A stretch of 64,000 nt of DNA from Candidatus Parcubacteria bacterium. GTDB lineage: Bacteria; Patescibacteriota; Patescibacteriia; Patescibacteriales; UBA12075. Numbering within the stretch: position 1 is the stretch's first letter; every line of letters begins with the position of its first letter. The notes beneath the pieces were generated by a model. It was not told the DNA's origin, did not search any database, and saw nothing but the letters and a program-made list of their open reading frames with translations. The position numbers and the translations under genes are program-made. Of this stretch, positions 1-64,000 are shown piece by piece. The stretch covers positions 1,195,263 through 1,259,262 of the forward strand of contig CAWFCE010000002.1 in NCBI GenBank assembly GCA_963814275.1. Reading direction: 5' to 3'.

Positions 1-256
1 AATACAATATAAAAATAAAAAAATTTTCAGTTTTTAAGTCAGCAGAATATCCCGCAAACAATTGAACCGTAAAGCCCTCATCCAGACAGGCATTTTTAAG
101 TTTTTAAATTTTATTTTTAATTCCTATCTCGGCAGTCTGCCACCTGTTTACTGCTTACTACTTACTGATTACTATATTACACGAACAAAAAGCGAAAGTC
201 AAGGGCAATAAAAAACGCTAATTATCAATAATCGGCGTTAAAATAAAAATATAATG

Positions 257-1465
257 CTAATTTTTCTTTCCCAGCTTTACTTTAATGTCTTTGCGCTGTC
301 CCTGGTGGATATAGGTAACGGAGATCTCATCTCCGGCCATGAAACCGCCGATAAGCTTATCCAGGCCATTGTTCCGGTCGATCTCGATATTGTTTATCGC
401 AGAAATAATATCTCCCGCAACAAAACCCGCTTTGGCGGCCGGGCTGCCCGGAACCGCATAAATCCCCTTTTCGTTTGCGGCTACCATCGCCCCTTTGCCC
501 GAACTCACCGTTTCCGTACTGACGGCGCGGCTCAAATCGATATAGTATAAACCAAGCATCGGCTTGGCCGGCTCTTCGCCGTTCAAAAGACAATTAATGC
601 ATGAATTTATATATGATATCGGACGCACCACTCCATCCAGCCCAACTGTGGCAAATAGCTCGTTATTGAAATTAAATACATAAGATCCATATAAGTCCTC
701 ATCCGGCGGGATCGCCAGAATCAGCTGCTGGTCGTAATTATCGCTCAAGCGGACCACGCCGTCATTGCCCGGGTCTTTTATCCCGGATATCGTCGTTAGC
801 AGGCTATTGCCCTCCCAGGAAAGGGCCAAAATCTGCTGGCCGGGCATGACCGATTCGGTTGAAATTTTTTTGACCGGCAGATCATTGCTCGCAACCCTCC
901 AGAAAGAAATGTGCGAAACAATATCCGCTTTGACCGAAATAACCGGCAAGATCATACGGTCTTTCGTAGCGATAGTATATTGCTTTGCCAGCGAATCGAG
1001 CAACTGTGCCCGGGTTGTACTGGCATCGGGCAAAGCATTGAATTCGGACGGCCAATAATGGGACATGATCCATCCGTCGCTGGTAATCACGAAGCCCTGC
1101 CCAACCGGCCGGTCAAGGTCGTAAAATCGGTCCGCTGACGGGCCGGTTGAAGATGCCAGCGGCATTTTATCGGTTGCTACTGACTTGAATATCGCCACAA
1201 AACTATTCTCAACGCTGGCGATCGTTTCTTCGACCTTGGTATTCTGCTCCACTACCACCTTGCGGGCGCCCTGGATAACCACGCTTGACCCGGAAGGGGT
1301 TTGCGATGAGAAATCGAATGTCCCGACAAATGGTATATTAAAAACGGCCTCCCACAGGTAAACCCGTACCAGGATGGTACCGATAATACCGCTTGCCATC
1401 CCAAAAATAGCCACGAAGAGAAGCGGCCCGATTATAGATTTTCTCAATAAAGGTCTATTATCCAT
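257..1465 (-). CDS. membrane-anchored HtrA/DegP-like protease homolog with C-terminal PDZ domain
   Basis: 402-aa ORF with an N-terminal TM helix, a trypsin-fold-like GQGFVITSDGWIMSH segment and a PDZ-like C-terminus (GSPAAKAGFVAGDIISAINN). Confidence 0.55.
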   Translation of the reverse strand: MDNRPLLRKSIIGPLLFVAIFGMASGIIGTILVRVYLWEAVFNIPFVGTFDFSSQTPSGSSVVIQGARKVVVEQNTKVEETIASVENSFVAIFKSVATDKMPLASSTGPSADRFYDLDRPVGQGFVITSDGWIMSHYWPSEFNALPDASTTRAQLLDSLAKQYTIATKDRMILPVISVKADIVSHISFWRVASNDLPVKKISTESVMPGQQILALSWEGNSLLTTISGIKDPGNDGVVRLSDNYDQQLILAIPPDEDLYGSYVFNFNNELFATVGLDGVVRPISYINSCINCLLNGEEPAKPMLGLYYIDLSRAVSTETVSSGKGAMVAANEKGIYAVPGSPAAKAGFVAGDIISAINNIEIDRNNGLDKLIGGFMAGDEISVTYIHQGQRKDIKVKLGKKN

Positions 1466-2228
1466 AAGATAACCAATTGGCGGTTAATAGTACTAATATA
1501 ATGCTCGAAAAACCGAATACCAGATAAGCCCTTACCGTCTGCCTGGTAAGCGTACCCAATAGATAAAATCTGGTCAACCCAATTATAATATAATAACAAA
1601 CCGCCAAAATCAAGCCCAGGATATAGTAGTTAAGGGTTAAAAACGAAATTGACCAGCTCAGTTCGGTGATTATCAGCTCAATAATAAGCAAAAACAAAAA
1701 TCCGCGGGAAAACTGGATTTGATTGATCCAGAAAACCTGAATAACAGCCATCGCCAGCATGATCATCAGCGCGAGAATCAACTTCCATATTTCGATGCCT
1801 AGAAATACCTGTAACCCATAGATGGAAGATGCGATGAAATAAAATGCCAGGAAGTTGCCGTAAGCCGATATATTCTCCATACTGCGAGGCTGATAGCGAC
1901 GGATATCGACGAGATAAAAATATATAGTGCGGAAGTACAAATACAAAAACACGACGTTAACGGCAATGAGGATCTGTATATAAAAGCGGTTCGGTATCGT
2001 TGCGCTGAATATTATGTCTCCAACAAAAAATAAGCCGGGCAAAATAAGATAAAGATACCACTTTTCTTTACGATGGCTGGCAAGTATGAATTGGCGAATA
2101 ACGAAAAAAAATAAAAATTGTCCCAGCACCGCGATCACGTACAGCATTTTAGGGCGGAAATAATACGTTTCCAGAAGCGCTAAAGCGGAGATGACAACCA
2201 ATATGGGCAAAAAACGGTTATATTTCAT
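1458..2228 (-). CDS. polytopic membrane protein, function unknown
   Basis: 256-aa ORF, highly hydrophobic with multiple predicted TM helices; overlaps the downstream gene by 8 nt, consistent with an operon. Confidence 0.5.
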   Translation of the reverse strand: MKYNRFLPILVVISALALLETYYFRPKMLYVIAVLGQFLFFFVIRQFILASHRKEKWYLYLILPGLFFVGDIIFSATIPNRFYIQILIAVNVVFLYLYFRTIYFYLVDIRRYQPRSMENISAYGNFLAFYFIASSIYGLQVFLGIEIWKLILALMIMLAMAVIQVFWINQIQFSRGFLFLLIIELIITELSWSISFLTLNYYILGLILAVCYYIIIGLTRFYLLGTLTRQTVRAYLVFGFSSIILVLLTANWLSYG

Positions 2229-2519
2229 ATGATACGATTCGAAAGCCGGATGATTTATTTTAATAACATTTCAGTTTGGCAAAGGGAATATTATGAGAAT
2301 TTATGCGTTAGCTGAGAATAATGCTGATATATCAATAGTAATAAGACACATGGAATAAGTAATAAGCCCGTTATCAAGGCCATTAGTTTTAAATTGGCTT
2401 GTTACTTATGCCTTATTACTTATTATTTTCTCAAAAAATTTTATCCGGCCGAACCCGTTATCGGCCAAGGCCGGCAAATACGTAATTAAAACTTCCCCGC
2501 AAAGGTCAAATATCCCATC

Positions 2520-3026
2520 CTATTGGTAGAGCCATGGCTGATTGGCGACCGCTAAACGAAGTGACTCCAAGCTGGTTTTTTGCGCGGTCTCATCGCTATC
2601 CAGTATCGACTGCTTCAGCTGGGCCAGGGCCAAAACGGTGTTGACATGAAAATCCATTTCATCCTCCGGGACCACCAACTCCATCAACTCCAGCTTGTAC
2701 TGCGCCAGGGCTTCGATCAATTGGCTGCCGGATAAATTTTCCGTACCGGTCGCGGCCGTAACTTCCGTACCGGTCGCGATATTCAATCCGGCTTTCATGA
2801 GCGCGCCGTTGAAGCCGTCATATATTCGCCGGTACTCCAGGCGGTATTCGTTTTCGATCTGGCTCGGATCGATCCGTTCAGCCAATGAACCCGCCTGTTC
2901 CGTACCGGCCGGCAGGCTCTTGATCTCATCCTGCATATCGATCGGCTTGGAAGAAATGAAAATATAAAGTGATAGCCCCCCTGCTATCACCAGCAGAACC
3001 AATAAAATTCTAATTTCTTTTTTCAT
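2520..3026 (-). CDS. hypothetical TM-anchored protein
   Basis: 168-aa ORF with an N-terminal hydrophobic helix; no recognisable motif. Confidence 0.45.
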   Translation of the reverse strand: MKKEIRILLVLLVIAGGLSLYIFISSKPIDMQDEIKSLPAGTEQAGSLAERIDPSQIENEYRLEYRRIYDGFNGALMKAGLNIATGTEVTAATGTENLSGSQLIEALAQYKLELMELVVPEDEMDFHVNTVLALAQLKQSILDSDETAQKTSLESLRLAVANQPWLYQ

Positions 3027-3098
3027 AGAATAATATTCCTAAATCAATTATAAATTAGATTGAAGTCTGGACTTGTTGTCTGCCGTAATTTATTATTA

Positions 3099-3719
3099 TC
3101 ATTTACCGCTGATGGCAAAGTCATTGGAATGGATTATCTCATAGCTGTTCTTCGCTCCATTCCAGGCTGCGCTGCTGACGCGATACCGGCCCGCTTCAAC
3201 CCCAAGGGACTCCATCTCTCCGCTTGCCAAATCGCAAATATGCCGACTCTGATCCCAGACGAACGTCCTGGTTTCCCCTGGATTCATATCCGGTCCCTCG
3301 CGGCAGGATTCAAAACACTTGCTATCACAGCGCCAAACCGGTTCTATTGCCTGCCAAGAACCGCCGGCATAATATTCGATCAGGGCAACACCGTAGTTCC
3401 TCCCCATGCGCGGATCACCGTATATCGTTAAACCGCTATCGGTGTTATTGCGTATCTGCTTCCCGTAACCGCTTCTGATACTGATATTTACCGGCTCTCC
3501 CGGATTATACATTTGTTTATCCGTCCGTATCGCCATAGGCTGCGTCTTATCACCTTGCGGTATCCCGAATATCGAACCAATCGATAAATTATCTGACCGG
3601 AAGATTAAATAAGACAAAATCAACAAAACGACTAATGCGCCGCCGATTATCAATGTCGGCGTTTTATAATCCGTTTTCCGCCGTAAAACATATTTGTTTA
3701 TTATCCTTTTAATATGCAT
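3099..3719 (-). CDS. hypothetical TM-anchored/extracytoplasmic protein
   Basis: 206-aa ORF with an N-terminal TM helix (LIIGGALVVLLILSYLIF). Confidence 0.45.
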   Translation of the reverse strand: MHIKRIINKYVLRRKTDYKTPTLIIGGALVVLLILSYLIFRSDNLSIGSIFGIPQGDKTQPMAIRTDKQMYNPGEPVNISIRSGYGKQIRNNTDSGLTIYGDPRMGRNYGVALIEYYAGGSWQAIEPVWRCDSKCFESCREGPDMNPGETRTFVWDQSRHICDLASGEMESLGVEAGRYRVSSAAWNGAKNSYEIIHSNDFAISGK

Positions 3720-3761
3720 CTGTGTTTCTATTGATGGCCAAATTAGGGTTAAATGAAGATG

Positions 3762-4205
3762 TTAATGCTGTATATCGATAATTATCGTAACCGGTCCGTC
3801 GTTGACCAGCGACACATTCATTTTTGCCCCGAATTCCCCGGTCGCTACGGATACGCCCCGCTCCTGCAAACACTCGACGAATTTTTCGTAAAACGGGATT
3901 GCTTTTTCCGGCCGGGCAGATGCGATGAAACTCGGCCGATTGCCTTTTTGGGTGTTGCCGTAAAGCGTAAATTGCGGCACGACCAAGATCTCGCCGCCGA
4001 TATCTTTGACCGACAAATTCATTTTGTCCGCTGTATCGCCAAATATCCGCAAATTCATTATTTTGTCGGCCAATTTGCCAATCAGATCTTCCGTATCTTC
4101 TATATGAACCGCCAGCAATACCAGGAGCCCCTGGTTAATCCGCCCGACGACCTTACTGCCGATTTCAACTTTGGCATCTTTGACCCGTTGGATAACAGCG
4201 CGCAT
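3762..4205 (-). CDS. dtd: D-aminoacyl-tRNA deacylase
   Basis: 147 aa. MRAVIQRV...VVPQFTLYG...NRPSF...GEFGA.M.V.L.NDGPVT matches the Dtd family along its full length. Confidence 0.93.
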   Translation of the reverse strand: MRAVIQRVKDAKVEIGSKVVGRINQGLLVLLAVHIEDTEDLIGKLADKIMNLRIFGDTADKMNLSVKDIGGEILVVPQFTLYGNTQKGNRPSFIASARPEKAIPFYEKFVECLQERGVSVATGEFGAKMNVSLVNDGPVTIIIDIQH

Positions 4206-4321
4206 TTATTCAATAAATTAAGCTGGATTATACTGGTATATACCGGATCAGGGCAAGACTCGAATAAACTCCCGGATAACAAGATTCAACGGGATAGCCG
4301 GATTGGATTATGCATTTGCGG

Positions 4322-4648
4322 CTATTCGAATGAAGCGCTGTCCATCTCTACCCAATCGTTTTGGGCGTCGTCCCATTTGTATGCCATTAGCTGATGGCTC
4401 ATTTCCTCGTCGCTGTAAACATAATCCACCTTGGTTTCCGAACCGATGCGCCGCGAGTAAGTGGTTTTCTTGTCCAGGATCACCGGCTTGACCACGTATT
4501 CCAGGCGCATCCGCCCGAGCGGCCCGCCGAATTCGATAAAATCGACCTGTATACCGCCTTCTTCGTCGATCTTGGACCGGCCTTCGTCAAAAACCTGGAA
4601 ATTATCCTTGATATTGCCGAGAATTGTTTTCCATTTATCTGGGGACAT
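4322..4648 (-). CDS. hypothetical protein
   Basis: 108-aa ORF, acidic, no recognisable motif. Confidence 0.45.
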   Translation of the reverse strand: MSPDKWKTILGNIKDNFQVFDEGRSKIDEEGGIQVDFIEFGGPLGRMRLEYVVKPVILDKKTTYSRRIGSETKVDYVYSDEEMSHQLMAYKWDDAQNDWVEMDSASFE

Positions 4649-4754
4649 TTAATAACTTTAATTATTTACACTTATAATTACGTTATGTTCACTTTTGAGA
4701 TTATCGGCTATTAATTGTACCGACAAACCCCACCAGGTAAAATATTGGTCTATA

Positions 4755-5798
4755 TTAATAATATACTGCTTTTGTTTCCATGTCACGCTTCCGATTATGG
4801 TTGGTGTGCTCGGAGATCTGTCCACTGGCGAATAATTGGTCGATCGCTTTGTTCATGGTAACCATCCCTTCCTTGGCTCCGGTCTGAATGACGGACGGTA
4901 TCTGTTCATACTGTCCATGGCGGATCAGGTTGGCTACGGCCGTGTTGTTGACCATTATCTCGCGCGCGGCAATCAAACCGCCGCCTTTTTTCGGCAACAA
5001 CTGCTGGGCCACAACGGCCCGTAGCACTGTAGCCAGCTGATGCGCCACTAATTGGTGGTTTTGGATCGGGAAATAATCCACTATCCTTTCAATGGTTTCG
5101 GCAGCGGTCGTCGTGTGCAGGGTGGAAAGGACCAAATGGCCGGTTTTAGCCGCGGTCAGCGCCGCCTGAATCGTTTCCAGGTCCCGCATTTCACCGACCA
5201 TAATAACATTCGGGTCCTGCCGCAGGGCGTATTTCAGGGCCGAAGCGAAACTGTCGGTATCCCGCCCCAGCTGGCGCTGCTCAACTATGCTCTGCTTATC
5301 GTCAAAAGAATATTCTATCGGGTCCTCTACCGTAATGATATGGGAATGACGCTCGGAATTAATGATGTCGATCATTACCGCCAAAGTCGTCGATTTGCCT
5401 ACCCCCGAAGGTCCGGTTACCAGGATCAAACCGTCTTTAAGATGCGTCATGTGATAGATCGCCTCGCTTATACCGATGTCTTCCGGCCGGGGAATATTGC
5501 TCGGAACCAACCGCGCCGCCAGTCCGATCCTTCCTTTTTGAAAATGCAGGTTAATGCGGAAACGATTATCATAAAATTCAAGCGATAGGTCGATATCACG
5601 CTTGCGTAAAAAACGGTCCTGGGTCTCCTTGTCCAGGCGCCGGAAAAGCGAATATCTAAGTTCACCGTATGGAATCGGCGATTCTTTGAATTTGACCAAT
5701 TCACCGTATATTCTAAGCGATGGGACACTGCCCTCCACCAAATGCAGATCAGACGCGCCATGCTCGATAGCCGCCTTGAAATAAGGTTCTAAGTCCAT
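4755..5798 (-). CDS. pilT: type IV pilus retraction ATPase PilT
   Basis: 347 aa. Walker A motif GPSGVGKSTT, the VGEMRD Asp box and the TGHLVLSTLHT His box, typical of PilT/PilU. Confidence 0.88.
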   Translation of the reverse strand: MDLEPYFKAAIEHGASDLHLVEGSVPSLRIYGELVKFKESPIPYGELRYSLFRRLDKETQDRFLRKRDIDLSLEFYDNRFRINLHFQKGRIGLAARLVPSNIPRPEDIGISEAIYHMTHLKDGLILVTGPSGVGKSTTLAVMIDIINSERHSHIITVEDPIEYSFDDKQSIVEQRQLGRDTDSFASALKYALRQDPNVIMVGEMRDLETIQAALTAAKTGHLVLSTLHTTTAAETIERIVDYFPIQNHQLVAHQLATVLRAVVAQQLLPKKGGGLIAAREIMVNNTAVANLIRHGQYEQIPSVIQTGAKEGMVTMNKAIDQLFASGQISEHTNHNRKRDMETKAVYY

Positions 5799-6041
5799 GA
5801 GGGTGGGTTTTTATAAGATGGGGATAATATTTCTTAATCTTTATATATTATAACATTATCTGCCGATTAAACACAATCGCAGGAAGCGCTGGAGCACGCG
5901 AGCGCTGAGTAGGAAATAAATCGTGAAAAATCCCTATATTATAATATTAAAAGAGGTTAAACTGTATTTAGTCCCTGTTTGATCTTGGATTTTTTCCGTG
6001 TACCTGCGTTCTGGTGTTCACGTGCTAAAATGTTCCGGTGA

Positions 6042-6599
6042 TCACGTTCGCCGGCTGAATTCACAGCCGCAGTAATCCTGGCGATACAAATCCAGTTCGT
6101 GCGAGAGCGCGCAGGCATGCCTGAAGCCGTCCTGTTTTTTGAAATCTCGGGCCAGGAATTCAACTCCGAAAACTGAGGCCAACTCGCTGCCGATCGCCAT
6201 GATCGCTTTGGCGTCTTTGTGCGGACTTACGGTCAAGGTGGTCGTGAATATGCCGAATCCCCGGACTTTGGCTTGCGCTGCCGCTTCTTCCATCCGCAGC
6301 CTATAGCATATCCGGCAACGCTCCCCTTTTTCCTGATCGTTCTCGTACCCGGCGATTGCCTTAAGCCAGTGGCTATGATCGTATTCACCGGTTATAAGAT
6401 CCAGGCCCAGCCGTTTGGCCACCTTCTCGGTTTCCCTGAGCCTTAGTTCGTATTCGGATCGGGGGTAAATATTCGGATTGAAAAAATACAATGTTACATC
6501 GTATTCATCGGTCAGCGTGCTCGCCACATAAGCGCCGCAGCCGATACAGCAGACATGCAAGAATATTTTAGGCTTTACGGAGTAATTTGTATCTGGCAT
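6042..6599 (-). CDS. queH: epoxyqueuosine reductase QueH (DUF208 family)
   Basis: 185 aa. N-terminal LHVCCIGCGAY and C-terminal YCGCEFS cysteine motifs plus the overall length typical of QueH. Confidence 0.72.
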   Translation of the reverse strand: MPDTNYSVKPKIFLHVCCIGCGAYVASTLTDEYDVTLYFFNPNIYPRSEYELRLRETEKVAKRLGLDLITGEYDHSHWLKAIAGYENDQEKGERCRICYRLRMEEAAAQAKVRGFGIFTTTLTVSPHKDAKAIMAIGSELASVFGVEFLARDFKKQDGFRHACALSHELDLYRQDYCGCEFSRRT

Positions 6600-6939
6600 A
6601 CATTATTATTATCATAACAAAAGCTCCCGCCACGCCGGCATAAAAATCGTATATTGACACCGTCCGGCCGGGAATGAACCCTTGCAGATATTCCACGCCG
6701 GCGGAATATGAAGCGCTTATCGCGAGCGCGATAAGGGCGCTTAACAAAAAAGGCAGGCGCGGGATCAATTCCAGCGCCAGAATCACGAAAAACACCAATC
6801 CGCCGAACAAGATCATGTGAAACACTTTGTCATACCAAGTCACCACGGTGCCGTTATACGGAACGCTTGGAGCGCCGGTAACGATCAGAATAAACATGAT
6901 CCAGTTAAATAATAAATACAATCTAAAGAAAATTTTCAT
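6568..6939 (-). CDS. VanZ-like membrane protein
   Basis: 123 aa, 4 TM helices, DKVFHMILFGGL motif characteristic of the VanZ family. Confidence 0.55.
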   Translation of the reverse strand: MKIFFRLYLLFNWIMFILIVTGAPSVPYNGTVVTWYDKVFHMILFGGLVFFVILALELIPRLPFLLSALIALAISASYSAGVEYLQGFIPGRTVSIYDFYAGVAGAFVMIIIMYARYKLLRKA

Positions 6940-7045
6940 AAAAATATACCATTGATGATGGTATTTACACTAATCATTAACCACACACCACATAGCACGC
7001 CTCACCAAAAATACAGCTAAAAAAATCAACTAAAGAGGAGATGTG

Positions 7046-8149
7046 TTACGTGTTATGTGGCCGGTGTCTTTCAAAATACGTCACTGCGACTATTATTCCC
7101 AGCATGATCAATACCAAAACCGCGAGGGCCAGGAGTTTGCCGATACTTTGGAAAAAAAGCGCCAGCAGGCCGAAACCGGCGGCGGCCAGATAATATAATA
7201 GCACGGTCTGCCTCTGCGTCAAGCCAAGGTCAAGCATGCGGAAATGAAGATGCCGCCGGTCAGCGAATTTGAACGGGTTTTGGCCTGATTTGAGGCGCCG
7301 GACGATCGTCCAGGCGACGTCCAGTATCGGGATACCCATGATCAAAAGGGCAATCGCGATCTTGCCGCCGGAAATGATCGCCAATACGCCCAGGGCATAC
7401 CCCAAAAAAAGAGAGCCGCCTTCACCCAGAAAGATCTTGGCCGGATGCCAATTGAAAATGAGAAAACCGAGACAGGCGGCGGTCAGCACCAGGGCGGCCA
7501 GGCCGATGTCCGGCTGGAAATAACGGGTGGTCATGGTAAACAAAAAAACGATAAAACTGCCGATCGCCCCTATCCCCGTTACCAGGCCATCCACTCCGTC
7601 CAGAAGCTTGGTCGTATACATCATCCCCATGAGCCAGAGCATGATCAACAAATCGGAGATAACGGTAAAATAATAGACCGTTCCGTTCCAGAGAAAGATC
7701 GGTATCTTTACCGCGTCCAGATAAAAATATCCTCCCAGCGGATTACTGACCTTGGCGATCTCCACGCCGCCAGCCACGACCGCCACGGCCGCCAGGATCG
7801 GGAATATAATCTGCCGGCCCGGGGGCAGGTGGTATTTGTCGTCAAGGAATCCGCCGATCATCAGGATCAGGCCGCCAACGAAAAAACCGATCCAATGCCG
7901 CGGCTCCAGCCCCCGCTCAACAAGTTTGCTTCCCAAGGGATACAGGATAACAAAAAATGTGGCAAAAATCGCCACCCCGCCCAAAAGCGGCACCGCCCGT
8001 TCGTGCTTCTTTCTTTCCAGATTCGGCTTATCGACCACTCCGATCCTCTCCGCGGCTATACGGACCACGAAGGTAAACAAAATCGAAAACAGAAAAGCAA
8101 AAAGAAAAACGCTGATATTGAATAAAAAGTCTATATTCGCTATTGACAC
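7046..8149 (-). CDS. glycosyltransferase family 4 (WecA/MraY-type polyprenyl-phosphate sugar-phosphate transferase)
   Basis: 367-aa polytopic membrane protein with VDKPNLERKKHERAVPLLGGVAIF and LDDKYHLPP motifs. Confidence 0.8.
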   Translation of the reverse strand: MSIANIDFLFNISVFLFAFLFSILFTFVVRIAAERIGVVDKPNLERKKHERAVPLLGGVAIFATFFVILYPLGSKLVERGLEPRHWIGFFVGGLILMIGGFLDDKYHLPPGRQIIFPILAAVAVVAGGVEIAKVSNPLGGYFYLDAVKIPIFLWNGTVYYFTVISDLLIMLWLMGMMYTTKLLDGVDGLVTGIGAIGSFIVFLFTMTTRYFQPDIGLAALVLTAACLGFLIFNWHPAKIFLGEGGSLFLGYALGVLAIISGGKIAIALLIMGIPILDVAWTIVRRLKSGQNPFKFADRRHLHFRMLDLGLTQRQTVLLYYLAAAGFGLLALFFQSIGKLLALAVLVLIMLGIIVAVTYFERHRPHNT

Positions 8150-8220
8150 AAATTTATTTTAGTTATATAATAAATTGTTGGTATAATATAAACCTATAAA
8201 AGCATTGGGAGGAGGAAAGC

Positions 8221-8508
8221 TTGAAGAATAAAAGTCGAAAGAGCAAAACCGCGGCAGTTAAACCAAAAGCACCCAAAAAAACAAAACAGCAATTTGACGT
8301 TTACGGGCACAAAATTTTCGACGGGGATGGAAATGTATTAATACTTACAAACAATATCCCCGTTGATCTAATCAACAAATTGGAAGAAATAAGAAGGAGA
8401 GGTATTGATGTCGGGATTACACTTGCCGTTATCGAAAAATTCAATGATGGCACCGAGAAAGCGACATTCAACAAGGATGTCGTATACAACAGGATAATAA
8501 AACTTTAG
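8221..8508 (+). CDS. hypothetical basic protein
   Basis: 95-aa ORF with a TTG start preceded by GGGAGGAGGAAAGC (strong SD). Confidence 0.45.
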   Translation: MKNKSRKSKTAAVKPKAPKKTKQQFDVYGHKIFDGDGNVLILTNNIPVDLINKLEEIRRRGIDVGITLAVIEKFNDGTEKATFNKDVVYNRIIKL

Positions 8509-8520
8509 AGTTTTTTTACA

Positions 8521-8556
8521 GGACCGCAGCCGAGCTGTGGTCCTTTTCTTTTTTTA
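8521..8556. terminator. rho-independent terminator between convergent genes
   Basis: GGACCGCAGC-CGAG-CTGTGGTCC hairpin followed by a T-run. Confidence 0.55.
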
Positions 8557-8598
8557 AACATTAAAATACTGTCCAATATCCTTTTCTGGAAAATTGTA

Positions 8599-11352
8599 TC
8601 AAAGTATCTTCTTTCCCTTCTCTATCCGTACATTCCCCTGTTCGTCGATCACTACTGTGTCGCGGCGCTTCAGGTTGCCCAGGAGGATCTGGTTGGCGAT
8701 CTGGTCTTCTACCCGGTCCTGGAGCAGGCGGCGCAGGGGCCGGGCGCCGAACTTGGGGTCGAAGCCGGCTTTGGCCAGGACGCGTATCCCCCCTTCTTCG
8801 GCGCGAAAGCCGATGCCTTTCGGTTCGAGCAGTTTGGCGATGCCCTTGAGCATCAATCCGGCGATCTCAACCACATGTTCCATTGACAGCGGTTCGAATA
8901 CGATCACCCCGTCAAAGCGGTTAATGAGCTCCGGCCGCATCACTTTGACCAGGTAATCGCCGAGTAGTCGATCCTTGAATTCTTCCGTCCGCTTGCCGGC
9001 GAATATCTGTTCCTGGATGAATATCGCGCCAGCGTTGCTGGTCGCGATAATGATCGTATTGGTGAAATCGACCGTATGCCCCTGGCCGTCGGTCAGGCGG
9101 CCGTCATCCATCACCTGCAGGAACAAATTCATGATATCGGGATGGGCCTTCTCGACCTCGTCCAACAGGACCAGGGTAAACGGCAATTGGCGCACCTTTT
9201 CCGTCAGATAGCCCTTGGCCCCGTCAGAATCGCCGATCATTTTTTTGACACTGTCCGGATGCTGGTATTCGCTCATATCGATCCGCACCATATACTCCTC
9301 TTTGCCGAAATAAACATAAGATAGGGTTTTGGCCAATTCGGTCTTACCGACACCGGTCGGTCCCAGAAAAAGGAAATTAGCGATCGGCCGCTTGCCTTCC
9401 CGGAGCTCGGTCCGGGCGCGGCGCAGGCTGGCGGAGACCATCCTGACCGCTTCTTCCTGGTCGATCATGCGCTCGTGGATGCGCTCTTCCAGATGCAATA
9501 ATTCCCGGCCTTCGTTTTCCGTGATCTTGGTCACGGGGATCTTAGTTTCGTCGCTAATGACCGCGGCAATGTCTTCCCGGGAAATAAAGGCGTTTTCTCC
9601 CTTTTCCTTGGCGGCCCTGACCGCCACCAACTCCAGTATTTTGACCGCTTTTTCCGGTAAATACTTATCGTGGATGTACTTTGCCGCCAGGGACAGCACC
9701 TGTTCGACCGCGCTATAAGAAAAATATACTTTGTATTTGCCTTCGAAATAACCGATCTTCGATTCGATTATCTGTATCGCCTGGTTGCCTTCCGGCTCTT
9801 CCACGTCGACTTTAGCCATTGCTTCGGCGATCGAACAGCCTTGGATATACTTGATATAATTCTCGTCGCTGGCCGATGCCAGACAGTAAAGGTTCCGCCG
9901 TTCCAGGGCGCTGGAGAGCACCTCCGAGAGATCCAGGCTCTCCTCCCCGCCACTCGTGATACCCAGTAAATTCTCTATATTATCGATAAACAAAACGATA
10001 TTCCCGGCCCGCGCCACCTCGTCAATCACATTCAGCATCCTTCCCTGCGCCTCCGAAGGGGAAGCGCCGCTAATAAGGCGGGCGGCATCCAGCTCGACCA
10101 GGCGCTTATCCTGGAGGAACTTCGGCACTTGCTCCTTGACCATCAGCTGGGCAATGCCGTCGACGATAGTCTTCTTACCCACTCCGGGCGGACCAACCAG
10201 GAGCACTCCATTCAGGCCGGATTCGAATTGCTGCCATATGCGGTTGATCTCCTCTTCGCGGGCTACGCAGAAATCGAGCTTATTCCATTTGGCTGCCACT
10301 GTCAGATCATACCCGAGGGCGTTCAGGATCGGTGTCGCCACGGATGTGTAGGCGCGGTCCATATTGGTAGAGGGCTTGAAACCGGCCATTTGGCGGTACC
10401 GTCGGTATGACTCCACCTGGCGTTCATTGATAATGAACCACAACAATACGTTGTGGATCTTTCCGGTATCAACTTCGAGTTCATATAATATTTCTTTCAA
10501 TATCGAATCTTTGGCGAGGCAAGGTATAATAAAATTCTTGGGTGTGACTTTTTTCTGCCCCAGCTGATAGGCGGAAATATAGGCGTCAACCAGCACTTCG
10601 CGGATAGTGCGCGAAAGCAGGGTTCGCGCCGCCTGCCGCGGGAACTGGCCGATCCTTTTTTTTACCGCTTCGATCAGCCTGGCGCTATCGACATCCAGAC
10701 GGGAGAACATCGCCGCCACTTGCCGGTCGGACAGGCACGCGAAAAACAAATGAGCGGGGGTGGCATGCGGTTGTTCCAGCTTATTCGCGAGCAAAAACGC
10801 CTGCTCCACCGTATCCATCGCGGAGCGGGAAAAACCGCCGGATACGTCAACCTTGAATTTTCCTTTGGCCGTCCGCAATTCATCCCAATTATCGGCAATA
10901 TGGACTGCCTGGATATGCTCATCATACGGCAGCGGACGGATCAAATGCTGGCGGCGGATCTCTTCGCTCAGTCGGTAAAAAATGAACATACCGGCCGCCA
11001 AACCGATCCAAAATATCAATATCAGCGGATGCTGGATGCGCCAAAAAGCGAACCCGGCCAATTCGGCGGTATCCCGGGAAATATTATAAAGCCAGAACGT
11101 GAGCGACAATAATCCGGATAAGGCGATCGTGAAAGCGATTATATTTATGGCCAGCTGGAATTTTTGCCGGATATGGCTGAGTTCGATCATGGCCCGCCCC
11201 AATTTGGGCGCCCAAAAAAAGAAACGGTTATAGGCGAATTTACCCACGCCCATACCGGAGCAATTCGGACACGCCAAGCCTAAATTATTCTTGCCCTGGC
11301 CGGAACATACCGGGCAGATGATATATTTGCCATTTCGGGTGTTATTAGCCAT
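8599..11352 (-). CDS. ClpC/ClpB-like double AAA+ ATPase with N-terminal DnaJ-type zinc finger and TM helices
   Basis: The ORF runs to 11382; ATG at 11352 (MANNTRNGKY) is the likely start. CPVCSGQG and CPNCSGMG repeats, then 2-3 hydrophobic helices. Two Walker A motifs: LLVGPPGVGKKT (D1) and FLGPTGVGKTELAK (D2). Confidence 0.85.
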   Translation of the reverse strand: MANNTRNGKYIICPVCSGQGKNNLGLACPNCSGMGVGKFAYNRFFFWAPKLGRAMIELSHIRQKFQLAINIIAFTIALSGLLSLTFWLYNISRDTAELAGFAFWRIQHPLILIFWIGLAAGMFIFYRLSEEIRRQHLIRPLPYDEHIQAVHIADNWDELRTAKGKFKVDVSGGFSRSAMDTVEQAFLLANKLEQPHATPAHLFFACLSDRQVAAMFSRLDVDSARLIEAVKKRIGQFPRQAARTLLSRTIREVLVDAYISAYQLGQKKVTPKNFIIPCLAKDSILKEILYELEVDTGKIHNVLLWFIINERQVESYRRYRQMAGFKPSTNMDRAYTSVATPILNALGYDLTVAAKWNKLDFCVAREEEINRIWQQFESGLNGVLLVGPPGVGKKTIVDGIAQLMVKEQVPKFLQDKRLVELDAARLISGASPSEAQGRMLNVIDEVARAGNIVLFIDNIENLLGITSGGEESLDLSEVLSSALERRNLYCLASASDENYIKYIQGCSIAEAMAKVDVEEPEGNQAIQIIESKIGYFEGKYKVYFSYSAVEQVLSLAAKYIHDKYLPEKAVKILELVAVRAAKEKGENAFISREDIAAVISDETKIPVTKITENEGRELLHLEERIHERMIDQEEAVRMVSASLRRARTELREGKRPIANFLFLGPTGVGKTELAKTLSYVYFGKEEYMVRIDMSEYQHPDSVKKMIGDSDGAKGYLTEKVRQLPFTLVLLDEVEKAHPDIMNLFLQVMDDGRLTDGQGHTVDFTNTIIIATSNAGAIFIQEQIFAGKRTEEFKDRLLGDYLVKVMRPELINRFDGVIVFEPLSMEHVVEIAGLMLKGIAKLLEPKGIGFRAEEGGIRVLAKAGFDPKFGARPLRRLLQDRVEDQIANQILLGNLKRRDTVVIDEQGNVRIEKGKKIL

Positions 11353-11713
11353 AAATCTGAAAAAATATTTCGAATATAACAAGCGGCGGTATTATAAGCC
11401 ACGCCGCCAAAGCGGCCACTGCGACAGCCGCCCAGACCAACATCACTATTCCGCGAAAAAATATCTGGACCAGCCGCATTCCGATACTGATCAGGCGCCC
11501 CTGCCAGTCGGTTTGTCCGAACATCGGCCGGAATAAATTCTTGACCCAGATGTGAAGCGCCAATCCCCTTTCCCGGTTCTTCAAGAACTCATGCAAGCCG
11601 CGCACCGTGCGGACCAGCCCGAAAGTATACCACCATAACGGAAACATCAAAATGTCCCGACTGATCTCGCCAAGGATTTTTATGCTGTACAAATAGAAAT
11701 TATTGGTTAGCAT
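11345..11713 (-). CDS. hypothetical membrane protein
   Basis: 122-aa ORF with 2-3 TM helices; its 3' end overlaps the clp-like gene start. Confidence 0.45.
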   Translation of the reverse strand: MLTNNFYLYSIKILGEISRDILMFPLWWYTFGLVRTVRGLHEFLKNRERGLALHIWVKNLFRPMFGQTDWQGRLISIGMRLVQIFFRGIVMLVWAAVAVAALAAWLIIPPLVIFEIFFQIYG

Positions 11714-11967
11714 GAAATATTAGTGTATAAACATAAATGTTAACAAATAGCAAACAAGAGATAACAGCTTGAATAATCTGTTATCCGCCATCTGTTATCT
11801 GTTATCTAATTATAACATATTTTCCTCGTTTCCGACAACTAAATCTTGACATATTATCCTGGCTTTGTTATATTAATATAGTTATCTCTATGAGGGATAT
11901 TTTATTTTTAAGTATCTAACTTTCCGCTATTACAACTAATAATAGTCAAAGTTAATATCTAAACAAT

Positions 11968-12252
11968 ATGGCCCATAAAAAAGCCGGCGGCAGTACTAGT
12001 AACCTACGGGATTCAAAAAGCAAGCGTCTCGGCGTTAAACTGGCCGACGGGCAATTCGCCAAAATCGGCGCGATCATAATCCGCCAGCGCGGCACGAAAT
12101 ATCATCCCGGTGAAAATGTCAAACGCGGCAATGACGATACTCTTTTTGCGACCGCGGCCGGATTGGTCAAATTCACCACCAGAAAGCTCAAAAAATTCAA
12201 TAACCAATTGAAAGCGACAAAAATAGTAAGTGTCAACGAGCAAACTAAATAG
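11968..12252 (+). CDS. rpmA: 50S ribosomal protein L27
   Basis: [24 protein letters not shown]...[16 protein letters not shown] is canonical L27. Confidence 0.97.
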
Positions 12253-12273
12253 GATATATTCACCATATTAAAA

Positions 12274-12302
12274 ACACCCGATTAATTACCGGGTGTTTTT
12301 AA
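12274..12302 (+). terminator. rho-independent terminator after rpmA
   Basis: ACACCCG-ATTAATTA-CGGGTGT hairpin plus TTTTT. Confidence 0.6.
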
Positions 12303-12324
12303 TTGTATAAAATATCCCAAAAAT

Positions 12325-12930
12325 GAATTACCCCGGGGCAGAGCCCCGAGGTATCGGGGATGTTCCGATGTTTTTGTTAATCAAACAGTTTTAGCTGACC
12401 TTCGTGTATCTTTTTGTAGCTTCCGCCCTGTTTTTCGATATATTCCTTAATCATCTTTTCATTACCGTATTGTCCGACCGTGTTTGCATAAAAACCTGAT
12501 GTCCAAAGATTTCCACCCCACAATATTTTCCTGATTTCCGGATGCTTCTTGAATAGCCCTTTTCCAGTTATGCTTTTGATCGTTTTCACCATTTCTGAAA
12601 CCGACATGCTTGGAATTCCCTGGACTAAATAGTGTACGTGATTTTCGTCGGCTCCGATTTCTACAAAATTCATTTCATAGCAAATTCCAATTTCCAGACA
12701 AATATCTTTCAATGAATTTTCAACTTCAGGAGTTAGAATAGAGCGTCGATATTTTACAGGAAAAACTATGTGGTAGAGTAGCAATGTCTTGCTGTGCCTT
12801 TTGTATATATGTTTATCATCTTTATCCATATATACATAGTTTAGCTGTTAATCAACCTCTTGAAAACCTACGGTTTTCAAACTTTCCCTCCTGAAGGAAA
12901 CCCCGGGGCAGAGCCCCGAGGAATAGTAGA
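12325..12930 (-). mobile_element. IS200/IS605-family insertion sequence (tnpA only)
   Basis: A Y1 transposase gene bracketed by the same-orientation repeat CCCCGGGGCAGAGCCCCGAGG (12331-12353 and 12901-12923, with internal hairpin CGGGG-CAGAG-CCCCG). An additional hairpin TTGAAAACC-TAC-GGTTTTCAA (12860-12880) lies upstream of tnpA. Element ends are approximate. Confidence 0.72.
12377..12829 (-). CDS. tnpA: IS200/IS605 family transposase TnpA (HUH/Y1)
   Basis: 150 aa. LLYHIVFPVKYRR...DENHVHYLVQ (HUH motif)...GFYANTVGQYG (catalytic Tyr region). Confidence 0.88.
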   Translation of the reverse strand: MDKDDKHIYKRHSKTLLLYHIVFPVKYRRSILTPEVENSLKDICLEIGICYEMNFVEIGADENHVHYLVQGIPSMSVSEMVKTIKSITGKGLFKKHPEIRKILWGGNLWTSGFYANTVGQYGNEKMIKEYIEKQGGSYKKIHEGQLKLFD

Positions 12931-12936
12931 TTTAAT

Positions 12937-14649
12937 TTATTGTTTCTTTGGTTTTTTTTTCCTTTCGTTCAGGCAGACCCGGATGAATTCCACGAAGAGC
13001 GGGTGTGGCGAAAGAGGTCGGGAGATATATTCCGGATGGAATTGGGTGCCGATGAAAAACGGGTGGCCTTTGATCTCGACCGCTTCCACGATCCGGCCGT
13101 CGGGCGAAGTACCGGCGATCGTCAAGCCGTTCTTTTCAAAATGCTGGCGATAATCGTTATTGAATTCATAGCGATGGCGATGGCGTTCGCTCACTATTAC
13201 ATCTTCTTTTCTGTCGAATTTTTTCCTGATATCCGCTGCTGTCCGGGAATAGGCCGATGCCAAATGAGTCCTGGGAACCAGTTTGCAGGGCCAGCCGCCC
13301 AAGCGGATAGTCCCTCCATATTGTTTTTTCTCGATCAATTCCTTCTGGCCGGGCATAATATGGATGACCGGGTATGACGTCCGGGGATTCACTTCCTCGG
13401 AATTAGCATCGGCAAATCCGCATACATTACGGGCGAATTCGATCACCGCCATCTGCATGCCGTAGCAAAGCCCGAAATACGGCAATTTCTTTTCCCGGCA
13501 GTATTCGATGGTCTTGATCTTCCCCTCGCTTCCCCGCGATCCCCAGCCCTGCGGTACGATCACGCCGTCATAGCGCTTCAGGCTGGCGGTGCCGTTCTGT
13601 TCGATCTCTTCGGTGTTGATCCAATGCAATACCGGTTTGCAATTATTGGCCGCTCCGGCATGCTTGATCGCTTCGATCACCGAAATATATGAATCGGCCA
13701 GGCAGAAATCGCCGGTGGCGAAATATTTGCCCACAATCCCGATATTCACCTCTTTTTTCGCTTTTTTGACCGCAACGGTCATATTGGTCCATTCCTTCAT
13801 ATCATTCTTGCGCTTGCGCAAGCCGAATTTTTCCAATATCCGGTCACCCAGATTTTCCTGTTCGAAATTCAGGGGGACGTCATAGATCGAATCAATATCC
13901 GGAGCGGCAATCACGTCATCGGTCTTGACGTTGCAATGGATCGCGAGCTTCTTCCGCCTCGGTTCGTCAATCGCCACCCGGGCCCGGGCGACGATGAAAT
14001 CCGGCTGGATGCCGGCGCTGTTCAGATTGCGCACCGCGTGCTGGGTGGGCTTGGTCTTCATCTCACCGACCTTCTCCGGGATCGGCAGATAACTGACCAT
14101 CACGAACTGGACATCTTCCGGATGTTCCAGATGCATATAGCGCGCCGCTTCGAGGAAAAGCAGGTTCTCGTATTCTCCGGCGGTGCCCCCGATCTCGATC
14201 ACCATGATCTCGGCGCCGGTTTTCTTGACCGCCCTTTGGATCCGCTCCCTGATCTCGATCGGCACATGAGGAACGACCTGGACGCATTTGCCGTCATATT
14301 CCAGATTACGCTCTTTCTGGATCACGCTCAGGTAAACCCGCCCGGTCGTCATATAATTCTCACGATAGATATTCTGGTTCAGAAACCGCTCGTAATTGCC
14401 GATGTCCTGGTCGGTTTCGTCTCCGTCTTCTGTCACGAACACTTCGCCGTGCTCGATCGGATTCATCGTGCCGGCATCCACGTTGACATAGGGGTCGACC
14501 TTGATACAGCTCACTTTATATCCTTTGGATAATAAAATCCGGCCGATCGAGGCCGTAGTTATGCCCTTGCCCACTCCGGACAAGACGCCGCCGACCACAA
14601 AAATGAATTTTGCGGACGGTTTTTTTCGGTTAATTTTTCTTTTTGGCAT
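12937..14649 (-). CDS. pyrG: CTP synthase
   Basis: 570 aa. N-terminal synthetase domain FVVGGVLSGVGKGITTASIGR and C-terminal GATase domain (GLCYGMQ, HRHRYEFN). Confidence 0.97.
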   Translation of the reverse strand: MPKRKINRKKPSAKFIFVVGGVLSGVGKGITTASIGRILLSKGYKVSCIKVDPYVNVDAGTMNPIEHGEVFVTEDGDETDQDIGNYERFLNQNIYRENYMTTGRVYLSVIQKERNLEYDGKCVQVVPHVPIEIRERIQRAVKKTGAEIMVIEIGGTAGEYENLLFLEAARYMHLEHPEDVQFVMVSYLPIPEKVGEMKTKPTQHAVRNLNSAGIQPDFIVARARVAIDEPRRKKLAIHCNVKTDDVIAAPDIDSIYDVPLNFEQENLGDRILEKFGLRKRKNDMKEWTNMTVAVKKAKKEVNIGIVGKYFATGDFCLADSYISVIEAIKHAGAANNCKPVLHWINTEEIEQNGTASLKRYDGVIVPQGWGSRGSEGKIKTIEYCREKKLPYFGLCYGMQMAVIEFARNVCGFADANSEEVNPRTSYPVIHIMPGQKELIEKKQYGGTIRLGGWPCKLVPRTHLASAYSRTAADIRKKFDRKEDVIVSERHRHRYEFNNDYRQHFEKNGLTIAGTSPDGRIVEAVEIKGHPFFIGTQFHPEYISRPLSPHPLFVEFIRVCLNERKKKPKKQ

Positions 14650-14711
14650 AGGGATTTTGGTAATTAGTAATTTGTAATTAGTAATTTGCGAGCCTATTCC
14701 GGTGACTTCGG

Positions 14712-15161
14712 TTATTTAGTATTGTCTGTCGTAATTTTGAATTCGGCTTTTACGGCTTTGCTTCCCAGTGCGACCTCTACTTTATAATCCCCTGTTTTCT
14801 TGATAGTCCGGTTGAGTTTTATCTCTTCCGGATCGATATTGTAGCCTTCCTTTTTAAGCGCTTGGGAGAGCGCTTTTTTGTCCAGCCCGGCGTATAGCGT
14901 CCCTTTCTCGTCCGTCTTTACAGTAATGACAAATGTTTTACCGGAAATTCTCTTTACCAGCTTTGACTTGTCCTGTATTGTCTGTTTTTTCACTCTTTCC
15001 CGTTTGGCGGCCTGGGCGCTTAGCATATTGAGCGTGTGTTTGTTCAATAACTCGGCAAAACCCATAGGGATAAGGTAATTCCGGGCATAGCCTTCGGCCA
15101 CATCCTTGATATCGCCCTTGTGGCCGAGTTTGGGAACCTCTTTTAGCAATACTATTTTCAT
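14712..15161 (-). CDS. rplI: 50S ribosomal protein L9
   Basis: MKIVLLKEVPKLGHKGDIKDVAEGYARNYLIP is canonical L9. Confidence 0.93.
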   Translation of the reverse strand: MKIVLLKEVPKLGHKGDIKDVAEGYARNYLIPMGFAELLNKHTLNMLSAQAAKRERVKKQTIQDKSKLVKRISGKTFVITVKTDEKGTLYAGLDKKALSQALKKEGYNIDPEEIKLNRTIKKTGDYKVEVALGSKAVKAEFKITTDNTK

Positions 15162-15323
15162 AAATGTTGTTTAAAAATTTAAAATTATTCAGTTATCAAC
15201 GTTGGGAGTAGTAATTTTCAATTACCCAATTATCAATTTCCATAAATTTCAAATATCTAATATCAAATTATCAAATCATCTTTACTTTTATTTGACATTG
15301 ATTGGATTATTGAAAATTGATAA

Positions 15324-16637
15324 TTAATTCTCCATTTGGTCGCTTGTGCTCGCATTATTACCAGTGGCTGCTCCGGAATTATTACCCGTTAATATTTCGA
15401 CGGCTTTATCCATCTGCGGATCGAGGTTGTTGTTGTAATCATCCAGGGTTAAATCGACCTCGACGTCTGGCGTTATCCCTTCATCATTGATGCTGCGGCC
15501 GTCCGGGGTCAGCCATTTGGCGACAGTCACCTTGACCGATGAACCGTCGTCGAATTTTTCCAGGGTTTGGACCGAACCTTTGCCGAAAGACTGTTTGCCC
15601 ACCAGGGTAGCCAGTTTATGGTCCTGAAGCGCGCCGGAGACGATCTCCGAAGCGGAGGCGCTTCCCTGGTTTATGAGCACTACCGTGGGGAAGGATTTCA
15701 AGCGGGCGCGACCGCGCGATAGATGCTCGATCTTCTGGTCGTCGCTGTAGCGTTCAACCACCACAATCCCGTCTTCCACCCATTCACTGGAAACTTCGAT
15801 CGCGGTTTCCAGATAGCCGCCGGGGTTGTTCCGCAGGTCAAGTATAATACCTTTGGGGTTGGCGTCGACGATCTCCCGAACGGCAGTATTGAATTCTTCT
15901 TCGGTGTCATCGTTAAAGCTGGTTATTTGGACAACAAAGATCCCATCATCGCGTTTGGTCGTACGCACGCTTTTTACCGTTATCTGATCGCGTTTGACCG
16001 CGATATCGCGGACATCATCCTCCCCGTTGCGCTTGATTGTCAGGGTGACTTCGGTTCCCTTGGGGCCGCGTATGCGGTTAACCGCCTCATCGACCGACAG
16101 GCCCATTGTCGTTTCTTTATCTATCGCCAGTATCCGGTCGCCGGACAATAAGCCGGCCTTTTCGGCCGGCATTTCGGGCAGAGGCGCGATAATCGTCAAC
16201 AAATCGTTCTTCATGCCGATCTCGGCCCCTATCCCTTCGAAAGTCCCCTGCAAGTCTTCCTGGAACTCGCGCGCCACCACGGGGTCCATAAACACCGTAT
16301 ATGGGTCTTTGGCCGAAGCAACCATACCCTTGATCGCGCCGTAAAACATCTGTTTATCGCTTAGCTTATCCTTGTCGACATAGTTGGACTTAAGCGAATC
16401 CCACACGCGCCAAAACAAAGAAAAGTCTATATCCTGAGATAATACTCCCGGTTCCGGTTCCTGATATTCCCCGATTACCTTGCCCAAATAGACGGCCTGG
16501 TCAGTGGCCAATTTCGCCATAATTTCATTTTTGCCCGACAGATATACGCCGGCCCCGAAGCTTAACCATAGCAGTACGACAACTAATATTAGCTTTAAAA
16601 AACGTTTTATTGATTTTCCATTTTTTTCTTCTGACAT
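15324..16637 (-). CDS. S41 family carboxyl-terminal processing protease
   Basis: 437 aa. N-terminal TM helix, PDZ segment (PAEKAGLLSGDRILAID) and S41 catalytic region (LINQGSASASEI...GKGSVQ). Confidence 0.88.
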   Translation of the reverse strand: MSEEKNGKSIKRFLKLILVVVLLWLSFGAGVYLSGKNEIMAKLATDQAVYLGKVIGEYQEPEPGVLSQDIDFSLFWRVWDSLKSNYVDKDKLSDKQMFYGAIKGMVASAKDPYTVFMDPVVAREFQEDLQGTFEGIGAEIGMKNDLLTIIAPLPEMPAEKAGLLSGDRILAIDKETTMGLSVDEAVNRIRGPKGTEVTLTIKRNGEDDVRDIAVKRDQITVKSVRTTKRDDGIFVVQITSFNDDTEEEFNTAVREIVDANPKGIILDLRNNPGGYLETAIEVSSEWVEDGIVVVERYSDDQKIEHLSRGRARLKSFPTVVLINQGSASASEIVSGALQDHKLATLVGKQSFGKGSVQTLEKFDDGSSVKVTVAKWLTPDGRSINDEGITPDVEVDLTLDDYNNNLDPQMDKAVEILTGNNSGAATGNNASTSDQMEN

Positions 16638-17029
16638 ATTTTAATTACTAGGCTTTAAAACTTGATTGTAAATACAATATAAATAAGCGTCAATTGATTA
16701 TTGAGCTTATTGAATGATTATTAATTTTTATTACATGATTATTCTAACATAAATAAATCAATCGTGGCAAGAAGCCAAACATGCTTGAATTTTACCGCAA
16801 TTGAAGGTAAGATAGAATTGAATAATAAAAAATTTACATTATTCCAAACTATAAGCATATTAACATAATACTGCCAAAGATTAGACGGAAACTTGAAATT
16901 GGAAATTGGAAATTTGGTTTTGACTTATCCATAACCGTCAATTACAAGATTCGAATACTTCCATAATTGTAATAAGCTTAGTCGTTCGAAATACGGGTAT
17001 ACAACATATTAGTAATTCGTCTAAAAACT

Positions 17030-18343
17030 ATGCCTAACTTTATTATCAACGGCGGCCGGAAACTACACGGCAAGATAAAAACTAATTCAGCCAAAAATTC
17101 GGCAGTTGCGGTATTGTGCGCCACCGCCATGATCAAGGGCAGAACAAGATTGACCGATGTACCGAAAATCGAGGAGGTGAAAAGAATAATCGAAATTCTG
17201 GAATCGATCGGCCTTAAGATAGAGTGGAGCGGCGACCATGAGCTCACAGTCGAAAATACGGGTAAATTCGTTTTGGACAAGATCAACCGTGAATCTTTCA
17301 TCAAAACCCGTTCCGGCCTGCTCCTGATGGGCGCCCTGTTGCCGTTTTTCGATAAATTCGACCTCCCCAAGGCCAGTGGCTGCAAGCTGGGCAAGCGTAC
17401 GGTCAATCCGTACTCCATTGCCCTGGAACATCTGGGTATTACGGTTGAATGCGATAATGAAGCCTACCATATCGTCAAAACCGATCCGCATCCGGCTGAT
17501 TTTACGATGTACGAAATGGGCGATACGGCAACGGAAAATACGATTATGGCCGCCTGTCTGATACCCGGCAGCACGACTGTCCATTTTGCCTCTTCCAACT
17601 ATATGGTCCAGGACCTGTGCCGGTTTTTAACGGCTGCCGGCGCGCGGATCGAGGGTATTGGTACGGCCACGCTTGAAATAGAAGGGGTGTCGGCGCTAAG
17701 CGAAGTTGACGGCTACGCCATTATGCCTGATCCGATCGAATCGATGGCCTTTATATCCGCTGCCATTACTACCGGCTCCGAGCTGACTATTACCCATTGT
17801 CCGATCGATTTTCTTCGTCTGGAACTGGAAAAGCTGCGGATAATGGGCCAGAAATTTGAATTAAGCGACACTTACAAATCAGAAAACGGATATTTCGACC
17901 TTAAGGATATAAAAATCATTCCTTCGGAGCTGACCGCGCCCGCTGACAAGATCCATCCCCTGCCTTATCCCGGTCTTAATATTGACAACATACCGCAGTT
18001 TCTCCCGATACTCACACAAGCCCGGGGTACGACCCTGGTGCATGACTGGATTTACGAAAACCGGGCGATCTATTTTACCGAGTTGAACAAGCTGGGAGCG
18101 GATATAATTCTTATGGACCCGCACCGCGTCATGGTAAACGGCCCGACCATACTCAAGGCCAACGAATTGATCTGCCCGCCGGCCTTGCGCCCCTCTATCA
18201 GTTTGCTCATCACGATGCTCGCCGCCCAGGGGCAATCGATACTGCGCAATTCTTACGCCATCGACCGCGGCTATGAGGATATTGTCGGCCGCCTGAATAA
18301 GATCGGGGCGAATATCAAGTCGGTGGATAAGCTGGATATATAA
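17030..18343 (+). CDS. murA: UDP-N-acetylglucosamine 1-carboxyvinyltransferase
   Basis: 437 aa. EPSP-synthase-fold repeats and an active-site loop KASGCKLGKRTVNP. Confidence 0.9.
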   Translation: MPNFIINGGRKLHGKIKTNSAKNSAVAVLCATAMIKGRTRLTDVPKIEEVKRIIEILESIGLKIEWSGDHELTVENTGKFVLDKINRESFIKTRSGLLLMGALLPFFDKFDLPKASGCKLGKRTVNPYSIALEHLGITVECDNEAYHIVKTDPHPADFTMYEMGDTATENTIMAACLIPGSTTVHFASSNYMVQDLCRFLTAAGARIEGIGTATLEIEGVSALSEVDGYAIMPDPIESMAFISAAITTGSELTITHCPIDFLRLELEKLRIMGQKFELSDTYKSENGYFDLKDIKIIPSELTAPADKIHPLPYPGLNIDNIPQFLPILTQARGTTLVHDWIYENRAIYFTELNKLGADIILMDPHRVMVNGPTILKANELICPPALRPSISLLITMLAAQGQSILRNSYAIDRGYEDIVGRLNKIGANIKSVDKLDI

Positions 18344-18527
18344 TCAAATTTTCAATAATCCAATTATCCAACCTGTTTGCCGGCAGGCAGGTTTTCAATC
18401 AATATCCAATATTTAATATTAGTTATTCAAACACTCTTTATAAATACTAGATATTGAATATTGTTTGAGTCATTGGATTATTGAAAATTGAAAATTCGAA
18501 ATATTTTGACTTATCTAAAATCCACCA

Positions 18528-19883
18528 ATGTCCCTGAATAAAAGACGTATTCTATATTCCCTCTTCATCCTCGCCTTCCTGGTTATTACCCCGCTGGTCT
18601 CGCTCTACGCGGGCGGATATAAGATCGGAGGCGGTTTTAAGATCCAGAAGACAGGCATCTTGATCCTGGATACCCGGCCGCAGGGAGCGACCATTTCCCT
18701 GAACGGAAAAATACAACGGCGCACTATTTCGGGCCTGCTCTTCGGCGGACATACCGATATAAATACTCCGGCTAAAATCAAGAACCTTCTGCCCGGAGAG
18801 TACGATGTTACTCTGTCTTTGCCGGGTTACTGGCCCTGGAACAAACGGCTCGACATCTCGCCCGGCCAGTCAACTTACGCGGAGGACGTGGTTTTATTCA
18901 AGAATGATCTCCCTCTGACAGTAACCAACGGTGATTATTCCGAACTACTCCTGTCACCCAGTGAACGGTATCTCGCAGCCACGGGAAACGGTGTGATATC
19001 AATAATCGATTTGGAACCGGATTTACCGCAAGCAATATACACTGCCACCTCCAGCGCCGGATTCCCGCCCGAGTCAATCCGGTGGTCGCCTGACGGAAAA
19101 AGATTGTCGGCCGGAAATTCCATCATTACCCCGGAGTCGGCAAAACCGTCCGAAAAAATCCCGGTACCTGGCGGCCAACCAGCCGGGAGGATATTGTGGC
19201 TGGACAACAGCCAGCTGACATTTCGGATGGATAACATCATATATCGTTATCACCTGGGAGAAAAAGCGGCTGATGAATTTTATAATGCTCCGTCCCTGGG
19301 AGATTATTCCCTGGAAAATGGCAAACTCATAACAATAGAATCCTCCGCCAGTGAAACCCGGGTGGTTTTTCACGATGCGACCGACCGGCGTTTTTTGACG
19401 GACGTCAGCCTCCCCCTTTCCCGCTACGGATTGCTTGACAACGGCAGCCAGTCCCTGACCGGCGCCTTGGACACGGATCATCATATCCTGTATCTCCTGG
19501 ATCCCTTCTCCGCTTTCAATCCGATCTTCGACACGATCAATGATGTCACGATGATGAAGTGGATCGATGACCGCCATCTCGTATTCGCGAACGAGCATGA
19601 AATATGGCTTTATGATTTGAATAACAAAAACAGCCAGCTTCTCACCCGGATCAGCGAGCAGGTCAACTCTATCTTGTGGCACCCCAGCGACAATTACGTC
19701 ATTTATTCCACCGGCAGTTATATTGCCACGATCGAGCTCGACAAACGCGACCGGTATAATATCACCCGCATTATCGAACTCACCGATATTACCGCTCCTG
19801 TCCTTACCCGCCAAGGCGATTCACTCTATTTCGGGGCCAGGATCGGAAACCAACAGGGAGTGTATCAGCTGGTGATACAGTGA
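18528..19883 (+). CDS. PEGA domain protein with beta-propeller-like C-terminal region
   Basis: 451 aa. N-terminal TM helix; PEGA-like LDTRPQGATISLNGK...LLPGEYDVTLSLPGYWPW; the C-terminal part is rich in WD/TolB-like repeats (RWSPDGKRLS). Confidence 0.55.
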   Translation: MSLNKRRILYSLFILAFLVITPLVSLYAGGYKIGGGFKIQKTGILILDTRPQGATISLNGKIQRRTISGLLFGGHTDINTPAKIKNLLPGEYDVTLSLPGYWPWNKRLDISPGQSTYAEDVVLFKNDLPLTVTNGDYSELLLSPSERYLAATGNGVISIIDLEPDLPQAIYTATSSAGFPPESIRWSPDGKRLSAGNSIITPESAKPSEKIPVPGGQPAGRILWLDNSQLTFRMDNIIYRYHLGEKAADEFYNAPSLGDYSLENGKLITIESSASETRVVFHDATDRRFLTDVSLPLSRYGLLDNGSQSLTGALDTDHHILYLLDPFSAFNPIFDTINDVTMMKWIDDRHLVFANEHEIWLYDLNNKNSQLLTRISEQVNSILWHPSDNYVIYSTGSYIATIELDKRDRYNITRIIELTDITAPVLTRQGDSLYFGARIGNQQGVYQLVIQ

Positions 19884-20045
19884 TCTTTTTCGGAGATCGG
19901 AGATCGGGGATCTTTTCTCACGCAGCACGCAACACATAGCAAGTAGCATATTACCGGTATCGGATTAATTTTATATTCAAAATTAATATTTTAAAAATTA
20001 AAAAGCGGCGGGTGAACCGTCGCTTTTGTTCGGCCTAAGGCCGTC

Positions 20046-20576
20046 TCAGTTGACAAGCAATAATTTTTTCCAAAACCAATAGTACCCGGGCGGTCTTAAT
20101 TTCATTAGCCTCTCTTCCATATCCCGGTGCTCTAACAGGATGCCCTCGTACTTTTCCATTAATTTCCGCCTCACCGTATCCATCGGAATACTGATCAAAT
20201 CGGATCGAGACAGCCGCAAACTGCGTTTATTGTCGAAAATAACATCGATATCGCTTATTTTCTCACCAAGTTTGTCTTGTTGACGGACGGCGATTTCCAC
20301 CAGTTCCTGAAATTCGTTACGCCGGTAAGTGCACAGACGGAAAGCGAAAATCATATCGGATTTTTTCGCGAAATAACTCCGGATCCGCCTGTACTGACCC
20401 ATTGTAACAAACGTGACGATGAAGCAAATTCCCATGTAACCGAGATTTTGCCATCTTACGAGTTGCGGCTGCTTCCCGGTGTAATCATACGCATAAACAA
20501 AAAATATCATAGCCGCTACGCAAATGACTATGCTCAATAGCCTCATCCTGTTATCAAGGCTTTTTTCCATTGTCAT
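20046..20576 (-). CDS. hypothetical membrane protein (tandem paralog A)
   Basis: 176-aa ORF with two N-terminal TM helices; same architecture and C-terminal FWKxxL tail as the neighbouring gene. Confidence 0.45.
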   Translation of the reverse strand: MTMEKSLDNRMRLLSIVICVAAMIFFVYAYDYTGKQPQLVRWQNLGYMGICFIVTFVTMGQYRRIRSYFAKKSDMIFAFRLCTYRRNEFQELVEIAVRQQDKLGEKISDIDVIFDNKRSLRLSRSDLISIPMDTVRRKLMEKYEGILLEHRDMEERLMKLRPPGYYWFWKKLLLVN

Positions 20577-20588
20577 ATCTCCCGGTAT

Positions 20589-21131
20589 TTACGCTTTCAT
20601 TGAATTAGCAAAAAGTACCGTCTTCCAGAACTTCATGTAACACGGTTCTGAAGTTTTAACATCCGCCAAATCGTCCTTCGCGGTTTCACATTCCTCCAAG
20701 GCTTTCTGGTAATCCCGCAGAGCCGCATCCCTCACCTGCTCGATCATTTTTTCGTCCAGAACCGGGCCATTAAGCCGGATTTTGAGATCATTGGGGAAAA
20801 GCACATCGATCCCGACAACCGCATCCCGTGCCTCATCCGGACTGTCTTCGGCCAATACCGCCAATTGGTTCAGTTTGACCATGCTGACTTGCTCCATGCT
20901 CAACTTTTTTTTCGCTCTGGCAATTCCTCGGATATAAATATCCATTTTGCATGCGAAGATCATGCCTATTCCTCCCACCAGGATGATACCTAAGCCGCAA
21001 GACACGTAAATGATGAATCGGGAATCGATCTTATCTGCCGTGAAAAACATGCCTCGGCACAAAAACAACAATCCTACTAAAATGACGATGAAAGACAGCG
21101 CTGACAACCGCTTAACGACCCTGATATCCAT
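20589..21131 (-). CDS. hypothetical membrane protein (tandem paralog B)
   Basis: 180-aa ORF with two N-terminal TM helices and a C-terminal MKFWKTVLF tail. Confidence 0.45.
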   Translation of the reverse strand: MDIRVVKRLSALSFIVILVGLLFLCRGMFFTADKIDSRFIIYVSCGLGIILVGGIGMIFACKMDIYIRGIARAKKKLSMEQVSMVKLNQLAVLAEDSPDEARDAVVGIDVLFPNDLKIRLNGPVLDEKMIEQVRDAALRDYQKALEECETAKDDLADVKTSEPCYMKFWKTVLFANSMKA

Positions 21132-21149
21132 TTTTCATTTCTCCCTTCT

Positions 21150-22022
21150 CTATTTTCTACAAACGGTTTTCTGGAAATAATCCATCAGTTCTCTGCCGAT
21201 GTCTTCGCGGTCCAGGGCGTACTTCAAGACCGCTTTGATATGATTTAAAGGATCGCCGGTGGTCAACCATTCACCGTCCTCCACTTTTTTTACATAGAAT
21301 TCCCCTCCCTGTTTGATATATTTGGTGATCGCGTCCACTATCCAGAGTTCATTGCCTTTGCCCAGGTCTGTATCTTGCAAAACGTCGATAATTTCCTGGT
21401 TAAGGATCATCCGCCCGAAATCCGCCAGATTCGAGGGTTCTTCTCCCGGCGCCGGCTTCTCTATTATCCCCTTTAGACGCATGGTGGCTGGATCGATATC
21501 GGCCACGCCGTAGCGGGACAATACTTCTTTGGGCATTTCCTGCACCCCGATCATCATATGTCCGGTCTTTTCGTATTCTTCCACCATCTGCTTGGTGAAT
21601 GATATTTTCGACTTGACCAGATCATCACCCCAGACATAGACGAACGGTTCGTCGCGTACCAGGCTGGCGGCGGAGAGTACCGGGGTGCCGTTGCCATATG
21701 GGCCCTTTTGCCGGACATAGATGAAATTAGCCATATCGGCGATCCGCTTCATTTGCTCTTTGATCTCATGTTTACCTGCTTTTTCCAGATCGTTTAAGAG
21801 CGCCCAGTTATAATCGAAATGGTCTTCAAGCGGCTTTTTGTCCCACTTGGTGACCAGAATGATATCTTCAATACCGGCCTCGACCAATTCTTCGACCACC
21901 AGCTGGATGATCGGCTTGTCCACGATCGGCAGCATTTCCTTGGGCATCGCCTTGGTGGCTGGGAGGAAGCGGGTGCCGGAGCCGGCCACGGCGACAATAG
22001 CTTTTTTTATGGGTTTGGGCAT
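21150..22022 (-). CDS. galU: UTP--glucose-1-phosphate uridylyltransferase
   Basis: 290 aa. KAIVAVAGSGTRFLPATKAMPKEMLPIVDKP is the canonical GalU N-terminus. Confidence 0.9.
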   Translation of the reverse strand: MPKPIKKAIVAVAGSGTRFLPATKAMPKEMLPIVDKPIIQLVVEELVEAGIEDIILVTKWDKKPLEDHFDYNWALLNDLEKAGKHEIKEQMKRIADMANFIYVRQKGPYGNGTPVLSAASLVRDEPFVYVWGDDLVKSKISFTKQMVEEYEKTGHMMIGVQEMPKEVLSRYGVADIDPATMRLKGIIEKPAPGEEPSNLADFGRMILNQEIIDVLQDTDLGKGNELWIVDAITKYIKQGGEFYVKKVEDGEWLTTGDPLNHIKAVLKYALDREDIGRELMDYFQKTVCRK

Positions 22023-22277
22023 ATGTTTTATAAAAGATGAAATTAATTAATTTAAAAATATATTTATATTTCTTTGAGCTAATTTTCAATTATCAATTTT
22101 CAATAATCCAATCAATATTTAATTTTCAATATTTATTTTACGCTATGAATATCAATTTCAGGAATTAACGGCCATAAGCTATGGATCAAAATAGATCCAG
22201 CCGCACTTAATTTGACACTACCTTTGAAAATTAAATATTAAATATTGATTGAAAATTGGATTATTGAAAATTGATAT

Positions 22278-23063
22278 TTATCTCCATTTCCACACATACT
22301 TGACCCAGCTCGATATATGTATCCGCGCCAGTTTGTTCTTGAACGGCGCGATATACCAGGGGTATTTGGCGCTTTCCCGGCTATGGTCATGCACTACCCG
22401 GACCAGCGGGTAATAAACTACTTTGTATCCGGCCTGCCAGATCCGGCGGCAGAGGTCGGTATCTTCGAAATACATGAAGAACCGTTCGTCGAACGGACCG
22501 CCGGCCGCATCCATCGCCTCCCGACGGATCAGGAGAACTGAACCCATTACCCAGTCGGCGTCGATCGGCGAGCGTTTGGACGCGTCTTTCATGAGGAAAG
22601 AATCGACCTGGGACTTGAATATCCGCCCGACGAATGTCCGCCGCACCAAGGGGTACCAAAGATTGGGAAAGCGGAAGCAGGAATCCTGGTGCCCGCCGTC
22701 GGCGAAGACCAGTTCGGGCGCCACTATGCCGACTGATGGATTTGCCTCCAAATATTCATGCAAAATCTTAACTGTATTCGGCTCCAGCCGCGTATCCATA
22801 TTCAAAATCAGGAAATATCTACCCTTAGCTTTCCTGATACCCAGATTGTTGCCGCCGCCCATTCCGAGATTCTTTTCGCTTCTCAGAAATATTATATCGG
22901 GATAGTACCGCTTAATTTCATTTTCGATATTGTCCGGCGAACCGTTATCGATCACGATTGCCTCATGATCCGGGTTTGCCAAATTCGCCTTCCTGACCGA
23001 TTCCAGACAGCGGAAGGTCTTTTCGCGCGCCTGGTAGTTTACGATGATTGTGCTGATATCCAT
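22278..23063 (-). CDS. glycosyltransferase family 2
   Basis: The ORF extends to 23129; ATG at 23063 (MDISTIIVNYQ) is the likely start. DNGSPD and EDTDLCRR motifs. Confidence 0.8.
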   Translation of the reverse strand: MDISTIIVNYQAREKTFRCLESVRKANLANPDHEAIVIDNGSPDNIENEIKRYYPDIIFLRSEKNLGMGGGNNLGIRKAKGRYFLILNMDTRLEPNTVKILHEYLEANPSVGIVAPELVFADGGHQDSCFRFPNLWYPLVRRTFVGRIFKSQVDSFLMKDASKRSPIDADWVMGSVLLIRREAMDAAGGPFDERFFMYFEDTDLCRRIWQAGYKVVYYPLVRVVHDHSRESAKYPWYIAPFKNKLARIHISSWVKYVWKWR

Positions 23064-23247
23064 ATTATCGATTAAGCAGTTATATGTTATTAAATTTTCA
23101 ATAATCCAGTAACCCAATGATCCAAACAATATTTAATTTTCAATACCAAATATTTAAACCGCATCGTTTGAAAATTAAATATTAGATATTAGAAATTGAT
23201 TGAAAATTGGATTATTGGATTATTGAAAATTTATTACGAAAATTCAT

Positions 23248-24303
23248 TCACCAAATTATAACTAATTTTACCATTTTCCAGTATAAACCAAACACCGGAT
23301 TCACCGCCCGCAGTTTCCAATCATCGATCTCCTGATACCAGATGCGCCCGGATATTAATTCCACAATCCCCTTGTCCTTAACTATTCTTAAAGATTGGTT
23401 CCGTTCCCGCGCCCGATGGAGGTATCGCCAGGTTTTCGGCTTCAGAAAATACCCCCAGACCTTAAGCTTGTCCCTGAACCAGCCGCCTTTCAAAGAAAAT
23501 AAGATATGGCCCAATTCCATTAATATAAAAGCCGGCAAAATCAAAACCAAAGTCGGCCATTTGTAACAGATCAAAATGGAAATCATCCGATTGCGGTCCA
23601 TCCAATAGAACTTCGTGATCGAGCGTTTGAATTCGTAATTATTGTAAAGTACGGCCTTGGGTGACAGCATTACCTTATACCCGGCCAGGCGGAAGCGCCA
23701 GGGCAGCTCCTGGTCCTCGTTGTACATCCAGTATTCCTCATCAAAGAGGCCGATCTTCATGAGTTCTTCAGCGCGAAACAGCATGGAGGTGCCGGAGGCA
23801 TAAAAAATCTCTGTCGGCTCGCTGATCTGTTCCTGCCACTTTTCGCGGTACCCGACGCAGTATCCGAAGCCGAGAAAGTGAGTGGCATTGCCCAGACTGC
23901 TGATGGTCTCTTTGTCCGGCATCATCTGCCGGGCCTGGACCACCCCGGTCTTCGCGTCGCTTTTGAGCACCTTAACCATTTCCGTAATACAATCCGGCTC
24001 CATTACGGTATGGATATTCAGCACCAGGACATAATCGCAGCCATCGGTAATCGCCTGCCGCATCCCGTCGTTCATACCCTTGGCAAATCCGTCATTAGTT
24101 TTGTTCAATATCAAATTCGCCTCAGGCGCGGTCCGGGAGATGAAACCGGTTGTTTCCGCAGTCGTCTCATTATCCGTGATATAAATTTTCTTTTCGCCGT
24201 CGTAATCCTGACTTCTCACGCTCTCGATCCAGCCGGGCAGGTACTTCTTCGAATAACCACGCCAGACCACGGTTACGATGCCGATCTTTTTTCCTGTTTT
24301 CAT
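23248..24303 (-). CDS. glycosyltransferase family 2 with C-terminal TM region
   Basis: 351 aa. IGIVTVVWRG...ITDNETT...NEDQELPWR motifs. Confidence 0.78.
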   Translation of the reverse strand: MKTGKKIGIVTVVWRGYSKKYLPGWIESVRSQDYDGEKKIYITDNETTAETTGFISRTAPEANLILNKTNDGFAKGMNDGMRQAITDGCDYVLVLNIHTVMEPDCITEMVKVLKSDAKTGVVQARQMMPDKETISSLGNATHFLGFGYCVGYREKWQEQISEPTEIFYASGTSMLFRAEELMKIGLFDEEYWMYNEDQELPWRFRLAGYKVMLSPKAVLYNNYEFKRSITKFYWMDRNRMISILICYKWPTLVLILPAFILMELGHILFSLKGGWFRDKLKVWGYFLKPKTWRYLHRARERNQSLRIVKDKGIVELISGRIWYQEIDDWKLRAVNPVFGLYWKMVKLVIIW

Positions 24304-24905
24304 TTTCGTAAATAATTCTGGTGTAATTTTTTAATTATCTCATACTCTTTCCTGACCAGGCTTTGCGCTCTGGGCAAAAGTGCCAGATCGCGCCAGTCTC
24401 TTTCCAGTTTAGCCAGATGTATTTCGACCATTTCCTCCAGGGTGTCATCTGGACGAAAAAACCAATGGCAGAAGTAAAAAAGTCCGGTGAAATGGGACAT
24501 TGTATCAACTACCGCCACAATCTTATCTTCGCTAGTCTCCACCAGATACGGCTTGCTATTGCGGTGGCGGATCACGGCATTGGCGACCAGATCGGTCTCA
24601 TCTTGGGGCAGTCCGTAGTTCTGCAGGAACCCCAGGGTGAATTTGTAGCTGTCGATATGATGGGTCTCATCGGCTTTTGCCAATCCCCTCTTGTTCACCA
24701 CCTCGTACTTGCTTATGTCATGGAGCCAACACGCGAGCATTACCACCTAGCGGTCGGCTTTGTAGAGTTTCAAAATCTTTTCGGCGCAGCGCAGGACTTC
24801 TTTCTGGTGCAAGTCATAGAACCATACCCAGTCGTTCCGTTCCGCCTGGCGGAGAATATAATCCTTGATGTCGGCTTCTATTTTTCTAAATAAATCGTTA
24901 TTCAT
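24300..24905 (-). pseudogene. HD-domain phosphohydrolase interrupted by an in-frame TAG
   Basis: The ATG at 24905 opens 52 codons (..FYDLHQKEVLRCAEKILKLYKADR). An in-frame TAG follows at 24747-24749, and the same frame then continues VVMLACWLHDISK... to 24300. The stop falls between the H and HD elements of a single HD domain. Confidence 0.6.
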
Positions 24906-24919
24906 AGCGATTTGCTAAT

Positions 24920-25780
24920 TTATAATAAATCCCCGATTTCGTCAAATTTATTTACTGCAACTTTAGTATAAATTTGAGTGGTTTCCAGGCGAGCATGGCC
25001 CAGCAAAGACTGAATATATCTTAAGTTTACACCATTTTCTAAGAGGTGGGTAGCAAAGCTGTGGCGCAATGAATGAGCAGAAACCCGTTTTTTGATCCCG
25101 GCCCGATTTGCGGCCTCGGTGACAATTTTCTGGATGGTCCGAACCGTCAATTTCCCGGCCGAACGGAAGCTTTCGAACAAGAATTCGGCCGGATCATAGC
25201 CGCGGATGTATTGCCCGATGTTTTCCAACACTGTCCCGGACACGATCGTCACCCGGTCCTTGTTGCCCTTGCCGGCCTGGATCCGGATTATTTTTCGGTC
25301 AAAGTCGATATCATAAACCCGCAAATTCACAAGTTCGCTCACCCGCATGCCGGTGGTATAAAGCACCTGGATGATGAGTTTATGTTTTATATTTCCTGCT
25401 ACCTCTATCATCCCAATGATTTCTTTTTTCGCCAGCACAACCGGTATCCTGGAGCCCATTTTGGGCCGCTTGATCCGGATTTCCCCGGCAAAAAAATTCC
25501 TCTTTAAAATTTGCGTGTAATAGAATTTAATGGCGTTGATCGCCAGGTTCAAGGTCGCCGGCGCCCGGCCGCTCACCAGAAGCCAATCCAGATAATCTTT
25601 TATATCCTGCGCGTTTAAATCATCGCTGAATTTGTTTGCAAATCTAAGCAATTCCTTGGTATAATAAACATAAGCCTTTACCGTTTTTTGGCTATAATTC
25701 CGTATTCTCAATTCCTGCTCCAAGTTATAAAACAAATCCCTTTTTAAAGTAGTAGAACGATTTAAATCTGATGGTAGCAT
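24920..25780 (-). CDS. tyrosine recombinase, integron-integrase-like N-terminus but Xer-sized (array 1 recombinase)
   Basis: 286 aa. SAM-like core-binding domain (IRNYSQKTVKAYVYY..., RIPVVLAKKEI); catalytic set TGMRVSE, GKGNKDR, HSLRHSFATH, LLGH, QIYTKV. It is divergent from and 78 bp away from the first GTTRRRY site. Confidence 0.85.
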   Translation of the reverse strand: MLPSDLNRSTTLKRDLFYNLEQELRIRNYSQKTVKAYVYYTKELLRFANKFSDDLNAQDIKDYLDWLLVSGRAPATLNLAINAIKFYYTQILKRNFFAGEIRIKRPKMGSRIPVVLAKKEIIGMIEVAGNIKHKLIIQVLYTTGMRVSELVNLRVYDIDFDRKIIRIQAGKGNKDRVTIVSGTVLENIGQYIRGYDPAEFLFESFRSAGKLTVRTIQKIVTEAANRAGIKKRVSAHSLRHSFATHLLENGVNLRYIQSLLGHARLETTQIYTKVAVNKFDEIGDLL

Positions 25781-25850
25781 ACCTTAATTAGCTAACATAT
25801 TTATATAATAATTTTAACTAATTTTTAACAAAAAATCAACAAGTTCAGAT

Positions 25851-25864
25851 ATAACCAGTTAGAT
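25851..25864 (+). other. attI-like site of array 1 (ATAACCAGTTAGAT)
   Basis: First GTTRRRY box (GTTAGAT, 25858-25864) after the recombinase gene. The ATAACCAGTT prefix is shared with array 2 (58890-58899). It is complementary to the R'' of cassette 1. Confidence 0.5.
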
Positions 25865-25902
25865 GAAATAATTAAATTATTTTCTGCTACGCAGAAAAAT
25901 TA

Positions 25903-27126
25903 TTGGGGCAAATTTATTTTTTTTATGAATATGAAGAAAAAATTCAAAAACCAACTCCTGAAAACAATCAAGAGTCACAAGCTGATATTTTACCTGAAAC
26001 ATACACCAAAGCCCGCACTCAAGAGATTAATCAGCAAATTAATTCATATCAGGGACCAAAAAACTCTGTAGATTTGGTATCCAAAACCAAAGAGATACAA
26101 GAAAACTACAAGCAATACATGGAAGAATCAGATGCTGAAGGAAGCCAAGAAACATTACAGCTTTTTCAAAAAAAAATGCAGGCAGAGATTGATTTCTATA
26201 AAAAAGAGTTTGATAAATTTAATGATCTGCAAAGGCTAGAAACCGTCTCTAATATATTAAAACCAGAAGATTTTCAGCTCTATGAAAAAATTCTAGGCAA
26301 CAAGGAAGGAAACACAGATGATTTATTTGATTCCCGCGGTAAAGTAATTCACGCCACAAATTCAACTGCACTAGATATAATATCTGATGTTAATACAATT
26401 TCTGGAGGAACAAGGCAGCTTGGACCTTCTTTCTCTGACGGAGATCACGACATCGCAATCACTTTTAATCTTGTGTGGGAAAAATTAAAAACGCCAGGAG
26501 GCATAGATAAAACCCACAAAAAAATTGACCTTGATGAATATCCACAATTCCCCAGTAAATATAATGAATTTGTTGATTGGGCAGTGCAAAGATTAAAAAA
26601 TGAATATGGCGAGGGAGAAAAGTTTGAAATGGAAAAAAACAAACTTCTTGCAAAAGCTGAAAAACATAACGAAGATAAATCAGTCCTCCACGATACTGAA
26701 GAACAGTACACTCAAGAATTAAAAGATATGGCATATGGCACGCTTAAACCGAAGTGGATAAAAGACGGGCTTAGCGAAGAAGAAGCTGAAAATAAAGTAA
26801 AAGAATATATTGAAAATCAAAACCATTTTAAAAACAGGCTAAAAAACCGACCTCAAAATGAAGTAGCCTTCCCTGTTACACTTGCATTTATTAAAAATGA
26901 GCTACCTGAACTTGTGCCTGAAGGTGGTGAAAGAGAATTTGAACTAAGAACAGAAGAAGAAATTAAGCTTGATAATGCCTCTACCATATTTGTTCCTGAA
27001 AAATATCTAAATAGCAGACTTGTTAGAAAAATAAATCAGGTTTATCCTAATATAGACATAAGAACAGAGGAGGAGTTGGAATTTGTAAGAATGAATAAAT
27101 TATTAAATAAAATAAATTTGCCCTAA
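25903..27126 (+). CDS. hypothetical Lys/Glu-rich protein (cassette 1)
   Basis: 407-aa ORF. Start uncertain: the TTG at 25903 lies inside the cassette inverted repeat and the first in-frame ATG is at 26119. Confidence 0.5.
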   Translation: MGQIYFFYEYEEKIQKPTPENNQESQADILPETYTKARTQEINQQINSYQGPKNSVDLVSKTKEIQENYKQYMEESDAEGSQETLQLFQKKMQAEIDFYKKEFDKFNDLQRLETVSNILKPEDFQLYEKILGNKEGNTDDLFDSRGKVIHATNSTALDIISDVNTISGGTRQLGPSFSDGDHDIAITFNLVWEKLKTPGGIDKTHKKIDLDEYPQFPSKYNEFVDWAVQRLKNEYGEGEKFEMEKNKLLAKAEKHNEDKSVLHDTEEQYTQELKDMAYGTLKPKWIKDGLSEEEAENKVKEYIENQNHFKNRLKNRPQNEVAFPVTLAFIKNELPELVPEGGEREFELRTEEEIKLDNASTIFVPEKYLNSRLVRKINQVYPNIDIRTEEELEFVRMNKLLNKINLP

Positions 27127-27162
27127 TAATAACTCGCTTCGCTCGTTGAATTTAATTACATC

Positions 27163-27254
27163 ATCTAACAGCGTGTATACGGTTCGCGCTTGGCTATCGC
27201 CAAATGCTCACCCAAATTTGCTTCGCAAACTTCGTATACACACGAACGTTAGGC
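27163..27254 (+). repeat. attC-like site 1
   Basis: R'' ATCTAAC (27163-69) is the reverse complement of the upstream GTTAGAT. It is followed by stem GTGTATACG / CGTATACAC, GGTTCG, hairpin H1 TTGGC-TATC-GCCAA, CACCCAAATT, hairpin TTTGC-TTCG-CAAA and ACTTCG. R' is GTTAGGC (27248-54). Confidence 0.75.
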
Positions 27255-27318
27255 GCAACAATAAAAAGCCTCTTTAATTAATTTAATAATTTTGGCAATT
27301 TATTTGCCCAATAAAACT

Positions 27319-27702
27319 ATGATAAAACCAGACCAAAATTTAGGAAAATTTTTTTCCAAAGAAGACCAATCCATTGAAAAGGAAACTGATTTAAAACAAC
27401 TTCAAGATTTCGCCGTATTATACCATGAAAAAAACATGCCTGAAGATCAGGAGAAAAAATTTATTTCATTGGCGCAAAAATACATAGACGAGAATCATGA
27501 TGGAACATACTATAATGAAGGCAATACAGATTATATTTATGTGCAACTTCCAAACGGACTATACTTAGAAGCTGATGCACATCTCAGAAGTAACACCTTT
27601 TATTTTTCCGGAGTACTATCAAAAGAAGATGCAGAAAAAAGAATAGACATGTTAGCAAAACAACGGGAAGAAGATATAAAAGCAGCTTTAGATAAAGAAT
27701 AA
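27319..27702 (+). CDS. hypothetical protein (cassette 2)
   Basis: ATG at 27319. The track start at 27292 reads through the cassette inverted repeat. 127 aa. Confidence 0.5.
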   Translation: MIKPDQNLGKFFSKEDQSIEKETDLKQLQDFAVLYHEKNMPEDQEKKFISLAQKYIDENHDGTYYNEGNTDYIYVQLPNGLYLEADAHLRSNTFYFSGVLSKEDAEKRIDMLAKQREEDIKAALDKE

Positions 27703-27842
27703 ACAAATTGCCAAAATTAATTTAAATAGCGGAGGAGGCTTTTTATTACTCGCTCCACTCCGTTCCGCGCCGCGCTGCGCTCTCACCCTCAAATTTTATG
27801 ATTATTAACTTTAATAAGGTATAAAATTTGAGTCTTCGGGGC

Positions 27843-27941
27843 GTATAACAACGCGATATACGGTTCGGCCCTCGGCCCGGGCCTCACCCAAATTGCAATC
27901 CCCTTCGGGTCTTGCAACTTCGTATATCGGTGATGTTGTGT
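27843..27941 (+). repeat. attC-like site 2
   Basis: Degenerate R'' GTATAAC; CGATATACGG / CGTATATCGG stems; GGTTCG; H1 GGCCC-TCG-GCCCGGGCC; CACCCAAATT; H2 GCAATCCCC-TTCG-GGTCTTGC; ACTTCG. R' is GTTGTGT (27935-41). Near-identical to site 14 except for H2. Preceded by an extra hairpin module at 27749-27842. Confidence 0.7.
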
Positions 27942-28006
27942 GAAATAATTAAATTATTTTTGCTCCGCAAAAATTGTTAGGGCAAATTTATTTAATCTTT
28001 AATCTT

Positions 28007-28456
28007 ATGAAACTCTATCATGGTTCACCAAATAGTTTTGATACAATTCGTAAAAGTCAGGCGCAAGCAGGTGATGATATTAAAGTGCCAGATGATGAAT
28101 TATTAAACGCGATTTATTTAACCCCAAATTATGAATTTGCTTTGGCCATCGCTTCGATGCCGGAAGGTGCTGCCAACATCGACAATGAAACCAAAACAAT
28201 CAAGTTTGAAAATCCTGAAGCATTCGACCCAGAAAAAGAAGTTTATATTTATGAAGTTGATAGTGAATTAATCCCGAAAGAAAATTTAAAAGAAGTTGAC
28301 GAGCTTCAAATTGCGATTTTAAACACCGATGAAATAAAGCCAACAATAAAACATGTTTGCAAAGCTGGTGATGTTGAGAAATATTATGAAATAAAAAAAG
28401 AAATTTTAGAGGCTAAAAACGAAACTAAAATATCACCTGAGTTCAAGATTAAATAA
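28007..28456 (+). CDS. hypothetical protein (cassette 3)
   Basis: ATG at 28007 (MKLYHGSPNSF). The track start at 27974 lies in the inverted repeat GGGCAAATTTATTT. Confidence 0.5.
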   Translation: MKLYHGSPNSFDTIRKSQAQAGDDIKVPDDELLNAIYLTPNYEFALAIASMPEGAANIDNETKTIKFENPEAFDPEKEVYIYEVDSELIPKENLKEVDELQIAILNTDEIKPTIKHVCKAGDVEKYYEIKKEILEAKNETKISPEFKIK

Positions 28457-28500
28457 ATTTGCCCTAACAACTCGCTATCGCTCGTTAATTTAATTACATC

Positions 28501-28627
28501 ACACAACACCGCGATAAACGGCTCGGTCTTTATTCAAAGACCTCGCGCAAATTTCTGTTTTCTCTTTTGTGATTAATTTAATAATGTAGAGAAGACAGAA
28601 ACTTCGCTTCATCGGGAAACATTATGT
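28501..28627 (+). repeat. attC-like site 3
   Basis: R'' ACACAAC is the reverse complement of the upstream GTTGTGT. CCGCGATAAACGG / CGCTTCATCGGG stems with conserved bulges; GCGCAAATT; long H2 with an ATTAATTTAATAAT loop; ACTTCG. R' is ATTATGT. Confidence 0.72.
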
Positions 28628-28686
28628 GAAATATGTTTTTACTCTTGGGCTAACGCCCCAACTTTTATATAATAAATTTAATTTTT

Positions 28687-29136
28687 ATGAATAACCTAAA
28701 ATATACGAAACCACTAAACATTTTTTTGCTTTTAGTAGCTATTGTCTTATTAGCTGGTTGCTCAAATAAATATTTTGAAAAAAATTTGGAGTGCGAGAAA
28801 CAAAAAGACATGCTTCAATACAACAGCGATAATTACAGCAAGGATACCAACACAATTATCAGTAAAATTCAAAAAGTATTTTACAGTCCAAAAGCAAAAA
28901 AATGTTTGTATGTTAGTGTCTCTGCAATCGATTTTAATTCGCCTAATAATATGACTGCTCTAACACAGAAAGACTATTCAGACGGAGCAAGATGGAAGCT
29001 CCGGACAATTTCAGGCGAATTAGTTGAAGATTTGCTAATTAACACTGAAGATGAAAAAATGGCTGTTTTTGGAGCAGAGCCACAACATACAGATTCATAT
29101 GAAGAATTTGAAAACCTTGTTAAAAAATGGGAATAA
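28687..29136 (+). CDS. putative lipoprotein (cassette 4)
   Basis: 149 aa. Signal peptide with lipobox LLAGC. Confidence 0.55.
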   Translation: MNNLKYTKPLNIFLLLVAIVLLAGCSNKYFEKNLECEKQKDMLQYNSDNYSKDTNTIISKIQKVFYSPKAKKCLYVSVSAIDFNSPNNMTALTQKDYSDGARWKLRTISGELVEDLLINTEDEKMAVFGAEPQHTDSYEEFENLVKKWE

Positions 29137-29200
29137 AAAATTAAATTTATTATATAAAAGCAATTCCGCATAAGCGGAATTAAGAGCAAAAACATACATC

Positions 29201-29657
29201 ACATAACAATGAATATGCGGTTCACAAATTAAAAATTATTCCTTATAATTATCAAAATATATGAAAAAAATATTAGTATTCGCGGTCGTTGTCTTGTTAA
29301 TAATTTTAGTGTTTAGCTGGTGGAATAAATCCCCAGAAGCTACATGGCAGGGTTCCTATTACAAACACGGACAACAAGAAAACGAAGTGTATGGACCAAT
29401 TTTTACTAATTTTGATGGCTGTAAAGCGTGGGCATTAGGAAAAATAGTTTATAACGACGACACAGCTAACTGTAGTAAAAATTGTCATGACGCTTTGGGA
29501 GACGGCACCCCTGTGTGTGAGGAAGTTGTTAGAAATTGGGCACCGCTTCCGGGCAGTTACACTTTTGATAATTATAAGGAATAATTTTTAATTTGTTCAC
29601 CCAAATTTTTGTTCCGCTTCGCTACACAAAAACTTCGCATATTCATAAACGTTAGGC
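29201..29657 (+). repeat. attC-like site 4, split by a nested cassette (29225-29595)
   Basis: R'' ACATAAC matches the upstream TTATGT. L'' AATGAATATGCG (29208-19) pairs with L' CGCATATTCAT (29636-46). The insert is flanked by GTTCAC (29220-25 and 29595-600) and sits immediately 5' of CCAAATT. R' is GTTAGGC (29651-57). Confidence 0.72.
29261..29584 (+). CDS. small secreted/TM-anchored Cys-containing protein (nested cassette)
   Basis: 107 aa with an N-terminal hydrophobic helix. The ORF is bracketed by a perfect 32-bp inverted repeat (29225-29256 / 29564-29595), whose right arm encodes the last 6 codons plus the stop. Confidence 0.55.
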   Translation: MKKILVFAVVVLLIILVFSWWNKSPEATWQGSYYKHGQQENEVYGPIFTNFDGCKAWALGKIVYNDDTANCSKNCHDALGDGTPVCEEVVRNWAPLPGSYTFDNYKE

Positions 29658-29689
29658 GAAATAAATTTTTCGCTACTAATTTTAAACAT

Positions 29690-30283
29690 ATGAAAAAATT
29701 CTTTTTGGGCTTCGCAAGCTCGTTATTAATCACAATTCCCCTGATCGCTTTTTCTGCTGATTCACTGTCTACAAAACTAAAAGGAAAAATTTTGTTAGCA
29801 GTAGAAGATAAGGGTAAAACTTATTATGTCAATGAAGATGGAAACAGATACAGAATTACTGTTTCTACTGCACAAAAAATATTTGAAAAACTTGCATTGG
29901 GCATTACAAATGAAAATTTAAGTCAAATTCCAGAAAGTAACGTAGGTATCGACCCAGAAGAAAACAGCACCCAGGAAAATTGTGCTGCGCAAGAATCAGA
30001 ATTAAATGATTGGAAGAATTTGAATACAAAAAATGAAAATACCCTCAGTTCTTGCCTTAACACCCTCACTAGCTTGAAGGATTCTTATGCAGACCTAATT
30101 AACAAATACGAAGATTGCATAGGTGAGTGCAATTATGGCCCTACAGTTGATGCACTCATCGCCCAAAATAACGAGCTTGCTAAACAAAATGATGAACTTT
30201 TAGCTATATCTATTTACTGGGAAAATAGTGCTAACACATGGAAGGCTTACGCATATGGTTGCACTGGCTATACTAGTCAATAA
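29690..30283 (+). CDS. secreted protein with KGKILLxVExxGxxYYV motif (cassette 6)
   Basis: ATG at 29690 (MKKFFLGFASSLLITIPLIAFS signal peptide). The track start at 29609 reads through attC-like site 4. Confidence 0.55.
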   Translation: MKKFFLGFASSLLITIPLIAFSADSLSTKLKGKILLAVEDKGKTYYVNEDGNRYRITVSTAQKIFEKLALGITNENLSQIPESNVGIDPEENSTQENCAAQESELNDWKNLNTKNENTLSSCLNTLTSLKDSYADLINKYEDCIGECNYGPTVDALIAQNNELAKQNDELLAISIYWENSANTWKAYAYGCTGYTSQ

Positions 30284-30336
30284 AATTAGTAGCGAAAAAT
30301 TTACTCAAGGGTTCGCTCCTTGAATCCGCTCACCTC

Positions 30337-31028
30337 GCCTAACGCGGCGTATCTGGCTCCGCTGGCCGTAAAATAATTAATTTTTTTATGACGATATTAA
30401 AGCCCAGAAATAAACCTGGCTCAAATAGTTTGCAAAACAGATTAGGTGGAGCAGTTTATAATTTTCTGGACAAAGCAAAAAATAATGATAAATTTTTGTT
30501 AGACTACGAAAGGATTAAAGGTAAATGTACCTCTGGCAATTGGCAAATTAATGATTATTCTCCAATACTTTTGCCATTGGTTAAATACTATGAAAATAGC
30601 TTGTGGTTTATTTGTGATAAATTAGGCATATTTAACCAGATTAATGACGGCAAAAAACCCCATAGCTTAAGGGCATTTTTCGACACAAAAGAAACAGAAA
30701 TAAATATTTGGCTTTCTTCAAAAATTAATGATAATCTTAAATATAAAAAATTGTCCAGAAAATTATTTTCAACAATCGACGATTATGTTCAGAGAAATGA
30801 AGTTGTTCATTGCAACGAAATCATATCCTTTCCCGATTTGAGCAATTACGATAGTTTGCTTACTAAATTAAAAGAATTAGTTGAACTTTTATTTAATCAC
30901 AATTTATTACAAAAAAATTAATTATTTTACTAGCTCCGCCCAAATTTCGTTTCCGCTTTTTGTTGGCGCATCCGCGCAATTATAACAAAAAGCTACAACG
31001 AAACTTCAGATACGCCGAAATGTTATCG
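30337..31028 (+). repeat. attC-like site 6, split by a nested cassette (30363-30932)
   Basis: R'' GCCTAAC is the reverse complement of the upstream GTTAGGC. L'' GGCGTATCTG (30346-55) pairs with L' CAGATACGCC (31007-16). The direct repeat GCTCCGC occurs at 30356-62 and 30933-39, the latter abutting CCAAATTT. R' is GTTATCG (31022-28). Confidence 0.72.
30388..30921 (+). CDS. hypothetical protein (nested cassette)
   Basis: 177-aa ORF flanked by the 20-bp inverted repeat GTAAAATAATTAATTTTTTT (30368-87 / 30911-30). Confidence 0.5.
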   Translation: MTILKPRNKPGSNSLQNRLGGAVYNFLDKAKNNDKFLLDYERIKGKCTSGNWQINDYSPILLPLVKYYENSLWFICDKLGIFNQINDGKKPHSLRAFFDTKETEINIWLSSKINDNLKYKKLSRKLFSTIDDYVQRNEVVHCNEIISFPDLSNYDSLLTKLKELVELLFNHNLLQKN

Positions 31029-31120
31029 GAAATAAATTTTTTATCTTGGTGGTAATTTCAAGGTTTGCGCGTTTTGCCAAGACGAAAATTTGATTTTTTA
31101 TTTTTTAAAGAGGGGTAATT

Positions 31121-31609
31121 ATGAAATTAACCAAAGAAACTACCTCGGAAAAACTTCTTGATTTTGGCAAACAGATTTTCGAGATTTTACAAAGACTAGA
31201 TACCTCACCAATCGTTTACGGTAGTTTGGCATATTTTTATCATACGAAAGATACTAGTTTCCCGATTAGAGACATTGATTTGCTTTTGCCAGAATCAAAT
31301 TTTTCAAAAATATCTGAAATGCTCGACAAAGAAAAAAATGTCACATACAATGTGATGCCATATCATAGTATAGAGGTATTCAGAGACGGTCTCGAAATCG
31401 ACATCGATTCTATCGAACATTTTTTAGATCCGAGATCTAGAGAATTTCATAAATCAACGATAAACGACCTCGATTTGAATATTTTAAATAAAGAGTCCTT
31501 GGCAAGCATTTACAAAGAAGCCTTGGATAACATGCCGCAAGAGAAAAAACTCGATGAAAAAAGAAATAAGTATCAAAAGAAGTTAGACAATCTCCAAAAA
31601 TTACTTTAA
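31121..31609 (+). CDS. hypothetical protein, possible minimal nucleotidyltransferase fold (cassette 8)
   Basis: 162 aa with SD AAGAGGGG. YGSLAYFYH...IRDIDLLLPE resembles the GS...DxD motif of Pol-beta-type nucleotidyltransferases; this is a weak call. Confidence 0.4.
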   Translation: MKLTKETTSEKLLDFGKQIFEILQRLDTSPIVYGSLAYFYHTKDTSFPIRDIDLLLPESNFSKISEMLDKEKNVTYNVMPYHSIEVFRDGLEIDIDSIEHFLDPRSREFHKSTINDLDLNILNKESLASIYKEALDNMPQEKKLDEKRNKYQKKLDNLQKLL

Positions 31610-31734
31610 TAAGGAGTTTTTATTTTTGGCCATTCACCCCTACCCCTCTGGCCAAAAATAAAAACAAAAAATCAAATTTTCTTTTAACGTAGAAAAGCTA
31701 TCGGCCAGTAGCATGGAGATAAAAAATTTACATC

Positions 31735-31921
31735 CGATAACACGGCACATGCGGTTCAGAAATTTCTCGTTTTTTAGACTTTTCAATTAAGGTATGAGAA
31801 ATTTCCTCTCCCAAATTGCGCTGACTATATGGAAAGTTTAGTGGTATAATCAAGTTAAGCGATAATCAATAATTTTATCAATAAATAACGGCGCAACTTC
31901 GCATGTGCCGATACGTTAAAT
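31735..31921 (+). repeat. attC-like site 8
   Basis: R'' CGATAAC is the reverse complement of the upstream GTTATCG. GGCACATGCGG / CGCATGTGCC stems; GGTTCA; H1 GAAATTTCTC...GAGAAATTTC; CTCTCCCAAATT; long H2; AACTTCG. R' is GTTAAAT (31915-21). Confidence 0.72.
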
Positions 31922-32016
31922 GAAATTGGCTAATTGTTTAGTGTACACCATAGATGACACTATAGTGTACACTAATGTGGTAAATCAAAGTTAATCGCGA
32001 GCCAACTTCACTTAAC
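31916..32016 (+). other. conserved ORF-less cassette, copy 1 of 3
   Basis: GAAATTGGCT...TTAATCGCGAGCCAACTTC-ACTTAAC with internal palindrome TAGTGTACAC-N16-GTGTACACTA. Homologous copies are at 59441-59542 and 61297-61396. Confidence 0.6.
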
Positions 32017-32534
32017 AGGTGATATGCGGTTACAATTAAGGAAATATAGAATATAATTTTTACTAAAAAAATCCCCACGAACTGAATCGCAGGGACACGT
32101 TGGTTTTAGTCCATCTTTGGAAATTACACAATAAGGATTTTTGCTCTGCCTTCGACATTGTGAAAACCGATAAACACAGTATTGCGTCCGGTTTCCTTTA
32201 AACGTTTCAATGCTAACACGGCAGCTTCGGTACCAACGGTTTTTTCAAAATCTGATATGAGCTTTATGGCATCATCAATCGGATAATCATCAACTTCCAC
32301 TCCAACCATTGGTCCGTGCTTTTCTGGGTCATATTCTGATATCGGCGCTGTCTTTAATTCCATATTCCCTCCTTTTTATGAATTGTTGCTAGAAACTTAG
32401 CACGTGAATGCCAAAAACGCAAGTAAAAATTATTTTCTATATTTCTTTAATCTCCACCCAAATTCCTGCCCCTCTTTTTAGGATAAATTAATAATGAGTC
32501 GGGGCAGAAACTTCGCATATCAAAAATGTTAGGC
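32010..32534 (+). repeat. attC-like site 9, split by a nested reverse-oriented cassette (32034-32451)
   Basis: R'' ACTTAAC. L'' GGTGATATGCG (32018-28) pairs with L' CGCATATCA (32513-21). ACCCAAATT and the H2 stem CCTGCCCC...GGGGCAG follow. R' is GTTAGGC (32528-34). This is a paralog of the array 2 site at 59536-60215. Confidence 0.7.
32124..32363 (-). CDS. hypothetical 79-aa protein (reverse-oriented nested cassette)
   Basis: Strong SD (AGGAGGG) 7 nt upstream of the ATG on the minus strand. The cassette is bounded by a roughly 29-bp inverted repeat (32034-63 / 32423-51). Confidence 0.55.
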   Translation of the reverse strand: MELKTAPISEYDPEKHGPMVGVEVDDYPIDDAIKLISDFEKTVGTEAAVLALKRLKETGRNTVFIGFHNVEGRAKILIV

Positions 32535-32559
32535 GAAATTTATTTTCAATTTAAAATTT

Positions 32560-33396
32560 ATGAGTTCGGATACTATAACCAATTACTACGATTACACCCT
32601 GCCATTTTATAGATTTTTTTATCACGGCAAGAGCAATGCCGTTCATTATGGCTTTTGGAACAATGGAGTTAAAAATCACCAGGAAGCTTTATTGAACGTA
32701 AATAAATTTTTGGCTGACACGGTTAAGATAAAATCAGATGATAGTGTTTTAGACGCGGGTTGCGGAATTGGAGGTAGCGCGATTTGGCTGGCACAGAATT
32801 ACAATGTTCGAGTTGATGGCATAACCATAAGTGAAAAACAGTTAGAGGAAGCCAAAAATTTATCTACCAAATATAATGTTGACCATATCGTAAATTTTTA
32901 TCAAAGAAATTTTTTAAATACCAAATTTAACGATAGTTCCTATAACATAGTTTTGGCGATTGAAAGCGTGTGCCATGCCGAGAACAAAAAGGACTTTATC
33001 AAAGAAGCGTACCGGGTACTTAAAAACGGCGGACGATTGATTGTTGATGATGGATTTCTTTTGCGAAGTCCGAAAAATAAACACGAGCAAAAAGATTTAA
33101 ATGCATTTTTAGAGGGCATGGCACTCTCCAATCTTGCTTTTGAAACAGACTTTAAAAAATCTCTTGAAGATGTTGGATTTAAAAATATAAAAATTTACGA
33201 CAAGGTCAACGAAACGATTCCTTCTTCAAAAAAAATCTATAAAATGTCAATTTTTAGTTATCCTTTATCTATAATTCTCGAAAAACTAAAACTTACACCA
33301 CCATTATTAACCAAAAATAATTTAGCGGGAATAACACAATACAGGATAATTAAAAATGGGATAATGGGACACCGAGTATTTTACGCTGAAAAATAA
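32560..33396 (+). CDS. class I SAM-dependent methyltransferase (cassette 11)
   Basis: 278 aa. Motif I VLDAGCGIGGSAIWLA; post-I and motif II/III spacing (LKNGGRLIVDD). Confidence 0.8.
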   Translation: MSSDTITNYYDYTLPFYRFFYHGKSNAVHYGFWNNGVKNHQEALLNVNKFLADTVKIKSDDSVLDAGCGIGGSAIWLAQNYNVRVDGITISEKQLEEAKNLSTKYNVDHIVNFYQRNFLNTKFNDSSYNIVLAIESVCHAENKKDFIKEAYRVLKNGGRLIVDDGFLLRSPKNKHEQKDLNAFLEGMALSNLAFETDFKKSLEDVGFKNIKIYDKVNETIPSSKKIYKMSIFSYPLSIILEKLKLTPPLLTKNNLAGITQYRIIKNGIMGHRVFYAEK

Positions 33397-33419
33397 ATTT
33401 TAAATTGAAAATAAACATC

Positions 33420-33573
33420 GCCTAACACCGCGATAAGCGGCTCCAGAAAAGTTCCTTAATTAAATATAATAATGAGTAAACTTTTCTTCCGACCCAAATT
33501 TCTATTTTTCTTTTCTTATTAATTTTAATATTGAAAAAAAATAGAAACTTCGCTTCATCGGGAAACGTTGTGT
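33420..33573 (+). repeat. attC-like site 11
   Basis: R'' GCCTAAC is the reverse complement of the upstream GTTAGGC. CCGCGATAAGCGG / CGCTTCATCGGG stems; GGCTCC; H1 33445-87; CCCAAATT 33493-500; H2 33501-45; AACTTCG 33546-52. R' is GTTGTGT (33567-73). Confidence 0.75.
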
Positions 33574-33639
33574 GAAATAATGTCCTTAAACAAAATATTT
33601 TAGGTGGTGCTAATTCAAAAGAAAAAGGAGGGAGGTATT

Positions 33640-33852
33640 ATGGTAATCATCAATAAACTTGGCAGATTATTAAAAGACCATTCAGAAACTTTTATTCTTT
33701 TTTTAGCGGGTATAATATTAACCCTATACGGGATTTTGAAAGCATTGCCTTTTATTGATTGGGCGCAGAAAGGTCAATTTTCGAGTGAGTTTACTATTTT
33801 ACTTGGAATACTTCTGCTATTCTTTGGACTTCGTTCATTATTAAACAAATAA
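33640..33852 (+). CDS. small two-TM membrane protein (cassette 12)
   Basis: ATG at 33640 preceded by AAGGAGGGAGG. 70 aa. Confidence 0.55.
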   Translation: MVIINKLGRLLKDHSETFILFLAGIILTLYGILKALPFIDWAQKGQFSSEFTILLGILLLFFGLRSLLNK

Positions 33853-33955
33853 ATTGATTATTCTCGCGGGGAACACTTTCCCCGCACCACCTAAAATATT
33901 TTGTTAGCTTCTATTCAGAAGCTGTTTGCTCAATCGCAAACAAGGACATTACATC

Positions 33956-34073
33956 ACACAACAACGCGACAAGCGATTCGGTCTTTATTCAAAGACCTCA
34001 CTCAAATTTTTGAAATGATTATTAACTTTAATAATGAATTTCAAAAACTTCGCTTCGTCGGTATACGTTATAT
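33956..34073 (+). repeat. attC-like site 12
   Basis: R'' ACACAAC is the reverse complement of the upstream GTTGTGT. H1 GGTCTTTATTCAAAGACC; CACTCAAATT; H2 TTTGAAATG...ATTTCAAA; ACTTCG. R' is GTTATAT (34067-73). Confidence 0.72.
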
Positions 34074-34090
34074 GAAATTAAAAATTCCCT

Positions 34091-34603
34091 ATGAGCATTA
34101 AACAAGATTGGAAAAGTCCCAAAGTTGATATAAAAGATAGTCCGATTGGAGGAAAAGGCATTTTTGCTAATTCCAATATTAAACGAGGTGAAAAAATCAT
34201 CGTCTGGGGAGGAAATTATACTGATGCTGTTGGTGCGCAAAAAGCAAAAGAAAAAGGTATGCTAGTATTTCAATGGGACGATGACCTTTATAGCTACGAA
34301 GATAGAGGGAAAGACGATGGGTACTACATAAACCATTCCTGTAACCCTAATCTATGGATGACAGATGCATACACTTTAACAGCTATGAGAGATATTAATG
34401 CTGGTGAAGAAATTACAATAGATTATGCGTTGTTCGAGGAAGATGATTATATTTCAAAATGGAAATGCAACTGCGGTTCATCGTTATGCCGCGGCCGGGT
34501 TACAGGAGAGGATTGGAAAAGCATAGTGCTACAAAAACGCTATAAAGGACATTTTTCACCTCTCTTAAATAAACGGATCCAGAAATTACAAGATAATAAA
34601 TAA
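34091..34603 (+). CDS. SET domain protein (cassette 13)
   Basis: 170 aa. YINHSCNPN and EEITIDY SET motifs plus the post-SET CNCGSSLCRG. Confidence 0.8.
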   Translation: MSIKQDWKSPKVDIKDSPIGGKGIFANSNIKRGEKIIVWGGNYTDAVGAQKAKEKGMLVFQWDDDLYSYEDRGKDDGYYINHSCNPNLWMTDAYTLTAMRDINAGEEITIDYALFEEDDYISKWKCNCGSSLCRGRVTGEDWKSIVLQKRYKGHFSPLLNKRIQKLQDNK

Positions 34604-34627
34604 TTCACGGCGGGAATTTTTAACATC

Positions 34628-34772
34628 ATATAACACCGCGATAAGCGGTTCCAGAAAATTTCCTTTATTAATGATAATAATGAATAAAATTTTCTTCCAC
34701 CCAAATTTTGCAAATGAATATTAATTTTAATAAGGTATTTGCAAAACTTCGCTTCATCGGGAAACGTTAGGC
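34628..34772 (+). repeat. attC-like site 13
   Basis: R'' ATATAAC is the reverse complement of the upstream GTTATAT. Same family as sites 3, 11 and 17. R' is GTTAGGC (34766-72). Confidence 0.75.
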
Positions 34773-34800
34773 GAAATAATTTATCAATAATTAAATTTCT

Positions 34801-35150
34801 ATGGGAATAGACAACAAGCCTTTTACGGCAGAGCAACTCCAGGAACAGATTAATTTTTTTGGAATTGATTGCACTGTAAAAAAACACCTGGAGAAAAATA
34901 TATATTTTTTAGTTGTGACTCTATGGAAGACGCGGAATCAATAGTAGTAAGTTTTTGGGGAAAAAGAGATCAATCAGTTGTTGACGGCCTTAACCGAGGC
35001 ATGCTAAAACCTAGTCATGAAATTACTACAGGTGCCAGAACGGAAATCACTGAAATCGGAGGCAAAGCAACATTAATTATTAGTGAAAACGGTGCTCCAC
35101 TTTCGGAAAAAACAATTTCAGCATTAGAAGATGGAGGATTTACAATTTAA
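34801..35150 (+). pseudogene. hypothetical cassette gene with a frame break at an A7 run (cassette 14)
   Basis: The ATG at 34801 opens MGIDNKPFTAEQLQEQINFFGIDCTVKK. After the A7 run (about 34877-34883) the reading continues in another frame as TPGEKYIFFSCDSMEDAES... to 35150; one extra A would fuse the two frames. Alternatively an intact ORF could start at ATG 34923. Confidence 0.4.
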
Positions 35151-35232
35151 TTATTGATAAATTACTCAAGGGGGCGCTGCGCTTCAGGTCTGCCTTTTAC
35201 AATTAATAATATTGAGAGCAGACCTGACCCTC

Positions 35233-35331
35233 GCCTAACAACGCGATATGCGGTTCGGCCCTCGGCTCGGGCCTCACCCAAATTTTCTTTCACTTCGTTC
35301 AAGAAAACTTCGTATATCGGTGATGTTGTAC
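35233..35331 (+). repeat. attC-like site 14
   Basis: R'' GCCTAAC is the reverse complement of the upstream GTTAGGC. Near-identical to site 2 apart from H2. R' is GTTGTAC (35325-31). Preceded by a hairpin module at 35165-35232. Confidence 0.75.
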
Positions 35332-35359
35332 GAAATAAAAATTTAATTATTTTGCTACC

Positions 35360-36079
35360 ATGAAATTCAAGGAAGCATACAAACACATAAACCCCACCGA
35401 ATACATAAATATTTTTTCCAACCCTCAATGGTATTTGGAAATACAAGCTGAACTAAAGGATTTTTTTTATGATTATGACGGCAATAAGGATAACAAATCG
35501 CAAGAATGGCTTGAAAAAAGGAAAGAATTTGTAAAAATGGTTTGTGAACTTTTAGAAGCTGGCAAAGTTGCTCTTGGCGACTCTGGTATAAACTGGGATA
35601 AAGACCGTTTACCCATAGATACAATTGTTATACATCATACGAGCACGCCATCAGACACCCCCGTTATAGCCATTGATGCACTGGGATTGATTCGTTTGTA
35701 TGCACCGAATTACAGCAAAAAAAATGAGGAGCAATTTGGCCAGCCAATATGGTCAAACCATTTTTGCAAAAATCAACAAACATTCGTTGCTTATCATTAC
35801 ATAATCAGACAGGATGGTTCTTTTGAACACATATTACAAGATGACCAAATAGGTTGGCATTGTGGCAATTGGGATTATAACTGCAGAAGTATTGCGATTT
35901 GTTTTCTTGGTGATTTAAAAGAAAAAAAACCGACTGAAAAAGCACTTCAAACGGCGAATGAAATCATAAAAAAATATCCAAATTGTAATATATTCGGTCA
36001 TAGAGAAATTAAACCCACAACAACTTGCCCAGGTAATCTGTTTCTAGGGAAAGAGGGTTGGAAAACGACATATTTCTAA
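35360..36079 (+). CDS. N-acetylmuramoyl-L-alanine amidase (amidase_2/PGRP fold) (cassette 15)
   Basis: 239 aa. IVIHHTSTP...AYHYIIRQDG...GWHCGNWDYNCRSIAICFLG...GHREI...TCPG. Confidence 0.75.
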   Translation: MKFKEAYKHINPTEYINIFSNPQWYLEIQAELKDFFYDYDGNKDNKSQEWLEKRKEFVKMVCELLEAGKVALGDSGINWDKDRLPIDTIVIHHTSTPSDTPVIAIDALGLIRLYAPNYSKKNEEQFGQPIWSNHFCKNQQTFVAYHYIIRQDGSFEHILQDDQIGWHCGNWDYNCRSIAICFLGDLKEKKPTEKALQTANEIIKKYPNCNIFGHREIKPTTTCPGNLFLGKEGWKTTYF

Positions 36080-36107
36080 GAACGCAAAATAATTAAATTT
36101 TTACATC

Positions 36108-36186
36108 GTACAACACTGAATATCTGGTTCCGTTATCGCTCCACCCAAATTGCTGACGCAACTTCAGATATTCAGAAACGTTATCG
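36108..36186 (+). repeat. attC-like site 15 (shortest, 79 bp)
   Basis: R'' GTACAAC is the reverse complement of the upstream GTTGTAC. CTGAATATCTGG / CAGATATTCAG stems; GGTTCC; CCACCCAAATT; hairpin GCTGACGCAA; CTTCAG. R' is GTTATCG (36180-86). Confidence 0.75.
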
Positions 36187-36253
36187 GAAATATTGCTCAT
36201 TAAAATATTTTTTTGTAAGAGGGCTTGAAATTAACTATCAAAGGAGGATTGTA

Positions 36254-36544
36254 ATGAAGAAAAAATCTTTACACAACGTTGGAGATTTGGTCGTATTTAA
36301 TGAAACCAAAGAATTTGGGAACAAAAATGACCGTATATTTCACATCCACGCCATTCGATATGGCAAATGCACTGGAATTCCTAAAAAACAATATTGGTTC
36401 GCTGGTTTCCTGCTGGAAATTGGAAAACACGAGAGTGAGGGTTTACCTCAAATTCCAGTTTTTGCAACAACCTTAACCAACGCTTCCGAAAATCAATTGA
36501 GTTCATTAGAGCATCTACAATGCCGTTTCAACCCATGGAAATAA
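36254..36544 (+). CDS. hypothetical protein (cassette 16)
   Basis: 96 aa. SD AAAGGAGGA upstream of the ATG. Confidence 0.5.
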   Translation: MKKKSLHNVGDLVVFNETKEFGNKNDRIFHIHAIRYGKCTGIPKKQYWFAGFLLEIGKHESEGLPQIPVFATTLTNASENQLSSLEHLQCRFNPWK

Positions 36545-36651
36545 TCTACGCCCTTTGTCTTCGCGGGAATAAACAATATTCCCGCCCTCTTTTCAAAAAA
36601 ATATTTTTGCTGGCTTATCAGCCAACGGCTATCACTAATGAGCAATATATC

Positions 36652-36759
36652 CGATAACAGCACGCTATCCGGTTCGCGCTTGCCCTGTCGGGCAAATGCT
36701 CACCCAAATCCCGACTCCGATTCACTACATCGGGACTTCGGATATCGGCATATGTTATG
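36652..36759 (+). repeat. attC-like site 16
   Basis: R'' CGATAAC is the reverse complement of the upstream GTTATCG. Family shared with sites 18, 23 and 24 (GCACG.TATCCGG ... CCGATATC). H1 stem TTGCCC/GGGCAA. R' is GTTATGT (36753-59). Confidence 0.75.
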
Positions 36760-36815
36760 TGAAATTTAAGTTGTGGCCTTAATTAAATTTAATATATTCA
36801 ATAACTTCTCTCTTA

Positions 36816-37208
36816 ATGATAAAACAAGTTTCATTGTTAATATTATTTGATAAAGATAAGCGCATTTTATTGCAACATCGTTCCGAAGATCAAGAAGGAT
36901 TACCTGGCTATTGGGCTTTTTTTGGTGGTCATATTGAAAACGGCGAAACACCAGAGCAGGCATTACTGAGAGAGTCTGAGGAGGAATTAGAGTATATGCC
37001 GGAAAACCCCCGCCTAGTTATGACTCAGGATTTTATGCACGACAATATACGACATAGAAAATACGTTTATTTAGAGGAATATAATAACAGCAAACTTGTT
37101 CAACACGAGGGTCAAGCTATGGGATGGTACCATTTAGGCGAAATACAAAAATTAAAAATGGTAGACCACGACCGAGAAGTTATTGATTATATTAAAAACA
37201 AATATTGA
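36816..37208 (+). CDS. NUDIX hydrolase (cassette 17; duplicated at 60271-60663)
   Basis: 130 aa. Nudix box [23 protein letters not shown]. Protein sequence identical to the array 2 copy. Confidence 0.85.
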
Positions 37209-37227
37209 GTGCCACAACTTAAACATC

Positions 37228-37433
37228 ACATAACACCGCGATAAGCGGCTCCAGAAAATTTTCTTTATTAATATTAAACAGGAATAAAATTTTCTACCGG
37301 CCCAAATTTCATTTCAGTTTTCTGATGAACGTTCAATAAACGTTCATCGCTCCACGATTGTCTGATATTGATAATAATCGATTCTAAAACGGAAAACTGA
37401 AGTGAAACTTCGCTTCATCGGGAAATGTTAAAT
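37228..37433 (+). repeat. attC-like site 17 (206 bp)
   Basis: R'' ACATAAC is the reverse complement of the upstream GTTATGT. Long branched H2. R' is GTTAAAT (37427-33). Duplicated with the NUDIX cassette in array 2. Confidence 0.72.
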
Positions 37434-37497
37434 GAAATATCTAAAACAAATTCCCTATCGGGAATTTTATCTGCAAGTTTATAATTAATTTTCTTAT

Positions 37498-38160
37498 ATG
37501 AAAAACAAATTTTTTTTACTATTAATCTTAGTCATTATCTTAGCTGGGTGCAATAAACAAAACACAAGTATTAATTTAACCCCAGATAATCAAACTAAAA
37601 ATATTTCAAACTCAACAAACGATACTAATACATCAATACAGGAAAACGTAGAAGCAAAAAACAATATTCCCGAAGAAAAACCAACAGAAATTAAGCAAGA
37701 AGACGATATAAAAATACAAAATATTAATAATAAAAAAAGTTATCAAAATTTAACAACTGGGTTTAGCTTAGAATTTCCAGAGGCATTAATATTCAGGAAT
37801 AACGCTTTTTACACCGAGGTAAACTGGGACGGTATTGTAAATAAAAAAACTGACCATATGTACGTTCCTGAATTTACTGTCCGTTTTGCATCTGATGTGT
37901 CATTAGATGAATTTATTTATAATTCGATTAACCCAAATTATAAAAATCATTTTAATTCAAACAAAAACAAAATCAAAGAACAAAAAACAATAGGAAATAA
38001 TAAATTCTTTATGATAAACAGTAAAAATTTTGATAGCAATGGTTGTAGTTACTATATAGAAAATAATAAAAATATAATGAGATTAAGTACCGCATATAAC
38101 TGCGGTGAAAACGAATTAATAGAAAACGTTTTGATATCTATTAAAACAACAGAAAATTAA
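37498..38160 (+). CDS. putative lipoprotein (cassette 18)
   Basis: 220 aa. Signal peptide with lipobox ILAGC; Asn/Lys-rich. Confidence 0.55.
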   Translation: MKNKFFLLLILVIILAGCNKQNTSINLTPDNQTKNISNSTNDTNTSIQENVEAKNNIPEEKPTEIKQEDDIKIQNINNKKSYQNLTTGFSLEFPEALIFRNNAFYTEVNWDGIVNKKTDHMYVPEFTVRFASDVSLDEFIYNSINPNYKNHFNSNKNKIKEQKTIGNNKFFMINSKNFDSNGCSYYIENNKNIMRLSTAYNCGENELIENVLISIKTTEN

Positions 38161-38212
38161 TTATAAACTTGCAGATTATTTTTGCTATCGCAAAAATGGT
38201 TTTAGATACAGC

Positions 38213-38318
38213 ACATAACAGCACGATATCCGGTTCGCGCTTTCCTTCGGAAAATGCTCACGCAAATCCCGACTCCGTTTCACTGCGTCGGGACTTCGGA
38301 TATCGGCATACGTTAGGC
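38213..38318 (+). repeat. attC-like site 18
   Basis: R'' ACATAAC has 2 mismatches to the upstream GTTAAAT. Paralog of site 16 with a compensatory H1 stem TTTCC/GGAAA. R' is GTTAGGC (38312-18). Confidence 0.68.
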
Positions 38319-38347
38319 GAAATTTAAAATTTATCTTTATCTCAATT

Positions 38348-38638
38348 ATGTCATTAAACAAACTAAAACATTTTAAAAAACCTTGGGTAATTGGTCTTAT
38401 TGTTGGTATAATCCTAGCCATCGGAAATATATTACTTGCCGGAATTCCAGGGATTATCTTATTTGAAAACACTTTAGATCCGGTACAATCAATTTCTGGT
38501 TGTGCAGGAGAAGACTGTTGGGGTCCATCTGCACTTTATGGTAGTGTAATTTTCTTAATTGTCGGGTTTTTATTTGGTTACCTTGTTGGAATATTTATAA
38601 ATAGATCCTTGAGCAAAGTAGATAAAGATAAATTTTAA
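38348..38638 (+). CDS. small membrane protein (cassette 19)
   Basis: 96 aa, 3 TM helices. The 3' end (GATAAAGATAAATTTTAA) is part of the cassette inverted repeat. Confidence 0.5.
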   Translation: MSLNKLKHFKKPWVIGLIVGIILAIGNILLAGIPGIILFENTLDPVQSISGCAGEDCWGPSALYGSVIFLIVGFLFGYLVGIFINRSLSKVDKDKF

Positions 38639-38712
38639 ACTCAAGGGGGCGCTGCGCTTTCGTCCCGCCCTTTGAATAATATAATTTAATATTGTAGGCG
38701 TGACGAACCCTC

Positions 38713-38811
38713 GCCTAACACCGAGTATACGGAAAAAGGCTCAACTCGCCTTTTTCCCAAATTCGCCTTCGTTTCACTCCGGCGAACTTCGTATACTCGG
38801 AAACGTTATCG
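38713..38811 (+). repeat. attC-like site 19
   Basis: R'' GCCTAAC is the reverse complement of the upstream GTTAGGC. CCGAGTATACGG / CGTATACTCGG stems; H1 AAAAAGGC...GCCTTTTT; CCCAAATT. R' is GTTATCG (38805-11). Preceded by a hairpin module at 38640-38712. Confidence 0.75.
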
Positions 38812-38845
38812 GAAATTACACTTTTTAAAAAATAATTTTATTATT

Positions 38846-39511
38846 ATGAACCATAAACTAAAACCCTTAATCTATAGTTTGATATTTGCTACACCAATAT
38901 ATTTATATGCCACATACGTGTTTAGCTATATTCCAGATTATGATAGTAGCTTTCCTTTTGACAAAGAAGCGTTTTTCTTTGTCCCAGTCTTAACCTATGG
39001 CATCTCAATATTGCTATTCCACATAATTTATATGAAAGCTACAATAAATATTGTTAAAGGTTTTAACGAATACAAAAGAAACAACAAAAAAAAGTATTTA
39101 TATCAAAATTTATTCACCTTTTTGATAGTTTTATCATTCGCCCACCTGTCTTTGGTGGCGCCAAGATACATGCAATCAATAATATTCGTACTTTATTTAA
39201 TAATTTATATTTTAATTATAAAAATCCCCAATCAATACCTTCGCGCTGAATTCAATAACTATAAAAAATATTTTAGAGATGCTAATATATTCAACTTTGT
39301 ATTATCATTCGTGGTTCTTATAAATACTTTTTTATTTATTAGATTCGCAGGAAATATTACCGGAAACGAGGTAGGTGACTTTTTGGCCCTAGTTTATACG
39401 AGTGGATTTTTGTTGTTTCTTTTGTTTGCTTCATTTGTCGTAAATGTATTTATATTACTAATTCATAAAAATTATTTAACAAAAAAACATAACCAACCAC
39501 AAGGTTCATAA
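38846..39511 (+). CDS. polytopic membrane protein (cassette 20)
   Basis: 221 aa with about 6 TM helices. Confidence 0.5.
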   Translation: MNHKLKPLIYSLIFATPIYLYATYVFSYIPDYDSSFPFDKEAFFFVPVLTYGISILLFHIIYMKATINIVKGFNEYKRNNKKKYLYQNLFTFLIVLSFAHLSLVAPRYMQSIIFVLYLIIYILIIKIPNQYLRAEFNNYKKYFRDANIFNFVLSFVVLINTFLFIRFAGNITGNEVGDFLALVYTSGFLLFLLFASFVVNVFILLIHKNYLTKKHNQPQGS

Positions 39512-39589
39512 TAATAAAATTATTTCTTTATTTGGGCTATTCGCCCAAATGTCCTTCCCTATCGGTCAGGACTAAAAAGTGTAACTGTC

Positions 39590-39726
39590 CGATAACAGCG
39601 TATATCAGGTTCCGACTCCCCTGTCGGTGAGCCTCCACCCAAATTCGGTCTCCATAATTTGCTGGTGCTCCGCACAATTTTAGAAAATTACTACGACTGT
39701 ACTTCTAATATACGCATATGTTAGAT
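39590..39726 (+). repeat. attC-like site 20
   Basis: R'' CGATAAC is the reverse complement of the upstream GTTATCG. GGTTCC; CCACCCAAATT. R' is GTTAGAT (39720-26). Confidence 0.7.
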
Positions 39727-39763
39727 GAAATGACTCCATATTCATTACGTCACATCATCTAAC
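39721..39763 (+). other. minimal ORF-less cassette (43 bp)
   Basis: TTAGAT-GAAATGAC...GTCACATC-ATCTAAC: just a short inverted repeat between an R' and the next R''. Confidence 0.5.
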
Positions 39764-40325
39764 ACTGTGTAACTGGCTCCGCTAAATAAATAATTTCATT
39801 TCAATATTATGGCTTACTATAACAAAATCGGCTTATTGATTTTAAATGAAAATGCTACTAAATTTCTTGTTTGTGAGCCTGGCAACCTGTATAAAAATAA
39901 AAACGTTACTCAGTATTTAATGCCCGGCGGGAAATACGAAGAAGATTCTGTCGAGGATTGTTTAAAATCCGAAACAAAAGAAGAGCTTGGTTGTGAATTG
40001 GACATAAGCAGTGTTAAATATATTAATGAATACCTCGACGTAGCCGCGGCAAGCCCCAATCGCGATGTCTCAATTCGTTTATATGAAGGAAAACTCATTG
40101 GCAAACCCGTTCCCTCAACTGAAATAGGCGCTCTTCATTGGATTGGAAAAAGAGACGTTAATAATGAAAAAGTTTCTGCCATAATAAAAAATAAAATAAT
40201 CCCCGATTTAGTGGAGAAAAAAATATTGAAATAAAATTATTTATTTAGCTCCGCCCAAATTTTTGAAATAATTAATTAACTTGATAAGGAATTTCAAAAA
40301 CTTCAGTTACACATAAACGTTAGAT
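39757..40325 (+). repeat. attC-like site 21, split by a nested cassette (39783-40247)
   Basis: R'' ATCTAAC. L'' TGTGTAACTG (39766-75) pairs with L' CAGTTACACA (40305-14). The direct repeat GCTCCGC occurs at 39776-82 and 40248-54, the latter abutting CCAAATTT. R' is GTTAGAT (40319-25). Confidence 0.72.
39809..40234 (+). CDS. NUDIX-like hydrolase (nested cassette)
   Basis: 141 aa. Nudix-box-like PGGKYEEDSVEDCLKSETKEELG. Flanked by the perfect 15-bp inverted repeat CTAAATAAATAATTT (39782-96 / 40234-48). Confidence 0.6.
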   Translation: MAYYNKIGLLILNENATKFLVCEPGNLYKNKNVTQYLMPGGKYEEDSVEDCLKSETKEELGCELDISSVKYINEYLDVAAASPNRDVSIRLYEGKLIGKPVPSTEIGALHWIGKRDVNNEKVSAIIKNKIIPDLVEKKILK

Positions 40326-40398
40326 GAAATAAATAAATGCTTTTCGGCTAACGCCGAAAAATTATTCGGGCAAATATTTATTATTCAATACTAAAAGA

Positions 40399-40944
40399 AT
40401 GAACAAAAAAATAATATTGACGTTAAGCATTTTAGCCCTTATGGCTATCGGGCTCTATTTCTGGATTGTTAACAAATATCAACCTAAACCTGAAACAAAT
40501 ATCCCACTGGTTAATCAACCGGTTGTGGAAGATGCACAGATGGACGAAACTAAAAAAATTGACAATTGGCAGACTTATACAAACAAAGATTATGGTTTCG
40601 AATTCCAATACCCAAGTGATTTAAAGAAAAAAGATAATCATTATTATTTTTTTGATCTAGTAAATAAGCAAGTTACAATACATATAGATATTCTTGATGA
40701 AAAATTTGATATTAATAATGTAAAAAGCCCTATTGGATACGTCCCAAAAGACACAATCAGTGAAACCACAATTAATGGAATTAAAGCCTACTTCTTTAGT
40801 GATGGTGACATGGGTGCAGGGGGAAATAGCTATAGAATGCCAATCGACGAAAATCATACTTTACTTATTTGGTTTGTTACAGAAGGCGGCCCATACCAGA
40901 ACGAAAATAAAATTCTTTCAAGTATAAAAATATTGAATAAATAA
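40399..40944 (+). CDS. TM-anchored extracytoplasmic protein (cassette 23)
   Basis: 181 aa with an N-terminal TM helix. Confidence 0.5.
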   Translation: MNKKIILTLSILALMAIGLYFWIVNKYQPKPETNIPLVNQPVVEDAQMDETKKIDNWQTYTNKDYGFEFQYPSDLKKKDNHYYFFDLVNKQVTIHIDILDEKFDINNVKSPIGYVPKDTISETTINGIKAYFFSDGDMGAGGNSYRMPIDENHTLLIWFVTEGGPYQNENKILSSIKILNK

Positions 40945-40991
40945 AATTTGCCCAAATAATACTCGCTATCGCTCGCGAATTTATTTACATC

Positions 40992-41095
40992 AGCTAACAG
41001 CACGATATCCGGTTTGCGCTTACCTCCGGCAAACGCTCACCCAAATCCCGATATCGCTTCGCTCATCGGGACTTCGGATATCGGCAATGTTATCG
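40992..41095 (+). repeat. attC-like site 23
   Basis: R'' AGCTAAC has 1 mismatch to the upstream GTTAGAT. Family of sites 16, 18 and 24. R' is GTTATCG (41089-95). Confidence 0.7.
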
Positions 41096-41149
41096 GAAAT
41101 AGGAAAAAAAATATTTTCTTCCAGAAAATACAAATTATTTTTGAAAATT

Positions 41150-41187
41150 AAAAAGCCTCGTGGTTACTTAAGTATTATCCACGAGGC
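41150..41187 (-). terminator. rho-independent terminator of the reverse-oriented cassette gene
   Basis: GCCTCGTGG...CCACGAGGC hairpin followed by a T-run on the minus strand. Confidence 0.55.
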
Positions 41188-41205
41188 CAATTAAACGGTT
41201 TTATT

Positions 41206-41460
41206 TTATCTATCTGTAAAATATGGGCATCTACCACAATAAGTAGATACTTCCTCCTTAGATCTTGGAGGTCCTGGATTACAGTACGACAAGTAACACG
41301 AACCTTCTTTGCCCAATTGCCAGTGTTTGCACAACACTTTTGTGCGACCGTCAAGGTAAACATTAACAATTGCTTGACAGGGCTTGTCAAAGACATTCTT
41401 TCTTGACCTGTCTGCCCCCATACAAGGAACTATATGTGATTGTAATAAAACACTTTCCAT
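41206..41460 (-). CDS. small Cys-rich protein (reverse-oriented cassette 24)
   Basis: 84 aa. Strong SD (AAGGAGGAATC-ATG on the minus strand); 8 Cys including CGRC. Confidence 0.55.
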   Translation of the reverse strand: MESVLLQSHIVPCMGADRSRKNVFDKPCQAIVNVYLDGRTKVLCKHWQLGKEGSCYLSYCNPGPPRSKEEVSTYCGRCPYFTDR

Positions 41461-41609
41461 GATTCCTCCTTGTTCAGTTATAATATTTCCAAAAATAATT
41501 TAAAAATAGTGCGGGATTTTATAGCGTTTAAAACTAACATCACAGATATTATATTTTACACTTTTTAGGAAGAAAGTCAAGACACTATTTCCTGTTTTTT
41601 ACTACTATC

Positions 41610-41697
41610 CGATAACAGCCGATATCCGGTTTGCGCTTACCTCTGGCAAATGCTTACCCTTCGCTACTCGGGACTTCGGTTATCACAAACGTTAGGC
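41610..41697 (+). repeat. attC-like site 24 (CCCAAAT core partly deleted)
   Basis: R'' CGATAAC is the reverse complement of the upstream GTTATCG. Aligns with site 23 but lacks about 6 nt of the central motif. R' is GTTAGGC (41691-97). Confidence 0.65.
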
Positions 41698-41786
41698 GAC
41701 ATTTGCGAGCGTGTTAATTTGTCTACAGGATCCTAACAAAAAATAATTATAAATAAAGATTATTTTTAAACAAAATTTGTATAAAT

Positions 41787-41921
41787 ATGAAAAAAAACAT
41801 AAAACAGGCAATTAAAATTCACCAACAAGGTTTTCTTCCGATAGTAGAAAAATATATTAGGAATAAAAATCTTTTAGATGTTGGCTGCGGGAATGGATTA
41901 AATTCATTTTTCTTAATATAA
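41787..41921 (+). pseudogene. truncated SAM-methyltransferase fragment (cassette 25)
   Basis: A 44-codon ORF ending just after motif I (LLDVGCGNG). It runs directly into a 5'-truncated attC-like site lacking R''. Confidence 0.5.
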
Positions 41922-41924
41922 AAC

Positions 41925-42047
41925 TTTCTCTTACGCATTCGCTTCAGAGAAATTATAATATTGAAATTCTTTCACCCAAATTTTGCAGATGAATATAAAT
42001 ATTAATAAGGTATCTGCAAAACTTCGCAACATGCGGATATGTTCAGC
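41925..42047 (+). repeat. attC-like site 25, 5'-truncated
   Basis: TTCACCCAAATT, H2 TTGCAGATG...TCTGCAA and ACTTCG are present, and R' is GTTCAGC (42041-47). No recognisable R''. Confidence 0.5.
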
Positions 42048-42094
42048 AAAATCGTGCGCCTTCGCTAACGCTCGGCGCTTCGATCTTGCTGAAC
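42042..42094 (+). other. minimal ORF-less cassette (53 bp)
   Basis: TTCAGCAAAATCG...CGATCTT-GCTGAAC. R'' GCTGAAC (42088-94) is the reverse complement of the upstream GTTCAGC. Confidence 0.5.
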
Positions 42095-42165
42095 GGTCGC
42101 GGTGCCCGAATCAGTTAAATAAAATAGCCTCGGCCATTATTCTTGTATCAAAGTATTGACAACGT

Positions 42166-42196
42166 AAAAAAGCCGCTACTTAATTTCACGGCTTTT
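42166..42196 (-). terminator. possible bidirectional terminator downstream of the reverse gene
   Basis: AAAAGCCG...CGGCTTTT hairpin with an A-run and a T-run on either side. Confidence 0.45.
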
Positions 42197-42271
42197 GAAT
42201 GGACTATCTCACTTTACACGGAACATCTGGTCCGTAAAAAGGAATTTAATAAATTGAACCCTTTTTACAGT

Positions 42272-42754
42272 TTACCTGGCTATGCGTTTGTAAATGAAAA
42301 AAGGCATTAACATGATGATTAGCTCCCTGCTCCACCATTCCCATTTTGTACGAGTGCGTTTTTGCCCTGATTCGACGCAAAACCACTCATTAGAATATAG
42401 TCTCACTTCTTCACATGCGTTAACCTTAATTTGTGCGCCAGCTTCTCGGACAGCATAAGTCAGATCCCTAACACAGCGCCACATGTGAGGTTTTGCGGCT
42501 ACAATCAAAAGATTTGTAATTCCTCTACGCATTGCCCACTGAACAGCCCCCCTTGCTATTCGCAAAGTAGGCGGCGGATAACCTGGTTGTTCTTTCGTAA
42601 ATTCAACTTCAATTTTCGGCTCAACCATAACGTCAACCTGAGTATATACTGGTGCGCATAATTCCCTGGCTTTCCGCGAAGCGATTTCAGAAATTAACCT
42701 ATTTGAGAGTAAAGAACTTGGTACCCCAAATGCTTGTGCCACTATTCCTTCCAT
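42272..42754 (-). CDS. hypothetical 160-aa protein (reverse-oriented, last unit of array 1)
   Basis: SD AAAGGAGGTTCAAT-ATG on the minus strand. GC content is higher than in neighbouring cassettes. Confidence 0.55.
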   Translation of the reverse strand: MEGIVAQAFGVPSSLLSNRLISEIASRKARELCAPVYTQVDVMVEPKIEVEFTKEQPGYPPPTLRIARGAVQWAMRRGITNLLIVAAKPHMWRCVRDLTYAVREAGAQIKVNACEEVRLYSNEWFCVESGQKRTRTKWEWWSRELIIMLMPFFIYKRIAR

Positions 42755-43251
42755 ATTGAACCTCCTTTGTTTGTATAGCCAGATTTTACTTTATAACATA
42801 TTTTATAATATTTGTCTATAGTAAAAACAAAAAAATATTAAAAGGGCTCTAAAATAAGGTATGTTATTTGTTAAATTTCTTTTCACTACACCCAAATTTC
42901 ATTTATCCTTTTATCAATAATTATAATAAGCTATAATAAATAAAACTTCCGATACTCCGATATGTTCAGAGAAATAATAAAAAATCTTTTTTGTCGTATG
43001 CATGTTTAAAAAAATTAAAAGGAAGTGATTTTATTTAAATATCCTTGGAAAGAACAAAGGGATGAACCCAAAAGAATTTATGCGGTATCTGGATGGAATG
43101 AAGCCTAAAATTATTATAACGAGCAGTTTCAACTTTATTCACCTCATTCCGCTCCCTGCTGCGCATGGCCTGCGGGCCACGGTTCACCACGCAACAAACG
43201 GCTTACCAAATTCTTTATCTTTATTCTTAACCATATATAGTAAAATATAAT

Positions 43252-45537
43252 ATGTTTTCAGAATTATTTTCTCCGGCCATTTATTCATACAATCCGGCTG
43301 CCATACCGGTTTTGATCGCCGGTTTCATTAATTTATCAGTCGGGATTTTTGTCTTCTTTAAAAATCGCCGGTCGATAATCAACATTTCCTATTTTTGCTT
43401 TGCCCTGAGCCTGGCCGTCTGGCTAATCGGTTTCAGCATCGCATACAGCATGAACAATCCGGATATTGCGTTCGCCTGGTACCGCCATTTTGCGTTTTCG
43501 GGAATCATATTTCTTGCCCCTACCTATATTTTTTTTACTATTACTTTTGTGGGCGCCATAAACCGGCGAAGGATTTTTGTGGTTTTAAATTTTATTGCCG
43601 GGTTCATGTTTTATATACTTACAAGTGAAACCCTGCTGTTGTCAGATAAAATAATTATTAATGGACTCGGCTACTACCTCCATTATGCCATTGTGGGCAA
43701 AGTGGTTTTTATCCCCTGGTTTTCGTTTTTGATTTTATACGGTTTTTATCTGATATGGAAAAAATCAAAAGAGACCAGGAGCCGGGCGATGAAAAGGCAA
43801 TATCTGATCATATTACTAGCCCTAATGACCGGCTCCCTGGCCATGGTAGACCATCTCGTTGCCTATGGGGTGAGACTTTATCCAATCGGCTATATCTCGG
43901 TGACAATTTTCGCCCTGGTGATAGCGTATATGGTGATCCGCTACAAAATCATGAGCGTAACCACGGCAATCGCGGCCGAAACGATCGTTTCCACAATGCC
44001 TGATCTGCTCATAATCATAAACAAAGACCAGTCGATTTCTTTCGCCAATCAAGCCACGCTAAAAATTCTAGATTACAAAAACGAAGACATCTTTGCTGAA
44101 CCAATCGGCATAATATTCCCGGAATACGATACATTGGTTACCCGATGGTTTTCCCAGAAAACTCAGCCTATTTTAAACTGCAATTCCCTGGTCAAAGCAA
44201 AAAATGGCGAGAATATCCCCGTGGATATGAGTATTGCCGAAATAATCCAAGACAAAGAAGCGGTTGGTTATGTCATCGTGGCGAAAGATATGAGAAAAAT
44301 CAACCGCTTGATCGATAATCTCAAAAACCGGACAACCGAATTAAAGCGCTTGCAGGACAACCTTGAGGAAAAAGTCGCAAGCAGAACCGCAGAATTGATT
44401 TCGGAACGGGACAAAACCAATGCGATAATTTCCAATATGGTTGACCCGATATTGGTAGTCAATAATGATATGAAGCTGGTCCTGGCCAACCAGGCAAGCC
44501 AAAATGTACTAAAACTAAATACTAAGGCCATCGGACAAACGGTCGGTGCCAAAAATAGCGATCTCGCTTTTACCAATTTTAAAGGATTATCATCCATAAA
44601 TTTTAATTCTAAAATACTTAATGCCACTCCTGACGGAAAGGTATGGCTCGAAGAAGTAGTAATCAACGGAAATAAGCCAGGGCTAAAACCGCTTAATCCT
44701 TTCCTGAGCGGCCGGTCTAATTACGATACCGACAATAAAATATATAAAATAATCACCGTGCCGGTAGTGGGTAAGGAAGGCCAAAAATACGGCTACATGA
44801 AAATTTTCTACAATATGACCAGAGAACGATTGTTGGACCAGATGAAATCAGAATTTATCTCGGTCGCCGCCCATCAGCTCCGTACTCCCCTCTCAGCTAT
44901 AAAATGGTCTATTAAAATGGTTCTGGATGGTGATGTCGGGAAAATAACCAAGCAGCAAATTGCCATATTAAACAAAGGATATGTGAGTAATGAGCGGGTC
45001 ATAAAACTTGTCAATCAGATGCTAAATGTATCACGTATTGAAGAGGGCAAATTCGGCTACAGCTACGCAATGAGCGATTTTCTCGACATAATCAGATCTA
45101 ATGTAAATAATATCAAGGATTTGACCGAAAATAAAAATCTTAAAATAAATTTAAAGCTTCCGGATAAACCCATTAATATTAACATGGACAAGGAAAAAAT
45201 TAATATGGCTATTCAGAATTTAATTGACAACGCGATCCTTTACAGCCCGGAAAATAACAAAATTGATATTGAAGTAAGGCAGGAAGACAATAGCCTGGCT
45301 TTTACCATAAAGGATAGCGGCCTTGGCATACCAAAAAATGATCAGGACAAGATAGGAACAAAATTTTTCCGAAGCGACAATGTCCTTCGCGTACAAACCG
45401 ATGGTTCCGGGCTTGGCCTATATATAACCAGGAATATCATTGAAGGACATGGCGGTACCCTGGATTTCGAGAGCACCGAAGGCGTGGGCTCTGTATTTAC
45501 GATCAAGCTCCCATTGGCCGGAGTAACGGGTAAATAA
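43252..45537 (+). CDS. sensor histidine kinase (multi-TM sensor, PAS-like, HisKA, HATPase_c)
   Basis: 761 aa. About 7 N-terminal TM helices; H-box SVAAHQLRTPLSAI; N/G boxes (NLIDNAILYS, DSGLGIP, GSGLGLYI). Confidence 0.88.
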   Translation: MFSELFSPAIYSYNPAAIPVLIAGFINLSVGIFVFFKNRRSIINISYFCFALSLAVWLIGFSIAYSMNNPDIAFAWYRHFAFSGIIFLAPTYIFFTITFVGAINRRRIFVVLNFIAGFMFYILTSETLLLSDKIIINGLGYYLHYAIVGKVVFIPWFSFLILYGFYLIWKKSKETRSRAMKRQYLIILLALMTGSLAMVDHLVAYGVRLYPIGYISVTIFALVIAYMVIRYKIMSVTTAIAAETIVSTMPDLLIIINKDQSISFANQATLKILDYKNEDIFAEPIGIIFPEYDTLVTRWFSQKTQPILNCNSLVKAKNGENIPVDMSIAEIIQDKEAVGYVIVAKDMRKINRLIDNLKNRTTELKRLQDNLEEKVASRTAELISERDKTNAIISNMVDPILVVNNDMKLVLANQASQNVLKLNTKAIGQTVGAKNSDLAFTNFKGLSSINFNSKILNATPDGKVWLEEVVINGNKPGLKPLNPFLSGRSNYDTDNKIYKIITVPVVGKEGQKYGYMKIFYNMTRERLLDQMKSEFISVAAHQLRTPLSAIKWSIKMVLDGDVGKITKQQIAILNKGYVSNERVIKLVNQMLNVSRIEEGKFGYSYAMSDFLDIIRSNVNNIKDLTENKNLKINLKLPDKPININMDKEKINMAIQNLIDNAILYSPENNKIDIEVRQEDNSLAFTIKDSGLGIPKNDQDKIGTKFFRSDNVLRVQTDGSGLGLYITRNIIEGHGGTLDFESTEGVGSVFTIKLPLAGVTGK

Positions 45538-45575
45538 TGTTTTAATCTAAACACCGGAAAATCATTTAATGTTTT

Positions 45576-46097
45576 ATGTATTCACCGTCATTGGCAGAAA
45601 TCGATCGCATTCGCAAGAACGGCTACCGGCCGCAGGTGGTCGGCTGTTTTATGAATAGCCAAAGGATCCTTTTTCTCTATGATAAGAAATACGGGCTCTG
45701 GCAACTGCCCCAAGGCGGCATCGATAACAAAGAAACAGTCGAACAGGCGGTATTGCGTGAAATGTCCGAGGAACTGGGAGAAGAATTTACCGCGCCCGCG
45801 GAAATCAAGGCGCTTCTCGGTGAAGATCAGCTGGAATTTCCCGACCGCTTCAAGAATTCCCGTGAGATGAGAACGGATGATGGCGAAGAGATGAATATGC
45901 GCGGAAAAAAATATTTTTTTGTCGCGATCGATACGGATTTATCCAATCTGGATATCGATAAAACCGAATTCGATGATTATAAATGGCTGGACTACGAAGG
46001 CGCACTCCGACTGACTGCCGCAATCCACCAAAAGGGCAAAAGAATAATCACGGAATCCGCCCTGGCCAAACTGCGCGAATCAGGCCTGCTCTCATAG
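45576..46097 (+). CDS. NUDIX hydrolase (core)
   Basis: 173 aa. Nudix box GGIDNKETVEQAVLREMSEELGEE. Confidence 0.8.
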   Translation: MYSPSLAEIDRIRKNGYRPQVVGCFMNSQRILFLYDKKYGLWQLPQGGIDNKETVEQAVLREMSEELGEEFTAPAEIKALLGEDQLEFPDRFKNSREMRTDDGEEMNMRGKKYFFVAIDTDLSNLDIDKTEFDDYKWLDYEGALRLTAAIHQKGKRIITESALAKLRESGLLS

Positions 46098-46128
46098 CTG
46101 CCGAATTAAACTTATTAACCGCAAAATT

Positions 46129-46353
46129 ATGGAGAAAAAATGGTTCAAAAAATCCGGCTGGCTCTACCTTCCCATTGCCTGGCCGGGCATCCTTATCACC
46201 CTGGTTTTAATCGCTTTCTGTGTCCATATTTTCCTTTTCGTCGACAGCCGTTCCCATTCAGTGAGCGACACCCTTTACGGCATCTTCCCCTTCCTGGCCC
46301 CGGCTTTCCTGCTTTATCTCTGGATTGCCTCGGAAACGGCGGCCCGTAAATAA
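46129..46353 (+). CDS. small membrane protein
   Basis: 74 aa, 2 TM helices. Confidence 0.45.
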   Translation: MEKKWFKKSGWLYLPIAWPGILITLVLIAFCVHIFLFVDSRSHSVSDTLYGIFPFLAPAFLLYLWIASETAARK

Positions 46354-46430
46354 AATAAAAAAACCGGCACAAAATGCCGTTTTTCCCGATTACTCGCCAC
46401 TAAACGTACAGTGGATACTTTTATTGATTT

Positions 46431-47315
46431 TCAGGTTTTCGCCCGGGGCTTGACCCCCGCCTTCTCCCCCCATACCGCCATCGCTTTGCCGATCACCCAT
46501 GCCGATTGCAAAGCTAAATACTGCCAAAACGGATGCCATTTGCGGAAATATTTGATCATCGAGTCGCGCATATAGTTCTGGGTCGTGGAAAGCTTTACTT
46601 GTTTGAAGCTTTGCCCGACCAGATCAGTGCATTCGGCCGCCGGCGTATACCAGACTTCGCCGCCGGCTTTTTTGATCTGCCGGCAATAATCGACCTCCTC
46701 GAACCAGAGAAAATAATTATCGTCGAAAAAAGGCAGCGTACTGTCCAGAAAGTGGTCCAGCTCCCTGACCCGATGCATCGCGATCAGGAAGAACGAACCG
46801 CGGATCGAATCGACCCGGGCGGACCGGGTGTAATCAAAATCGGCAAATAAATAATGGTCTATTATTCTCTTAAAAATATGGGGTAATTTCAATATGATCG
46901 ACAATTGGTTCCACACGGAAGGAAATCGGCGGACCTGGCGGATAGTATTGCCGGCGGGGTCCGTGAGGCGGCACCCGGCTACACTGGCCCGCGGGTTGCG
47001 CATTAGCCAATTCAGCGCTTTGCCAAGCGTATCATCGCGAACGCGCATATCCGGGTTTAAGAGCAGGACATAGTCGCTCTCGATCTGTTTCATGGCGATA
47101 TTATTGGCCTTGGCAAAGCCGAGATTAGCTTCATTGGCGATATAGGATACATCGGGAAATTCTTTCTCCACCATTTCGATCGTCCCGTCTTCGGAATTGT
47201 TGTCGACCACGATTATTTCATATTCAAAATCCACCTTGCTCTTGAGCAAAGCAGCCAGGTTTTCGCGCAATTTATCTTTGACGTTCCAGGAAACGATGAT
47301 GATGGATAATATCAT
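46431..47315 (-). CDS. glycosyltransferase family 2
   Basis: 294 aa. LSIIIVSWN...VVDNNSEDGT...EEVDYCRQ. Confidence 0.82.
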   Translation of the reverse strand: MILSIIIVSWNVKDKLRENLAALLKSKVDFEYEIIVVDNNSEDGTIEMVEKEFPDVSYIANEANLGFAKANNIAMKQIESDYVLLLNPDMRVRDDTLGKALNWLMRNPRASVAGCRLTDPAGNTIRQVRRFPSVWNQLSIILKLPHIFKRIIDHYLFADFDYTRSARVDSIRGSFFLIAMHRVRELDHFLDSTLPFFDDNYFLWFEEVDYCRQIKKAGGEVWYTPAAECTDLVGQSFKQVKLSTTQNYMRDSMIKYFRKWHPFWQYLALQSAWVIGKAMAVWGEKAGVKPRAKT

Positions 47316-47432
47316 ATTGATAGATAACAGATAGCAGACGACAGATAACAGTATTTTATATCGGAAAAATTATAATATACTAAATATAAAGCAAATCCTG
47401 TGGGTTATTAACAATATATTAAAACTATTCTG

Positions 47433-48434
47433 CTATCTGTTATCTGCTATCTCAACTGGACTTATTTTGTTCTTAATCTTCCATAACATCACATACTGCT
47501 TCAATAAAAACTGCTCGAATATCAAGACAAAAATAAACATCTCAAAAGCATACCAAAGAACCGAAATTTTTTTTCCAATTGATAATGTATGCCAAAATTT
47601 TATAAACATCATATGCTGGTTGAAAAATGCCCATTCCTTGGCTTGGCGGTTTTTGTTCCGCCTATTCAGCGCGACTTTGACATCGCTCTCCCCTTTTCCG
47701 AATGTCGTCCGGTCATGATAGATCCTCGCTTCGTTAACTAATTTTGAACCGTAACCCGCCAGTTTCAGCCGATAAGCCAGGTCACAGTCCTCTTTGTACA
47801 TAAACATCATTTCGTCGAAATACTGCCCGTTTCTTTCGATTTTTTTCAGTGATGACGACCGGTACAGCGGCGCGGTGCCGCTTGGCCCCAATATTTCGGC
47901 ATTATTGAATTGCCCGGAATCACGCTGGCCCTGGCCCAGGTCGAAAAAACGCAAACCGGATTTCACGATTATGCCGCAGCTGTCCAATATGGCGGTTTTA
48001 GTATTATTATCGAAATCCCACCGTAATATTTTGGCGCTGGCCGAACCAAGCGCGCTGTCTCCAGCCATTATTTTGACCATCTTTTCGACCGCATCCTTCT
48101 CCAGGATCGTATCCGGATTAAGGAGCATAACGAATTCGGCGCCCCTTTTTATAGCCTCGCCGATTATGATATTATTGGCCCGGGCAAAGCCCAGATTCTG
48201 TCCCATCTGTTTTACCGGAATATCCGGATAGGCTTTTTGCAAGTAGTCGATATTGGGATTATCGATATTTTCGCTATTGTCCACTGCAAAAATCTCAAAG
48301 TCGCGGTAGGACTGGCCCAATAGGGACGGTAAAAAATACGGCAAATATTTTGCCGTCAGTGTATTGTAAGTAATGAAACCAACAACCAAATTAATATTAT
48401 TTTGCATTGATTTAAACTGATTTATACGGATCAC
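47433..48434 (-). CDS. glycosyltransferase family 2
   Basis: 333 aa. A GTG start overlaps the rfbA-like stop (GTGA); an alternative ATG is at 48407. AVDNSEN and KEDCDLAYR motifs. Confidence 0.8.
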   Translation of the reverse strand: MIRINQFKSMQNNINLVVGFITYNTLTAKYLPYFLPSLLGQSYRDFEIFAVDNSENIDNPNIDYLQKAYPDIPVKQMGQNLGFARANNIIIGEAIKRGAEFVMLLNPDTILEKDAVEKMVKIMAGDSALGSASAKILRWDFDNNTKTAILDSCGIIVKSGLRFFDLGQGQRDSGQFNNAEILGPSGTAPLYRSSSLKKIERNGQYFDEMMFMYKEDCDLAYRLKLAGYGSKLVNEARIYHDRTTFGKGESDVKVALNRRNKNRQAKEWAFFNQHMMFIKFWHTLSIGKKISVLWYAFEMFIFVLIFEQFLLKQYVMLWKIKNKISPVEIADNR

Positions 48435-49228
48435 GCTAAGCGTTTTTTCGCCAACGCCTTCAGCTCAGCGTTGAATTCCTGTATTGCTTCATCTATCTTG
48501 GGATCGAATTGTTTGTGGATGCCATTATCCCTGACGAAATTACCCGCATCCAATAGCGTATCGAAAGTCCCGGCATCAAGCCACTTTCCTTTTAACAGAC
48601 GGACATCGAGTTCATTTTTTTTCAAATACCAGTTATGCAATTCGGTAATCTCTATTTCGCCCCGCTCGCTCGGTTTAGCGGCTTTTGCCGCGGACACGAC
48701 CCGTTTGTCATAAATGTACAAGCCGGTAATAGCGTAATTACTTAAAAATTTTTTCGGTTTTTCCTCGATCTTGACCGCCTTCATATCATCATTGAATTTA
48801 ACTACGCCGAAACGTTCCGGATCTTCGACTTCAGCCGCGAAAACCCGGCCGCCGGATTTGAAGCTTTTGATATCATTGCTAAGATCGTCCTCAAATATGT
48901 TGTCTCCCAGAACCATGGTCACATTATCATTGTCTATGAACTTTTCGCCAACAATAAAAGCATCGGCTAATCCGCGCGGAACTTTTTGCACCTTAAATTC
49001 GATCGATATGCCATGATTCCCGAGAATAGAGCCCAAAAGATTCAGATATTGTCCGGAGTGATCAGGCGCCACGATCACTAATATTTCCTTGATTCCGGCC
49101 TTCACCAGGATATTCAACGGATAAAACACCATTTGCCGGTCATAGATCGGCAATAATTGCTTCGATGTGGTAGCGGTCAGCGGAAACAAACGTGTCGCGG
49201 TCCCGCCGGATAATATGATACCTTTCAT
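48431..49228 (-). CDS. rfbA: glucose-1-phosphate thymidylyltransferase-like sugar nucleotidyltransferase
   Basis: 265 aa. MKGIILSGGTATRLFPLT...KQLLPIYD is an RmlA-type N-terminus. Confidence 0.78.
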   Translation of the reverse strand: MKGIILSGGTATRLFPLTATTSKQLLPIYDRQMVFYPLNILVKAGIKEILVIVAPDHSGQYLNLLGSILGNHGISIEFKVQKVPRGLADAFIVGEKFIDNDNVTMVLGDNIFEDDLSNDIKSFKSGGRVFAAEVEDPERFGVVKFNDDMKAVKIEEKPKKFLSNYAITGLYIYDKRVVSAAKAAKPSERGEIEITELHNWYLKKNELDVRLLKGKWLDAGTFDTLLDAGNFVRDNGIHKQFDPKIDEAIQEFNAELKALAKKRLA

Positions 49229-49274
49229 ATTGACAGTTATAAAGTAATAAAGTTCATAAAGTTGAAGGTAAACT

Positions 49275-49628
49275 CTACAGGGTTTTTATCAAACCGGATA
49301 ATAATTTGGATATTTCGATCGTCTTAAAGTAGCAGTCATTGAACTGATTGCCATCTATATATTTCAATTTGAAAGCCAAATATAGCATGGATCTTACCTC
49401 GGCGTATGATCCTTTGGCAATATATAGAAAGTTTTTAAATTCTTTATTGGTATTCCTTTCAAAACCTTCCGCAATATTGTTCATTATTGATACTGAGGCT
49501 CGGCATATTTGGTTCCGGAAAGCATAATCACGGGAATTATCGAAATATTTATAAATCGTTAACGACAACTCTCCGCTTTTTCGCCATGAATAAATATCCT
49601 CAAATCTGTCGATCTTCATAACTTTCAA
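49275..49628 (-). CDS. four-helix-bundle protein (23S rRNA intervening-sequence protein family)
   Basis: 117 aa. SVSIMNNIAEGFERNTNKEFKNFLYIAKGSYAEVRS is the family signature. Bracketed by a 28-bp inverted repeat (49241-68 / 49622-49). Confidence 0.82.
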   Translation of the reverse strand: MKVMKIDRFEDIYSWRKSGELSLTIYKYFDNSRDYAFRNQICRASVSIMNNIAEGFERNTNKEFKNFLYIAKGSYAEVRSMLYLAFKLKYIDGNQFNDCYFKTIEISKLLSGLIKTL

Positions 49629-49642
49629 CTTTATGAACTTTG

Positions 49643-50506
49643 TTACTTTCTACTTAAGTATTCACGCAAGGCATCTTTGTAATTCCGTAATTTATCCGTT
49701 TTCGTGTTGAGCAATACCGAATACTCCGGCCGCTTGGCCGGGCGGGGAAAATGCGATCCGGGCACCGGCCGGAGCCTGACCGGAACGCCGGAAATCTCGA
49801 ATAGGGCCTGGGCCGCCTCATACCAGGTACACGGCCCTTCATTGACCAAATGGTATATCCCGAACGATTTCATATCTTCGACCAGCTTCAGTGTCGCGCC
49901 AGCCAAGTCCAGAGTATAGGTAAAACAGCTGACTTCACTGTCCACCACGTCGATCTCGCCTTTGTCGTGCGCCAATTTCATCATCATATCGAAAAATGCC
50001 GGTTTTGCCCCCTCGCTCTCGCCCTTGGGACCGAATAACTTTGATGTGCGGATCAAATAATACTTAAGGCCCTCTTCGGCGCGTTCCAGAACCGCCCGTT
50101 CGCCCAGGAGCTTGGTAAAGCCATATTTGTTAATCGGCGCCGGTTCGTCAGTTTCCCGGTAGCCTTCCTTCTTCCGGCCGTCAAAGACATAGTCGGAGAC
50201 ATAATGGATGAACAGCGCCTCCAGCTCCAGCGCCAGGTCGGCCAGATTCGCCACTACTTCGCCATTTAGTTGCCGGGCCACCTCTTCGTCCATTTCGCTT
50301 TCTTCGCATTTGTCGACCGCGTTGTAGGCGACCGTATTGATGATAATATCCGGTTCGACCGCCATGATGCTCTTCTTCGCCTGATGGTGGTTCAGCAGGT
50401 CAAGCTCGTCGCGGTCCCAGCCGATCACTTCATAATCGCGCCGGAACACTTTGGCCAGCTGGCTGCCCAGATTGCCGCGGGCACCGAGGATTAATACACG
50501 GAACAT
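49643..50506 (-). CDS. rfbD: dTDP-4-dehydrorhamnose reductase
   Basis: 287 aa. ILGARGNLGS Rossmann motif and overall RmlD-like sequence. Confidence 0.85.
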   Translation of the reverse strand: MFRVLILGARGNLGSQLAKVFRRDYEVIGWDRDELDLLNHHQAKKSIMAVEPDIIINTVAYNAVDKCEESEMDEEVARQLNGEVVANLADLALELEALFIHYVSDYVFDGRKKEGYRETDEPAPINKYGFTKLLGERAVLERAEEGLKYYLIRTSKLFGPKGESEGAKPAFFDMMMKLAHDKGEIDVVDSEVSCFTYTLDLAGATLKLVEDMKSFGIYHLVNEGPCTWYEAAQALFEISGVPVRLRPVPGSHFPRPAKRPEYSVLLNTKTDKLRNYKDALREYLSRK

Positions 50507-50646
50507 AATATATTATTAAATGTTATTAGAAGTTGTAATGCCATATTATCCGAAATTTTATTAATTTCTAAATTATAAATTATAATTTCTAACCCCGCTA
50601 ACTCATTTGGATATTTAAATATATAATTTAGAAATTTAACCACTAA

Positions 50647-51657
50647 CTATCTTTCCTGGTACTGTTTTTTGTAATATTCCAGATATTCCCCGTTTTTTAG
50701 TTTTTGCCACCACGCCTGATTGTTTTTATACCAATTCACGGTCTCTTTCAGGCCGTCCTCGAACTTGACCCCTGGTCGCCACCCCAATTTTTCAATCAAC
50801 TTGTCCGGATTGATGGCATAACCGAAATCGTGGCCAGGCCGGTCTTTTACCCGTTCGATAGAGCTCTCATCCTTTCCGAATTCCCTCAAAAGCATTGCGG
50901 TCAATTCCCTATTATTGAGCCTTTGCCGGGTGCCGATGTTGTAGACTTCGCCGATTTCTCCTTTGTGCAAAACTAGATCAATCGCGCGGCAATGGTCGCT
51001 CGTATAAATCCACTCCCGGAATTGCTTGCCTTCTCCGTACAATGGGACTTTCTTGTTTTCCATCAGATTGGTAATGAAGAGCGGGATTATTTTTTCCGGA
51101 TACTGGTTGGGGCCGTAATAGTTACAGCTATGGGTTACGATTACCGGAGTTTTGTATGTACGGAAATAGGCCATGCACAAATGATCCCCGCCGGCTTTTG
51201 ACGCGCTGTAGGGGCTTGACGGGTCGAAACGCGAATCTTCATCGAATTCTTCATCCATCGTATGGACCATGCCGAAGACTTCGTCAGTCGAGATCTGGAC
51301 GAGTTTTTTGGCCAACCCTTTACGTACCGCCTCAAGAAGCACATATGTTCCGTACACATCGGTTTTCAAAAAAGAATCGGGCTCCATGATCGAGCGGTCT
51401 ACATGGGTTTCAGCGGCATAATTAAGGATCACATCCGCCCCGTTGCCCAGCGCGCGAATTACATCATCCCTAATGGCGATATCACCTTTAACGAACCTGT
51501 ATTTGGTATTGTCCTCAACTTCCTTCAAATTTTCCAAGTTACCGGCATAGGTCAATTTATCCAAATTAACCACCTCGTAATCCGAATATTTTTTCAATAT
51601 GTATTTGATAAAATGCGAGCCCATGAATCCGGCGCCGCCCGTGACAAGTAATTTCAT
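50647..51657 (-). CDS. rfbB: dTDP-glucose 4,6-dehydratase
   Basis: 336 aa. VTGGAGFMGS; YSASKAGGDH catalytic YxxxK. Confidence 0.9.
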   Translation of the reverse strand: MKLLVTGGAGFMGSHFIKYILKKYSDYEVVNLDKLTYAGNLENLKEVEDNTKYRFVKGDIAIRDDVIRALGNGADVILNYAAETHVDRSIMEPDSFLKTDVYGTYVLLEAVRKGLAKKLVQISTDEVFGMVHTMDEEFDEDSRFDPSSPYSASKAGGDHLCMAYFRTYKTPVIVTHSCNYYGPNQYPEKIIPLFITNLMENKKVPLYGEGKQFREWIYTSDHCRAIDLVLHKGEIGEVYNIGTRQRLNNRELTAMLLREFGKDESSIERVKDRPGHDFGYAINPDKLIEKLGWRPGVKFEDGLKETVNWYKNNQAWWQKLKNGEYLEYYKKQYQER

Positions 51658-51884
51658 ACTCCTGAAATTATTATTTTAATTATGTCTATGCGAGTAAGAG
51701 TGAAGGGAACGACGAATCAATATTTGGTAATAATGTCATTGCGAGGAGCCGCAGCGACGAAGCAATCCCGAGGCGCACGCTACTATCATCCCCATAACCG
51801 TCATTCATATCCTTCGTTAAGAATATGTAGTTCAGGATTATCTCGTCCCGAATGCACAGCACTCAGACGGGAAACAAAGAAAAA

Positions 51885-53549
51885 TTATTTCTCGCCACGC
51901 CGCTTGGTCGGCAGCTCTATATAAAAAGTAGTGCCGATCCCCTCCTGGGACTCGAACCATATTTTCCCGTTATGGTTATCGATTATGTTCTTCGCCACGA
52001 ATAGGTCCAGGCCGTTGCCTTCGGTATCGACGCGCAGGGCGTTATCCGCCCGGAAGAACTTGCCGAACATTTTCTTTTGCTGCCCCTTGGGTATCCCGAT
52101 GCCGCTGTCGCTCACGCTGATCTGGCAGCTGGTGTTATCTTTGAATTCGACATTTACTTTCACTTTACCGCGTTTCGGAGTATAGCTGATGGCGTTGCTC
52201 AGTATGGCCCCCAGCACCAGCTTGATCTTATAGACGTCAAGCGTGACCGGGGACAAATTATTAACGACCTGCAAATTAAAACCGATCAATTTTTTCCCTG
52301 CTTCCTCTTCGTAGCGGCGGCAGATATCGAGGATCAACGGCTCAATGTCGACGGATTCGTATTGATACTCGAATTTGCCCTCTTCGATCGAGCTGACTTC
52401 CAGCAGATCGTTGATCAGGAATATCAGCCGGTCATTGTACTGGTAGCATTGTTCCAGCACTCTTTTCTGTTCATCCGATACCGGGCCGAAATCCCCTGTC
52501 TTGAGCAAATTCAAGGCTCCTTTGATGGCTGACAGAGGGGTGCGGAGCTGATGGCCGGCGATCGTGATGAATTCTGATTTCATATTGTCAACGAATTTTT
52601 CCCGACTGATATCCCGGATCACTTTGGCCATTCCGATATATTCGTCGGCCTCATTGCGGATTGCCGAAGATGACACCAGGAGGGTGTTGTCAGGCTGCGT
52701 GGCGGGTACGATCTCCTGTCCGCGGCTGGTATCGACTGACAGGATCTGCCGTAAGATCGGAAAGTTGTCTATCTTGATCTGGATGATATTCTTGCCGATG
52801 AGATCCTTGCCTTTGATATCAAGATATTTTTCCGCTTGCGGGTTCACCAATTCGATCACGTCTTTGTTGTTGATGTAGATCAAGCCATCCGTCAGATCGG
52901 CAAAAACCGACTTCACCTTGTCGCGTTCCTCGGTTACTTCCTGCTCCCGCTTGCGGATGCTGCCCGCGTACTTACTGACGAAAAAACCCAACATATAGAA
53001 ACTGGTCACGATCGTAAACGTATTGATCAACACCGGCCAGAACGAGGCGGCCAAAGAGAATTCGAAGGCGTCATTGTAACGGGGAATATACGGAAATATG
53101 CCCAGCAACTGTCCCCATAACAAGCCGCTGTACAAAACGCAGATTAGGGTGGTGAATACGAGCACGCCGCGATATTGATAGAAGAAACCGGACGCGATTA
53201 TGACAAACGTAAAATACAGGAAAGAGATACTGATGATCCCGCCGGCCAGGTAGATGGTAAAAGTCAAAATGATGCTGTCGATAACCAGCTGCAGGGCGGT
53301 GACCAGCCATACTCCCTGCGCGCTAGGCTTTTTTATCCGCCAAAAATACAAGGTATACAATACATTGACCAAGAACGAACAACCGACCAGCGCGGCCAGT
53401 CCGAGGGGCGACAAATTGACCCCAACCATCCCGGACAATCGGTTCAACAGACCGGTCAATGCCAGAGAGCCCAAATAAAACCACCGCACTTTGACGAGCA
53501 GGCGGTTGGCGGCGATCAATTGTAACAGTCTATCGGAATTTAATTTCAT
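51885..53549 (-). CDS. sensor histidine kinase
   Basis: 554 aa. N-terminal TM bundle, PAS-like region, H-box TIAGHQLRTPLSAI and an HATPase_c domain (DSGIGIP, GNGLDLFV). Confidence 0.88.
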   Translation of the reverse strand: MKLNSDRLLQLIAANRLLVKVRWFYLGSLALTGLLNRLSGMVGVNLSPLGLAALVGCSFLVNVLYTLYFWRIKKPSAQGVWLVTALQLVIDSIILTFTIYLAGGIISISFLYFTFVIIASGFFYQYRGVLVFTTLICVLYSGLLWGQLLGIFPYIPRYNDAFEFSLAASFWPVLINTFTIVTSFYMLGFFVSKYAGSIRKREQEVTEERDKVKSVFADLTDGLIYINNKDVIELVNPQAEKYLDIKGKDLIGKNIIQIKIDNFPILRQILSVDTSRGQEIVPATQPDNTLLVSSSAIRNEADEYIGMAKVIRDISREKFVDNMKSEFITIAGHQLRTPLSAIKGALNLLKTGDFGPVSDEQKRVLEQCYQYNDRLIFLINDLLEVSSIEEGKFEYQYESVDIEPLILDICRRYEEEAGKKLIGFNLQVVNNLSPVTLDVYKIKLVLGAILSNAISYTPKRGKVKVNVEFKDNTSCQISVSDSGIGIPKGQQKKMFGKFFRADNALRVDTEGNGLDLFVAKNIIDNHNGKIWFESQEGIGTTFYIELPTKRRGEK

Positions 53550-53683
53550 GTGATTCAGATAACAAATAGCAGAAAACAGATAACGGAATCTTATATTAAT
53601 TTAAGCTTAAATAAAAGCTGTTGCTTTATTCGCATTGAACTTTCGAACTGAATTATTACTGCCAAAATCAAGAATACAGTTTT

Positions 53684-54085
53684 TTAACCGTCTAATCGTT
53701 CACGCAGGCGGCGGGCAATGCCCTCCAGTTCCTCCGTAGATAATTTCTTCACGTTCTTCAAATCAAGGGAATCGCCGTGGCCGTCGTTCGGGAAACGGGG
53801 TATCAGCCAGACGTGGGCGTGTGGCACTTCCTCGCCGAAAACGGCGGAAACCACCCATTCCGTATTGAACTCCCGACGCAGCGCATTGGCGATCCTTCCT
53901 ACCACGCCGTAATATGCGCCGATATCAGGCACGTCCCAGACCCAGCGGTAATGCTTCTTGGGTATGACAAGCGTATGGCCGGGATTGCGCGGCGTGATAT
54001 CGAGGAATGCCAAAAAATCGTTATCCTCGTAAATTTTATAGCTGGGGATGTCCCCGGTTATGATTTTACAGAAAATGCACTCCAT
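53684..54085 (-). CDS. HIT family protein
   Basis: 133 aa. CIFCKI and histidine triad HAHVWLIP. Confidence 0.85.
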   Translation of the reverse strand: MECIFCKIITGDIPSYKIYEDNDFLAFLDITPRNPGHTLVIPKKHYRWVWDVPDIGAYYGVVGRIANALRREFNTEWVVSAVFGEEVPHAHVWLIPRFPNDGHGDSLDLKNVKKLSTEELEGIARRLRERLDG

Positions 54086-54218
54086 AAATATAATCCGAAT
54101 ATTCCGAATTGATTTCCGAATGCTCCGAATATGTCATATCCAAACTATTCGGATAATTCGCATTCGAGGCATTCGCCTGCCTGCCGGCAGGCAGGGATAA
54201 ATTCGTGGATTCGGATTA

Positions 54219-54626
54219 TTATTTTATGTTTTCCGTCACTTGTTTGAGGCAATGCTCCGCTTCGCCTTCGGAGTAGCCGCTTTGCGGCCAGCGTTCCAGT
54301 CCGTCGCCTTCGGCGCGGGGTACGACGTGGAAATGGGCGTGCGGTACGTGCTGGTTGGCCGCGCTTTTATTGTCCAGGAATACGCTATAGCCTTTTACGC
54401 CCAGCCCGGCCATTACGGCCTGGCCGATCTTCTTGACCGCGACCGCCATGGCGGAAATTTCCTCATCGCTCAGGCTCTCGACGTCCCCTTCGTGCTTCTT
54501 GGGTACGACGATCGTATGGCCCGGGCTGATCGGCAGGATATCGAAAAAGGCCATTACCTTGTCGTCTTCATAGACTTTGTAGCTGGGGATGTCCCCGGCA
54601 ATGATTTTGCAGAAAATGCAATCCAT
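54219..54626 (-). CDS. HIT family protein
   Basis: 135 aa. CIFCKI and histidine triad HAHFHVVP. Confidence 0.88.
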   Translation of the reverse strand: MDCIFCKIIAGDIPSYKVYEDDKVMAFFDILPISPGHTIVVPKKHEGDVESLSDEEISAMAVAVKKIGQAVMAGLGVKGYSVFLDNKSAANQHVPHAHFHVVPRAEGDGLERWPQSGYSEGEAEHCLKQVTENIK

Positions 54627-54718
54627 GTTTCAAATTTCGAATTACGAATTTCGAATTTCGAATAATGATTCGAAATAACGAAAATACATTTCGAACAAAT
54701 AATAATTAATTGGTTATA

Positions 54719-55171
54719 TTAAATGATTTTATATGGAGAATCCGGGTCTTTTTCCCAGCGGATTTCGTCTATCTCCTCTGCTTTGCCTTCCCCCTTATAA
54801 AGCTTGTCGGGTAAGTTGATCGAGTAGGCGCTAGCTTCGGAAACGCATTTATACCCATGCACGACGCCGGGGGGTACGATCACAAAGCAGGCATTTTCTT
54901 CTCCCGCACTCAGTTTCATATATTCGTCCTTGGTCGGAGAATTATCCCGCCGGTCCCACAAATGCAATTCGAAAGTACCCGGACCGACAAAGACGAACAT
55001 ATCCGACTGATATACGTGTTCATGCGGACCACGGACCACTCCCGGCTTAGTCACGCTCACATAGCACATAAGCGGCCGGTAGTTGACCTCGTCACTACGG
55101 TAAAACTCAGCCAGCCAACCGCGCTCATCTTCGTATTTATCTATTTTTTTAATTAACACGCCTTCGATCAT
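54719..55171 (-). CDS. rfbC: dTDP-4-dehydrorhamnose 3,5-epimerase-like cupin
   Basis: 150 aa. DERGWLAEFYR...RGPHEH...PPGVVHGY is a short RmlC-like cupin. Confidence 0.65.
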   Translation of the reverse strand: MIEGVLIKKIDKYEDERGWLAEFYRSDEVNYRPLMCYVSVTKPGVVRGPHEHVYQSDMFVFVGPGTFELHLWDRRDNSPTKDEYMKLSAGEENACFVIVPPGVVHGYKCVSEASAYSINLPDKLYKGEGKAEEIDEIRWEKDPDSPYKII

Positions 55172-55266
55172 TTATTTTATCTTAGAATATAAATATTTTC
55201 TTGAACTTGTTACCAATTTTACTAATTACCAGTCTTACCACTTACCAGTCTTACTGAATTGCACAA

Positions 55267-56310
55267 TTATTGCCCCACATTCTTGAACAAGGGCATACCC
55301 GTGTCCGGGCTGGTCGGGACGTAGATCGTGCCTTCGCGGTCTTTCAATTGGTTAATATAGGAATAATACAGGTAATTCGTGGTCAGCGATTCGTTGATGA
55401 TCTTCTGGGCGTCGCGCTGGCCCTCGGCTTCGATCACTTTGCGCTCTTTCTCTTTCTTTTCCGTTTCCAGGATGAAGTCGTATTTTTCCGCTTCCTGTTC
55501 GGCCTGAAGCTTCTCCTGGATCGCGTTGGCCAGGTTCGGCGGCAGGACCACGTTGCGCAAAAGAACGCTTTCGACGGTAATGCCTCGCGGGTCCAGCTCG
55601 GCCTTAAGCTTGTCCTGTATCTTCTGGGATGCTTCTTCGCGTTTCACGGAATAAATATCCTTCGCTTCATAGCCGGCAATGACATCACGGATAGCGGTCC
55701 GGATGGTCGGCCGGATAATTTTTTCGTCATAATTCAGGCCCAATTCGCTATAGACGTCCGATGCTTTATCCTCCTGCAGGCGGTAGAGTACGGTCATGTC
55801 CAGGTCCACATTCAACCCTTCCTTGGTCAGGGCGGCGATCGAATCATCGCCTGTCCGCTTGCCCTCGCTCGTCGTTATGCTCATTGTGTATTCCTCGGTC
55901 CGGATGCTCATCCTGGTCACTTTGGCCAAAGGTATTACCAGGTGAAAGCCGGGTGACAGCTCGCTGTCCCGCACTTTGCCGAAAAGCGAATAAACGCCGG
56001 TTTCGCCCGCGTCCACGATCTGGATCGAGGCGAAGAACAGCCAAGCCAGGAAGATAACGACCACGGCGCTGATAAAGATGCTTTTCGCTTTTTTTAATGA
56101 TTTGATTTTGTCCAAATCTATCGGATTGCCCATGTTTTTGTAGTTATTAATATTATTAAAGTTAAAATTATTTTTAAACTTTTGATAAACGAAATATAAC
56201 GCCACAGCCACGATTAAGAGCGCAATGATATTTTTGCCTAAAATCGGCAATAAAAAAAGAACCGCGAACAATATCAGGGGCCAATTGCTTTTTAGCTTAT
56301 TCATGTCCAT
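55267..56310 (-). CDS. SPFH/band-7 (prohibitin-like) domain protein
   Basis: 347 aa. N-terminal TM helices, an SPFH core (VDAGETGVYSLFGKV...) and a C-terminal coiled coil (EQEAEKY...EAEGQRDAQKI). Confidence 0.8.
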   Translation of the reverse strand: MDMNKLKSNWPLILFAVLFLLPILGKNIIALLIVAVALYFVYQKFKNNFNFNNINNYKNMGNPIDLDKIKSLKKAKSIFISAVVVIFLAWLFFASIQIVDAGETGVYSLFGKVRDSELSPGFHLVIPLAKVTRMSIRTEEYTMSITTSEGKRTGDDSIAALTKEGLNVDLDMTVLYRLQEDKASDVYSELGLNYDEKIIRPTIRTAIRDVIAGYEAKDIYSVKREEASQKIQDKLKAELDPRGITVESVLLRNVVLPPNLANAIQEKLQAEQEAEKYDFILETEKKEKERKVIEAEGQRDAQKIINESLTTNYLYYSYINQLKDREGTIYVPTSPDTGMPLFKNVGQ

Positions 56311-56497
56311 CTTTTTTCGCGAATAACAATAATATTATACCATTAATAAGCCAAAAAAGTAAAACGAAATTGGTATTGATATAGGCAATTACGATACCTG
56401 GGTGAATCAATTCGAGTACAATAAATAAAGCCAGTGTCCAGGTCAGCACAGAGAATATTTCTTTGAATATCATATTAATCATATAAATCCCTGCCAA
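56297..56497 (-). CDS. small membrane protein
   Basis: 66 aa, 2 TM helices; overlaps the start of the SPFH gene. Confidence 0.4.
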   Translation of the reverse strand: MAGIYMINMIFKEIFSVLTWTLALFIVLELIHPGIVIAYINTNFVLLFWLINGIILLLFAKKDGHE

Positions 56498-56539
56498 TTA
56501 TATACCATATATAAATAATTTTGCAGGGATTTATATGAT

Positions 56540-57970
56540 TCATAAGATTTCTTTTATTTTTTCAAAAAGTGATTTGCCTTCCAAGTCAGCTTTAATTGAT
56601 TTAATTTCAACAAAATCATCAATCTCATCATCGGCGCGGAGGCCGGGTATGGAGATAATGAAAGAATACGCGCCGTTTTCGCGGTAGGCGGAGGATAGAT
56701 CGATGTCAGCGGCAGCGGTCTGCCAGCCATCTGCTGACGCGGGCGGATAGTAGCCGGCTATTACATAATCTATCCCCTCTTTATCCGGATCGAACGTGGC
56801 GTCGACTTTCCTGATGGCGGGGTTAAGCAATTCTTCCGGGCGCAAGGTGAAGACGCCGTCGCCGGTCAGGGTAATCCCGTCTTTTTCCAGCTCGATCGGG
56901 GCAGGTTGGCCGGGTTTAGCGTCTGTTTGGGCGGTGTACTGGCGGTAGGTTTCGGCCATATCGATGGTAGAAGAACCGACCCTGAGCGTTTGCAGGCTCT
57001 CCGGTCGGGATGTTACCGCCTGAATTTGCCGGCTGTCGGTATAGAAAACAAAATTCTCCTCTCCGGAAGCATACAAGGGCACTTTGCCGATTAACGACAG
57101 CTTGCTTTGCGCTGTGTCTATCCGGTCGGTGACGATGTCACTGCCGGCGCGCACCGCGATCTTATAGACACCCTCAGGCAGTCCGGGCAGGTCAAAAGAC
57201 GCTTTTTCGTTCCCGCCGGACTGGCCGTTTTCCGGGGCGCCCGCGTCTTCGACCTTTCGGGAATCGATCGGTTCGCCGTTATAATAAAGGATGATCTCGA
57301 CCGGGTCCGGATCCCGGTTAAGGTTCAGGTCATGAAAGGTGAAATCGAAGCGGAGCGGCTCATCCTTGACATAGGTATAGAACTGGTAATCACCCCGGAG
57401 GGCAATGCCGATATCGCGCATGGCGCTCGAACTGGCATAACCGGATAAAAGATAGGGCAAGCGCAAATCATAATTATATACGGCAATACGCCCGCGCCCG
57501 GGCGGATTGGCCAGGAAATCGCCGATCGAATCGTAATCAGGCTGGCGCTGCAGCAGCAGCGTCTCCCCTTCCCTGACCGCGTTCCAGTCTCCGGCCAATC
57601 GGTCGAGCAAACTGTTATCCAAAGGCTTAAGCGAGTAGCGCCACACGGTCTTATCGACCAAGGCTCCGGTTTCGATGATGGGCTTAGTAGAATCGTTCTT
57701 ATATTCGATCGTTAATTTGGCTTTATCGAAGCGGCGCGGGGTGTACAAAGCAAAATAGACCGGATCGCCGGTCAGTTTGACAGTGTGGCTGTCGGTTCTT
57801 TCCACTCTGTCGTCCGGAGTGAGCGCCCGGATAAAATAGCTGCTCGCGGTAAAATCCTGCTTATAGGTAATTTTCCCGCCGGGAACGACTGTCATATAGA
57901 CAAGCCAAACAAGCAACAGCCCCAAGGCCGTCCACAATATGATCCTGATTTTAATCTTTATATCCGGCAT
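56540..57970 (-). CDS. hypothetical TM-anchored extracytoplasmic protein
   Basis: 476 aa with an N-terminal TM helix. Its start codon overlaps the recombinase stop (TAATG). Confidence 0.5.
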   Translation of the reverse strand: MPDIKIKIRIILWTALGLLLVWLVYMTVVPGGKITYKQDFTASSYFIRALTPDDRVERTDSHTVKLTGDPVYFALYTPRRFDKAKLTIEYKNDSTKPIIETGALVDKTVWRYSLKPLDNSLLDRLAGDWNAVREGETLLLQRQPDYDSIGDFLANPPGRGRIAVYNYDLRLPYLLSGYASSSAMRDIGIALRGDYQFYTYVKDEPLRFDFTFHDLNLNRDPDPVEIILYYNGEPIDSRKVEDAGAPENGQSGGNEKASFDLPGLPEGVYKIAVRAGSDIVTDRIDTAQSKLSLIGKVPLYASGEENFVFYTDSRQIQAVTSRPESLQTLRVGSSTIDMAETYRQYTAQTDAKPGQPAPIELEKDGITLTGDGVFTLRPEELLNPAIRKVDATFDPDKEGIDYVIAGYYPPASADGWQTAAADIDLSSAYRENGAYSFIISIPGLRADDEIDDFVEIKSIKADLEGKSLFEKIKEIL

Positions 57971-58782
57971 TAATATGGGCTTTTTATTTTTTTAATCCCC
58001 GGATTGGTTACCTGGGTGTAGTGCTGGGTGGTACGGATATTGGCGTGCCCGAGCAGGGCCTGCACATAGCGTACATCCGTTCCCTGTTCCAGCAAATGAG
58101 TGGCAAAGCTATGCCGCAGAGAATGGAAGGTCGCGTCTTTTTTTATTTCCGTGTCTTTAAGCGCGCGTTCAAATATGGCTTGCACGGCGCGCGAGGAATA
58201 TTTCCCGCCTCGGTTGCTCATGAATACCGGATCACCGGCTTGCCGCTCGCAGATGAATTCCCTTAAATCATGCCTGAGCAGTTCGGATATAATCGTTATT
58301 CTATCCTTTTTGCCCTTAGCGCCTTTGATGTGGATTATCAATTCTTCCAAATCAAAATCTCTGACGCGCAGGCCTGTTACTTCGCTGATCCGCAGTCCGG
58401 CCGCATATGACAATTCGATCATCAGGCGGTGCTGACGGTTTTTTATTTTGCTCATCAGCAATTTAATTTCCCGCGAACTCATTACTACCGGCAGTTTACT
58501 CTCTCTTTTTGCGAATTTAACGTCGATTTTATCAGATATATTTAGAATATCCCGGTATAGGAATTTTACCGCATTCAAGGCCAGATTAATAGTCTGCGCG
58601 GCCAGATCTCGTTTTCTCATTTCCAGCAAGAAATCTTTAACCGCTTCTTCTTTGCTTTCTTTTTTGTTAATAGTCACGTATTTTAAATATTCCCTGATAT
58701 ATCTCAGGTAGCTGGTTATGGTTTTTCCACTATAGATCATCATCACTAATTCTCTTTCTGTTTTAGCTAAAATAGATTGCAT
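57970..58782 (-). CDS. tyrosine recombinase, integron-integrase-like N-terminus but Xer-sized (array 2 recombinase)
   Basis: 270 aa. SGKTITSYLRYIREYLKY core-binding domain; catalytic set AGLRISE, GKKDR, HSLRHSFATH, LLGH, QHYTQV. Divergent from the cassette array that starts at 58897. Confidence 0.85.
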   Translation of the reverse strand: MQSILAKTERELVMMIYSGKTITSYLRYIREYLKYVTINKKESKEEAVKDFLLEMRKRDLAAQTINLALNAVKFLYRDILNISDKIDVKFAKRESKLPVVMSSREIKLLMSKIKNRQHRLMIELSYAAGLRISEVTGLRVRDFDLEELIIHIKGAKGKKDRITIISELLRHDLREFICERQAGDPVFMSNRGGKYSSRAVQAIFERALKDTEIKKDATFHSLRHSFATHLLEQGTDVRYVQALLGHANIRTTQHYTQVTNPGIKKIKSPY

Positions 58783-58889
58783 TTTATTAAATATTTGCTA
58801 AAATATAATAAGAAACGTGTTGACAATATTATACCAAATATTTCACATAATATACAAAAAAACACCATTATTTTACATATTTTCGCATA

Positions 58890-58903
58890 ATAACCAGTTG
58901 TAC
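58890..58903 (+). other. attI-like site of array 2 (ATAACCAGTTGTAC)
   Basis: First GTTRRRY box (GTTGTAC, 58897-903). Exactly complementary to the R'' GTACAAC of the first cassette. Shares ATAACCAGTT with array 1. Confidence 0.5.
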
Positions 58904-58930
58904 GAAATTTGAGAACTTATTATTCAAAAT

Positions 58931-59260
58931 ATGTGGAAACAACTAAACAAAAAAACGAAAAATCTAGGATACATTACTCTCACTATTACAGTAATTATTC
59001 TTTTTCAAGTGGCAAATTTTAGAAATATATATCCAGGGTATTGTGATTTAGTACCCGATAAAAAATGTTTTGGTTTTCTCTCTGTTGGTGTCCAAATTAT
59101 TATATTGATATTTTTCATAATTGCTTTTGGAATTGCGTTATCAAAAAACATTCAAGCGATAAAAGGCAAAGAGCCAGCAGACATTGACATGGTTAGAATT
59201 ATTGCGTGGGCGGTACTAATCACATTTTTTATCGGAGTAATATTTGAATTCTTTTTTTGA
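58931..59260 (+). CDS. small membrane protein (array 2 cassette 1)
   Basis: 109 aa, 3 TM helices. Flanked by the inverted repeat GAAATTTGAGAACTTATTATTC / GAATAATAAGTTCTCAAACTCC. Confidence 0.5.
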   Translation: MWKQLNKKTKNLGYITLTITVIILFQVANFRNIYPGYCDLVPDKKCFGFLSVGVQIIILIFFIIAFGIALSKNIQAIKGKEPADIDMVRIIAWAVLITFFIGVIFEFFF

Positions 59261-59347
59261 ATAATAAGTTCTCAAACTCCTTCGGCCCCGCTGCGCTCTC
59301 GGCCTGCCTCTTTTTATTAATTTAATAATGAGGGCAGACCTCGGGTC

Positions 59348-59446
59348 GTACAACACGCTGTATCTGGTTCGGGGCTCAGCCCGCCCCTCTCCCAAATTCG
59401 CTTCCGCTTCGCTCCAGCGAACTTCAGATACAGCGATATGTTAAAT
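59348..59446 (+). repeat. attC-like site, array 2 no. 1
   Basis: R'' GTACAAC is the reverse complement of the attI-like GTTGTAC. CGCTGTATCTGG / CAGATACAGCG stems; GGTTCG; H1 GGGCTCAGCCC; CTCTCCCAAATT. R' is GTTAAAT (59440-46). Preceded by a hairpin module at 59271-59347. Confidence 0.75.
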
Positions 59447-59542
59447 GAAATTGGCTTCACGATTAGCACATTCCATAGAATGTGCTATAGAATACTCTAT
59501 AGGTGGTTAATCCAAATTAATCGCAAGCCAACTTCACTTAAC
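59441..59542 (+). other. conserved ORF-less cassette, copy 2 of 3
   Basis: GAAATTGGCT...TTAATCGCAAGCCAACTTC-ACTTAAC with internal hairpin GCACATTC-CATA-GAATGTGC. Confidence 0.6.
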
Positions 59543-60215
59543 AGGTGATATGCGACTGCGAAAAGTAATTTTTATTTTTTAATTTTTATGTGGCGAACAA
59601 TTTCATCTAAAGAGATATTCAATCATCCACGCATTGTATTAGTCGAGGATGAGGTTGAATTACCGAATGGCAAAGTAACCAAATACCTTAGATACAAGGA
59701 CAGTGGTGCTGGCGTCGTTACCATAGTCTGCAGGCGTGATGACGGCAAGATATTATTACAGAAAGAATATTCCTACCCGATCAACCAAAAACTTTTCCAA
59801 TTTCCTGGCGGCGGAACACATCCGGGTGAAAAACTGGAAGACGGAGCTAACCGCGAACTAATGGAAGAAGCGAACTTAAGAGCTAACAAACTTGAGTTAA
59901 TTGGAAAATATCTGAAAAATAATCGTCGTTCCAAGGTAATGTTTCATGTTTACCTTGCTACAGATTTAGTAAGTGACTCGTTGCCCAGCGACGAAACCGA
60001 AGAAATCGAAAGTTTTTGGTTTAGTGAAGACGAAATTGACGACATGATAAGAAATGGGGACATTATAAATAACCACGCCTTGTCTGCCTGGATACTTTAT
60101 AAGATAAAAATTAAAAAATAAAAATCACTTTTCTCCGTCCAAATTCCTGTCCCTCTTTTTAGATAATTTTAATAATGAGTCGGGGCAGGAACTTCGCATA
60201 TCACAGATGTTATGT
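59536..60215 (+). repeat. attC-like site, array 2 no. 2, split by a nested cassette (59560-60133)
   Basis: R'' ACTTAAC. L'' GGTGATATGCG pairs with L' CGCATATCAC. TCCAAATT and the H2 stem CCTGTCCC...GGGGCAGG follow. R' is GTTATGT (60209-15). Paralog of the array 1 site at 32010-32534. Confidence 0.7.
59588..60121 (+). CDS. NUDIX hydrolase, ADP-ribose pyrophosphatase-like (nested cassette)
   Basis: 177 aa. Nudix box GGGTHPGEKLEDGANRELMEEANL. Flanked by a 28-bp inverted repeat (59560-87 / 60106-33). Confidence 0.8.
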   Translation: MWRTISSKEIFNHPRIVLVEDEVELPNGKVTKYLRYKDSGAGVVTIVCRRDDGKILLQKEYSYPINQKLFQFPGGGTHPGEKLEDGANRELMEEANLRANKLELIGKYLKNNRRSKVMFHVYLATDLVSDSLPSDETEEIESFWFSEDEIDDMIRNGDIINNHALSAWILYKIKIKK

Positions 60216-60270
60216 GAAATTTAAGTTGTGGCCTTAATTTAATTTAATATATTCAATAACTTCTTTCTTA

Positions 60271-60663
60271 ATGATAAAACAAGTTTCATTGTTAATATTA
60301 TTTGATAAAGATAAGCGCATTTTATTACAACATCGTTCCGAAGATCAAGAAGGATTACCTGGTTATTGGGCTTTTTTTGGTGGTCATATTGAAAACGGCG
60401 AAACACCAGAGCAGGCATTACTGAGAGAGTCTGAGGAGGAATTAGAGTATATGCCGGAAAACCCTCGCCTAGTTATGACTCAGGATTTTATGCACGACAA
60501 TATACGACATAGAAAATACGTTTATTTAGAGGAATATAATAACAGCAAACTTGTTCAACACGAGGGTCAAGCTATGGGATGGTACCATTTAGGCGAAATA
60601 CAAAAATTAAAAATGGTAGACCACGACCGAGAAGTTATTGATTATATTAAAAACAAATATTGA
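60271..60663 (+). CDS. NUDIX hydrolase (second copy of the cassette at 36816-37208)
   Basis: Protein identical to the array 1 copy. Only synonymous nucleotide differences were seen by eye (TTG/TTA, GGC/GGT, CCC/CCT). Confidence 0.85.
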
Positions 60664-60682
60664 GTGCCACAACTTAAACATC

Positions 60683-60888
60683 ATATAACACCACGATAAG
60701 CGGCTCCAGAAAATTTTCTTTATTAATATTAAACAGGAATAAAATTTTCTACCGGCCCAAATTTCATTTCAGTTTTCTGATGAACGTTCAATAAACGTTC
60801 ATCGCTCCACGATTATCTGATATTGATAATAATCGATTCTAAAACGGAAAACTGAAGTGAAACTTAGCTTCATCGGTGAACGTTAGGC
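60683..60888 (+). repeat. attC-like site, array 2 no. 4 (copy of site 17)
   Basis: R'' ATATAAC (one substitution relative to copy 1). Same 206-bp body. R' is GTTAGGC (60882-88), which differs from copy 1 (GTTAAAT). Confidence 0.72.
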
Positions 60889-60914
60889 GAAATATTTTTA
60901 AAGCAACAAATCTT

Positions 60915-61124
60915 ATGAACAAAAAAATAATAACAATTTTGATAATATCCATTGTGGCATTATCAATCATCTCAGCTCTGTCAATCAATCATTGTCGAAA
61001 AACATGCAACTGTCCGATTGAATCAATGTGCTCAAAAATATGCGATTCGGCTTTACAATTTTTTGACATAGACAGTTGTCCATATATAACAAATTTTCCT
61101 GAAATTCAACCAACAAATAATTAA
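60915..61124 (+). CDS. small TM-anchored Cys-rich protein
   Basis: ATG at 60915 (MNKKIITILIISIVALS). The track start at 60876 reads through the attC-like site. Confidence 0.5.
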   Translation: MNKKIITILIISIVALSIISALSINHCRKTCNCPIESMCSKICDSALQFFDIDSCPYITNFPEIQPTNN

Positions 61125-61145
61125 CTGTTGCTTTAAAAATACATC

Positions 61146-61302
61146 GCCTAACACCGCGATAAGCGGCTCCATCTCGCTTATTATTAATAAATGATAATAT
61201 TAAATGGCGGGATTCCGACCCAAATTTCAATCCTTTCTTTTAAGTATTAATTTTAATAATGTAGAAAGAATTGAAACATCGCTTCATCGGGAAACGTTAT
61301 AT
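61146..61302 (+). repeat. attC-like site, array 2 no. 5
   Basis: R'' GCCTAAC is the reverse complement of the upstream GTTAGGC. Family of sites 3, 11, 13 and 17. R' is GTTATAT (61296-302). Confidence 0.75.
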
Positions 61303-61396
61303 AAAATTGGCTTCACATATAGTGTACACCATAGCGCCATCTATAGAGTACACTAACGTAATAAATAAAATTAATCGCGAGCCAACTTCACTTAAC
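61297..61396 (+). other. conserved ORF-less cassette, copy 3 of 3
   Basis: AAAATTGGCT...TTAATCGCGAGCCAACTTC-ACTTAAC with internal TAGTGTACACC...GAGTACACTA. Confidence 0.6.
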
Positions 61397-61775
61397 AATG
61401 TATATACGGCTCCGCCGGACGTGAAATAAATATTTTTAGAAAGCTAACTAAAAGGAGGTGCACATGGATGAAATAAAAAAAGATGTTGGCAAAGACGATC
61501 CTTACAGAAACCTCAAAGAATGGGGTGAACGAGCGCGCAAAAAAATGAAGCCCGAAGACTGGGAAAATGCTTTAAACGCAGCCGAAAGCATTATCGAGAA
61601 TATTGCGCGCATCTGTTCTTAGTAACAATTAACATTCCATTCTGGGGGAAATTCGCTTTCCCCCGCTTTCTAAAAATATTTATTTCACTGGCTCTGCCCA
61701 AATTTTTATTTTTCTTTTCTCTATAATGATAATAATGAAGAAAAATAAAAACTTCGTGTATACAAAATGTTAATC
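61390..61775 (+). repeat. attC-like site, array 2 no. 6, split by a nested cassette (61421-61688)
   Basis: R'' ACTTAAC. L'' TGTATATACGG pairs with L' CGTGTATACA. GCTCCGC (61409-15) and GCTCTGC (61691-97) flank the insert, the latter abutting CCAAATTT. R' is GTTAATC (61769-75). Confidence 0.68.
61464..61622 (+). CDS. 52-aa hypothetical protein (nested cassette; absent from the ORF track because it is under 60 aa)
   Basis: Strong SD AAAGGAGGTG 5 nt upstream of the ATG. Translation MDEIKKDVGKDDPYRNLKEWGERARKKMKPEDWENALNAAESIIENIARICS. Followed by hairpin GGGGGAAA-TTCG-CTTTCCCCC. The cassette is bounded by a perfect 24-bp inverted repeat (61421-44 / 61665-88). Confidence 0.55.
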   Translation: MDEIKKDVGKDDPYRNLKEWGERARKKMKPEDWENALNAAESIIENIARICS

Positions 61776-61805
61776 GTAATTTAATATTTATTTTTTATTA
61801 CTTTT

Positions 61806-62078
61806 ATGGCAGAAGATAAATTTAGTTACAAAGAAACATTCAAAAGAGTATCGGCAATAATATCCATGTTTTTACTGATTATTTACATTTGGGCTGTATT
61901 CAATTTTGGTGGTCTTGGCGGAAGTTCTCCTAATCCTTCTTTTGGTGCTTTTACTAATCCAGTTATCTATATAATAATTATTGCAATTACTCTCATTAGT
62001 TCTGTGATTTTAACCATATTTATTAAGTGGGGAAAAGAAATCGTTAATAAAGTAAAAAGTAATAAAAATAAATTTTAA
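61806..62078 (+). CDS. small membrane protein
   Basis: 90 aa, 2 TM helices. Confidence 0.5.
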   Translation: MAEDKFSYKETFKRVSAIISMFLLIIYIWAVFNFGGLGGSSPNPSFGAFTNPVIYIIIIAITLISSVILTIFIKWGKEIVNKVKSNKNKF

Positions 62079-62243
62079 ACTCTGCGGATTTACTTTTCCA
62101 AATTCGAGTGACTAACACAATTAGCACAACTCCATAACAGCACAACATTAAGTGTACATCTAAAGTAAATCCTTGCCCCGTTGCACTCTCACTTTCAAAT
62201 TATAAATTTCTATTATAATAAAAATAATTTGAGTCTTCGAGAC

Positions 62244-62355
62244 GCCTAACAGCACGATACACGGTTCGCTCGCGCACTTGCTCTCCCAAATTTTTAAAAT
62301 GAATATTAACTTTAATAATGTATTTCAAAAACTTCGTATATCGGCAACGTTGTAC
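62244..62355 (+). repeat. attC-like site, array 2 no. 8
   Basis: R'' GCCTAAC does not match the upstream GTTAATC. GCACGATACACGG / CGTATATCGGC stems; GGTTCG; CTCTCCCAAATT; H2 with a TTAACTTTAATAAT loop. R' is GTTGTAC (62349-55). Confidence 0.65.
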
Positions 62356-62500
62356 GAAATAAATTTTTTATCTGTAGAGGTTTTAATGGTTAGTGTTTTG
62401 AACACGACGAAAATTTGATTTTTTATTTATTTAATGAGGGGAAATAAGGCGGGTTTTCTTCGCTCCGCTGCGAAAACGATTTATTAACATATCTAAAAAT

Positions 62501-64000
62501 ATGACAAAAAAACTACTTTTATCAACAGTGACTTCTATTGTATTATTTGGATTAATTGGCATTACAAATGCGCAAAGTGAAAAACTCCATATCTCAGAAG
62601 ATAATGTAGTCTATGACTGCCCTGATGGCCAAGTAACCGCGCCTGAAAATCTAAATATCGATATGGAAAGTACGTCTATAATTGACGATAGATTTTTTAA
62701 AGACAAAAACAAAGTTTATACGGTCTCCGAAAATTGGAAGGCCAGAATCTGTACATTCTATATACTTGATAATATTGACCCAGAATCATTCGTGATATTT
62801 AATGACTATTACCAAAAAGATAATAACAATATATATTATAGCGATAACTACTGGGGATTCGGCACACCGCAAATAATTGAAGGCGCGGATATAAATACTT
62901 TTACCGTTCTTAATGACTGGTACGCCAAAGATAAGAACTATGCTTATTATACACGCCTTACTGACCATGAAAAAATCACTATGGCTGATGTTGGAACCTT
63001 CGAAGTTTTGAGTGAAGATGGCAGTTACGCCATGGATAAAAACAATATGTACTTGTACGGCAAAGTTCTAAACGAAGCAGCTGACAAAATCACCGACAAA
63101 TCACTTTACCAAAATCTTAAAGGGAAAGTTTTACTCAAAGTAGAAGCTAATGGCGAAGCTTACTATGTACATCCGACTAAACAGGAAATGCACTATCTGT
63201 CCCGTCCGTTGGTAGCTTTCTATGTTATGCGGGAACAAGGAATAGGCATTACCGACGGTGATTTAGAAAAAATAGAAATTGCCATAGACAATATATCGGG
63301 AACTGATTCTGATGGAGACAAACTTTCGGATATGCTTGAAGATTCGTTGGGTACGAATAAATACAAAATGGACAGCGATGGAGATGGTTTTAACGACAAA
63401 GAAGAGGTTGTGAACGGATATAATCCGGCAAACAGCAAAAAATTGAATCTTGATAGCGGTTTTGCACGAGCTCAGGCAGGTAAAATTTTCTTGCAGGTCG
63501 AAAAAAATGGCGAAGCCTGGTATGTAAATCCCATAAATTATAAAAGATATTTTTTGGGAAGGCCGATTGACGCATTTAACCTAATGAGGGACTTGGGACT
63601 TGGCATAAGTGATGCAAATTTTGAGAAAATGATTAATAATGATACAAATTGGAAAATTTTTAAATCTACTGAAAAACAGATATATTATGAAACAGATGAC
63701 TGGTCATCATACAGCCCTCAAGATAGCGCCAATAAAGTTCAAATTGCTTTTGAGTACCCTGGAAGTTGGAGTTTTACTGGTACCAGTGTATTTGATGATG
63801 AGACAGGAAGTAAAATAGCCGAATTATTGCCTGGCGCAATATTATTAAGCAATAATCAAAACTGTTTCGATTCTCCGCATGATGACAACTTTGGAATGAG
63901 CAAACTGATCTCAAAAGAAAATTTTACTATCGAGAACAATAGTGGCGTAAAAAAAATCACTAAAACTAATACTAATAACGGAACTTGGTATCCAAATTTA
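62501..64000 (+). CDS. secreted multi-repeat protein, partial (open to the window end)
   Basis: Absent from the ORF track because no stop falls inside the window. The ATG at 62501 opens 500 codons without a stop. Signal peptide MTKKLLLSTVTSIVLFGLIGITNA; DKNxxY repeats (DKNKVY, DKNYAYY, DKNNMYLY); Asp-rich DSDGD repeats; two copies of GK(V/I)(L/F)LxVExNGEAxYVxP. Confidence 0.65.
   Translation, partial: MTKKLLLSTVTSIVLFGLIGITNAQSEKLHISEDNVVYDCPDGQVTAPENLNIDMESTSIIDDRFFKDKNKVYTVSENWKARICTFYILDNIDPESFVIFNDYYQKDNNNIYYSDNYWGFGTPQIIEGADINTFTVLNDWYAKDKNYAYYTRLTDHEKITMADVGTFEVLSEDGSYAMDKNNMYLYGKVLNEAADKITDKSLYQNLKGKVLLKVEANGEAYYVHPTKQEMHYLSRPLVAFYVMREQGIGITDGDLEKIEIAIDNISGTDSDGDKLSDMLEDSLGTNKYKMDSDGDGFNDKEEVVNGYNPANSKKLNLDSGFARAQAGKIFLQVEKNGEAWYVNPINYKRYFLGRPIDAFNLMRDLGLGISDANFEKMINNDTNWKIFKSTEKQIYYETDDWSSYSPQDSANKVQIAFEYPGSWSFTGTSVFDDETGSKIAELLPGAILLSNNQNCFDSPHDDNFGMSKLISKENFTIENNSGVKKITKTNTNNGTWYPNL

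Follow-up and report, generated by a model that had tools for sequence, protein, structure and literature searches.

A conserved non-coding chassis in integron-type cassettes with unrelated cargo genes

Two gene cassettes in the 64,000-nucleotide stretch of DNA analysed here (the window) start with similar leaders, one at 31023-31120 and one near the end of the window, and the genes behind the two leaders are different. The question raised by this locus is what such a leader is and why it stands in front of unrelated genes. The leader sequences quoted for the two places by the first-pass annotation, a note made from the window sequence alone, were recovered as exact matches at both sites. On balance, 31023-31120 is best explained as the left (5') arm of a non-coding chassis that is conserved in many integron-type cassettes and that would extend the attC hairpin outward and provide a ribosome-binding site. 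The chassis has a defined anatomy and a predicted fold, is widely spread, holds unrelated cargo and adjoins recombination core sites.

Leaders and arrays in the window

The left arm of cassette 8, together with the cassette start, was delimited at 31022-31117 from the leader alignment and block matches (forward strand, as are all features of both leaders). It opens with the R' core box GTTATCG (31022-31028), complementary to the R'' box CGATAAC at 31735-31741, the cassette itself beginning at the T in 31023. Block 1, GAAATAAATTTTTTATCT (31029-31046), is nearly invariant across the family; it is followed by a spacer (31047-31080), 64% conserved among left arms and without complementarity to the right-arm spacer, and by block 2, GACGAAAATTTGATTTTTTATT..., with the invariant core GAAAATTTGATTTTTT (31081-31105). 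The purine-rich motif AGAGGGG (31109-31115), read from the sequence as a ribosome-binding motif, lies 5 nt before the ATG at 31121. The second copy, in array 2 (62349-62447), consists of the R' box GTTGTAC (62349-62355), block 1 (62356-62373), a spacer (62374-62405), block 2 (62406-62427) and GAGGGG (62436-62441). In the array-2 leader only, the purine-rich motif and the ATG at 62501 are separated by an additional segment, composed of TAAGG, hairpin A and GATTTATT (62444-62480, read from the sequence) and found in many family members. The stem of hairpin A, GTTTTC (62453-62458) with GAAAAC (62472-62477), folds weakly in this copy (z = -0.5). This TAAGG and stem segment had escaped the first-pass annotation.

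Exact 18- and 22-mers are common to both leaders: GAAATAAATTTTTTATCT is exact at both block 1 positions, and GACGAAAATTTGATTTTTTATT at 31081-31102 and 62406-62427. With up to three mismatches, GAAATAAATTTTTTATCT has four matches in the window against 0.69 expected, the other close one being a reverse-complement copy at 31717-31734; GACGAAAATTTGATTTTTTATT, with a chance expectation of 0.01, has a third match, also a reverse-complement copy, at 31663-31684. Global alignment of 31022-31117 with 62349-62447 gave 80 matches (81% identity) and a score of 123, compared with 39 +/- 7 (maximum 63) for shuffled sequences, and the similarity is therefore not limited to A/T runs. The nhmmer E-values for the element in the window were 2e-21 and 3e-23. 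Each leader sits directly after the G|TT crossover of an attC-type site.

The window contains two low-GC islands (about 33% GC) within a genome of 45-50% GC. Each array has a divergent recombinase gene, and its cassettes, on the opposite strand, begin at a distance of about 80-115 nt. The recombinase heading array 1 (24920-25780, reverse strand; Pfam Phage_integrase and Phage_int_SAM_4) is short and XerA/Xer-like; array 1 itself (25858-42970, forward strand) comprises about 22 cassettes, as delimited from attC-type repeats with R''/R' boxes, the cassette map and the GC profile. The recombinase heading array 2 (57970-58782, reverse strand) has the same Pfam domains, is of the same short type and is 40% identical to the first; array 2 (58897-64000, forward strand) leaves the window at its end. 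Both arrays are made of short co-oriented ORFs between imperfect palindromes of the form ...AYWTC-RYYYAAC...CCCAAAT...AACTTC-L'-GTTRNNN-GAAAT. When these were compared with attC sites, the R''/R' ends and the inner L''/L' pair were present, the RRRY part of R' being loosely kept across the attCs of the window. In all of them the R box is extended by GAAAT opposite AYWTC, with a conserved A.A and A.C mismatch; on the bottom strand, which is the one used in integron recombination, the A.C would be a G.T wobble. A NUDIX cassette of 673 nt occurs in both arrays (36755-37427 and 60210-60882, about 98-99% identity), homology being bounded by the R' box on one side and by the G of the following R' on the other, which supports both the G|TT crossover and the mobility of the cassettes.

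The array-1 recombinase scored 249 bits against NCBIfam NF040815 (XerA; cutoff 220) and 209 against TIGR02249 (integron integrase; cutoff 265), the latter match being in two stretches. Alignment with VchIntIA (2a3v) covered IntI residues 9-171 and 245-305, with only 31 query residues opposite IntI residues 172-244, and the best PDB match was the XerA-like 4a8e. The IntI-specific additional domain around patch III was not found in either recombinase of the window; such an insertion is given as a defining trait of integron integrases (Messier and Roy 2001, as cited in PMC9668308). The arrays work like integrons, yet their recombinases are best matched by the XerA type.

Most other cassettes of the window show the same layout, with cassette-specific inverted repeats (20-34 nt) around their ORFs, often one beside the R box and one beside the ORF. 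Their bracketing score had a median of 16 versus 6 for host ORFs (p = 1.7e-6), the 95th percentile of shuffled sequences being 8, and in a two-ORF cassette each ORF has a separate inverted-repeat bracket. These cassettes are unrelated to the chassis in sequence; only 2 of the approximately 28 cassettes carry the frame described here, which is thus not required by the recombinases.

The arm family, its cargo and its distribution

Profile searches covered 140 public contigs and the window. The matches listed comprise 129 left and 144 right arms, and 85 of the 90 evaluable left arms have a right arm behind them. At this rate, the array-2 cassette very probably ends in a right arm too, with TAAGGAG, hairpin B, AAAAAATCAAATTTTC and AGATAAAAAATTTACATC-GTACAAC. 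Paired arms are separated by a median of 1.1 kb and a minimum of 245 nt, and no empty chassis was found among the 85 arm pairs of the matches listed.

Left arms have the order R' box, block 1 (GAAATAAATTTTTTATCT), spacer of about 34-35 nt, block 2 ((GAC)GAAAATTTGATTTTTT) and ATTTATTTAA-AGAGGGG, the last motif being nearly invariant in 80 leaders among the matches listed. It is followed either by an ATG at 5-9 nt (leaders without hairpin A) or by TAAGGnGTTTT and a hairpin, the stem of which varies among copies yet stays paired (by eye), an AT-rich run and the ATG. Right arms have the order stop codon/TAAGGAG, hairpin B, AAAAAATCAAATTTTC, spacer of about 35 nt, AGATAAAAAATTTACATC and R''. Of 35 cassettes, 15 use the TAA of TAAGGAG as the stop codon of the cargo, and another 4 have their stop codon 3 nt ahead of it. 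Hairpin B was recognised in 58 of the 66 non-redundant right arms among the matches listed; it has about 16-17 bp, 48 different stems with 15 G.U versus 892 Watson-Crick pairs, and a conserved CCCCT-rich loop, TTCACCCCTnnCCCCTC.

Cassette 8 spans 31023-31915. The right arm that had been proposed for it exists and is longer than was annotated, extending over 31607-31741 (forward strand). Its start, with the stop codon TAA, TAAGGAG and hairpin B, occupies 31607-31665; hairpin B has a 17-bp stem (31616-31632 and 31649-31665), the loop TTCACCCCTACCCCTC and an RNA fold of -19.5 kcal/mol (z = -5.4). The reverse complement of block 2, AAAAAATCAAATTTTC, follows at 31666-31681, and that of block 1, AGATAAAAAATTTACATC, leads into the R'' box CGATAAC (31717-31741). 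The attC of the cassette (31735-31921, forward strand) comprises R'', L'', loop, L' and R' (GTTAAAT, 31915-31921), and folds with R and L stems and an asymmetric 3-nt bulge. When the backbone of the cassette is circularised (arms plus attC, 410 nt), it folds as one rod under DNA parameters, with an energy of -72 kcal/mol on either strand and z = -7.8 for the bottom strand; in this rod, both blocks lengthen the attC stem on its outer side, beyond the R box.

The description of the frame as an inverted repeat held for parts of the arms. The arms are complementary only in block 2 (16-22 nt) and in the stretch of about 25 nt formed by the R box and block 1; the spacers of about 35 nt are side-specific and non-complementary, and the rod consequently has large internal loops. 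Conservation of the spacers within a side was 0.64 (left) and 0.65 (right), and their complementarity was 0.515 for arms of the same cassette versus 0.514 for arms of different cassettes. One long perfect inverted repeat was discarded as a description, own and non-own spacer identity both being 0.51. A further complementarity links the AGAGGGG region with the 3' part of loop B, at 7.58 nt within cassettes versus 7.08 nt between cassettes, a value reached in 1 of 5000 permutations; the variants are matched, GGGG-T-A occurring with T-A-CCCC and GGGG-A-A with T-T-CCCC. As the blocks are invariant in at least 80 non-redundant leaders and the spacers only about 64% identical, selection on the block sequences is indicated.

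Other identities for the leader were sought. Against Rfam, the whole window gave nothing at the gathering threshold, and the two leader sites gave only noise at E-values up to 10. RNAalifold on 80 leaders yielded no consensus pair and folds of the single leaders were no better than shuffles (z = +0.26 and +0.61), which ruled out a self-folding leader RNA. No sigma-70 -35/-10 hexamers with 16-18 nt spacing were found on the forward strand of 31022-31120 or 62349-62500, and no terminators in the leaders. A leader peptide after the ribosome-binding motif was also rejected, since only some leaders contain a GTG and neither frames nor stops are conserved.

The cargo ORF of cassette 8 (31121-31609, forward strand) encodes 162 aa without a confident family assignment, with a weak nucleotidyltransferase hint (E = 0.11). 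The array-2 cargo ORF (62501-64000 and beyond, forward strand) is cut off by the window end after 499 aa; its product begins with what resembles a signal peptide, contains DKNYY and TSP3 repeats and has a repeat domain of about 55 aa in common with the cargo of other complete framed cassettes. The two products had been called unrelated, in agreement with the best blastp E-value between them, 0.12 over 16 aa. The reuse of the frame with different cargo, deduced by the first-pass annotation from these two copies, extends far beyond them: the 44 cargo proteins of complete framed cassettes among the matches listed fall into 34 blastp clusters, with unrelated Pfam content (SDR, Yip1 membrane protein, KilA-N, DUF4037, MFS transporter), and in many pairs of cassettes the arms are 85-90% identical and the cargo is unrelated. 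The cargo has the same orientation as the leader. Gene replacement inside the frame, as it had been understood, may account for this pattern, and repeated loading of ORFs onto copies of the chassis may fit equally well.

The family of the cassette 8 cargo is small, and its distant members (55-60% aa identity) lie in housekeeping neighbourhoods without the frame. The closest homologue, L141 (91% aa and 90% nt identity), belongs to a unit of several fused ORFs that opens with a truncated leader, and the 25-nt spacer upstream of it looks as if the start of a right arm had been joined to the end of a leader. Its homology with cassette 8 stops exactly at the stop codon. Because of the truncated leader and the apparent fusion scar, L141 was dropped as a frame-free reference for the 5' junction; its context, being fused and frame-derived, gives no independent view of that junction, and the 3' junction is still informative.

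The exact 22-mer of block 2 was detected in 19 contigs of the GTDB species set, 18 of them with cassette leaders of the same layout, directly behind an attC or attI core box. Eleven of the 19 contigs were from Patescibacteria and the remaining ones were labelled Gammaproteobacteria, Bacteroidia, Algoriphagus and Methanoregula, labels that come from MAG bins in which binning errors are possible. The two-block pattern was found in at least 120 metagenome contigs, and the element in more than 130 independent public contigs. The carriers of the chassis are uncultured groundwater and sediment microbes. Short recombinases, 45-61% identical to the two of the window, are carried by 21 framed loci. Every copy examined adjoins an R'/R'' (attC) or attI core box, and at the R-box position GTT or ATT stands before 133 of the 140 block-1 copies among the matches listed. 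No chassis match came from viral contigs or PLSDB plasmids.

Proposed role of the chassis

From the rod fold, the inverted-repeat layout of the other cassettes and the R-box extension, the frame is read as an outward extension of the attC hairpin; this assignment of a function to the arms is made with moderate confidence. The chassis is composed of the left arm (TTRRRY of the R' box, block 1, spacer, block 2 and AGAGGGG), the right arm and the attC. In an array the arms bracket the cargo ORF, and in the excised circle they would flank the attC; as an excised cassette is circular, the right arm, attC and left arm would become contiguous there, as about 400 nt of non-coding DNA. This DNA is predicted to fold as one rod, in which blocks 1 and 2 would carry the attC hairpin to the edges of the ORF. 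The outer stem may clamp the R-box duplex, weak and AT-rich, once the cassette is an excised single-stranded circle, and may thereby help the recombinase to reinsert the cassette. Such a clamp could act only in the excised circle, since the ORF separates the arms in the array. The left arm, in addition, would give translation start signals to any ORF that is loaded.

New cassettes might arise by the placement of an ORF between the AGAGGGG and the TAAGGAG of an existing chassis. Since no empty chassis was found and the shortest gap between arms is 245 nt, the loading of ORFs into a vector is put forward as a hypothesis. A stronger form of this idea is speculative and judged unlikely: the palindromic chassis would be a dedicated vector, receiving, at the outer hairpin tip between AGAGGGG and TAAGGAG, ORFs cut back almost to their start and stop codons (a few bases on each side), and one lineage, probably within the Patescibacteria, would be a 'cassette factory' exchanging its products across phyla and into Archaea. 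If true, it would be the first concrete molecular picture of the origin of integron cassettes.

Among the alternatives to the hairpin extension, a role in RNA survives best, as a possible explanation to which we give clearly less credence, and it is compatible with the hairpin extension as a second function. According to it, the 5' and 3' UTRs of the cassette mRNA would pair through blocks 1 and 2 and close the mRNA around the ORF, and loop B, C-rich like the anti-Shine-Dalgarno end of 16S rRNA, would bind AGAGGGG; the result might be a throttled translation of the full-length transcript, or double-stranded sites for processing or stabilisation. The co-orientation of the cargo, the ribosome-binding motif at the leader end and the better match between motif and loop B within cassettes are in accordance with such a role, as are the strong fold of hairpin B, kept through 48 stem variants, and the repeats of other cassettes, which run up to the start codon and resume at the stop codon; the two-ORF cassette with its own bracket for each ORF fits a role per gene. 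However, G.U pairs are rare in hairpin B, the mismatch adjacent to the R box is A.C on the transcribed strand, unfavourable in RNA, and G.T on the bottom DNA strand, the inverted repeat continues straight into the R'/R'' boxes, and there is no promoter consensus in or near the leader. The invariance of the blocks, in place of covariation, would point to sequence-specific recognition by some partner or to the RNA role. Invariant blocks beside drifting spacers constitute a constraint that neither the clamp nor the RNA model fully explains.

It is improbable that common descent alone accounts for the chassis, that is, that one cassette lineage spread recently and its arms, functionless beyond the attC and the ribosome-binding site, are hitch-hiking. 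Leader subtypes do partly track the cargo, the TAGTGGAGnTTTTAATATTTAGTG subtype being found with secreted repeat proteins, and the arms are inherited together. Hitch-hiking arms do not account for blocks that stay invariant in at least 80 non-redundant leaders next to a spacer that is down to about 64% identity, for a right arm that keeps the blocks in inverted orientation, for a hairpin B paired near-perfectly through all its stem variants, or for unrelated cassettes of the window with the same two-block layout in different sequences.

A MITE-like element or a transposon with terminal inverted repeats, which would capture genes and move independently of the integron, is very improbable. An inverted-repeat structure of about 100 nt around variable cargo recalls such elements, but the copies examined adjoin core boxes, nearly all block-1 copies among the matches listed follow GTT or ATT, no target-site duplications, transposase or out-of-array copies were found among the matches listed, and viral contigs and PLSDB plasmids were without matches. 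The region has 33% GC and many A/T runs, but a chance likeness of A/T-rich low-complexity DNA, or an assembly artefact, is practically negligible in view of the three 22-mer matches where 0.01 were expected, the alignment score, the nhmmer E-values and the more than 130 independent public contigs.

Significance and comparison with known systems

The creation of integron cassettes is a long-standing open question, for which the usual clue has been the likeness of attC sites within one chromosomal integron. The conserved unit described here is much larger than an attC, with defined modules on the 5' and 3' sides that reach right up to the start and stop codons of genes unrelated to one another, and its abundance in public metagenomes makes the origin of cassettes countable and testable. 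Arrays of attC type run by Xer-like recombinases without the characteristic IntI domain would be missed or misclassified by standard integron finders. The results also suggest that genomes of quite different composition store low-GC cassettes that probably come from Patescibacteria. No account of conserved cassette flanks, nor of such short recombinases heading attC arrays, was found in full-text literature, an absence that is no proof of novelty.

With integron cassettes, those of the window share the mostly promoterless, co-oriented ORFs, the adjacent divergent tyrosine recombinase, the imperfect palindrome with RYYYAAC...GTTRRRY-type outer boxes and G|TT crossover, the complementarity of the first bases of a cassette to its own R'', and the occurrence of one cassette in two arrays. 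They differ in that the recombinases are without the insertion described as IntI-specific (Messier and Roy 2001, cited in PMC9668308), in that conservation and complementarity of the chassis continue to the limits of the ORF, over about 100 nt past R' and about 135 nt ahead of R'', and in the conserved 5-nt extension of the R box with two mismatches.

The VCR family of Vibrio cholerae is similar in placing one highly similar non-coding repeat between many unrelated ORFs. Homogeneity of the VCR type is understood as a sign that one lineage builds its cassettes from a shared recombination site. To our knowledge, VCR conservation is confined to the attC, from R'' to R'; the chassis, in contrast, adds 5' UTR and 3' UTR modules and is present, according to bin labels, in several phyla and an archaeon and not in one species. 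The pdif (Xer) modules of Acinetobacter plasmids also have diverse cargo between inverted Xer-type recombinase sites. However, pdif sites are 28-bp double-stranded XerC/XerD sites, whereas the junctions of the window are attC-type hairpin sites of 60-190 nt, its modules consist of single ORFs that all point the same way, and each array is headed by the recombinase gene.

MITE-flanked integron mobilisation units and cargo MITEs likewise have inverted repeats of about 100 nt or more around a gene; the chassis differs from them in ending at integron core sites, with no target duplication and no independent insertion sites. The ORF-11 and ORF-18 leaders of attI1 resemble the left arm, as a shared upstream element that gives a ribosome-binding site to cassettes without one. 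Those leaders belong to attI, have no 3' mirror and act via a short translated ORF, whereas the chassis leader belongs to the cassette, is mirrored at its 3' end and has no conserved start codon. Homogeneous attC families with unrelated cargo are thus already known from chromosomal integrons; what is new, as far as is known, is conservation that reaches the start and stop codons on both sides of the cargo and extends across phyla.

Inverted repeats around cassette ORFs

Nearly every cassette ORF of the two attC-type arrays (array 1, 25858-42970; array 2, 58897-64000) was enclosed by an inverted repeat that is specific to its cassette and 20-34 nt long; the left copy ends at the start codon and the right copy begins at the stop codon. 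The median bracket score within the window was 16 for cassette ORFs versus 6 for host ORFs (p = 1.7e-6), and the host ORFs of the same window did not show such ORF-bracketing repeats. Cassette 29652-31022 holds two ORFs, and these had separate brackets.

A second inverted repeat of shared sequence, GGGCAAATTTATTT, brackets three ORFs of array 1 that are unrelated to one another (pairs 25899-25925/27104-27130, 27974-27999/28445-28470 and 40361-40390/40931-40960), and was found again in three other public contigs (L033, L042 and L132). Therefore, the chassis of cassette 8, the conserved arms and attC around unrelated cargo, is probably one of several frame families.

Architecture of the attC sites

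The R box of all attC sites was extended, with GAAAT after R' lying opposite AYWTC before R'' (e.g., 31022-31033 with 31730-31741); the extension includes conserved A.A and A.C mismatches, the latter becoming a G.T wobble on the bottom strand. A TTTACAT-like motif was also present in the array 2 attI region (58860-58890). The cassette 8 attC has, in its long loop, a near-consensus extended -10 promoter sequence, CTGACT-18-TGgTATAAT (31821-31850, plus strand), that is directed into the next cassette.

Some attC sites hold an ORF in the central loop, between L'' and L', for example ORF 29261-29584 in 29224-29596, ORF 32124-32363 (minus strand) in 32035-32451, a NUDIX ORF (59588-60121) in 59560-60133, and ORF 61458-61622 in 61421-61688. 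Each of these ORFs has its own bracketing inverted repeat of 24-34 nt, and it is this bracketed insertion between L'' and L' that makes such attC sites 400-500 nt long. At the normal cargo position of the cassettes with a gene in the attC loop, an ORF-less 'mini-body' of ~100 nt recurs (31916-32016, 59441-59552 and 61297-61405), with the layout GTTRRRY-GAAATTGGCTTCAC ... GCCAACTTCAC-TTAAC; it has a hairpin within it and a TTAGCA-17-TATAGA that weakly resembles a promoter.

Movement, fusion and source of the cassettes

A 673-nt NUDIX cassette was present in both array 1 (36755-37427) and array 2 (60210-60882) with ~98-99% identity, and the homology begins at the R' box and extends as far as the G of the following R', which is direct evidence that a cassette moved between the two arrays. 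Fused cassettes (regions 1660-1721 and 2384-2408) were detected in L141, the public contig with the closest homologue of the cassette 8 cargo. In this contig an attC L'' segment is joined to leader block 2 at a common GAAATTT, and a 25-nt spacer, TAAGAAGTTTAATTAAAGAAGAGTGATT, resembles the start of a right arm joined to the end of a leader, as though a deletion had removed all of the backbone that separated two framed genes.

The GC content was 33% in the cassette arrays (26000-42000 and 60000-64000) versus 45-50% in the surrounding genes, and, in other contigs, more distant cargo relatives had housekeeping genes as neighbours (one at 35% and one at 49% GC); thus, the source of the cassette pool seems to be different from the host genome and lower in GC.

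Recombinases heading the arrays

Arrays 1 and 2 are headed by Xer/XerA-like tyrosine recombinases of 286 aa (24920-25780, minus strand) and 270 aa (57970-58782, minus strand), respectively. Homologues of the window recombinases (45-61% identity) are also encoded by 21 public contigs with the chassis cassette family. Both array-head recombinases are short and lack the ~40-aa IntI-specific insertion, yet they adjoin attC-type cassette arrays.

What the first reader, a model, noticed from the sequence alone, without database searches (positions are those of the whole stretch)
31916..32016. Conserved ORF-less cassette present three times, always followed by a site that hosts a nested cassette
Copies lie at 31916-32016, 59441-59542 and 61297-61396. 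They share the ends GAAATTGGCT and TTAATCGC(G/A)AGCCAACTTC-ACTTAAC, which form a 10-bp IR. The interior is patterned TAG-N8-ATAG-N7-TATAG-N7-TA and contains palindromes (TAGTGTACAC...GTGTACACTA; GCACATTC-CATA-GAATGTGC). No ORF is possible.

In all three cases the downstream attC-like site is one of the split sites carrying a nested cassette. The interior could be a small RNA, an operator or promoter cassette, or a cis element linked to use of the inner insertion slot.
Basis: seen in the sequence. Interest (0 to 1): 0.7.

Follow-up and report, generated by a model that had tools for sequence, protein, structure and literature searches.

The report
Non-coding leader of integron cassettes
A gene-less stretch of about 100 bases, repeated three times here, is the conserved front end of a family of mobile gene cassettes in Patescibacteria (CPR) whose gene sits inside the cassette's own recombination hairpin; it is real and widespread, but any role beyond lengthening that hairpin is unproven.

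Summary
Three copies lie at the stated coordinates, and a shared 24-mer occurs 3 times against 0 expected.

The window carries two integron-like arrays, each beside a XerA-like tyrosine recombinase. Cassette borders are the canonical G|TTRRRY.

The element is not a cassette of its own. It is the stretch between a cassette's 5' border (G|TTAAAT) and that cassette's own R'' box (ACTTAAC). The cassette's only ORF lies further on, inside its attC loop.

The "10-bp IR" is the outward continuation of the attC stem. Most cassettes here have such a stem, each with its own sequence.

I found 8 further distinct copies in Patescibacteria MAG and metagenome contigs. Ends are 93-96% identical and interiors 51%. 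The TAG-12-mer palindromes are confined to one sublineage. No promoter, terminator, Rfam family or conserved inner fold was found.

All 10 evaluable copies precede an ORF-bearing attC. So do three unrelated short hairpin leaders, so the association belongs to the cassette architecture, not to this sequence.

The same leader-plus-attC "chassis" carries unrelated ORFs in different copies. That is the most interesting point.

Most likely role: a structural outer arm or cap of a successful cassette vehicle. The function of the interior is unresolved.

The parts
31916..32016 (+). Element copy W1: non-coding leader between the cassette border G|TTAAAT and the cassette's own R'' box ACTTAAC.
   Evidence: CM 103.7 bits
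59441..59542 (+). Element copy W2.
   Evidence: 109.7 bits
61297..61396 (+). Element copy W3.
   Evidence: 95.9 bits
31915..31931 (+). W1 left arm of the closing (outer) stem, GTTAAATGAAATTGGCT. It pairs with 32000-32016.
32000..32016 (+). W1 right arm of the outer stem, AGCCAACTTCACTTAAC. It includes the R'' box 32010-32016.
31916..32528 (+). Whole cassette carrying W1: leader, R''/spacer (32010-32029), long stem arms 32036-32064 and 32422-32450 flanking the ORF, CCCAAATT at 32457-32464, distal spacer, and the G of R' at 32528.
32124..32363 (-). 79-aa ORF inside the attC loop of the W1 cassette. It has a strong RBS and a terminator-like hairpin at 32071-32096, and no Pfam or NCBIfam match.
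59441..60209 (+). Whole cassette carrying W2: leader, R''/spacer 59536-59555, stem arms 59560-59587 and 60106-60133, TCCGTCCAAATT at 60134-60145, and the G of R' at 60209.
59588..60121 (+). 177-aa NUDIX hydrolase ORF inside the attC loop of the W2 cassette.
61297..61768 (+). Whole cassette carrying W3: leader, R''/spacer 61390-61409, stem arms 61417-61444 and 61665-61688, CCCAAATT at 61697-61704, and the G of R' at 61768.
61464..61622 (+). 52-aa ORF inside the attC loop of the W3 cassette.
24920..25780 (-). Tyrosine recombinase of array 1 (XerA-like 'integron integrase'). The array starts at attI crossover G|TTAGAT, position 25858.
57970..58782 (-). Tyrosine recombinase of array 2. The array starts at attI crossover G|TTGTAC, position 58897.
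39721..40319 (+). Comparator cassette with the same architecture and an unrelated leader: a 30-nt hairpin leader (39727-39756) followed by an attC that encloses ORF 39809-40234.

Best explanation
The element is the non-coding leader of one family of mobile cassettes in Patescibacteria integron-like arrays run by a XerA-like recombinase.

In these arrays the first ~20-45 nt of a cassette, just after the crossover G|TT, are complementary to the nucleotides that end in the cassette's own R'' box. In the excised circular or single-stranded form they therefore continue the attC stem outward, beyond the R box.

The element's invariant ends (GTTAAATGAAATTGGCT / AGCCAACTTCACTTAAC) are this outer stem. 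The ~66-nt middle is a cap on that stem with few sequence constraints. In the lineage of this genome it has evolved three 12-bp palindromic units.

The usual ORF position of the cassette is thus occupied by a hairpin. The cassette's gene sits instead in the variable loop of the attC, closed off by a long perfect stem. That is why the element is always followed by a split attC: the two are parts of one cassette.

Inferred role: the outer stem clamps R' and R'' together on the recombinogenic (bottom) strand. This would stabilise the R-box helix of an attC whose arms are 360-660 nt apart, keeping this chassis recombination-proficient. That would explain its spread and its reuse with different cargo ORFs.
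For: Shown:
- Cassette borders are canonical. Homology between the duplicate cassettes 36755-37427 and 60210-60882 starts and stops at G|TT.
- The spacer after the element's R'' pairs with a partner 360-660 nt downstream. It sits immediately after AACTTC and 3-4 nt before GTTRRRY, with compensatory differences in 7 of 9 cassettes.
- Outer stems are general. In 17 of 26 cassettes, 19-22 of the first 24 nt pair with the 24 nt ending in the cassette's own R'', each cassette with a different sequence.
- The element's stem is 98.7% paired in 10 copies, with one compensatory swap (TTGCCTT/AAGGCAA in L004 1517-1616).
- Both conserved mismatches are A.C on top and G.T on the bottom strand, and the bottom-strand fold is more stable in 8 of 9 copies.
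- Ends are 93-96% identical and the interior 51%. The only consensus structure is the closing stem.
- Mobility: an identical element has different upstream attCs in L003 and L011.
- Spread: a covariance model finds it in 2 of 4 arrays fetched through integrase homologues alone.
- Chassis versus cargo: W3, L004 and L013 share the 5' 154-194 nt and the 3' 113-115 nt at 80-91% identity, with unrelated ORFs between. W1 and W2 behave likewise.
- W2's NUDIX ORF, with similar flanking inverted repeats, sits in the ordinary ORF position of a cassette in L017.
Against: - Covariation within the element's own stem is minimal: 12 of 15 pairs never vary, and 46 of 500 shuffles reach the observed score. Sequence-level rather than structure-level selection on the ends cannot be excluded.
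- A 30-nt hairpin does the same job in other cassettes (39720-39763; L003; L008). A 66-nt middle of constant length (whole element 100-105 nt) with conserved blocks (TTAG, ATTCCATAG, TAATC-N4-TTAATCGCG) is therefore more than a cap needs.
- The ends are better conserved than the attC spacer next to them. A purely structural role does not predict this.
- No recombination data exist for this recombinase.
Confidence: 0.5

Rival explanations
1. The element is a cis-acting accessory site, comparable to the direct repeats of attI, that recruits the recombinase. This would turn the neighbouring attC's inner position into an insertion or exchange point for ORF modules. It is the first reader's 'linked to use of the inner slot'.
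For: - 10 of 10 evaluable copies precede an ORF-bearing attC.
- The same chassis carries unrelated ORFs.
- The conserved 3' block contains two direct RTTAATC repeats about 11 bp apart that resemble R' cores such as the GTTAATC used at 61768.
- Element subtype (P1/P2) and attC type (alpha/beta) occur in all four combinations. This implies exchange near R''.
Against: - Nested ORFs occur without the element: 28622-29651, 29652-31022, 39721-40319, L003 and L008.
- The repeats are degenerate in several copies and absent in L004 1517-1616.
- The arrangement does not match the attI regions of these arrays in either orientation.
- The junctions of the nested inserts show no consistent crossover motif.
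Confidence: 0.12
2. The element is a DNA-level regulatory module: an operator array of three 12-bp palindromes for a dimeric DNA-binding protein, or a promoter, carried as cassette cargo.
For: - Three tandem 12-bp (near-)palindromes are present.
- The units within a copy resemble each other more than the same-position units of other copies: TAGTGTACACTA-type in W1 and W3, TAGAATATTCTA-type in W2, L004 and L013.
- Between W2 and L013, unit 2 appears inverted in place (read by eye).
- A promoter-like site lies on the - strand in W1.
Against: - The palindromes are absent from 5 of 10 family members.
- No promoter-like site recurs at the same place in W2 or W3.
- The motifs GTGTACAC and GCACATTC occur nowhere else in the 64 kb, so there is no second operator or obvious regulator gene.
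- The nested ORFs differ and lie on either strand.
Confidence: 0.13
3. The element is a small structured RNA, most likely transcribed from the - strand where the closing helix is uninterrupted. It could be an sRNA, or a processing or stability element for cassette transcripts.
For: - On the - strand the 17-bp helix has G.U pairs in place of A.C mismatches.
- Whole-element folds have z-scores of -2 to -8.5.
- Length is constant at 100-105 nt.
Against: - No Rfam match appears even at E<=1.
- There is no conserved inner structure or covariation.
- Interiors alone do not fold better than shuffles in 6 of 10 copies.
- No conserved promoter or terminator was found.
- G.T is also the most tolerated mismatch in single-stranded DNA, so the strand bias fits bottom-strand attC folding equally well.
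Confidence: 0.08
4. The element is a functionless remnant, for example of a cassette that lost its ORF. Its ends would be kept alike by gene conversion among paralogues and by hitch-hiking with a useful attC.
For: - The interior diverges freely, at 51% identity.
- Paralogues lie close together: three in this window and two within 1 kb in L004.
- Gene conversion was proposed for the paralogous non-coding cassettes of Vibrio (PMC1382264).
Against: - The ends are nearly invariant across at least 6 samples and across integrases only 64-74% identical.
- Length stays at 100-105 nt with no decay toward a minimal hairpin.
- No ORF-containing relative with the same ends was seen.
Confidence: 0.15

Closest known systems
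Paralogous non-coding (ORF-less) gene cassettes of Vibrio chromosomal integrons (Boucher et al. 2006, PMC1382264)
   Same: - Non-coding sequence bounded by cassette borders.
- Several paralogues per array.
- Close homologues only in related hosts.
- Higher conservation than neutral sequence.
- Proposed either to be selfish or to serve the integron.
   Different: - Here the non-coding stretch is only the leader of a cassette that does carry an ORF, placed inside its attC.
- Conservation is concentrated in the two ends that pair, not spread across the whole length.
- The host is Patescibacteria and the recombinase is XerA-like.
attC (59-base element) recombination sites of integrons
   Same: - Conserved imperfect inverted-repeat ends around a variable middle of about 60-140 nt.
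- R''/R' boxes RYYYAAC/GTTRRRY.
- The first bases of a cassette are complementary to its own inverse core.
- A bias toward bottom-strand folding.
   Different: - The element has the boxes in the order GTT...AAC. It therefore lies between two attCs and is not itself an attC.
- Its stem is the outward extension of the R box, which classical attC descriptions do not include.
- The real attCs here have a conserved CCCAAATT loop motif and can enclose an ORF.
attI accessory direct repeats (DR1/DR2 of attI1; from my own knowledge of Collis/Gravel 1998, not checked here)
   Same: Two core-like repeats about one helical turn apart, close to a recombination box.
   Different: - Orientation and spacing relative to the crossover differ.
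- Binding is untested.
- The repeats are not conserved in every copy.
MITE / REP-type repeated palindromic elements
   Same: A short, non-coding, multi-copy sequence with inverted ends.
   Different: - There is no target-site duplication: copy 3 has TTAT against TTAA.
- Every copy sits exactly between an R' and an R'' box.
- Five of the ten 'terminal' bases are generic to most cassette starts.

Membership tests
Integron gene cassette (as part of one) | Bounded by crossover points G|TTRRRY | tested here: met
   Homology between the duplicate cassettes 36755-37427 and 60210-60882 starts and ends at G|TT. The element copies begin at G|TTAAAT or G|TTATAT, and their cassettes end at G|TTAGGC, G|TTATGT and G|TTAATC. 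An identical element follows different upstream attCs in L003 and L011.
Integron gene cassette (as part of one) | Carries an attC with paired R''/R' boxes and inner arms | tested here: met
   The spacer after ACTTAAC pairs with the spacer before GTTRRRY, with compensatory differences in 7 of 9 cassettes. The arms are 360-660 nt apart, far longer than classical attCs.
Integron (platform) | Adjacent tyrosine recombinase gene and attI, with the cassette array in one orientation | tested here: met
   Recombinase genes lie at 24920-25780(-) and 57970-58782(-). Both have Pfam SAM_4 plus Phage_integrase domains and match NCBIfam NF040815 'tyrosine recombinase/integron integrase', the first above cutoff at 249 bits. 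Both arrays start at ...ATAACCAG|TT.
Integron (platform) | IntI-specific additional domain near patch III (Messier & Roy 2001, cited in PMC9668308) | tested here: not met
   Aligned to VchIntIA (2a3v), query residues 183-213 (31 aa) face chain residues 172-244 (73 aa), so about 42 residues are missing. TIGR02249 scores 209 bits against a cutoff of 265, in two stretches. The protein is equally close to archaeal XerA, 4a8e.
Non-coding cassette sensu Boucher 2006 | Whole cassette without an ORF longer than 150 bp | tested here: not met
   The three cassettes contain ORFs of 240, 534 and 159 bp inside the attC.
Structured RNA family | Match to a curated family, or a conserved fold with covariation | tested here: not met
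   No Rfam hit appears at gathering score or at E<=1. Only the closing stem is shared, with a single compensatory pair.
Sigma-70 promoter cassette | -35/-10 hexamers at the same position in all copies | tested here: not met
   There is one 9/12 site on the - strand of copy 1 only, and none in copies 2 and 3.
MITE | Terminal inverted repeats with a target-site duplication, and insertion at varied loci | tested here: not met
   All 11 copies lie between GTTAWAT and ACTTAAC at cassette borders. No unpaired ends occur and there is no consistent duplication.
Transcribed element | A discrete transcript | not testable with these tools
   No expression data were available.

The most novel reading that the evidence does not exclude
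The element marks a reusable two-slot cassette vehicle. The vehicle is a conserved non-coding leader plus an attC whose inner loop accepts and exchanges ORF modules, each flanked by its own inverted repeat. The same modules can also occupy the ordinary ORF position of other cassettes. If this exchange is an active process, catalysed by the recombinase or templated by the hairpins, these Patescibacteria arrays would show how genes are loaded onto attC sites. That would address the long-open question of how integron cassettes are born.
Probability: 0.2. Interest if true: 0.8.

Novelty: new variant of a known kind. Interest (0 to 1): 0.5.

Why it matters
Conserved non-coding cassettes are known, but their role has been unresolved since 2006. 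Here the non-coding piece can be placed precisely. It is the outer arm and cap of the cassette's own recombination hairpin, in a cassette type that keeps its gene inside the attC loop.

Site finders built on classical attC lengths (about 60-140 nt) would probably miss attCs whose arms are 360-660 nt apart. Such cassettes, and perhaps many arrays in Patescibacteria, may therefore be under-counted. I did not run any attC finder.

The same chassis with different cargo gives a concrete, testable system for asking how genes become associated with attC sites. It also lets one ask whether a Xer-like recombinase lacking the IntI-specific domain can run an integron.

Tried and rejected
1. **MITE inserted at TTAA.** Rejected: there is no consistent duplication, every copy sits at a cassette border, and half of the 'TIR' is generic.
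2. **The element is a reversed or independent attC.** Rejected: the box order is GTT...AAC on both strands.
3. **An internal R' (GTTAATC) splits the element into two mini-cassettes.** Rejected: the left and right ends pair with each other and co-vary in L004 1517-1616.
4. **Second inner helix CGATTA/TAATCG.** It forms in only about half of the copies and shows no covariation (hand count on A2).
5. **Micro-ORF on the - strand** (11 codons, ATG from CCATAG). It is lost in L001, so not conserved.
6. **Interior as a guide or antisense to a nearby target.** No match of 12 nt or more exists elsewhere in the window apart from low-complexity A/T runs.
7. **Resemblance of the interior to an attC loop** (GGCTTCAC ... 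CCAAATT ... AACTTC). It is present in some copies only and is too weak to claim.
8. **dif/Xer site around ATGTTAAAT.** There is no second arm.
9. **Automatic segmentation of the arrays**. It was too noisy, so the census was done by reading.
10. **Exact-product look-ups** of the window's integrase. Nothing was on record.
11. **Viral contig scan.** It returned nothing.

Full report

The three stretches at 31916-32016, 59441-59542 and 61297-61396 align over their whole length. A 24-mer from their right end occurs exactly three times in the window and never in 100 shuffles.

The ends pair. Counting the flanking GTTAAAT and ACTTAAC, the helix has 17 positions with two A.C mismatches.

The interior is three tandem 12-bp units, each a near-palindrome beginning TAG and ending CTA. 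They are TAGTGTACACTA-like in copies 1 and 3 and TAGAATATTCTA-like in copy 2.

No ORF of 60 codons or more overlaps any copy.

**2. Context**

The window holds two cassette arrays on the + strand, at about 25.86-43 kb and 58.9-64 kb. Each starts next to a divergently oriented tyrosine recombinase gene (24920-25780 and 57970-58782).

- Both recombinases have the SAM_4 and Phage_integrase domains. Both match NCBIfam 'site-specific tyrosine recombinase/integron integrase'.
- Both arrays start at ...ATAACCAG|TT.
- Against VchIntIA (2a3v) the protein lacks about 42 residues where the IntI-specific domain lies. It is as close to archaeal XerA as to IntI (definition of the domain in PMC9668308).
- Homologues are numerous in Patescibacteria, including Falkowbacteria and Parcubacteria.

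The recombination sites have this order:
- R'' (..YTAAC);
- a 12-nt spacer that pairs with its partner;
- GGYTC;
- a first stem-loop;
- a conserved CNCCCAAATT;
- a second stem-loop;
- AACTTCR;
- the partner spacer;
- R' (GTTRRRY), followed by GAAAT.

Cassette borders are the classical G|TT. The duplicate NUDIX cassettes 36755-37427 and 60210-60882 are homologous from G|TT to G|TT and not beyond.

**3. What the element is**

Each copy begins at a crossover (G|TTAAAT, or G|TTATAT in copy 3). Each ends with ACTTAAC, which is the R'' box of the next attC.

The spacer after that R'' pairs with a spacer 360-660 nt downstream. That partner follows AACTTC directly and precedes GTTRRRY by 3-4 nt. The sequences differ in a compensatory way between cassettes in 7 of 9 cases.

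The element and the 'split' attC therefore belong to one cassette:
- 31916-32528;
- 59441-60209;
- 61297-61768.

The element fills the place where the ORF usually lies. The ORF lies in the position of the first stem-loop of the attC, flanked by a near-perfect 24-29-bp inverted repeat.

**4. The inverted ends are a general feature**

For 17 of 26 cassettes in the window, 19-22 of the first 24 nt pair with the 24 nt that end in the cassette's own R''. The sequence differs in every cassette. A·A and A·C mismatches sit at the same positions (GAAAT against ACATC).

In the circular or single-stranded cassette this continues the attC helix outward past the R box. The element's GAAATTGGCT/AGCCAACTTC is one instance of it.

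Its own covariation is thin: 12 of 15 pairs never vary, and there is one compensatory swap, in L004 1517-1616. The evidence that pairing is selected therefore comes mainly from the whole class of cassettes.

Both conserved mismatches are A.C on the top strand and so G.T on the bottom strand. The extra change in copy 3 (G to A) follows the same rule. As single-stranded DNA, the bottom strand folds better in 8 of 9 copies. This fits bottom-strand folding as in classical attC sites, or a - strand RNA.

**5. Relatives elsewhere**

- The genome scan found one copy, in a Patescibacteria MAG (L001).
- The metagenome scan returned 11 loci. Seven are true copies and they represent four distinct sequences. 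L004 carries a second, divergent copy.
- A covariance model built from eight sequences then found two more copies, in L013 and L015. Those arrays were retrieved only through integrase homologues of 74% and 64% identity.
- L014, L016 and L017-L019 gave no hit.

All copies are 100-105 nt long and are flanked by GTTAWAT and ACTTAAC.

Mean pairwise identity is 96% for the left 17 nt, 93% for the right 26 nt and 51% for the interior. Blocks that persist in the interior are TTAG, ATTCCATAG and TAATC-N4-TTAATCGCG.

The 12-bp palindromes occur only in the window copies, L004a and L013, with traces in L003. Interiors alone fold better than shuffles only in W1, W2 and L004a, with W3 marginal.

RNAalifold keeps only the closing stem. 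Rfam gives nothing for the element at gathering score or at E<=1. Promoter-like and terminator-like sites do not recur between copies. The interior motifs occur nowhere else in the 64 kb.

**6. The association with split sites**

Every evaluable copy is followed by an attC whose arms enclose an ORF or other insert. These are W1-W3, L004a, L006, L007, L008, L013 and L015, plus L001, where 371 nt follow without the loop motif.

The association is not specific to this sequence. Three unrelated short hairpin leaders are followed by ORF-bearing attCs as well: window 39720-39763, L003 923-970 and L008 524-568. Conversely, two ordinary ORF cassettes also have a second ORF in the loop (28622-29651 and 29652-31022).

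I classified the 26 complete cassettes of the window by hand:
- 4 of 4 cassettes without a leader ORF have a loop ORF;
- 2 of 22 cassettes with a leader ORF have one.

The one-sided Fisher p is about 0.001, by my own arithmetic. The paralogues are not independent, so this is indicative only.

The simplest reading is that a cassette keeps at least one ORF, which can sit in either of two positions. One 57-nt cassette with no ORF at all exists, at L001 473-528.

**7. Chassis and cargo**

W3, L004a and L013 share the 5' 154-194 nt (element, R'', spacer and 5' arm of the long stem). They also share the 3' 113-115 nt (3' arm, CCCAAATT, second stem-loop, spacer and R'). Identity there is 80-91%. The ORFs between are unrelated, at 52, 68 and 59 aa.

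W1 and W2 share the 5' 115 nt and the 3' 82 nt, but have different stems and ORFs.

Element subtype and attC type occur in all four combinations, so exchange also happens near R''.

W2's NUDIX ORF has a 68%-identical homologue in L017. There it sits in the ordinary ORF position of a cassette with similar flanking inverted repeats. More distant homologues sit in ordinary chromosomal neighbourhoods. ORF modules thus appear portable between the two positions. How they move is not shown, and the junctions reveal no consistent crossover motif.

**8. Most likely role**

Shown:
- the element's position in the cassette;
- the pairing potential of its ends, and the generality of such stems;
- the strand bias;
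- conservation of the ends but not the middle;
- mobility of the cassette (L003 versus L011);
- reuse of the chassis with different cargo.

Inferred: the stem clamps R' and R'' and stabilises the R-box helix of an attC with very distant arms. This would keep the vehicle recombination-proficient.

Unexplained:
- why the middle stays at about 66 nt when a 30-nt hairpin suffices elsewhere;
- why TTAATCGCG is conserved;
- what the 12-bp palindromes do in this lineage.

I give the structural explanation 0.5. The rivals are an accessory recombinase-binding site that promotes use of the inner position (0.12), an operator or promoter module (0.13), a small RNA (0.08) and a functionless remnant homogenised by conversion (0.15).

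**9. Comparison with what is known**

The nearest precedent is the paralogous, conserved non-coding cassettes of Vibrio arrays. Selfishness or a service to the integron was proposed for them (PMC1382264).

The present case differs in three ways:
- the non-coding piece is a leader within an ORF-bearing cassette;
- the ORF lies inside the attC;
- the recombinase lacks the IntI-specific domain.

Three full-text searches combining integron terms with Patescibacteria, the candidate phyla radiation or non-coding cassettes turned up no paper that studies integrons in this group. I did not search specifically for ORFs inside attC sites or for outward stem extensions.

**Verdict**

The feature is real and conserved. 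It is a new variant of a known kind. It is moderately interesting in itself, and more so for the cassette architecture it reveals.

Noticed in passing
window 24920-25780(-) and 57970-58782(-): Two separate integron-like platforms lie within 33 kb. Their recombinases are XerA-like and lack about 42 residues where the IntI-specific domain sits in VchIntIA. Hundreds of close homologues occur in Patescibacteria.
   Followed up: partly
window 25858-41690 and 58897-62349: In most cassettes the first 20-45 nt after G|TT are complementary to the nucleotides ending in the cassette's own R''. Every ORF is therefore bracketed by a cassette-specific inverted repeat, with conserved A·A and A·C mismatches (GAAAT against ACATC).
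   Followed up: partly
window, e.g. 27211, 27887, 29600, 31810, 32457, 33493, 34700, 35277, 36144, 59391, 61219, 61697, 62285: Nearly every attC has an invariant unpaired CNCCCAAATT between its two stem-loops. It resembles an inverse core (RYYYAAA). GGYTC and AACTTCR flank the loop region like a second, inner pair of core-like boxes.
   Followed up: no
window, e.g. 28575-28590, 32483-32497, 33460-33480, 34660-34680, 59316-59331, 61250-61265: The loops of the small attC stem-loops share an AT-rich consensus, about TTATTAATTTAATAATG.
   Followed up: no
window 28622-29651 and 29652-31022: Two cassettes carry two ORFs each: one in the ordinary position, and a second inside the attC loop (29261-29584 and 30388-30921) flanked by 20-29-bp perfect inverted repeats.
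   Followed up: partly
window 36755-37427 and 60210-60882: The same NUDIX cassette is present once in each array. NUDIX hydrolases are strikingly frequent cargo here: also 59588-60121 and probably 39809-40234 (by eye only), and in L014, L015 and L016.
   Followed up: no
L001 473-528 (- strand): A 57-nt mini-cassette with no ORF anywhere. It consists of a short hairpin, R'' GCATAAC, a simple GC hairpin and R' GTTAAAT, and lies directly upstream of the element.
   Followed up: no
L001 1-122 and 225-330 (- strand reading): Downstream of the element's R'' in the MAG260 contig, a GC-rich sequence of about 105 nt is repeated twice (AAAACCCCGAACCAAGCACTG...GGGGGGAGGAA). It has no Rfam match at gathering score. 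It could be a structured RNA or a repeat inserted in the attC loop.
   Followed up: no
window 61641-61664; L004 ~976-1010; L013 ~1580-1600: Loop ORFs in the W3-type chassis are each followed by a GGGG...CCCC hairpin that abuts the 3' arm of the long stem. The reverse ORF of W1 has a terminator-like hairpin plus T-run at 32071-32096.
   Followed up: no
L004 581-683 and 1517-1616: Two element copies lie 830 nt apart in one 1.6-kb contig. The second has compensatory stem changes (TTGCCTT/AAGGCAA) and lacks TCGCG.
   Followed up: yes
window 1-64000: No Rfam family, not even a tRNA, reaches its gathering score anywhere in the 64 kb.
   Followed up: no

Follow-up and report, generated by a model that had tools for sequence, protein, structure and literature searches.

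Two cassette arrays of the window (the whole stretch of DNA analysed, 64,000 nucleotides) contain a site of the same family that encloses a reverse gene of 79 codons in one array and a forward NUDIX gene in the other, which raises the question of whether the inner position of such a site is an independent cargo slot, as the earlier note held, or a constituent part of the cassette. Sequence comparison, fold prediction, and related loci from other contigs indicate that the region is probably one integron-like cassette, in which the shell is the folded recombination site and the filling is a gene residing inside that site.

The arrays and their recombinases

The two arrays adjoin paralogous tyrosine recombinase genes located within 34 kb, each with 6 to 20 or more repeated sites, and both genes are divergent from the adjoining arrays, which have a GC content of 33% against 45-50% in the flanks:

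24920..25780, minus strand: array 1 tyrosine recombinase, 286 aa, XerA-like (Pfam Phage_integrase and Phage_int_SAM_4)
25858..25864, plus strand: candidate attI core GTTAGAT of array 1, followed by GAAAT (read from the sequence)
57970..58782, minus strand: array 2 tyrosine recombinase, 270 aa, 40% identical to the array 1 enzyme (profile searches)
58897..58903, plus strand: candidate attI core GTTGTAC of array 2 (read from the sequence)

The array 1 enzyme matches NCBIfam NF040815 above the cutoff (249 bits) and aligns in one stretch with XerA (4A8E; E = 1.5e-46). Against the integron integrase model TIGR02249, it scores 208.8 bits, below the 265-bit cutoff and in two stretches only, and its alignment with VchIntIA (2A3V) breaks in two, with residues 183-213 of the query (31 residues) standing opposite residues 172-244 of IntI4 (73 residues). 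By both comparisons, the array 1 recombinase lacks the IntI-specific additional domain, which lies around patch III (Messier & Roy 2001, as quoted in PMC9668308), and the insertion is equally missing from the array 2 paralogue. Sequence and domain architecture (4A8E, NF040815) bring these enzymes close to XerA and the 'Cand' Xer-related recombinases; Smyshlyaev et al. (2021, PMC8138268) group the candidate-phyla enzymes with Xer and suggest that class-specific recombinases of this sort may stand in for Xer. Unlike the Cand Xer enzymes, the two paralogues each flank an array with an attI-like site, and so do four homologues, three at 63-64% identity and one (P0002) at 74%, which are also divergent beside arrays. 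An Xer/dif system would comprise a single recombinase, one dif-type site in which a 6-8 bp spacer separates two inverted arms of ~11 bp, and no array, whereas two paralogues and arrays of repeated sites are found here; judged by its gene arrangement, the context of the recombinases is of the integron type and not that of chromosome-dimer resolution.

The recombinase-beside-array layout recurs in the contigs L004, L089, L090, L091, and L101; the same site family and an attI-like sequence can be read in L004, L090, L091, and L101, and in L004, L091, and L090 the attI-like ...CAGATATnACnnGTTRRRYGAAAT adjoins the integrase. Among the matches listed for the recombinase alignment against genome contigs, all are relatives of at most 45% identity, from many phyla, and none has this site type. 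Judged by the nearest named relatives of its recombinase and NUDIX protein, the host of the arrays is probably a Patescibacteria (CPR) bacterium. Integron-type arrays served by an Xer-like recombinase that lacks the IntI domain apparently occur across the candidate-phyla-radiation bacteria.

A gene inside a split site

Twenty-six sites were mapped in the window, all with RYYYAAC and GTTRRRY boxes. The layout read from the sequence is R'' (RYYYAAC), a central region of 12-13 nt, a GGYTC linker, hairpin 1, CTCCRCCCAAATT, hairpin 2, AACTTC, central', R' (GTTRRRY), and GAAAT, with the motifs CCCAAATT, AACTTC, GTTRRRY, and GAAAT common to all sites. The predicted single-stranded DNA fold is a three-way junction of an outer stem (R box and central helix), hairpin 1, and hairpin 2, with putative bulges at the TT of AACTTC and in the central' half, which is 1-2 nt longer than the central half. 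Most cassettes have their gene between the upstream R' and their own R'', bracketed by an inverted repeat (IR) of 20-52 nt continuous with those boxes, and gene-bracketing IRs are general across both arrays. In 6 of the 26 mapped window cassettes, and generally in some 20 to 33% of cassettes, it is the hairpin-1 loop that contains the gene, and the two halves of the site then pair across 386-692 nt from R'' to R'. The R'-R'' space of these gene-in-site cassettes holds an ORF-less leader, named U, or a second gene (two window cassettes).

The array 1 cassette in question, s7N, consists of a leader hairpin, a split site of 525 nt, and a reverse gene:

31916..32528, plus strand: complete cassette s7N, from the TT of the upstream GTTAAAT to the G of GTTAGGC (site map)
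31922..32009, plus strand: U leader, an ORF-less hairpin, GAAATTGGCT...AGCCAACTTC (alignment and fold of 5 homologous copies)
32010..32016, plus strand: R'' box ACTTAAC, fitting RYYYAAC and complementary to R'
32017..32028, plus strand: 5' half of the central helix, AGGTGATATGCG, pairing at 9/10 positions with 32514-32523 across the gene
32029..32033, plus strand: linker GTTAC, standing where the conserved GGYTC box is expected; no pairing in the predicted fold (site comparison)
32035..32064, plus strand: left arm of hairpin 1 (30-nt IR, 93% complementary; paired in the MFE and centroid folds)
32071..32096, minus strand: terminator-like hairpin and T-run of the reverse gene
32124..32363, minus strand: orphan ORF of 79 aa, in the hairpin-1 loop (ORF listing)
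32422..32451, plus strand: right arm of hairpin 1 (the same 30-nt IR)
32452..32464, plus strand: conserved junction box CTCCACCCAAATT, present in nearly all sites
32465..32507, plus strand: hairpin 2, CCTGCCCCTC...GAGTCGGGGCAG, with a common ATTAATAATG-type motif in the loop
32509..32527, plus strand: AACTTC box and 3' half of the central helix, GCATATCAAAAAT (site comparison and pairing test)
32528..32534, plus strand: R' box GTTAGGC, then the conserved GAAAT; putative crossover at G/TT

Its array 2 paralogue, t2N, with an R''-R' span of 680 nt, has the same order of parts:

59441..60209, plus strand: cassette t2N (site map, alignment, and fold)
59447..59535, plus strand: U leader (alignment to s7N)
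59536..59542, plus strand: R'' box, followed by the central region (59543-59554) and the linker ACTGC (site map)
59554..59589 and 60104..60139, plus strand: arms of hairpin 1 (36-nt IR, 92%; IR search)
59588..60121, plus strand: ORF of 177 aa, NUDIX hydrolase, in the hairpin-1 loop (Pfam NUDIX, E = 6.8e-21)
60134..60145, plus strand: junction box, followed by hairpin 2 (60146-60189; site map)
60190..60208, plus strand: AACTTC and central', followed by R' (60209-60215; site map)

The stretch in front of the s7N site, previously taken for an ORF-less cassette in its own right, is a leader hairpin belonging to s7N and occupies the position that the gene has in conventional cassettes. Five copies of the U leader, aligned and folded, have an invariant outer stem and an inner hairpin with compensatory changes, and a gene-in-site cassette follows the leader in every copy. 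The enclosed reverse gene and its IR were correctly described; the 79-aa protein has no Pfam or NCBIfam match, a homologue search over 5.8 billion proteins returned only the protein itself, and its AlphaFold2 model, computed without an alignment, is unusable (pLDDT 54.7). The NUDIX protein has homologues at 60-69% identity, several of them from named Patescibacteria/CPR records, and in L005 and L007 a homologue forms a conventional cassette with a similar leader. Searches of Pfam, NCBIfam, and Rfam with the small ORFs and the leader returned nothing, and a promoter scan of the s7N and t2N loci gave a signal no higher than the shuffled expectation; a promoter in the U leader or in the loop of hairpin 2 is a conjecture.

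The two cassettes (31916-32528 and 59441-60209) share a specific shell. Pairwise alignment and BLAST give 79% identity over 121 nt on the left (31909-32028 versus 59434-59554), where the last ~47 nt, read by eye, are near-identical, and 88% over 93 nt on the right (32451-32542 versus 60133-60224), whereas the interiors cannot be aligned. The breakpoints fall directly 3' of ...GATATGCG on the left (32028 / 59554) and at the start of CTCCACCCAAATT (32452) or TCCGTCCAAATT (60134) on the right. When all 325 pairs of the 26 sites are compared, the right-shell identity of s7N and t2N is 0.87, second in rank, with a median of 0.51 and a 95th percentile of 0.71; the identity of R'' and the central region is 0.95, and the hairpin-2 stem sequence and the central helix are private to this pair. 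The claim that the same site has different cargo in the two arrays is thus upheld, and the similarity exceeds what generic motifs give; on these alignments, s7N and t2N are two cassettes on one chassis family. The 5-nt linker 3' of the central region differs between them (GTTAC versus ACTGC), and the t2N copy, without the GTT of the GGYTC linker, could be defective.

The MFE and centroid folds of both cassettes retain the outer stem, hairpin 2, and the gene-enclosing IR stem, with fold z-scores of -4.3 (s7N) and -6.5 (t2N) against shuffles. Eleven gene-in-site cassettes from 6 contigs have a gene-spanning central helix that is Watson-Crick paired at 10/10 positions in nine cases, t2N among them, and at 9/10 in two. 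These helices represent 8 different sequences, for which the mean cross-pairing between sites is 6.1/10, and within the chassis family they exhibit compensatory changes (GCG/CGC, GAG/CTC, GTG/CAC). Only split sites checked by eye were used; the automatic detector gave false positives where central-helix families recur. Split sites are real and appear to be under selection. Gene-less sites possess the same AT-rich hairpin 1, and the 29-36 nt 'nested IRs' are the stem of hairpin 1 of the site itself; each IR is single-copy in the window, which contains no MITE-like multi-copy IR family.

Chassis, genes, and mobility

The U leader, central helix, junction box, and hairpin 2 constitute a chassis whose superfamily holds at least seven unrelated genes in four organisms. 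A survey for further fillings yielded, in addition to the genes of s7N and t2N, a 52-aa ORF in a third cassette of the window, a 59-aa ORF (L004), a 137-aa 2-thiouracil-desulfurase-like ORF (L090), and ORFs of 81 aa and 97 aa (L101). The third window cassette is composed as follows:

61297..61769, plus strand: U-type cassette t5N (central region AATGTATATACG)
61421..61444 and 61665..61688, plus strand: hairpin-1 stem, 24 bp, perfect (IR search)
61464..61622, plus strand: ORF of 52 aa (ORF listing)

The 24-bp hairpin-1 stem of t5N is common to the L004 cassette, with one compensatory A:T to G:C change and an unrelated ORF. Cassette t2N and cassette n2 of L101, from another metagenome, have in common the outer stem, central helix, junction box, and a homologous hairpin-1 stem, again around unrelated ORFs; the placement of the forward 177-aa NUDIX gene inside an IR was right, but that IR is not simply unrelated. 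The adjoining L101 cassettes n1 and n2 have an identical leader, R'', central helix, and linker with unrelated ORFs. Among the loci examined, the gene of a chassis of this type is always inside, and the survey for an empty copy of it found none. Conventional cassettes likewise combine near-identical chassis with unrelated ORFs (s13/s15, 0.87; s3/t4, 0.81; L091 versus L101), so that a site family shared by different genes does not, taken alone, argue for a special inner slot. A scan of a genome contig collection for the leader-plus-shell pattern gave no match, a metagenome contig scan for ACTTAACAGGTGATATGCG gave one chance match within unrelated coding sequence, and the eight matches of a viral contig scan for GCCAACTTCACTTAAC all lie within unrelated coding sequence.

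In the strain contig L002, the stretch 31915-32527, which comprises leader, shell, and the 79-aa gene, is present with other cassettes beside it. Its left junction falls exactly at G/TTAAAT, and the contig ends at 32527, so that only the left boundary of the relocated cassette is seen. The U core of L002 matches that of the window at ~80% identity, and the other ~540 nt differ at one position, which indicates that parts of the cassette recombine independently; a comparison of the window with L004 also shows U subtypes in new combinations with shells. Another cassette occurs in both arrays as a duplicate (36732-37440 and 60188-60895, 97% identical), and together with the L002 copy it displays cassettes as discrete units bounded at G/TT. 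The only mobility seen is that of the whole cassette, with leader, shell, and filling. Of the independent cargo slot, what stands is that unrelated genes occupy the inside of a homologous, specifically paralogous shell; the notion of fillings as independent mobile elements with their own ends is not supported, the IRs being the hairpin-1 stem that gene-less sites also possess.

Origin of the arrangement and relation to known integrons

An independent nested mobile element, by which an IR-bounded segment inserts into or excises from a specific point of the site, would depend either on the array recombinase, for which the GGYTC / GYTCCRC box would serve as a further core site, or on a transposase supplied in trans and acting on the terminal IRs. 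Non-homologous interiors at the same position in homologous shells speak for it, as does the NUDIX gene, which is elsewhere a conventional cassette with a similar leader. In several gene-in-site cassettes, direct repeats of 6-8 nt flank hairpin 1 (GTTCAC...GTTCAC, GCTCCGC...GCTCCGC) and could mark site-specific insertion; such repeats surround the IR-gene-IR unit at 29222 / 29595 (GTTCAC), in s5N and s18N (GCTCCGC), and in t5N (GGCTCCGCC / GGCTCTGCC), and in a circular form they would give arm-core-arm sites like those of tyrosine recombinases. However, the same boxes flank hairpin 1 in gene-less sites, which makes them site consensus and not insertion scars, and the IR is kept with the chassis while the gene changes. 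No multi-copy IR family of the MITE type, no transposase, no separate movement of the inner unit, and no empty target site were found among the loci examined, the sole relocation being that of leader, shell, and gene, and such an element is unlikely. A similarly low probability attaches to concerted evolution, in which the cassettes arose independently and their non-coding parts were homogenised by homologous recombination or gene conversion between the repeated sites of the arrays, leaving shell similarity uninformative on how the genes arrived. Site families common to many cassettes with unrelated genes, the L002 mosaic of near-complete identity beside a divergent U core, and the reassortment of U subtypes all fit it; yet conversion would be needed separately on both sides of the gene, stopping exactly at the gene borders without homology, the same chassis holds different genes in different organisms and samples (L090, L101, L004), and the gene-always-inside chassis is left unexplained.

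Generic similarity, i.e., shells alike through the motifs common to all sites and IRs as accidents of AT-rich sequence in arrays of low GC content, has practically no probability left: it is refuted by the site-pair identities and by the pairing of the gene-spanning helix in independent sites, and the stem and helix private to the pair and the fold z-scores also speak against it. Four rearrangement scenarios were rejected: a normal cassette opened at a different box and circularly permuted, a complete cassette inserted at the GGYTC box with a later deletion, two neighbouring cassettes fused through a pair of deletions, and integration in inverted orientation via the top strand. The observed series of parts, which runs from the leader hairpin through R'', central, gene, junction box, hairpin 2, and central' to R', needs extra ad hoc steps in all of them.

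Under the preferred reading of one integron-like cassette with its gene inside the site, the site would fold in single-stranded form in vivo as a three-way junction, the array recombinase would act on such sites, and, by analogy with integrons and from the strain comparison, the whole cassette would move by recombinase-mediated exchange at G/TT of R'. The data fit a scenario in which a template cassette receives or exchanges an ORF, together with a short 5' leader, within a hairpin loop that it already has, and this gene loading would amount to the step that is also unsolved in the cassette genesis of classical integrons. In classical integrons, recombination uses the single bottom strand and is guided by extrahelical bases of attC, which the IntI-specific domain contacts, and for a recombinase without this domain the analogy with integron chemistry may not hold. 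It is conceivable, although doubtful, that the leader-hairpin and hairpin-1 loops are true gene-loading slots and that chassis lineages persist across CPR organisms while genes are exchanged; if so, the loop slots would be the visible footprint of cassette genesis, in a class of integron with an Xer-like recombinase and no IntI domain.

The arrays resemble sedentary chromosomal integrons, such as the Vibrio cholerae superintegron with its VCR-type attC, in the divergent arrangement of a tyrosine recombinase gene and a long array of small genes that mostly share one direction and have no promoters, in imperfect-palindrome sites with RYYYAAC and GTTRRRY and borders at G/TT, in sites more alike within a host lineage than the accompanying genes, in a cassette order that varies by strain, and in reverse cassettes with their own promoter and terminator. 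They differ in the array recombinase without the IntI-specific additional domain, the central helix of 12-13 bp, the extra boxes (GGYTC, CTCCRCCCAAATT, AACTTC, GAAAT), the two inner hairpins, the gene-bracketing IRs continuous with the R boxes, and the sizeable minority of cassettes with the gene inside the site. Classical attC sites measure 57-141 nt, and the gene-containing sites of the window, s7N and t2N included, are not compact sites of less than 200 nt downstream of a gene. Hairpins 1 and 2 sit at the apex of the folded site, where the sequence varies, and correspond to the variable terminal structure (VTS) of attC. In classical attC sites, the VTS is known to differ in length and to branch; a whole gene with promoter or ribosome-binding site and terminator in the VTS is not described in the literature searched. 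IS1111-attC insertion sequences and group IIC-attC introns also place foreign DNA inside attC at a defined position. Unlike these elements, which encode a transposase or reverse transcriptase and have their own ends, the fillings are single ordinary or orphan genes: the 79-aa ORF has no Pfam match, the 177-aa ORF matches NUDIX only, and Rfam families, group II introns included, have no match in the window. A MITE- or IS-like nature is likewise at odds with the single-copy IRs, with flanking repeats that are part of the site consensus, and with the lack of any empty shell among the loci examined.

For the gene within the folded site of these integron-like cassette arrays, the literature searched contains no published description. 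What counts as an attC changes with a site whose fold accommodates a whole gene and, in one chassis lineage, invariably contains one. The attC model of the IntegronFinder paper is compact, well under 200 nt, and is expected to miss sites of 386-692 nt. Programs that insist on the IntI domain would list such arrays, at best, as attC clusters lacking an integrase. How gene cassettes originate is a question of long standing; since the chassis is conserved on both sides of the gene, the chassis/gene borders can be mapped to the nucleotide in many independent cassettes, inside-site and conventional alike, and these arrays offer a concrete handle for testing models of cassette genesis.

Shells and fillings of the paired loci

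The array-1 cassette (31916-32528) and the array-2 cassette (59441-60209) share their shells, the conserved non-coding site parts, and differ in the filling, the gene in the loop of hairpin 1; the earlier note's description of one host site with different nested cargo in two arrays is confirmed. In global alignment and BLAST, the left shells (31909-32028 and 59434-59554) are 79% identical over 121 nt, their final ~47 nt being close to identical in the alignment read by eye, and the right shells (32451-32542 and 60133-60224) are 88% identical over 93 nt, while neither method aligned the interiors of the two loci. This alignment, by which the earlier note proposed to map the breakpoints, places the left one directly 3' of ...GATATGCG (32028 / 59554) and the right one at the first base of CTCCACCCAAATT / TCCGTCCAAATT (32452 / 60134).

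Inverted repeats and ORFs of the two fillings
32035-32064 / 32422-32451, array-1 inverted repeat (IR), 30 nt, 93%
32124-32363, minus strand, 79-aa ORF, array-1 filling (ORF listing)
32096-32071, terminator-like hairpin of the 79-aa ORF
59554-59589 / 60104-60139, array-2 IR, 36 nt, 92%
59588-60121, 177-aa NUDIX ORF, array-2 filling (profile match)

Among the 325 right-shell pairs from 26 mapped sites (median identity 0.51, 95th percentile 0.71), the two loci rank second with 0.87, behind a true duplicate cassette; the likeness is therefore specific paralogy, and the alternative of motifs common to all sites fails.

Site anatomy and the two hairpin positions

The site consensus, derived by reading all intergenic regions, runs (A)CATC, R'' (RYYYAAC), 12-13 nt of "central", GGYTC and hairpin 1 in its 5' part, and CTCCRCCCAAATT, hairpin 2 (loop often ATTAATTTTAATAATG-like), AACTTC, central', R' (GTTRRRY) and GAAAT in its 3' part. 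The R box and the paired central/central' halves form the outer stem. The span is 79-206 nt in 20 window sites; six others carry a whole ORF in the loop of a long AT-rich hairpin-1 stem. Single-stranded DNA folds predicted for the paired loci retain the outer stem and the hairpins (z = -4.3 and -6.5).

Window sites with the gene inside hairpin 1
29201-29657, array 1
30337-31028, array 1
32010-32534, array 1
39757-40325, array 1
59536-60215, array 2
61390-61775, array 2

Some sites depart from the consensus. At 28621-28627, R' reads ATTATGT, and this site may have been inactivated, joining two cassettes. The distal end of array 1 (41700-43250) is probably decaying: its R' boxes GTTCAGC and GTTCAGA are degenerate and lack an evident R'' partner, and a reverse ORF of 160 aa (42272-42754) precedes a histidine-kinase gene there. 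In many hairpin-1 and hairpin-2 loops (for example 34706-34742, 62293-62329, 33440-33480) a ATTAATTTTAATAA(T/G)G-like motif is conserved, and the left arm has a TTGCAA- or TTGAAA-like sequence at about 17 nt; this may be a promoter directed outward and serving the next cassette. A promoter consensus scan of the two paired loci gave no significance.

In conventional cassettes, the ORF is preceded by the upstream R' and followed by the cassette's own R''. Nearly all of those in 25800-43300 and 58780-62400 carry a bracketing IR of 20-52 nt, in which the upstream R' and GAAAT... pair with ...ACATC and R'', and which stops at the start and stop codons.

Examples of bracketing IRs
32527-32561 / 33393-33427, 35 nt, 94%
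35324-35355 / 36084-36115, 32 nt, 94%

Since these IRs are general, each cassette has two hairpin positions, the R'-R'' interval and hairpin 1, each of which may be empty or gene-bearing: the gene occupies the R'-R'' position in 20 of the 26 window cassettes, hairpin 1 only in four, and both in two. In the paired loci, a segment of ~88 nt (GAAATTGGCT...AGCCAACTTC), termed the U leader, separates the upstream R' from R'' and takes the place of the gene. It is a hairpin whose outer stem extends the R'/R'' pairing, and not the separate ORF-less cassette as which it had been read. Its 3' end occurs in six distinct cassettes (window 31922, 59447 and ~61303; contigs L002, L004 and L090), followed in 6/6 by a gene-in-site cassette. 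The core (31930-31990) contains the palindrome GTGTACAC twice, around CATAG...CTATAG; it represents a patch of local recombination or else an operator-like element that evolves fast.

Among 11 gene-in-site cassettes from six contigs (including the window, L002, L004, L090 and L101), the 10-bp helix that spans the gene is fully Watson-Crick in nine and paired at 9/10 positions in two, with eight distinct sequences in use. The chassis (shell) family of the paired loci shows compensatory changes (...ATGCG/CGCAT..., ...ATGAG/CTCAT..., ...ATGTG/CACAT...), and selection appears to act on the split sites. Additional gene-in-site cassettes lie, in reverse complement, at L101 7130-6050 and 4140-3400, L002 1109-607 and L091 ~620-1; some of these hold reverse genes with their own terminator, and in L101 about 3/9 cassettes are gene-in-site.

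Constant stem, changing gene and the unit that moves

The survey for other fillings found homologous chassis around a 59-aa ORF in L004 and a 97-aa ORF in L101. L004 comes from a relative with a 74% identical recombinase, and its cassette agrees with window 61297-61769 in leader end, central helix, hairpin 2 and the perfect 24-bp stem of hairpin 1, apart from one compensatory A:T to G:C substitution there; no part of the 52-aa window ORF aligns with the 59-aa ORF of L004. Likewise, the array-2 cassette is homologous to L101 n2, from another metagenome (recombinase 64% identical), in R'', central helix, linker, junction box and central'-R', and the two have in common the outer hairpin-1 stem (G/A)AAAAGTAAT...ATYACTTTTC; the array-2 IR is thus not simply unrelated, as once proposed. 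In place of NUDIX, L101 n2 holds the 97-aa ORF, which is unrelated. Moreover, the adjacent L101 n1 and n2 have identical leader hairpins, R'', central helices and linkers around unrelated ORFs. Because the stem is constant while the gene varies in these three comparisons, the IRs are part of the site, and what varies is the ORF together with a short leader.

Like site families with unlike genes are also found among conventional cassettes (site pairs s13/s15, 0.87; s3/t4, 0.81; s9/t6, 0.81). L091 4050-3340 (Parcubacteria, GCA_030631305.1) and L101 6062-5530, both in reverse complement and from two organisms, agree at ~96% (own count) over a 75-nt leader, the trailer and the entire site; the ORFs that they hold, 131 aa in L091 and 71 aa in L101, are unrelated. 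Homologues of the 177-aa NUDIX protein (60-69% identity, several in named CPR records) lie in conventional cassettes in L005 and L007 and seemingly outside any cassette in L006. Of the three homologues examined, two (L005, L006) also have the C-terminal codons from which the window IR builds its right arm, so the left arm complements the apparent gene end.

In L002, a strain variant of the same ENA sample, 31915-32527 lies amid other neighbours, with the breakpoint exactly at G|TTAAAT; the contig stops at the 32527 equivalent, so that the relocated cassette is known from its left border. Its U core is ~80% identical to that of the window, and the other ~540 nt differ by one base, which renders the hairpin-1 stem perfect. 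L002 runs from homology to the first cassette into a different arrangement, including Fic-domain and nucleotidyltransferase-like cassettes (L002 2332-4260 and 1411-2058); these are missing from the window, and array content therefore varies between close strains of one sample. A conventional cassette is common to both arrays at 97% (36732-37440 and 60188-60895); this 130-aa NUDIX cassette directly follows the paired locus in array 2.

The earlier note's independent inner cargo slot is thus partly supported: a homologous shell holds unrelated genes, but the IRs belong to the site, and the movement seen is of the whole cassette. A separately mobile inner element is improbable: the direct repeats GTTCAC and GCTCCGC on both sides of hairpin 1 would suit it, but these boxes are present in gene-less sites too, as is an AT-rich hairpin 1 of like kind, the stem is conserved together with the chassis, and no inner unit was seen moving by itself. 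The mosaic U core and the reassorted U subtypes are consistent with concerted evolution, which would nevertheless require two conversions, both stopping at gene borders, for a pattern seen again across organisms, and has a low probability. The paired loci are one case of a general array property, a conserved chassis on both sides of unrelated genes, with one chassis lineage keeping the gene within the site; loading of ORFs into the hairpin loops of a template cassette would fit this pattern.

Recombinases and relation to integrons

The two arrays have 33% GC against 45-50% in the flanks, and each starts beside a tyrosine recombinase gene.

Recombinase genes at the array starts
24920-25780, beside array 1, divergent from the array
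57970-58782, beside array 2, divergent from the array

The two proteins are 40% identical, and both match NCBIfam NF040815 (XerA-type, "site-specific tyrosine recombinase/integron integrase"), the array-1 protein alone exceeding its cutoff, while TIGR02249 (integron integrase) matches each in two pieces below cutoff. XerA (4A8E) aligns in one unbroken stretch. The alignment to VchIntIA (2A3V) splits in two, with 31 residues replacing 73 of IntI4, so the IntI-specific additional domain is absent. Their nearest named relatives belong to Falkowbacteria, Parcubacteria and other Patescibacteria, which, together with the 1.27-Mb source contig, makes a CPR origin probable. At least six contigs (window, L004, L089, L090, L091, L101), probably mostly Patescibacteria, have a cassette array next to a divergently oriented gene for an Xer-like recombinase without the IntI insertion, and a similar attI-like sequence (...CAGATATnACnnGTTRRRYGAAAT) recurs across these arrays.

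Candidate-phyla recombinases have been grouped with Xer, with the suggestion that class-specific enzymes of this kind might make up for Xer function (Smyshlyaev et al. 2021, PMC8138268). The overall architecture resembles that of integrons but lacks two features that define them, the IntI domain and a compact attC site 3' of the gene; the archaeal-integron and IntegronFinder papers require or describe both. A full-text literature search of incomplete coverage turned up neither a report of Patescibacteria integrons nor one of attC sites with genes inside them. The arrays look like an undescribed integron class. The paired loci broaden the definition of integrons and provide a mappable footprint for cassette genesis.
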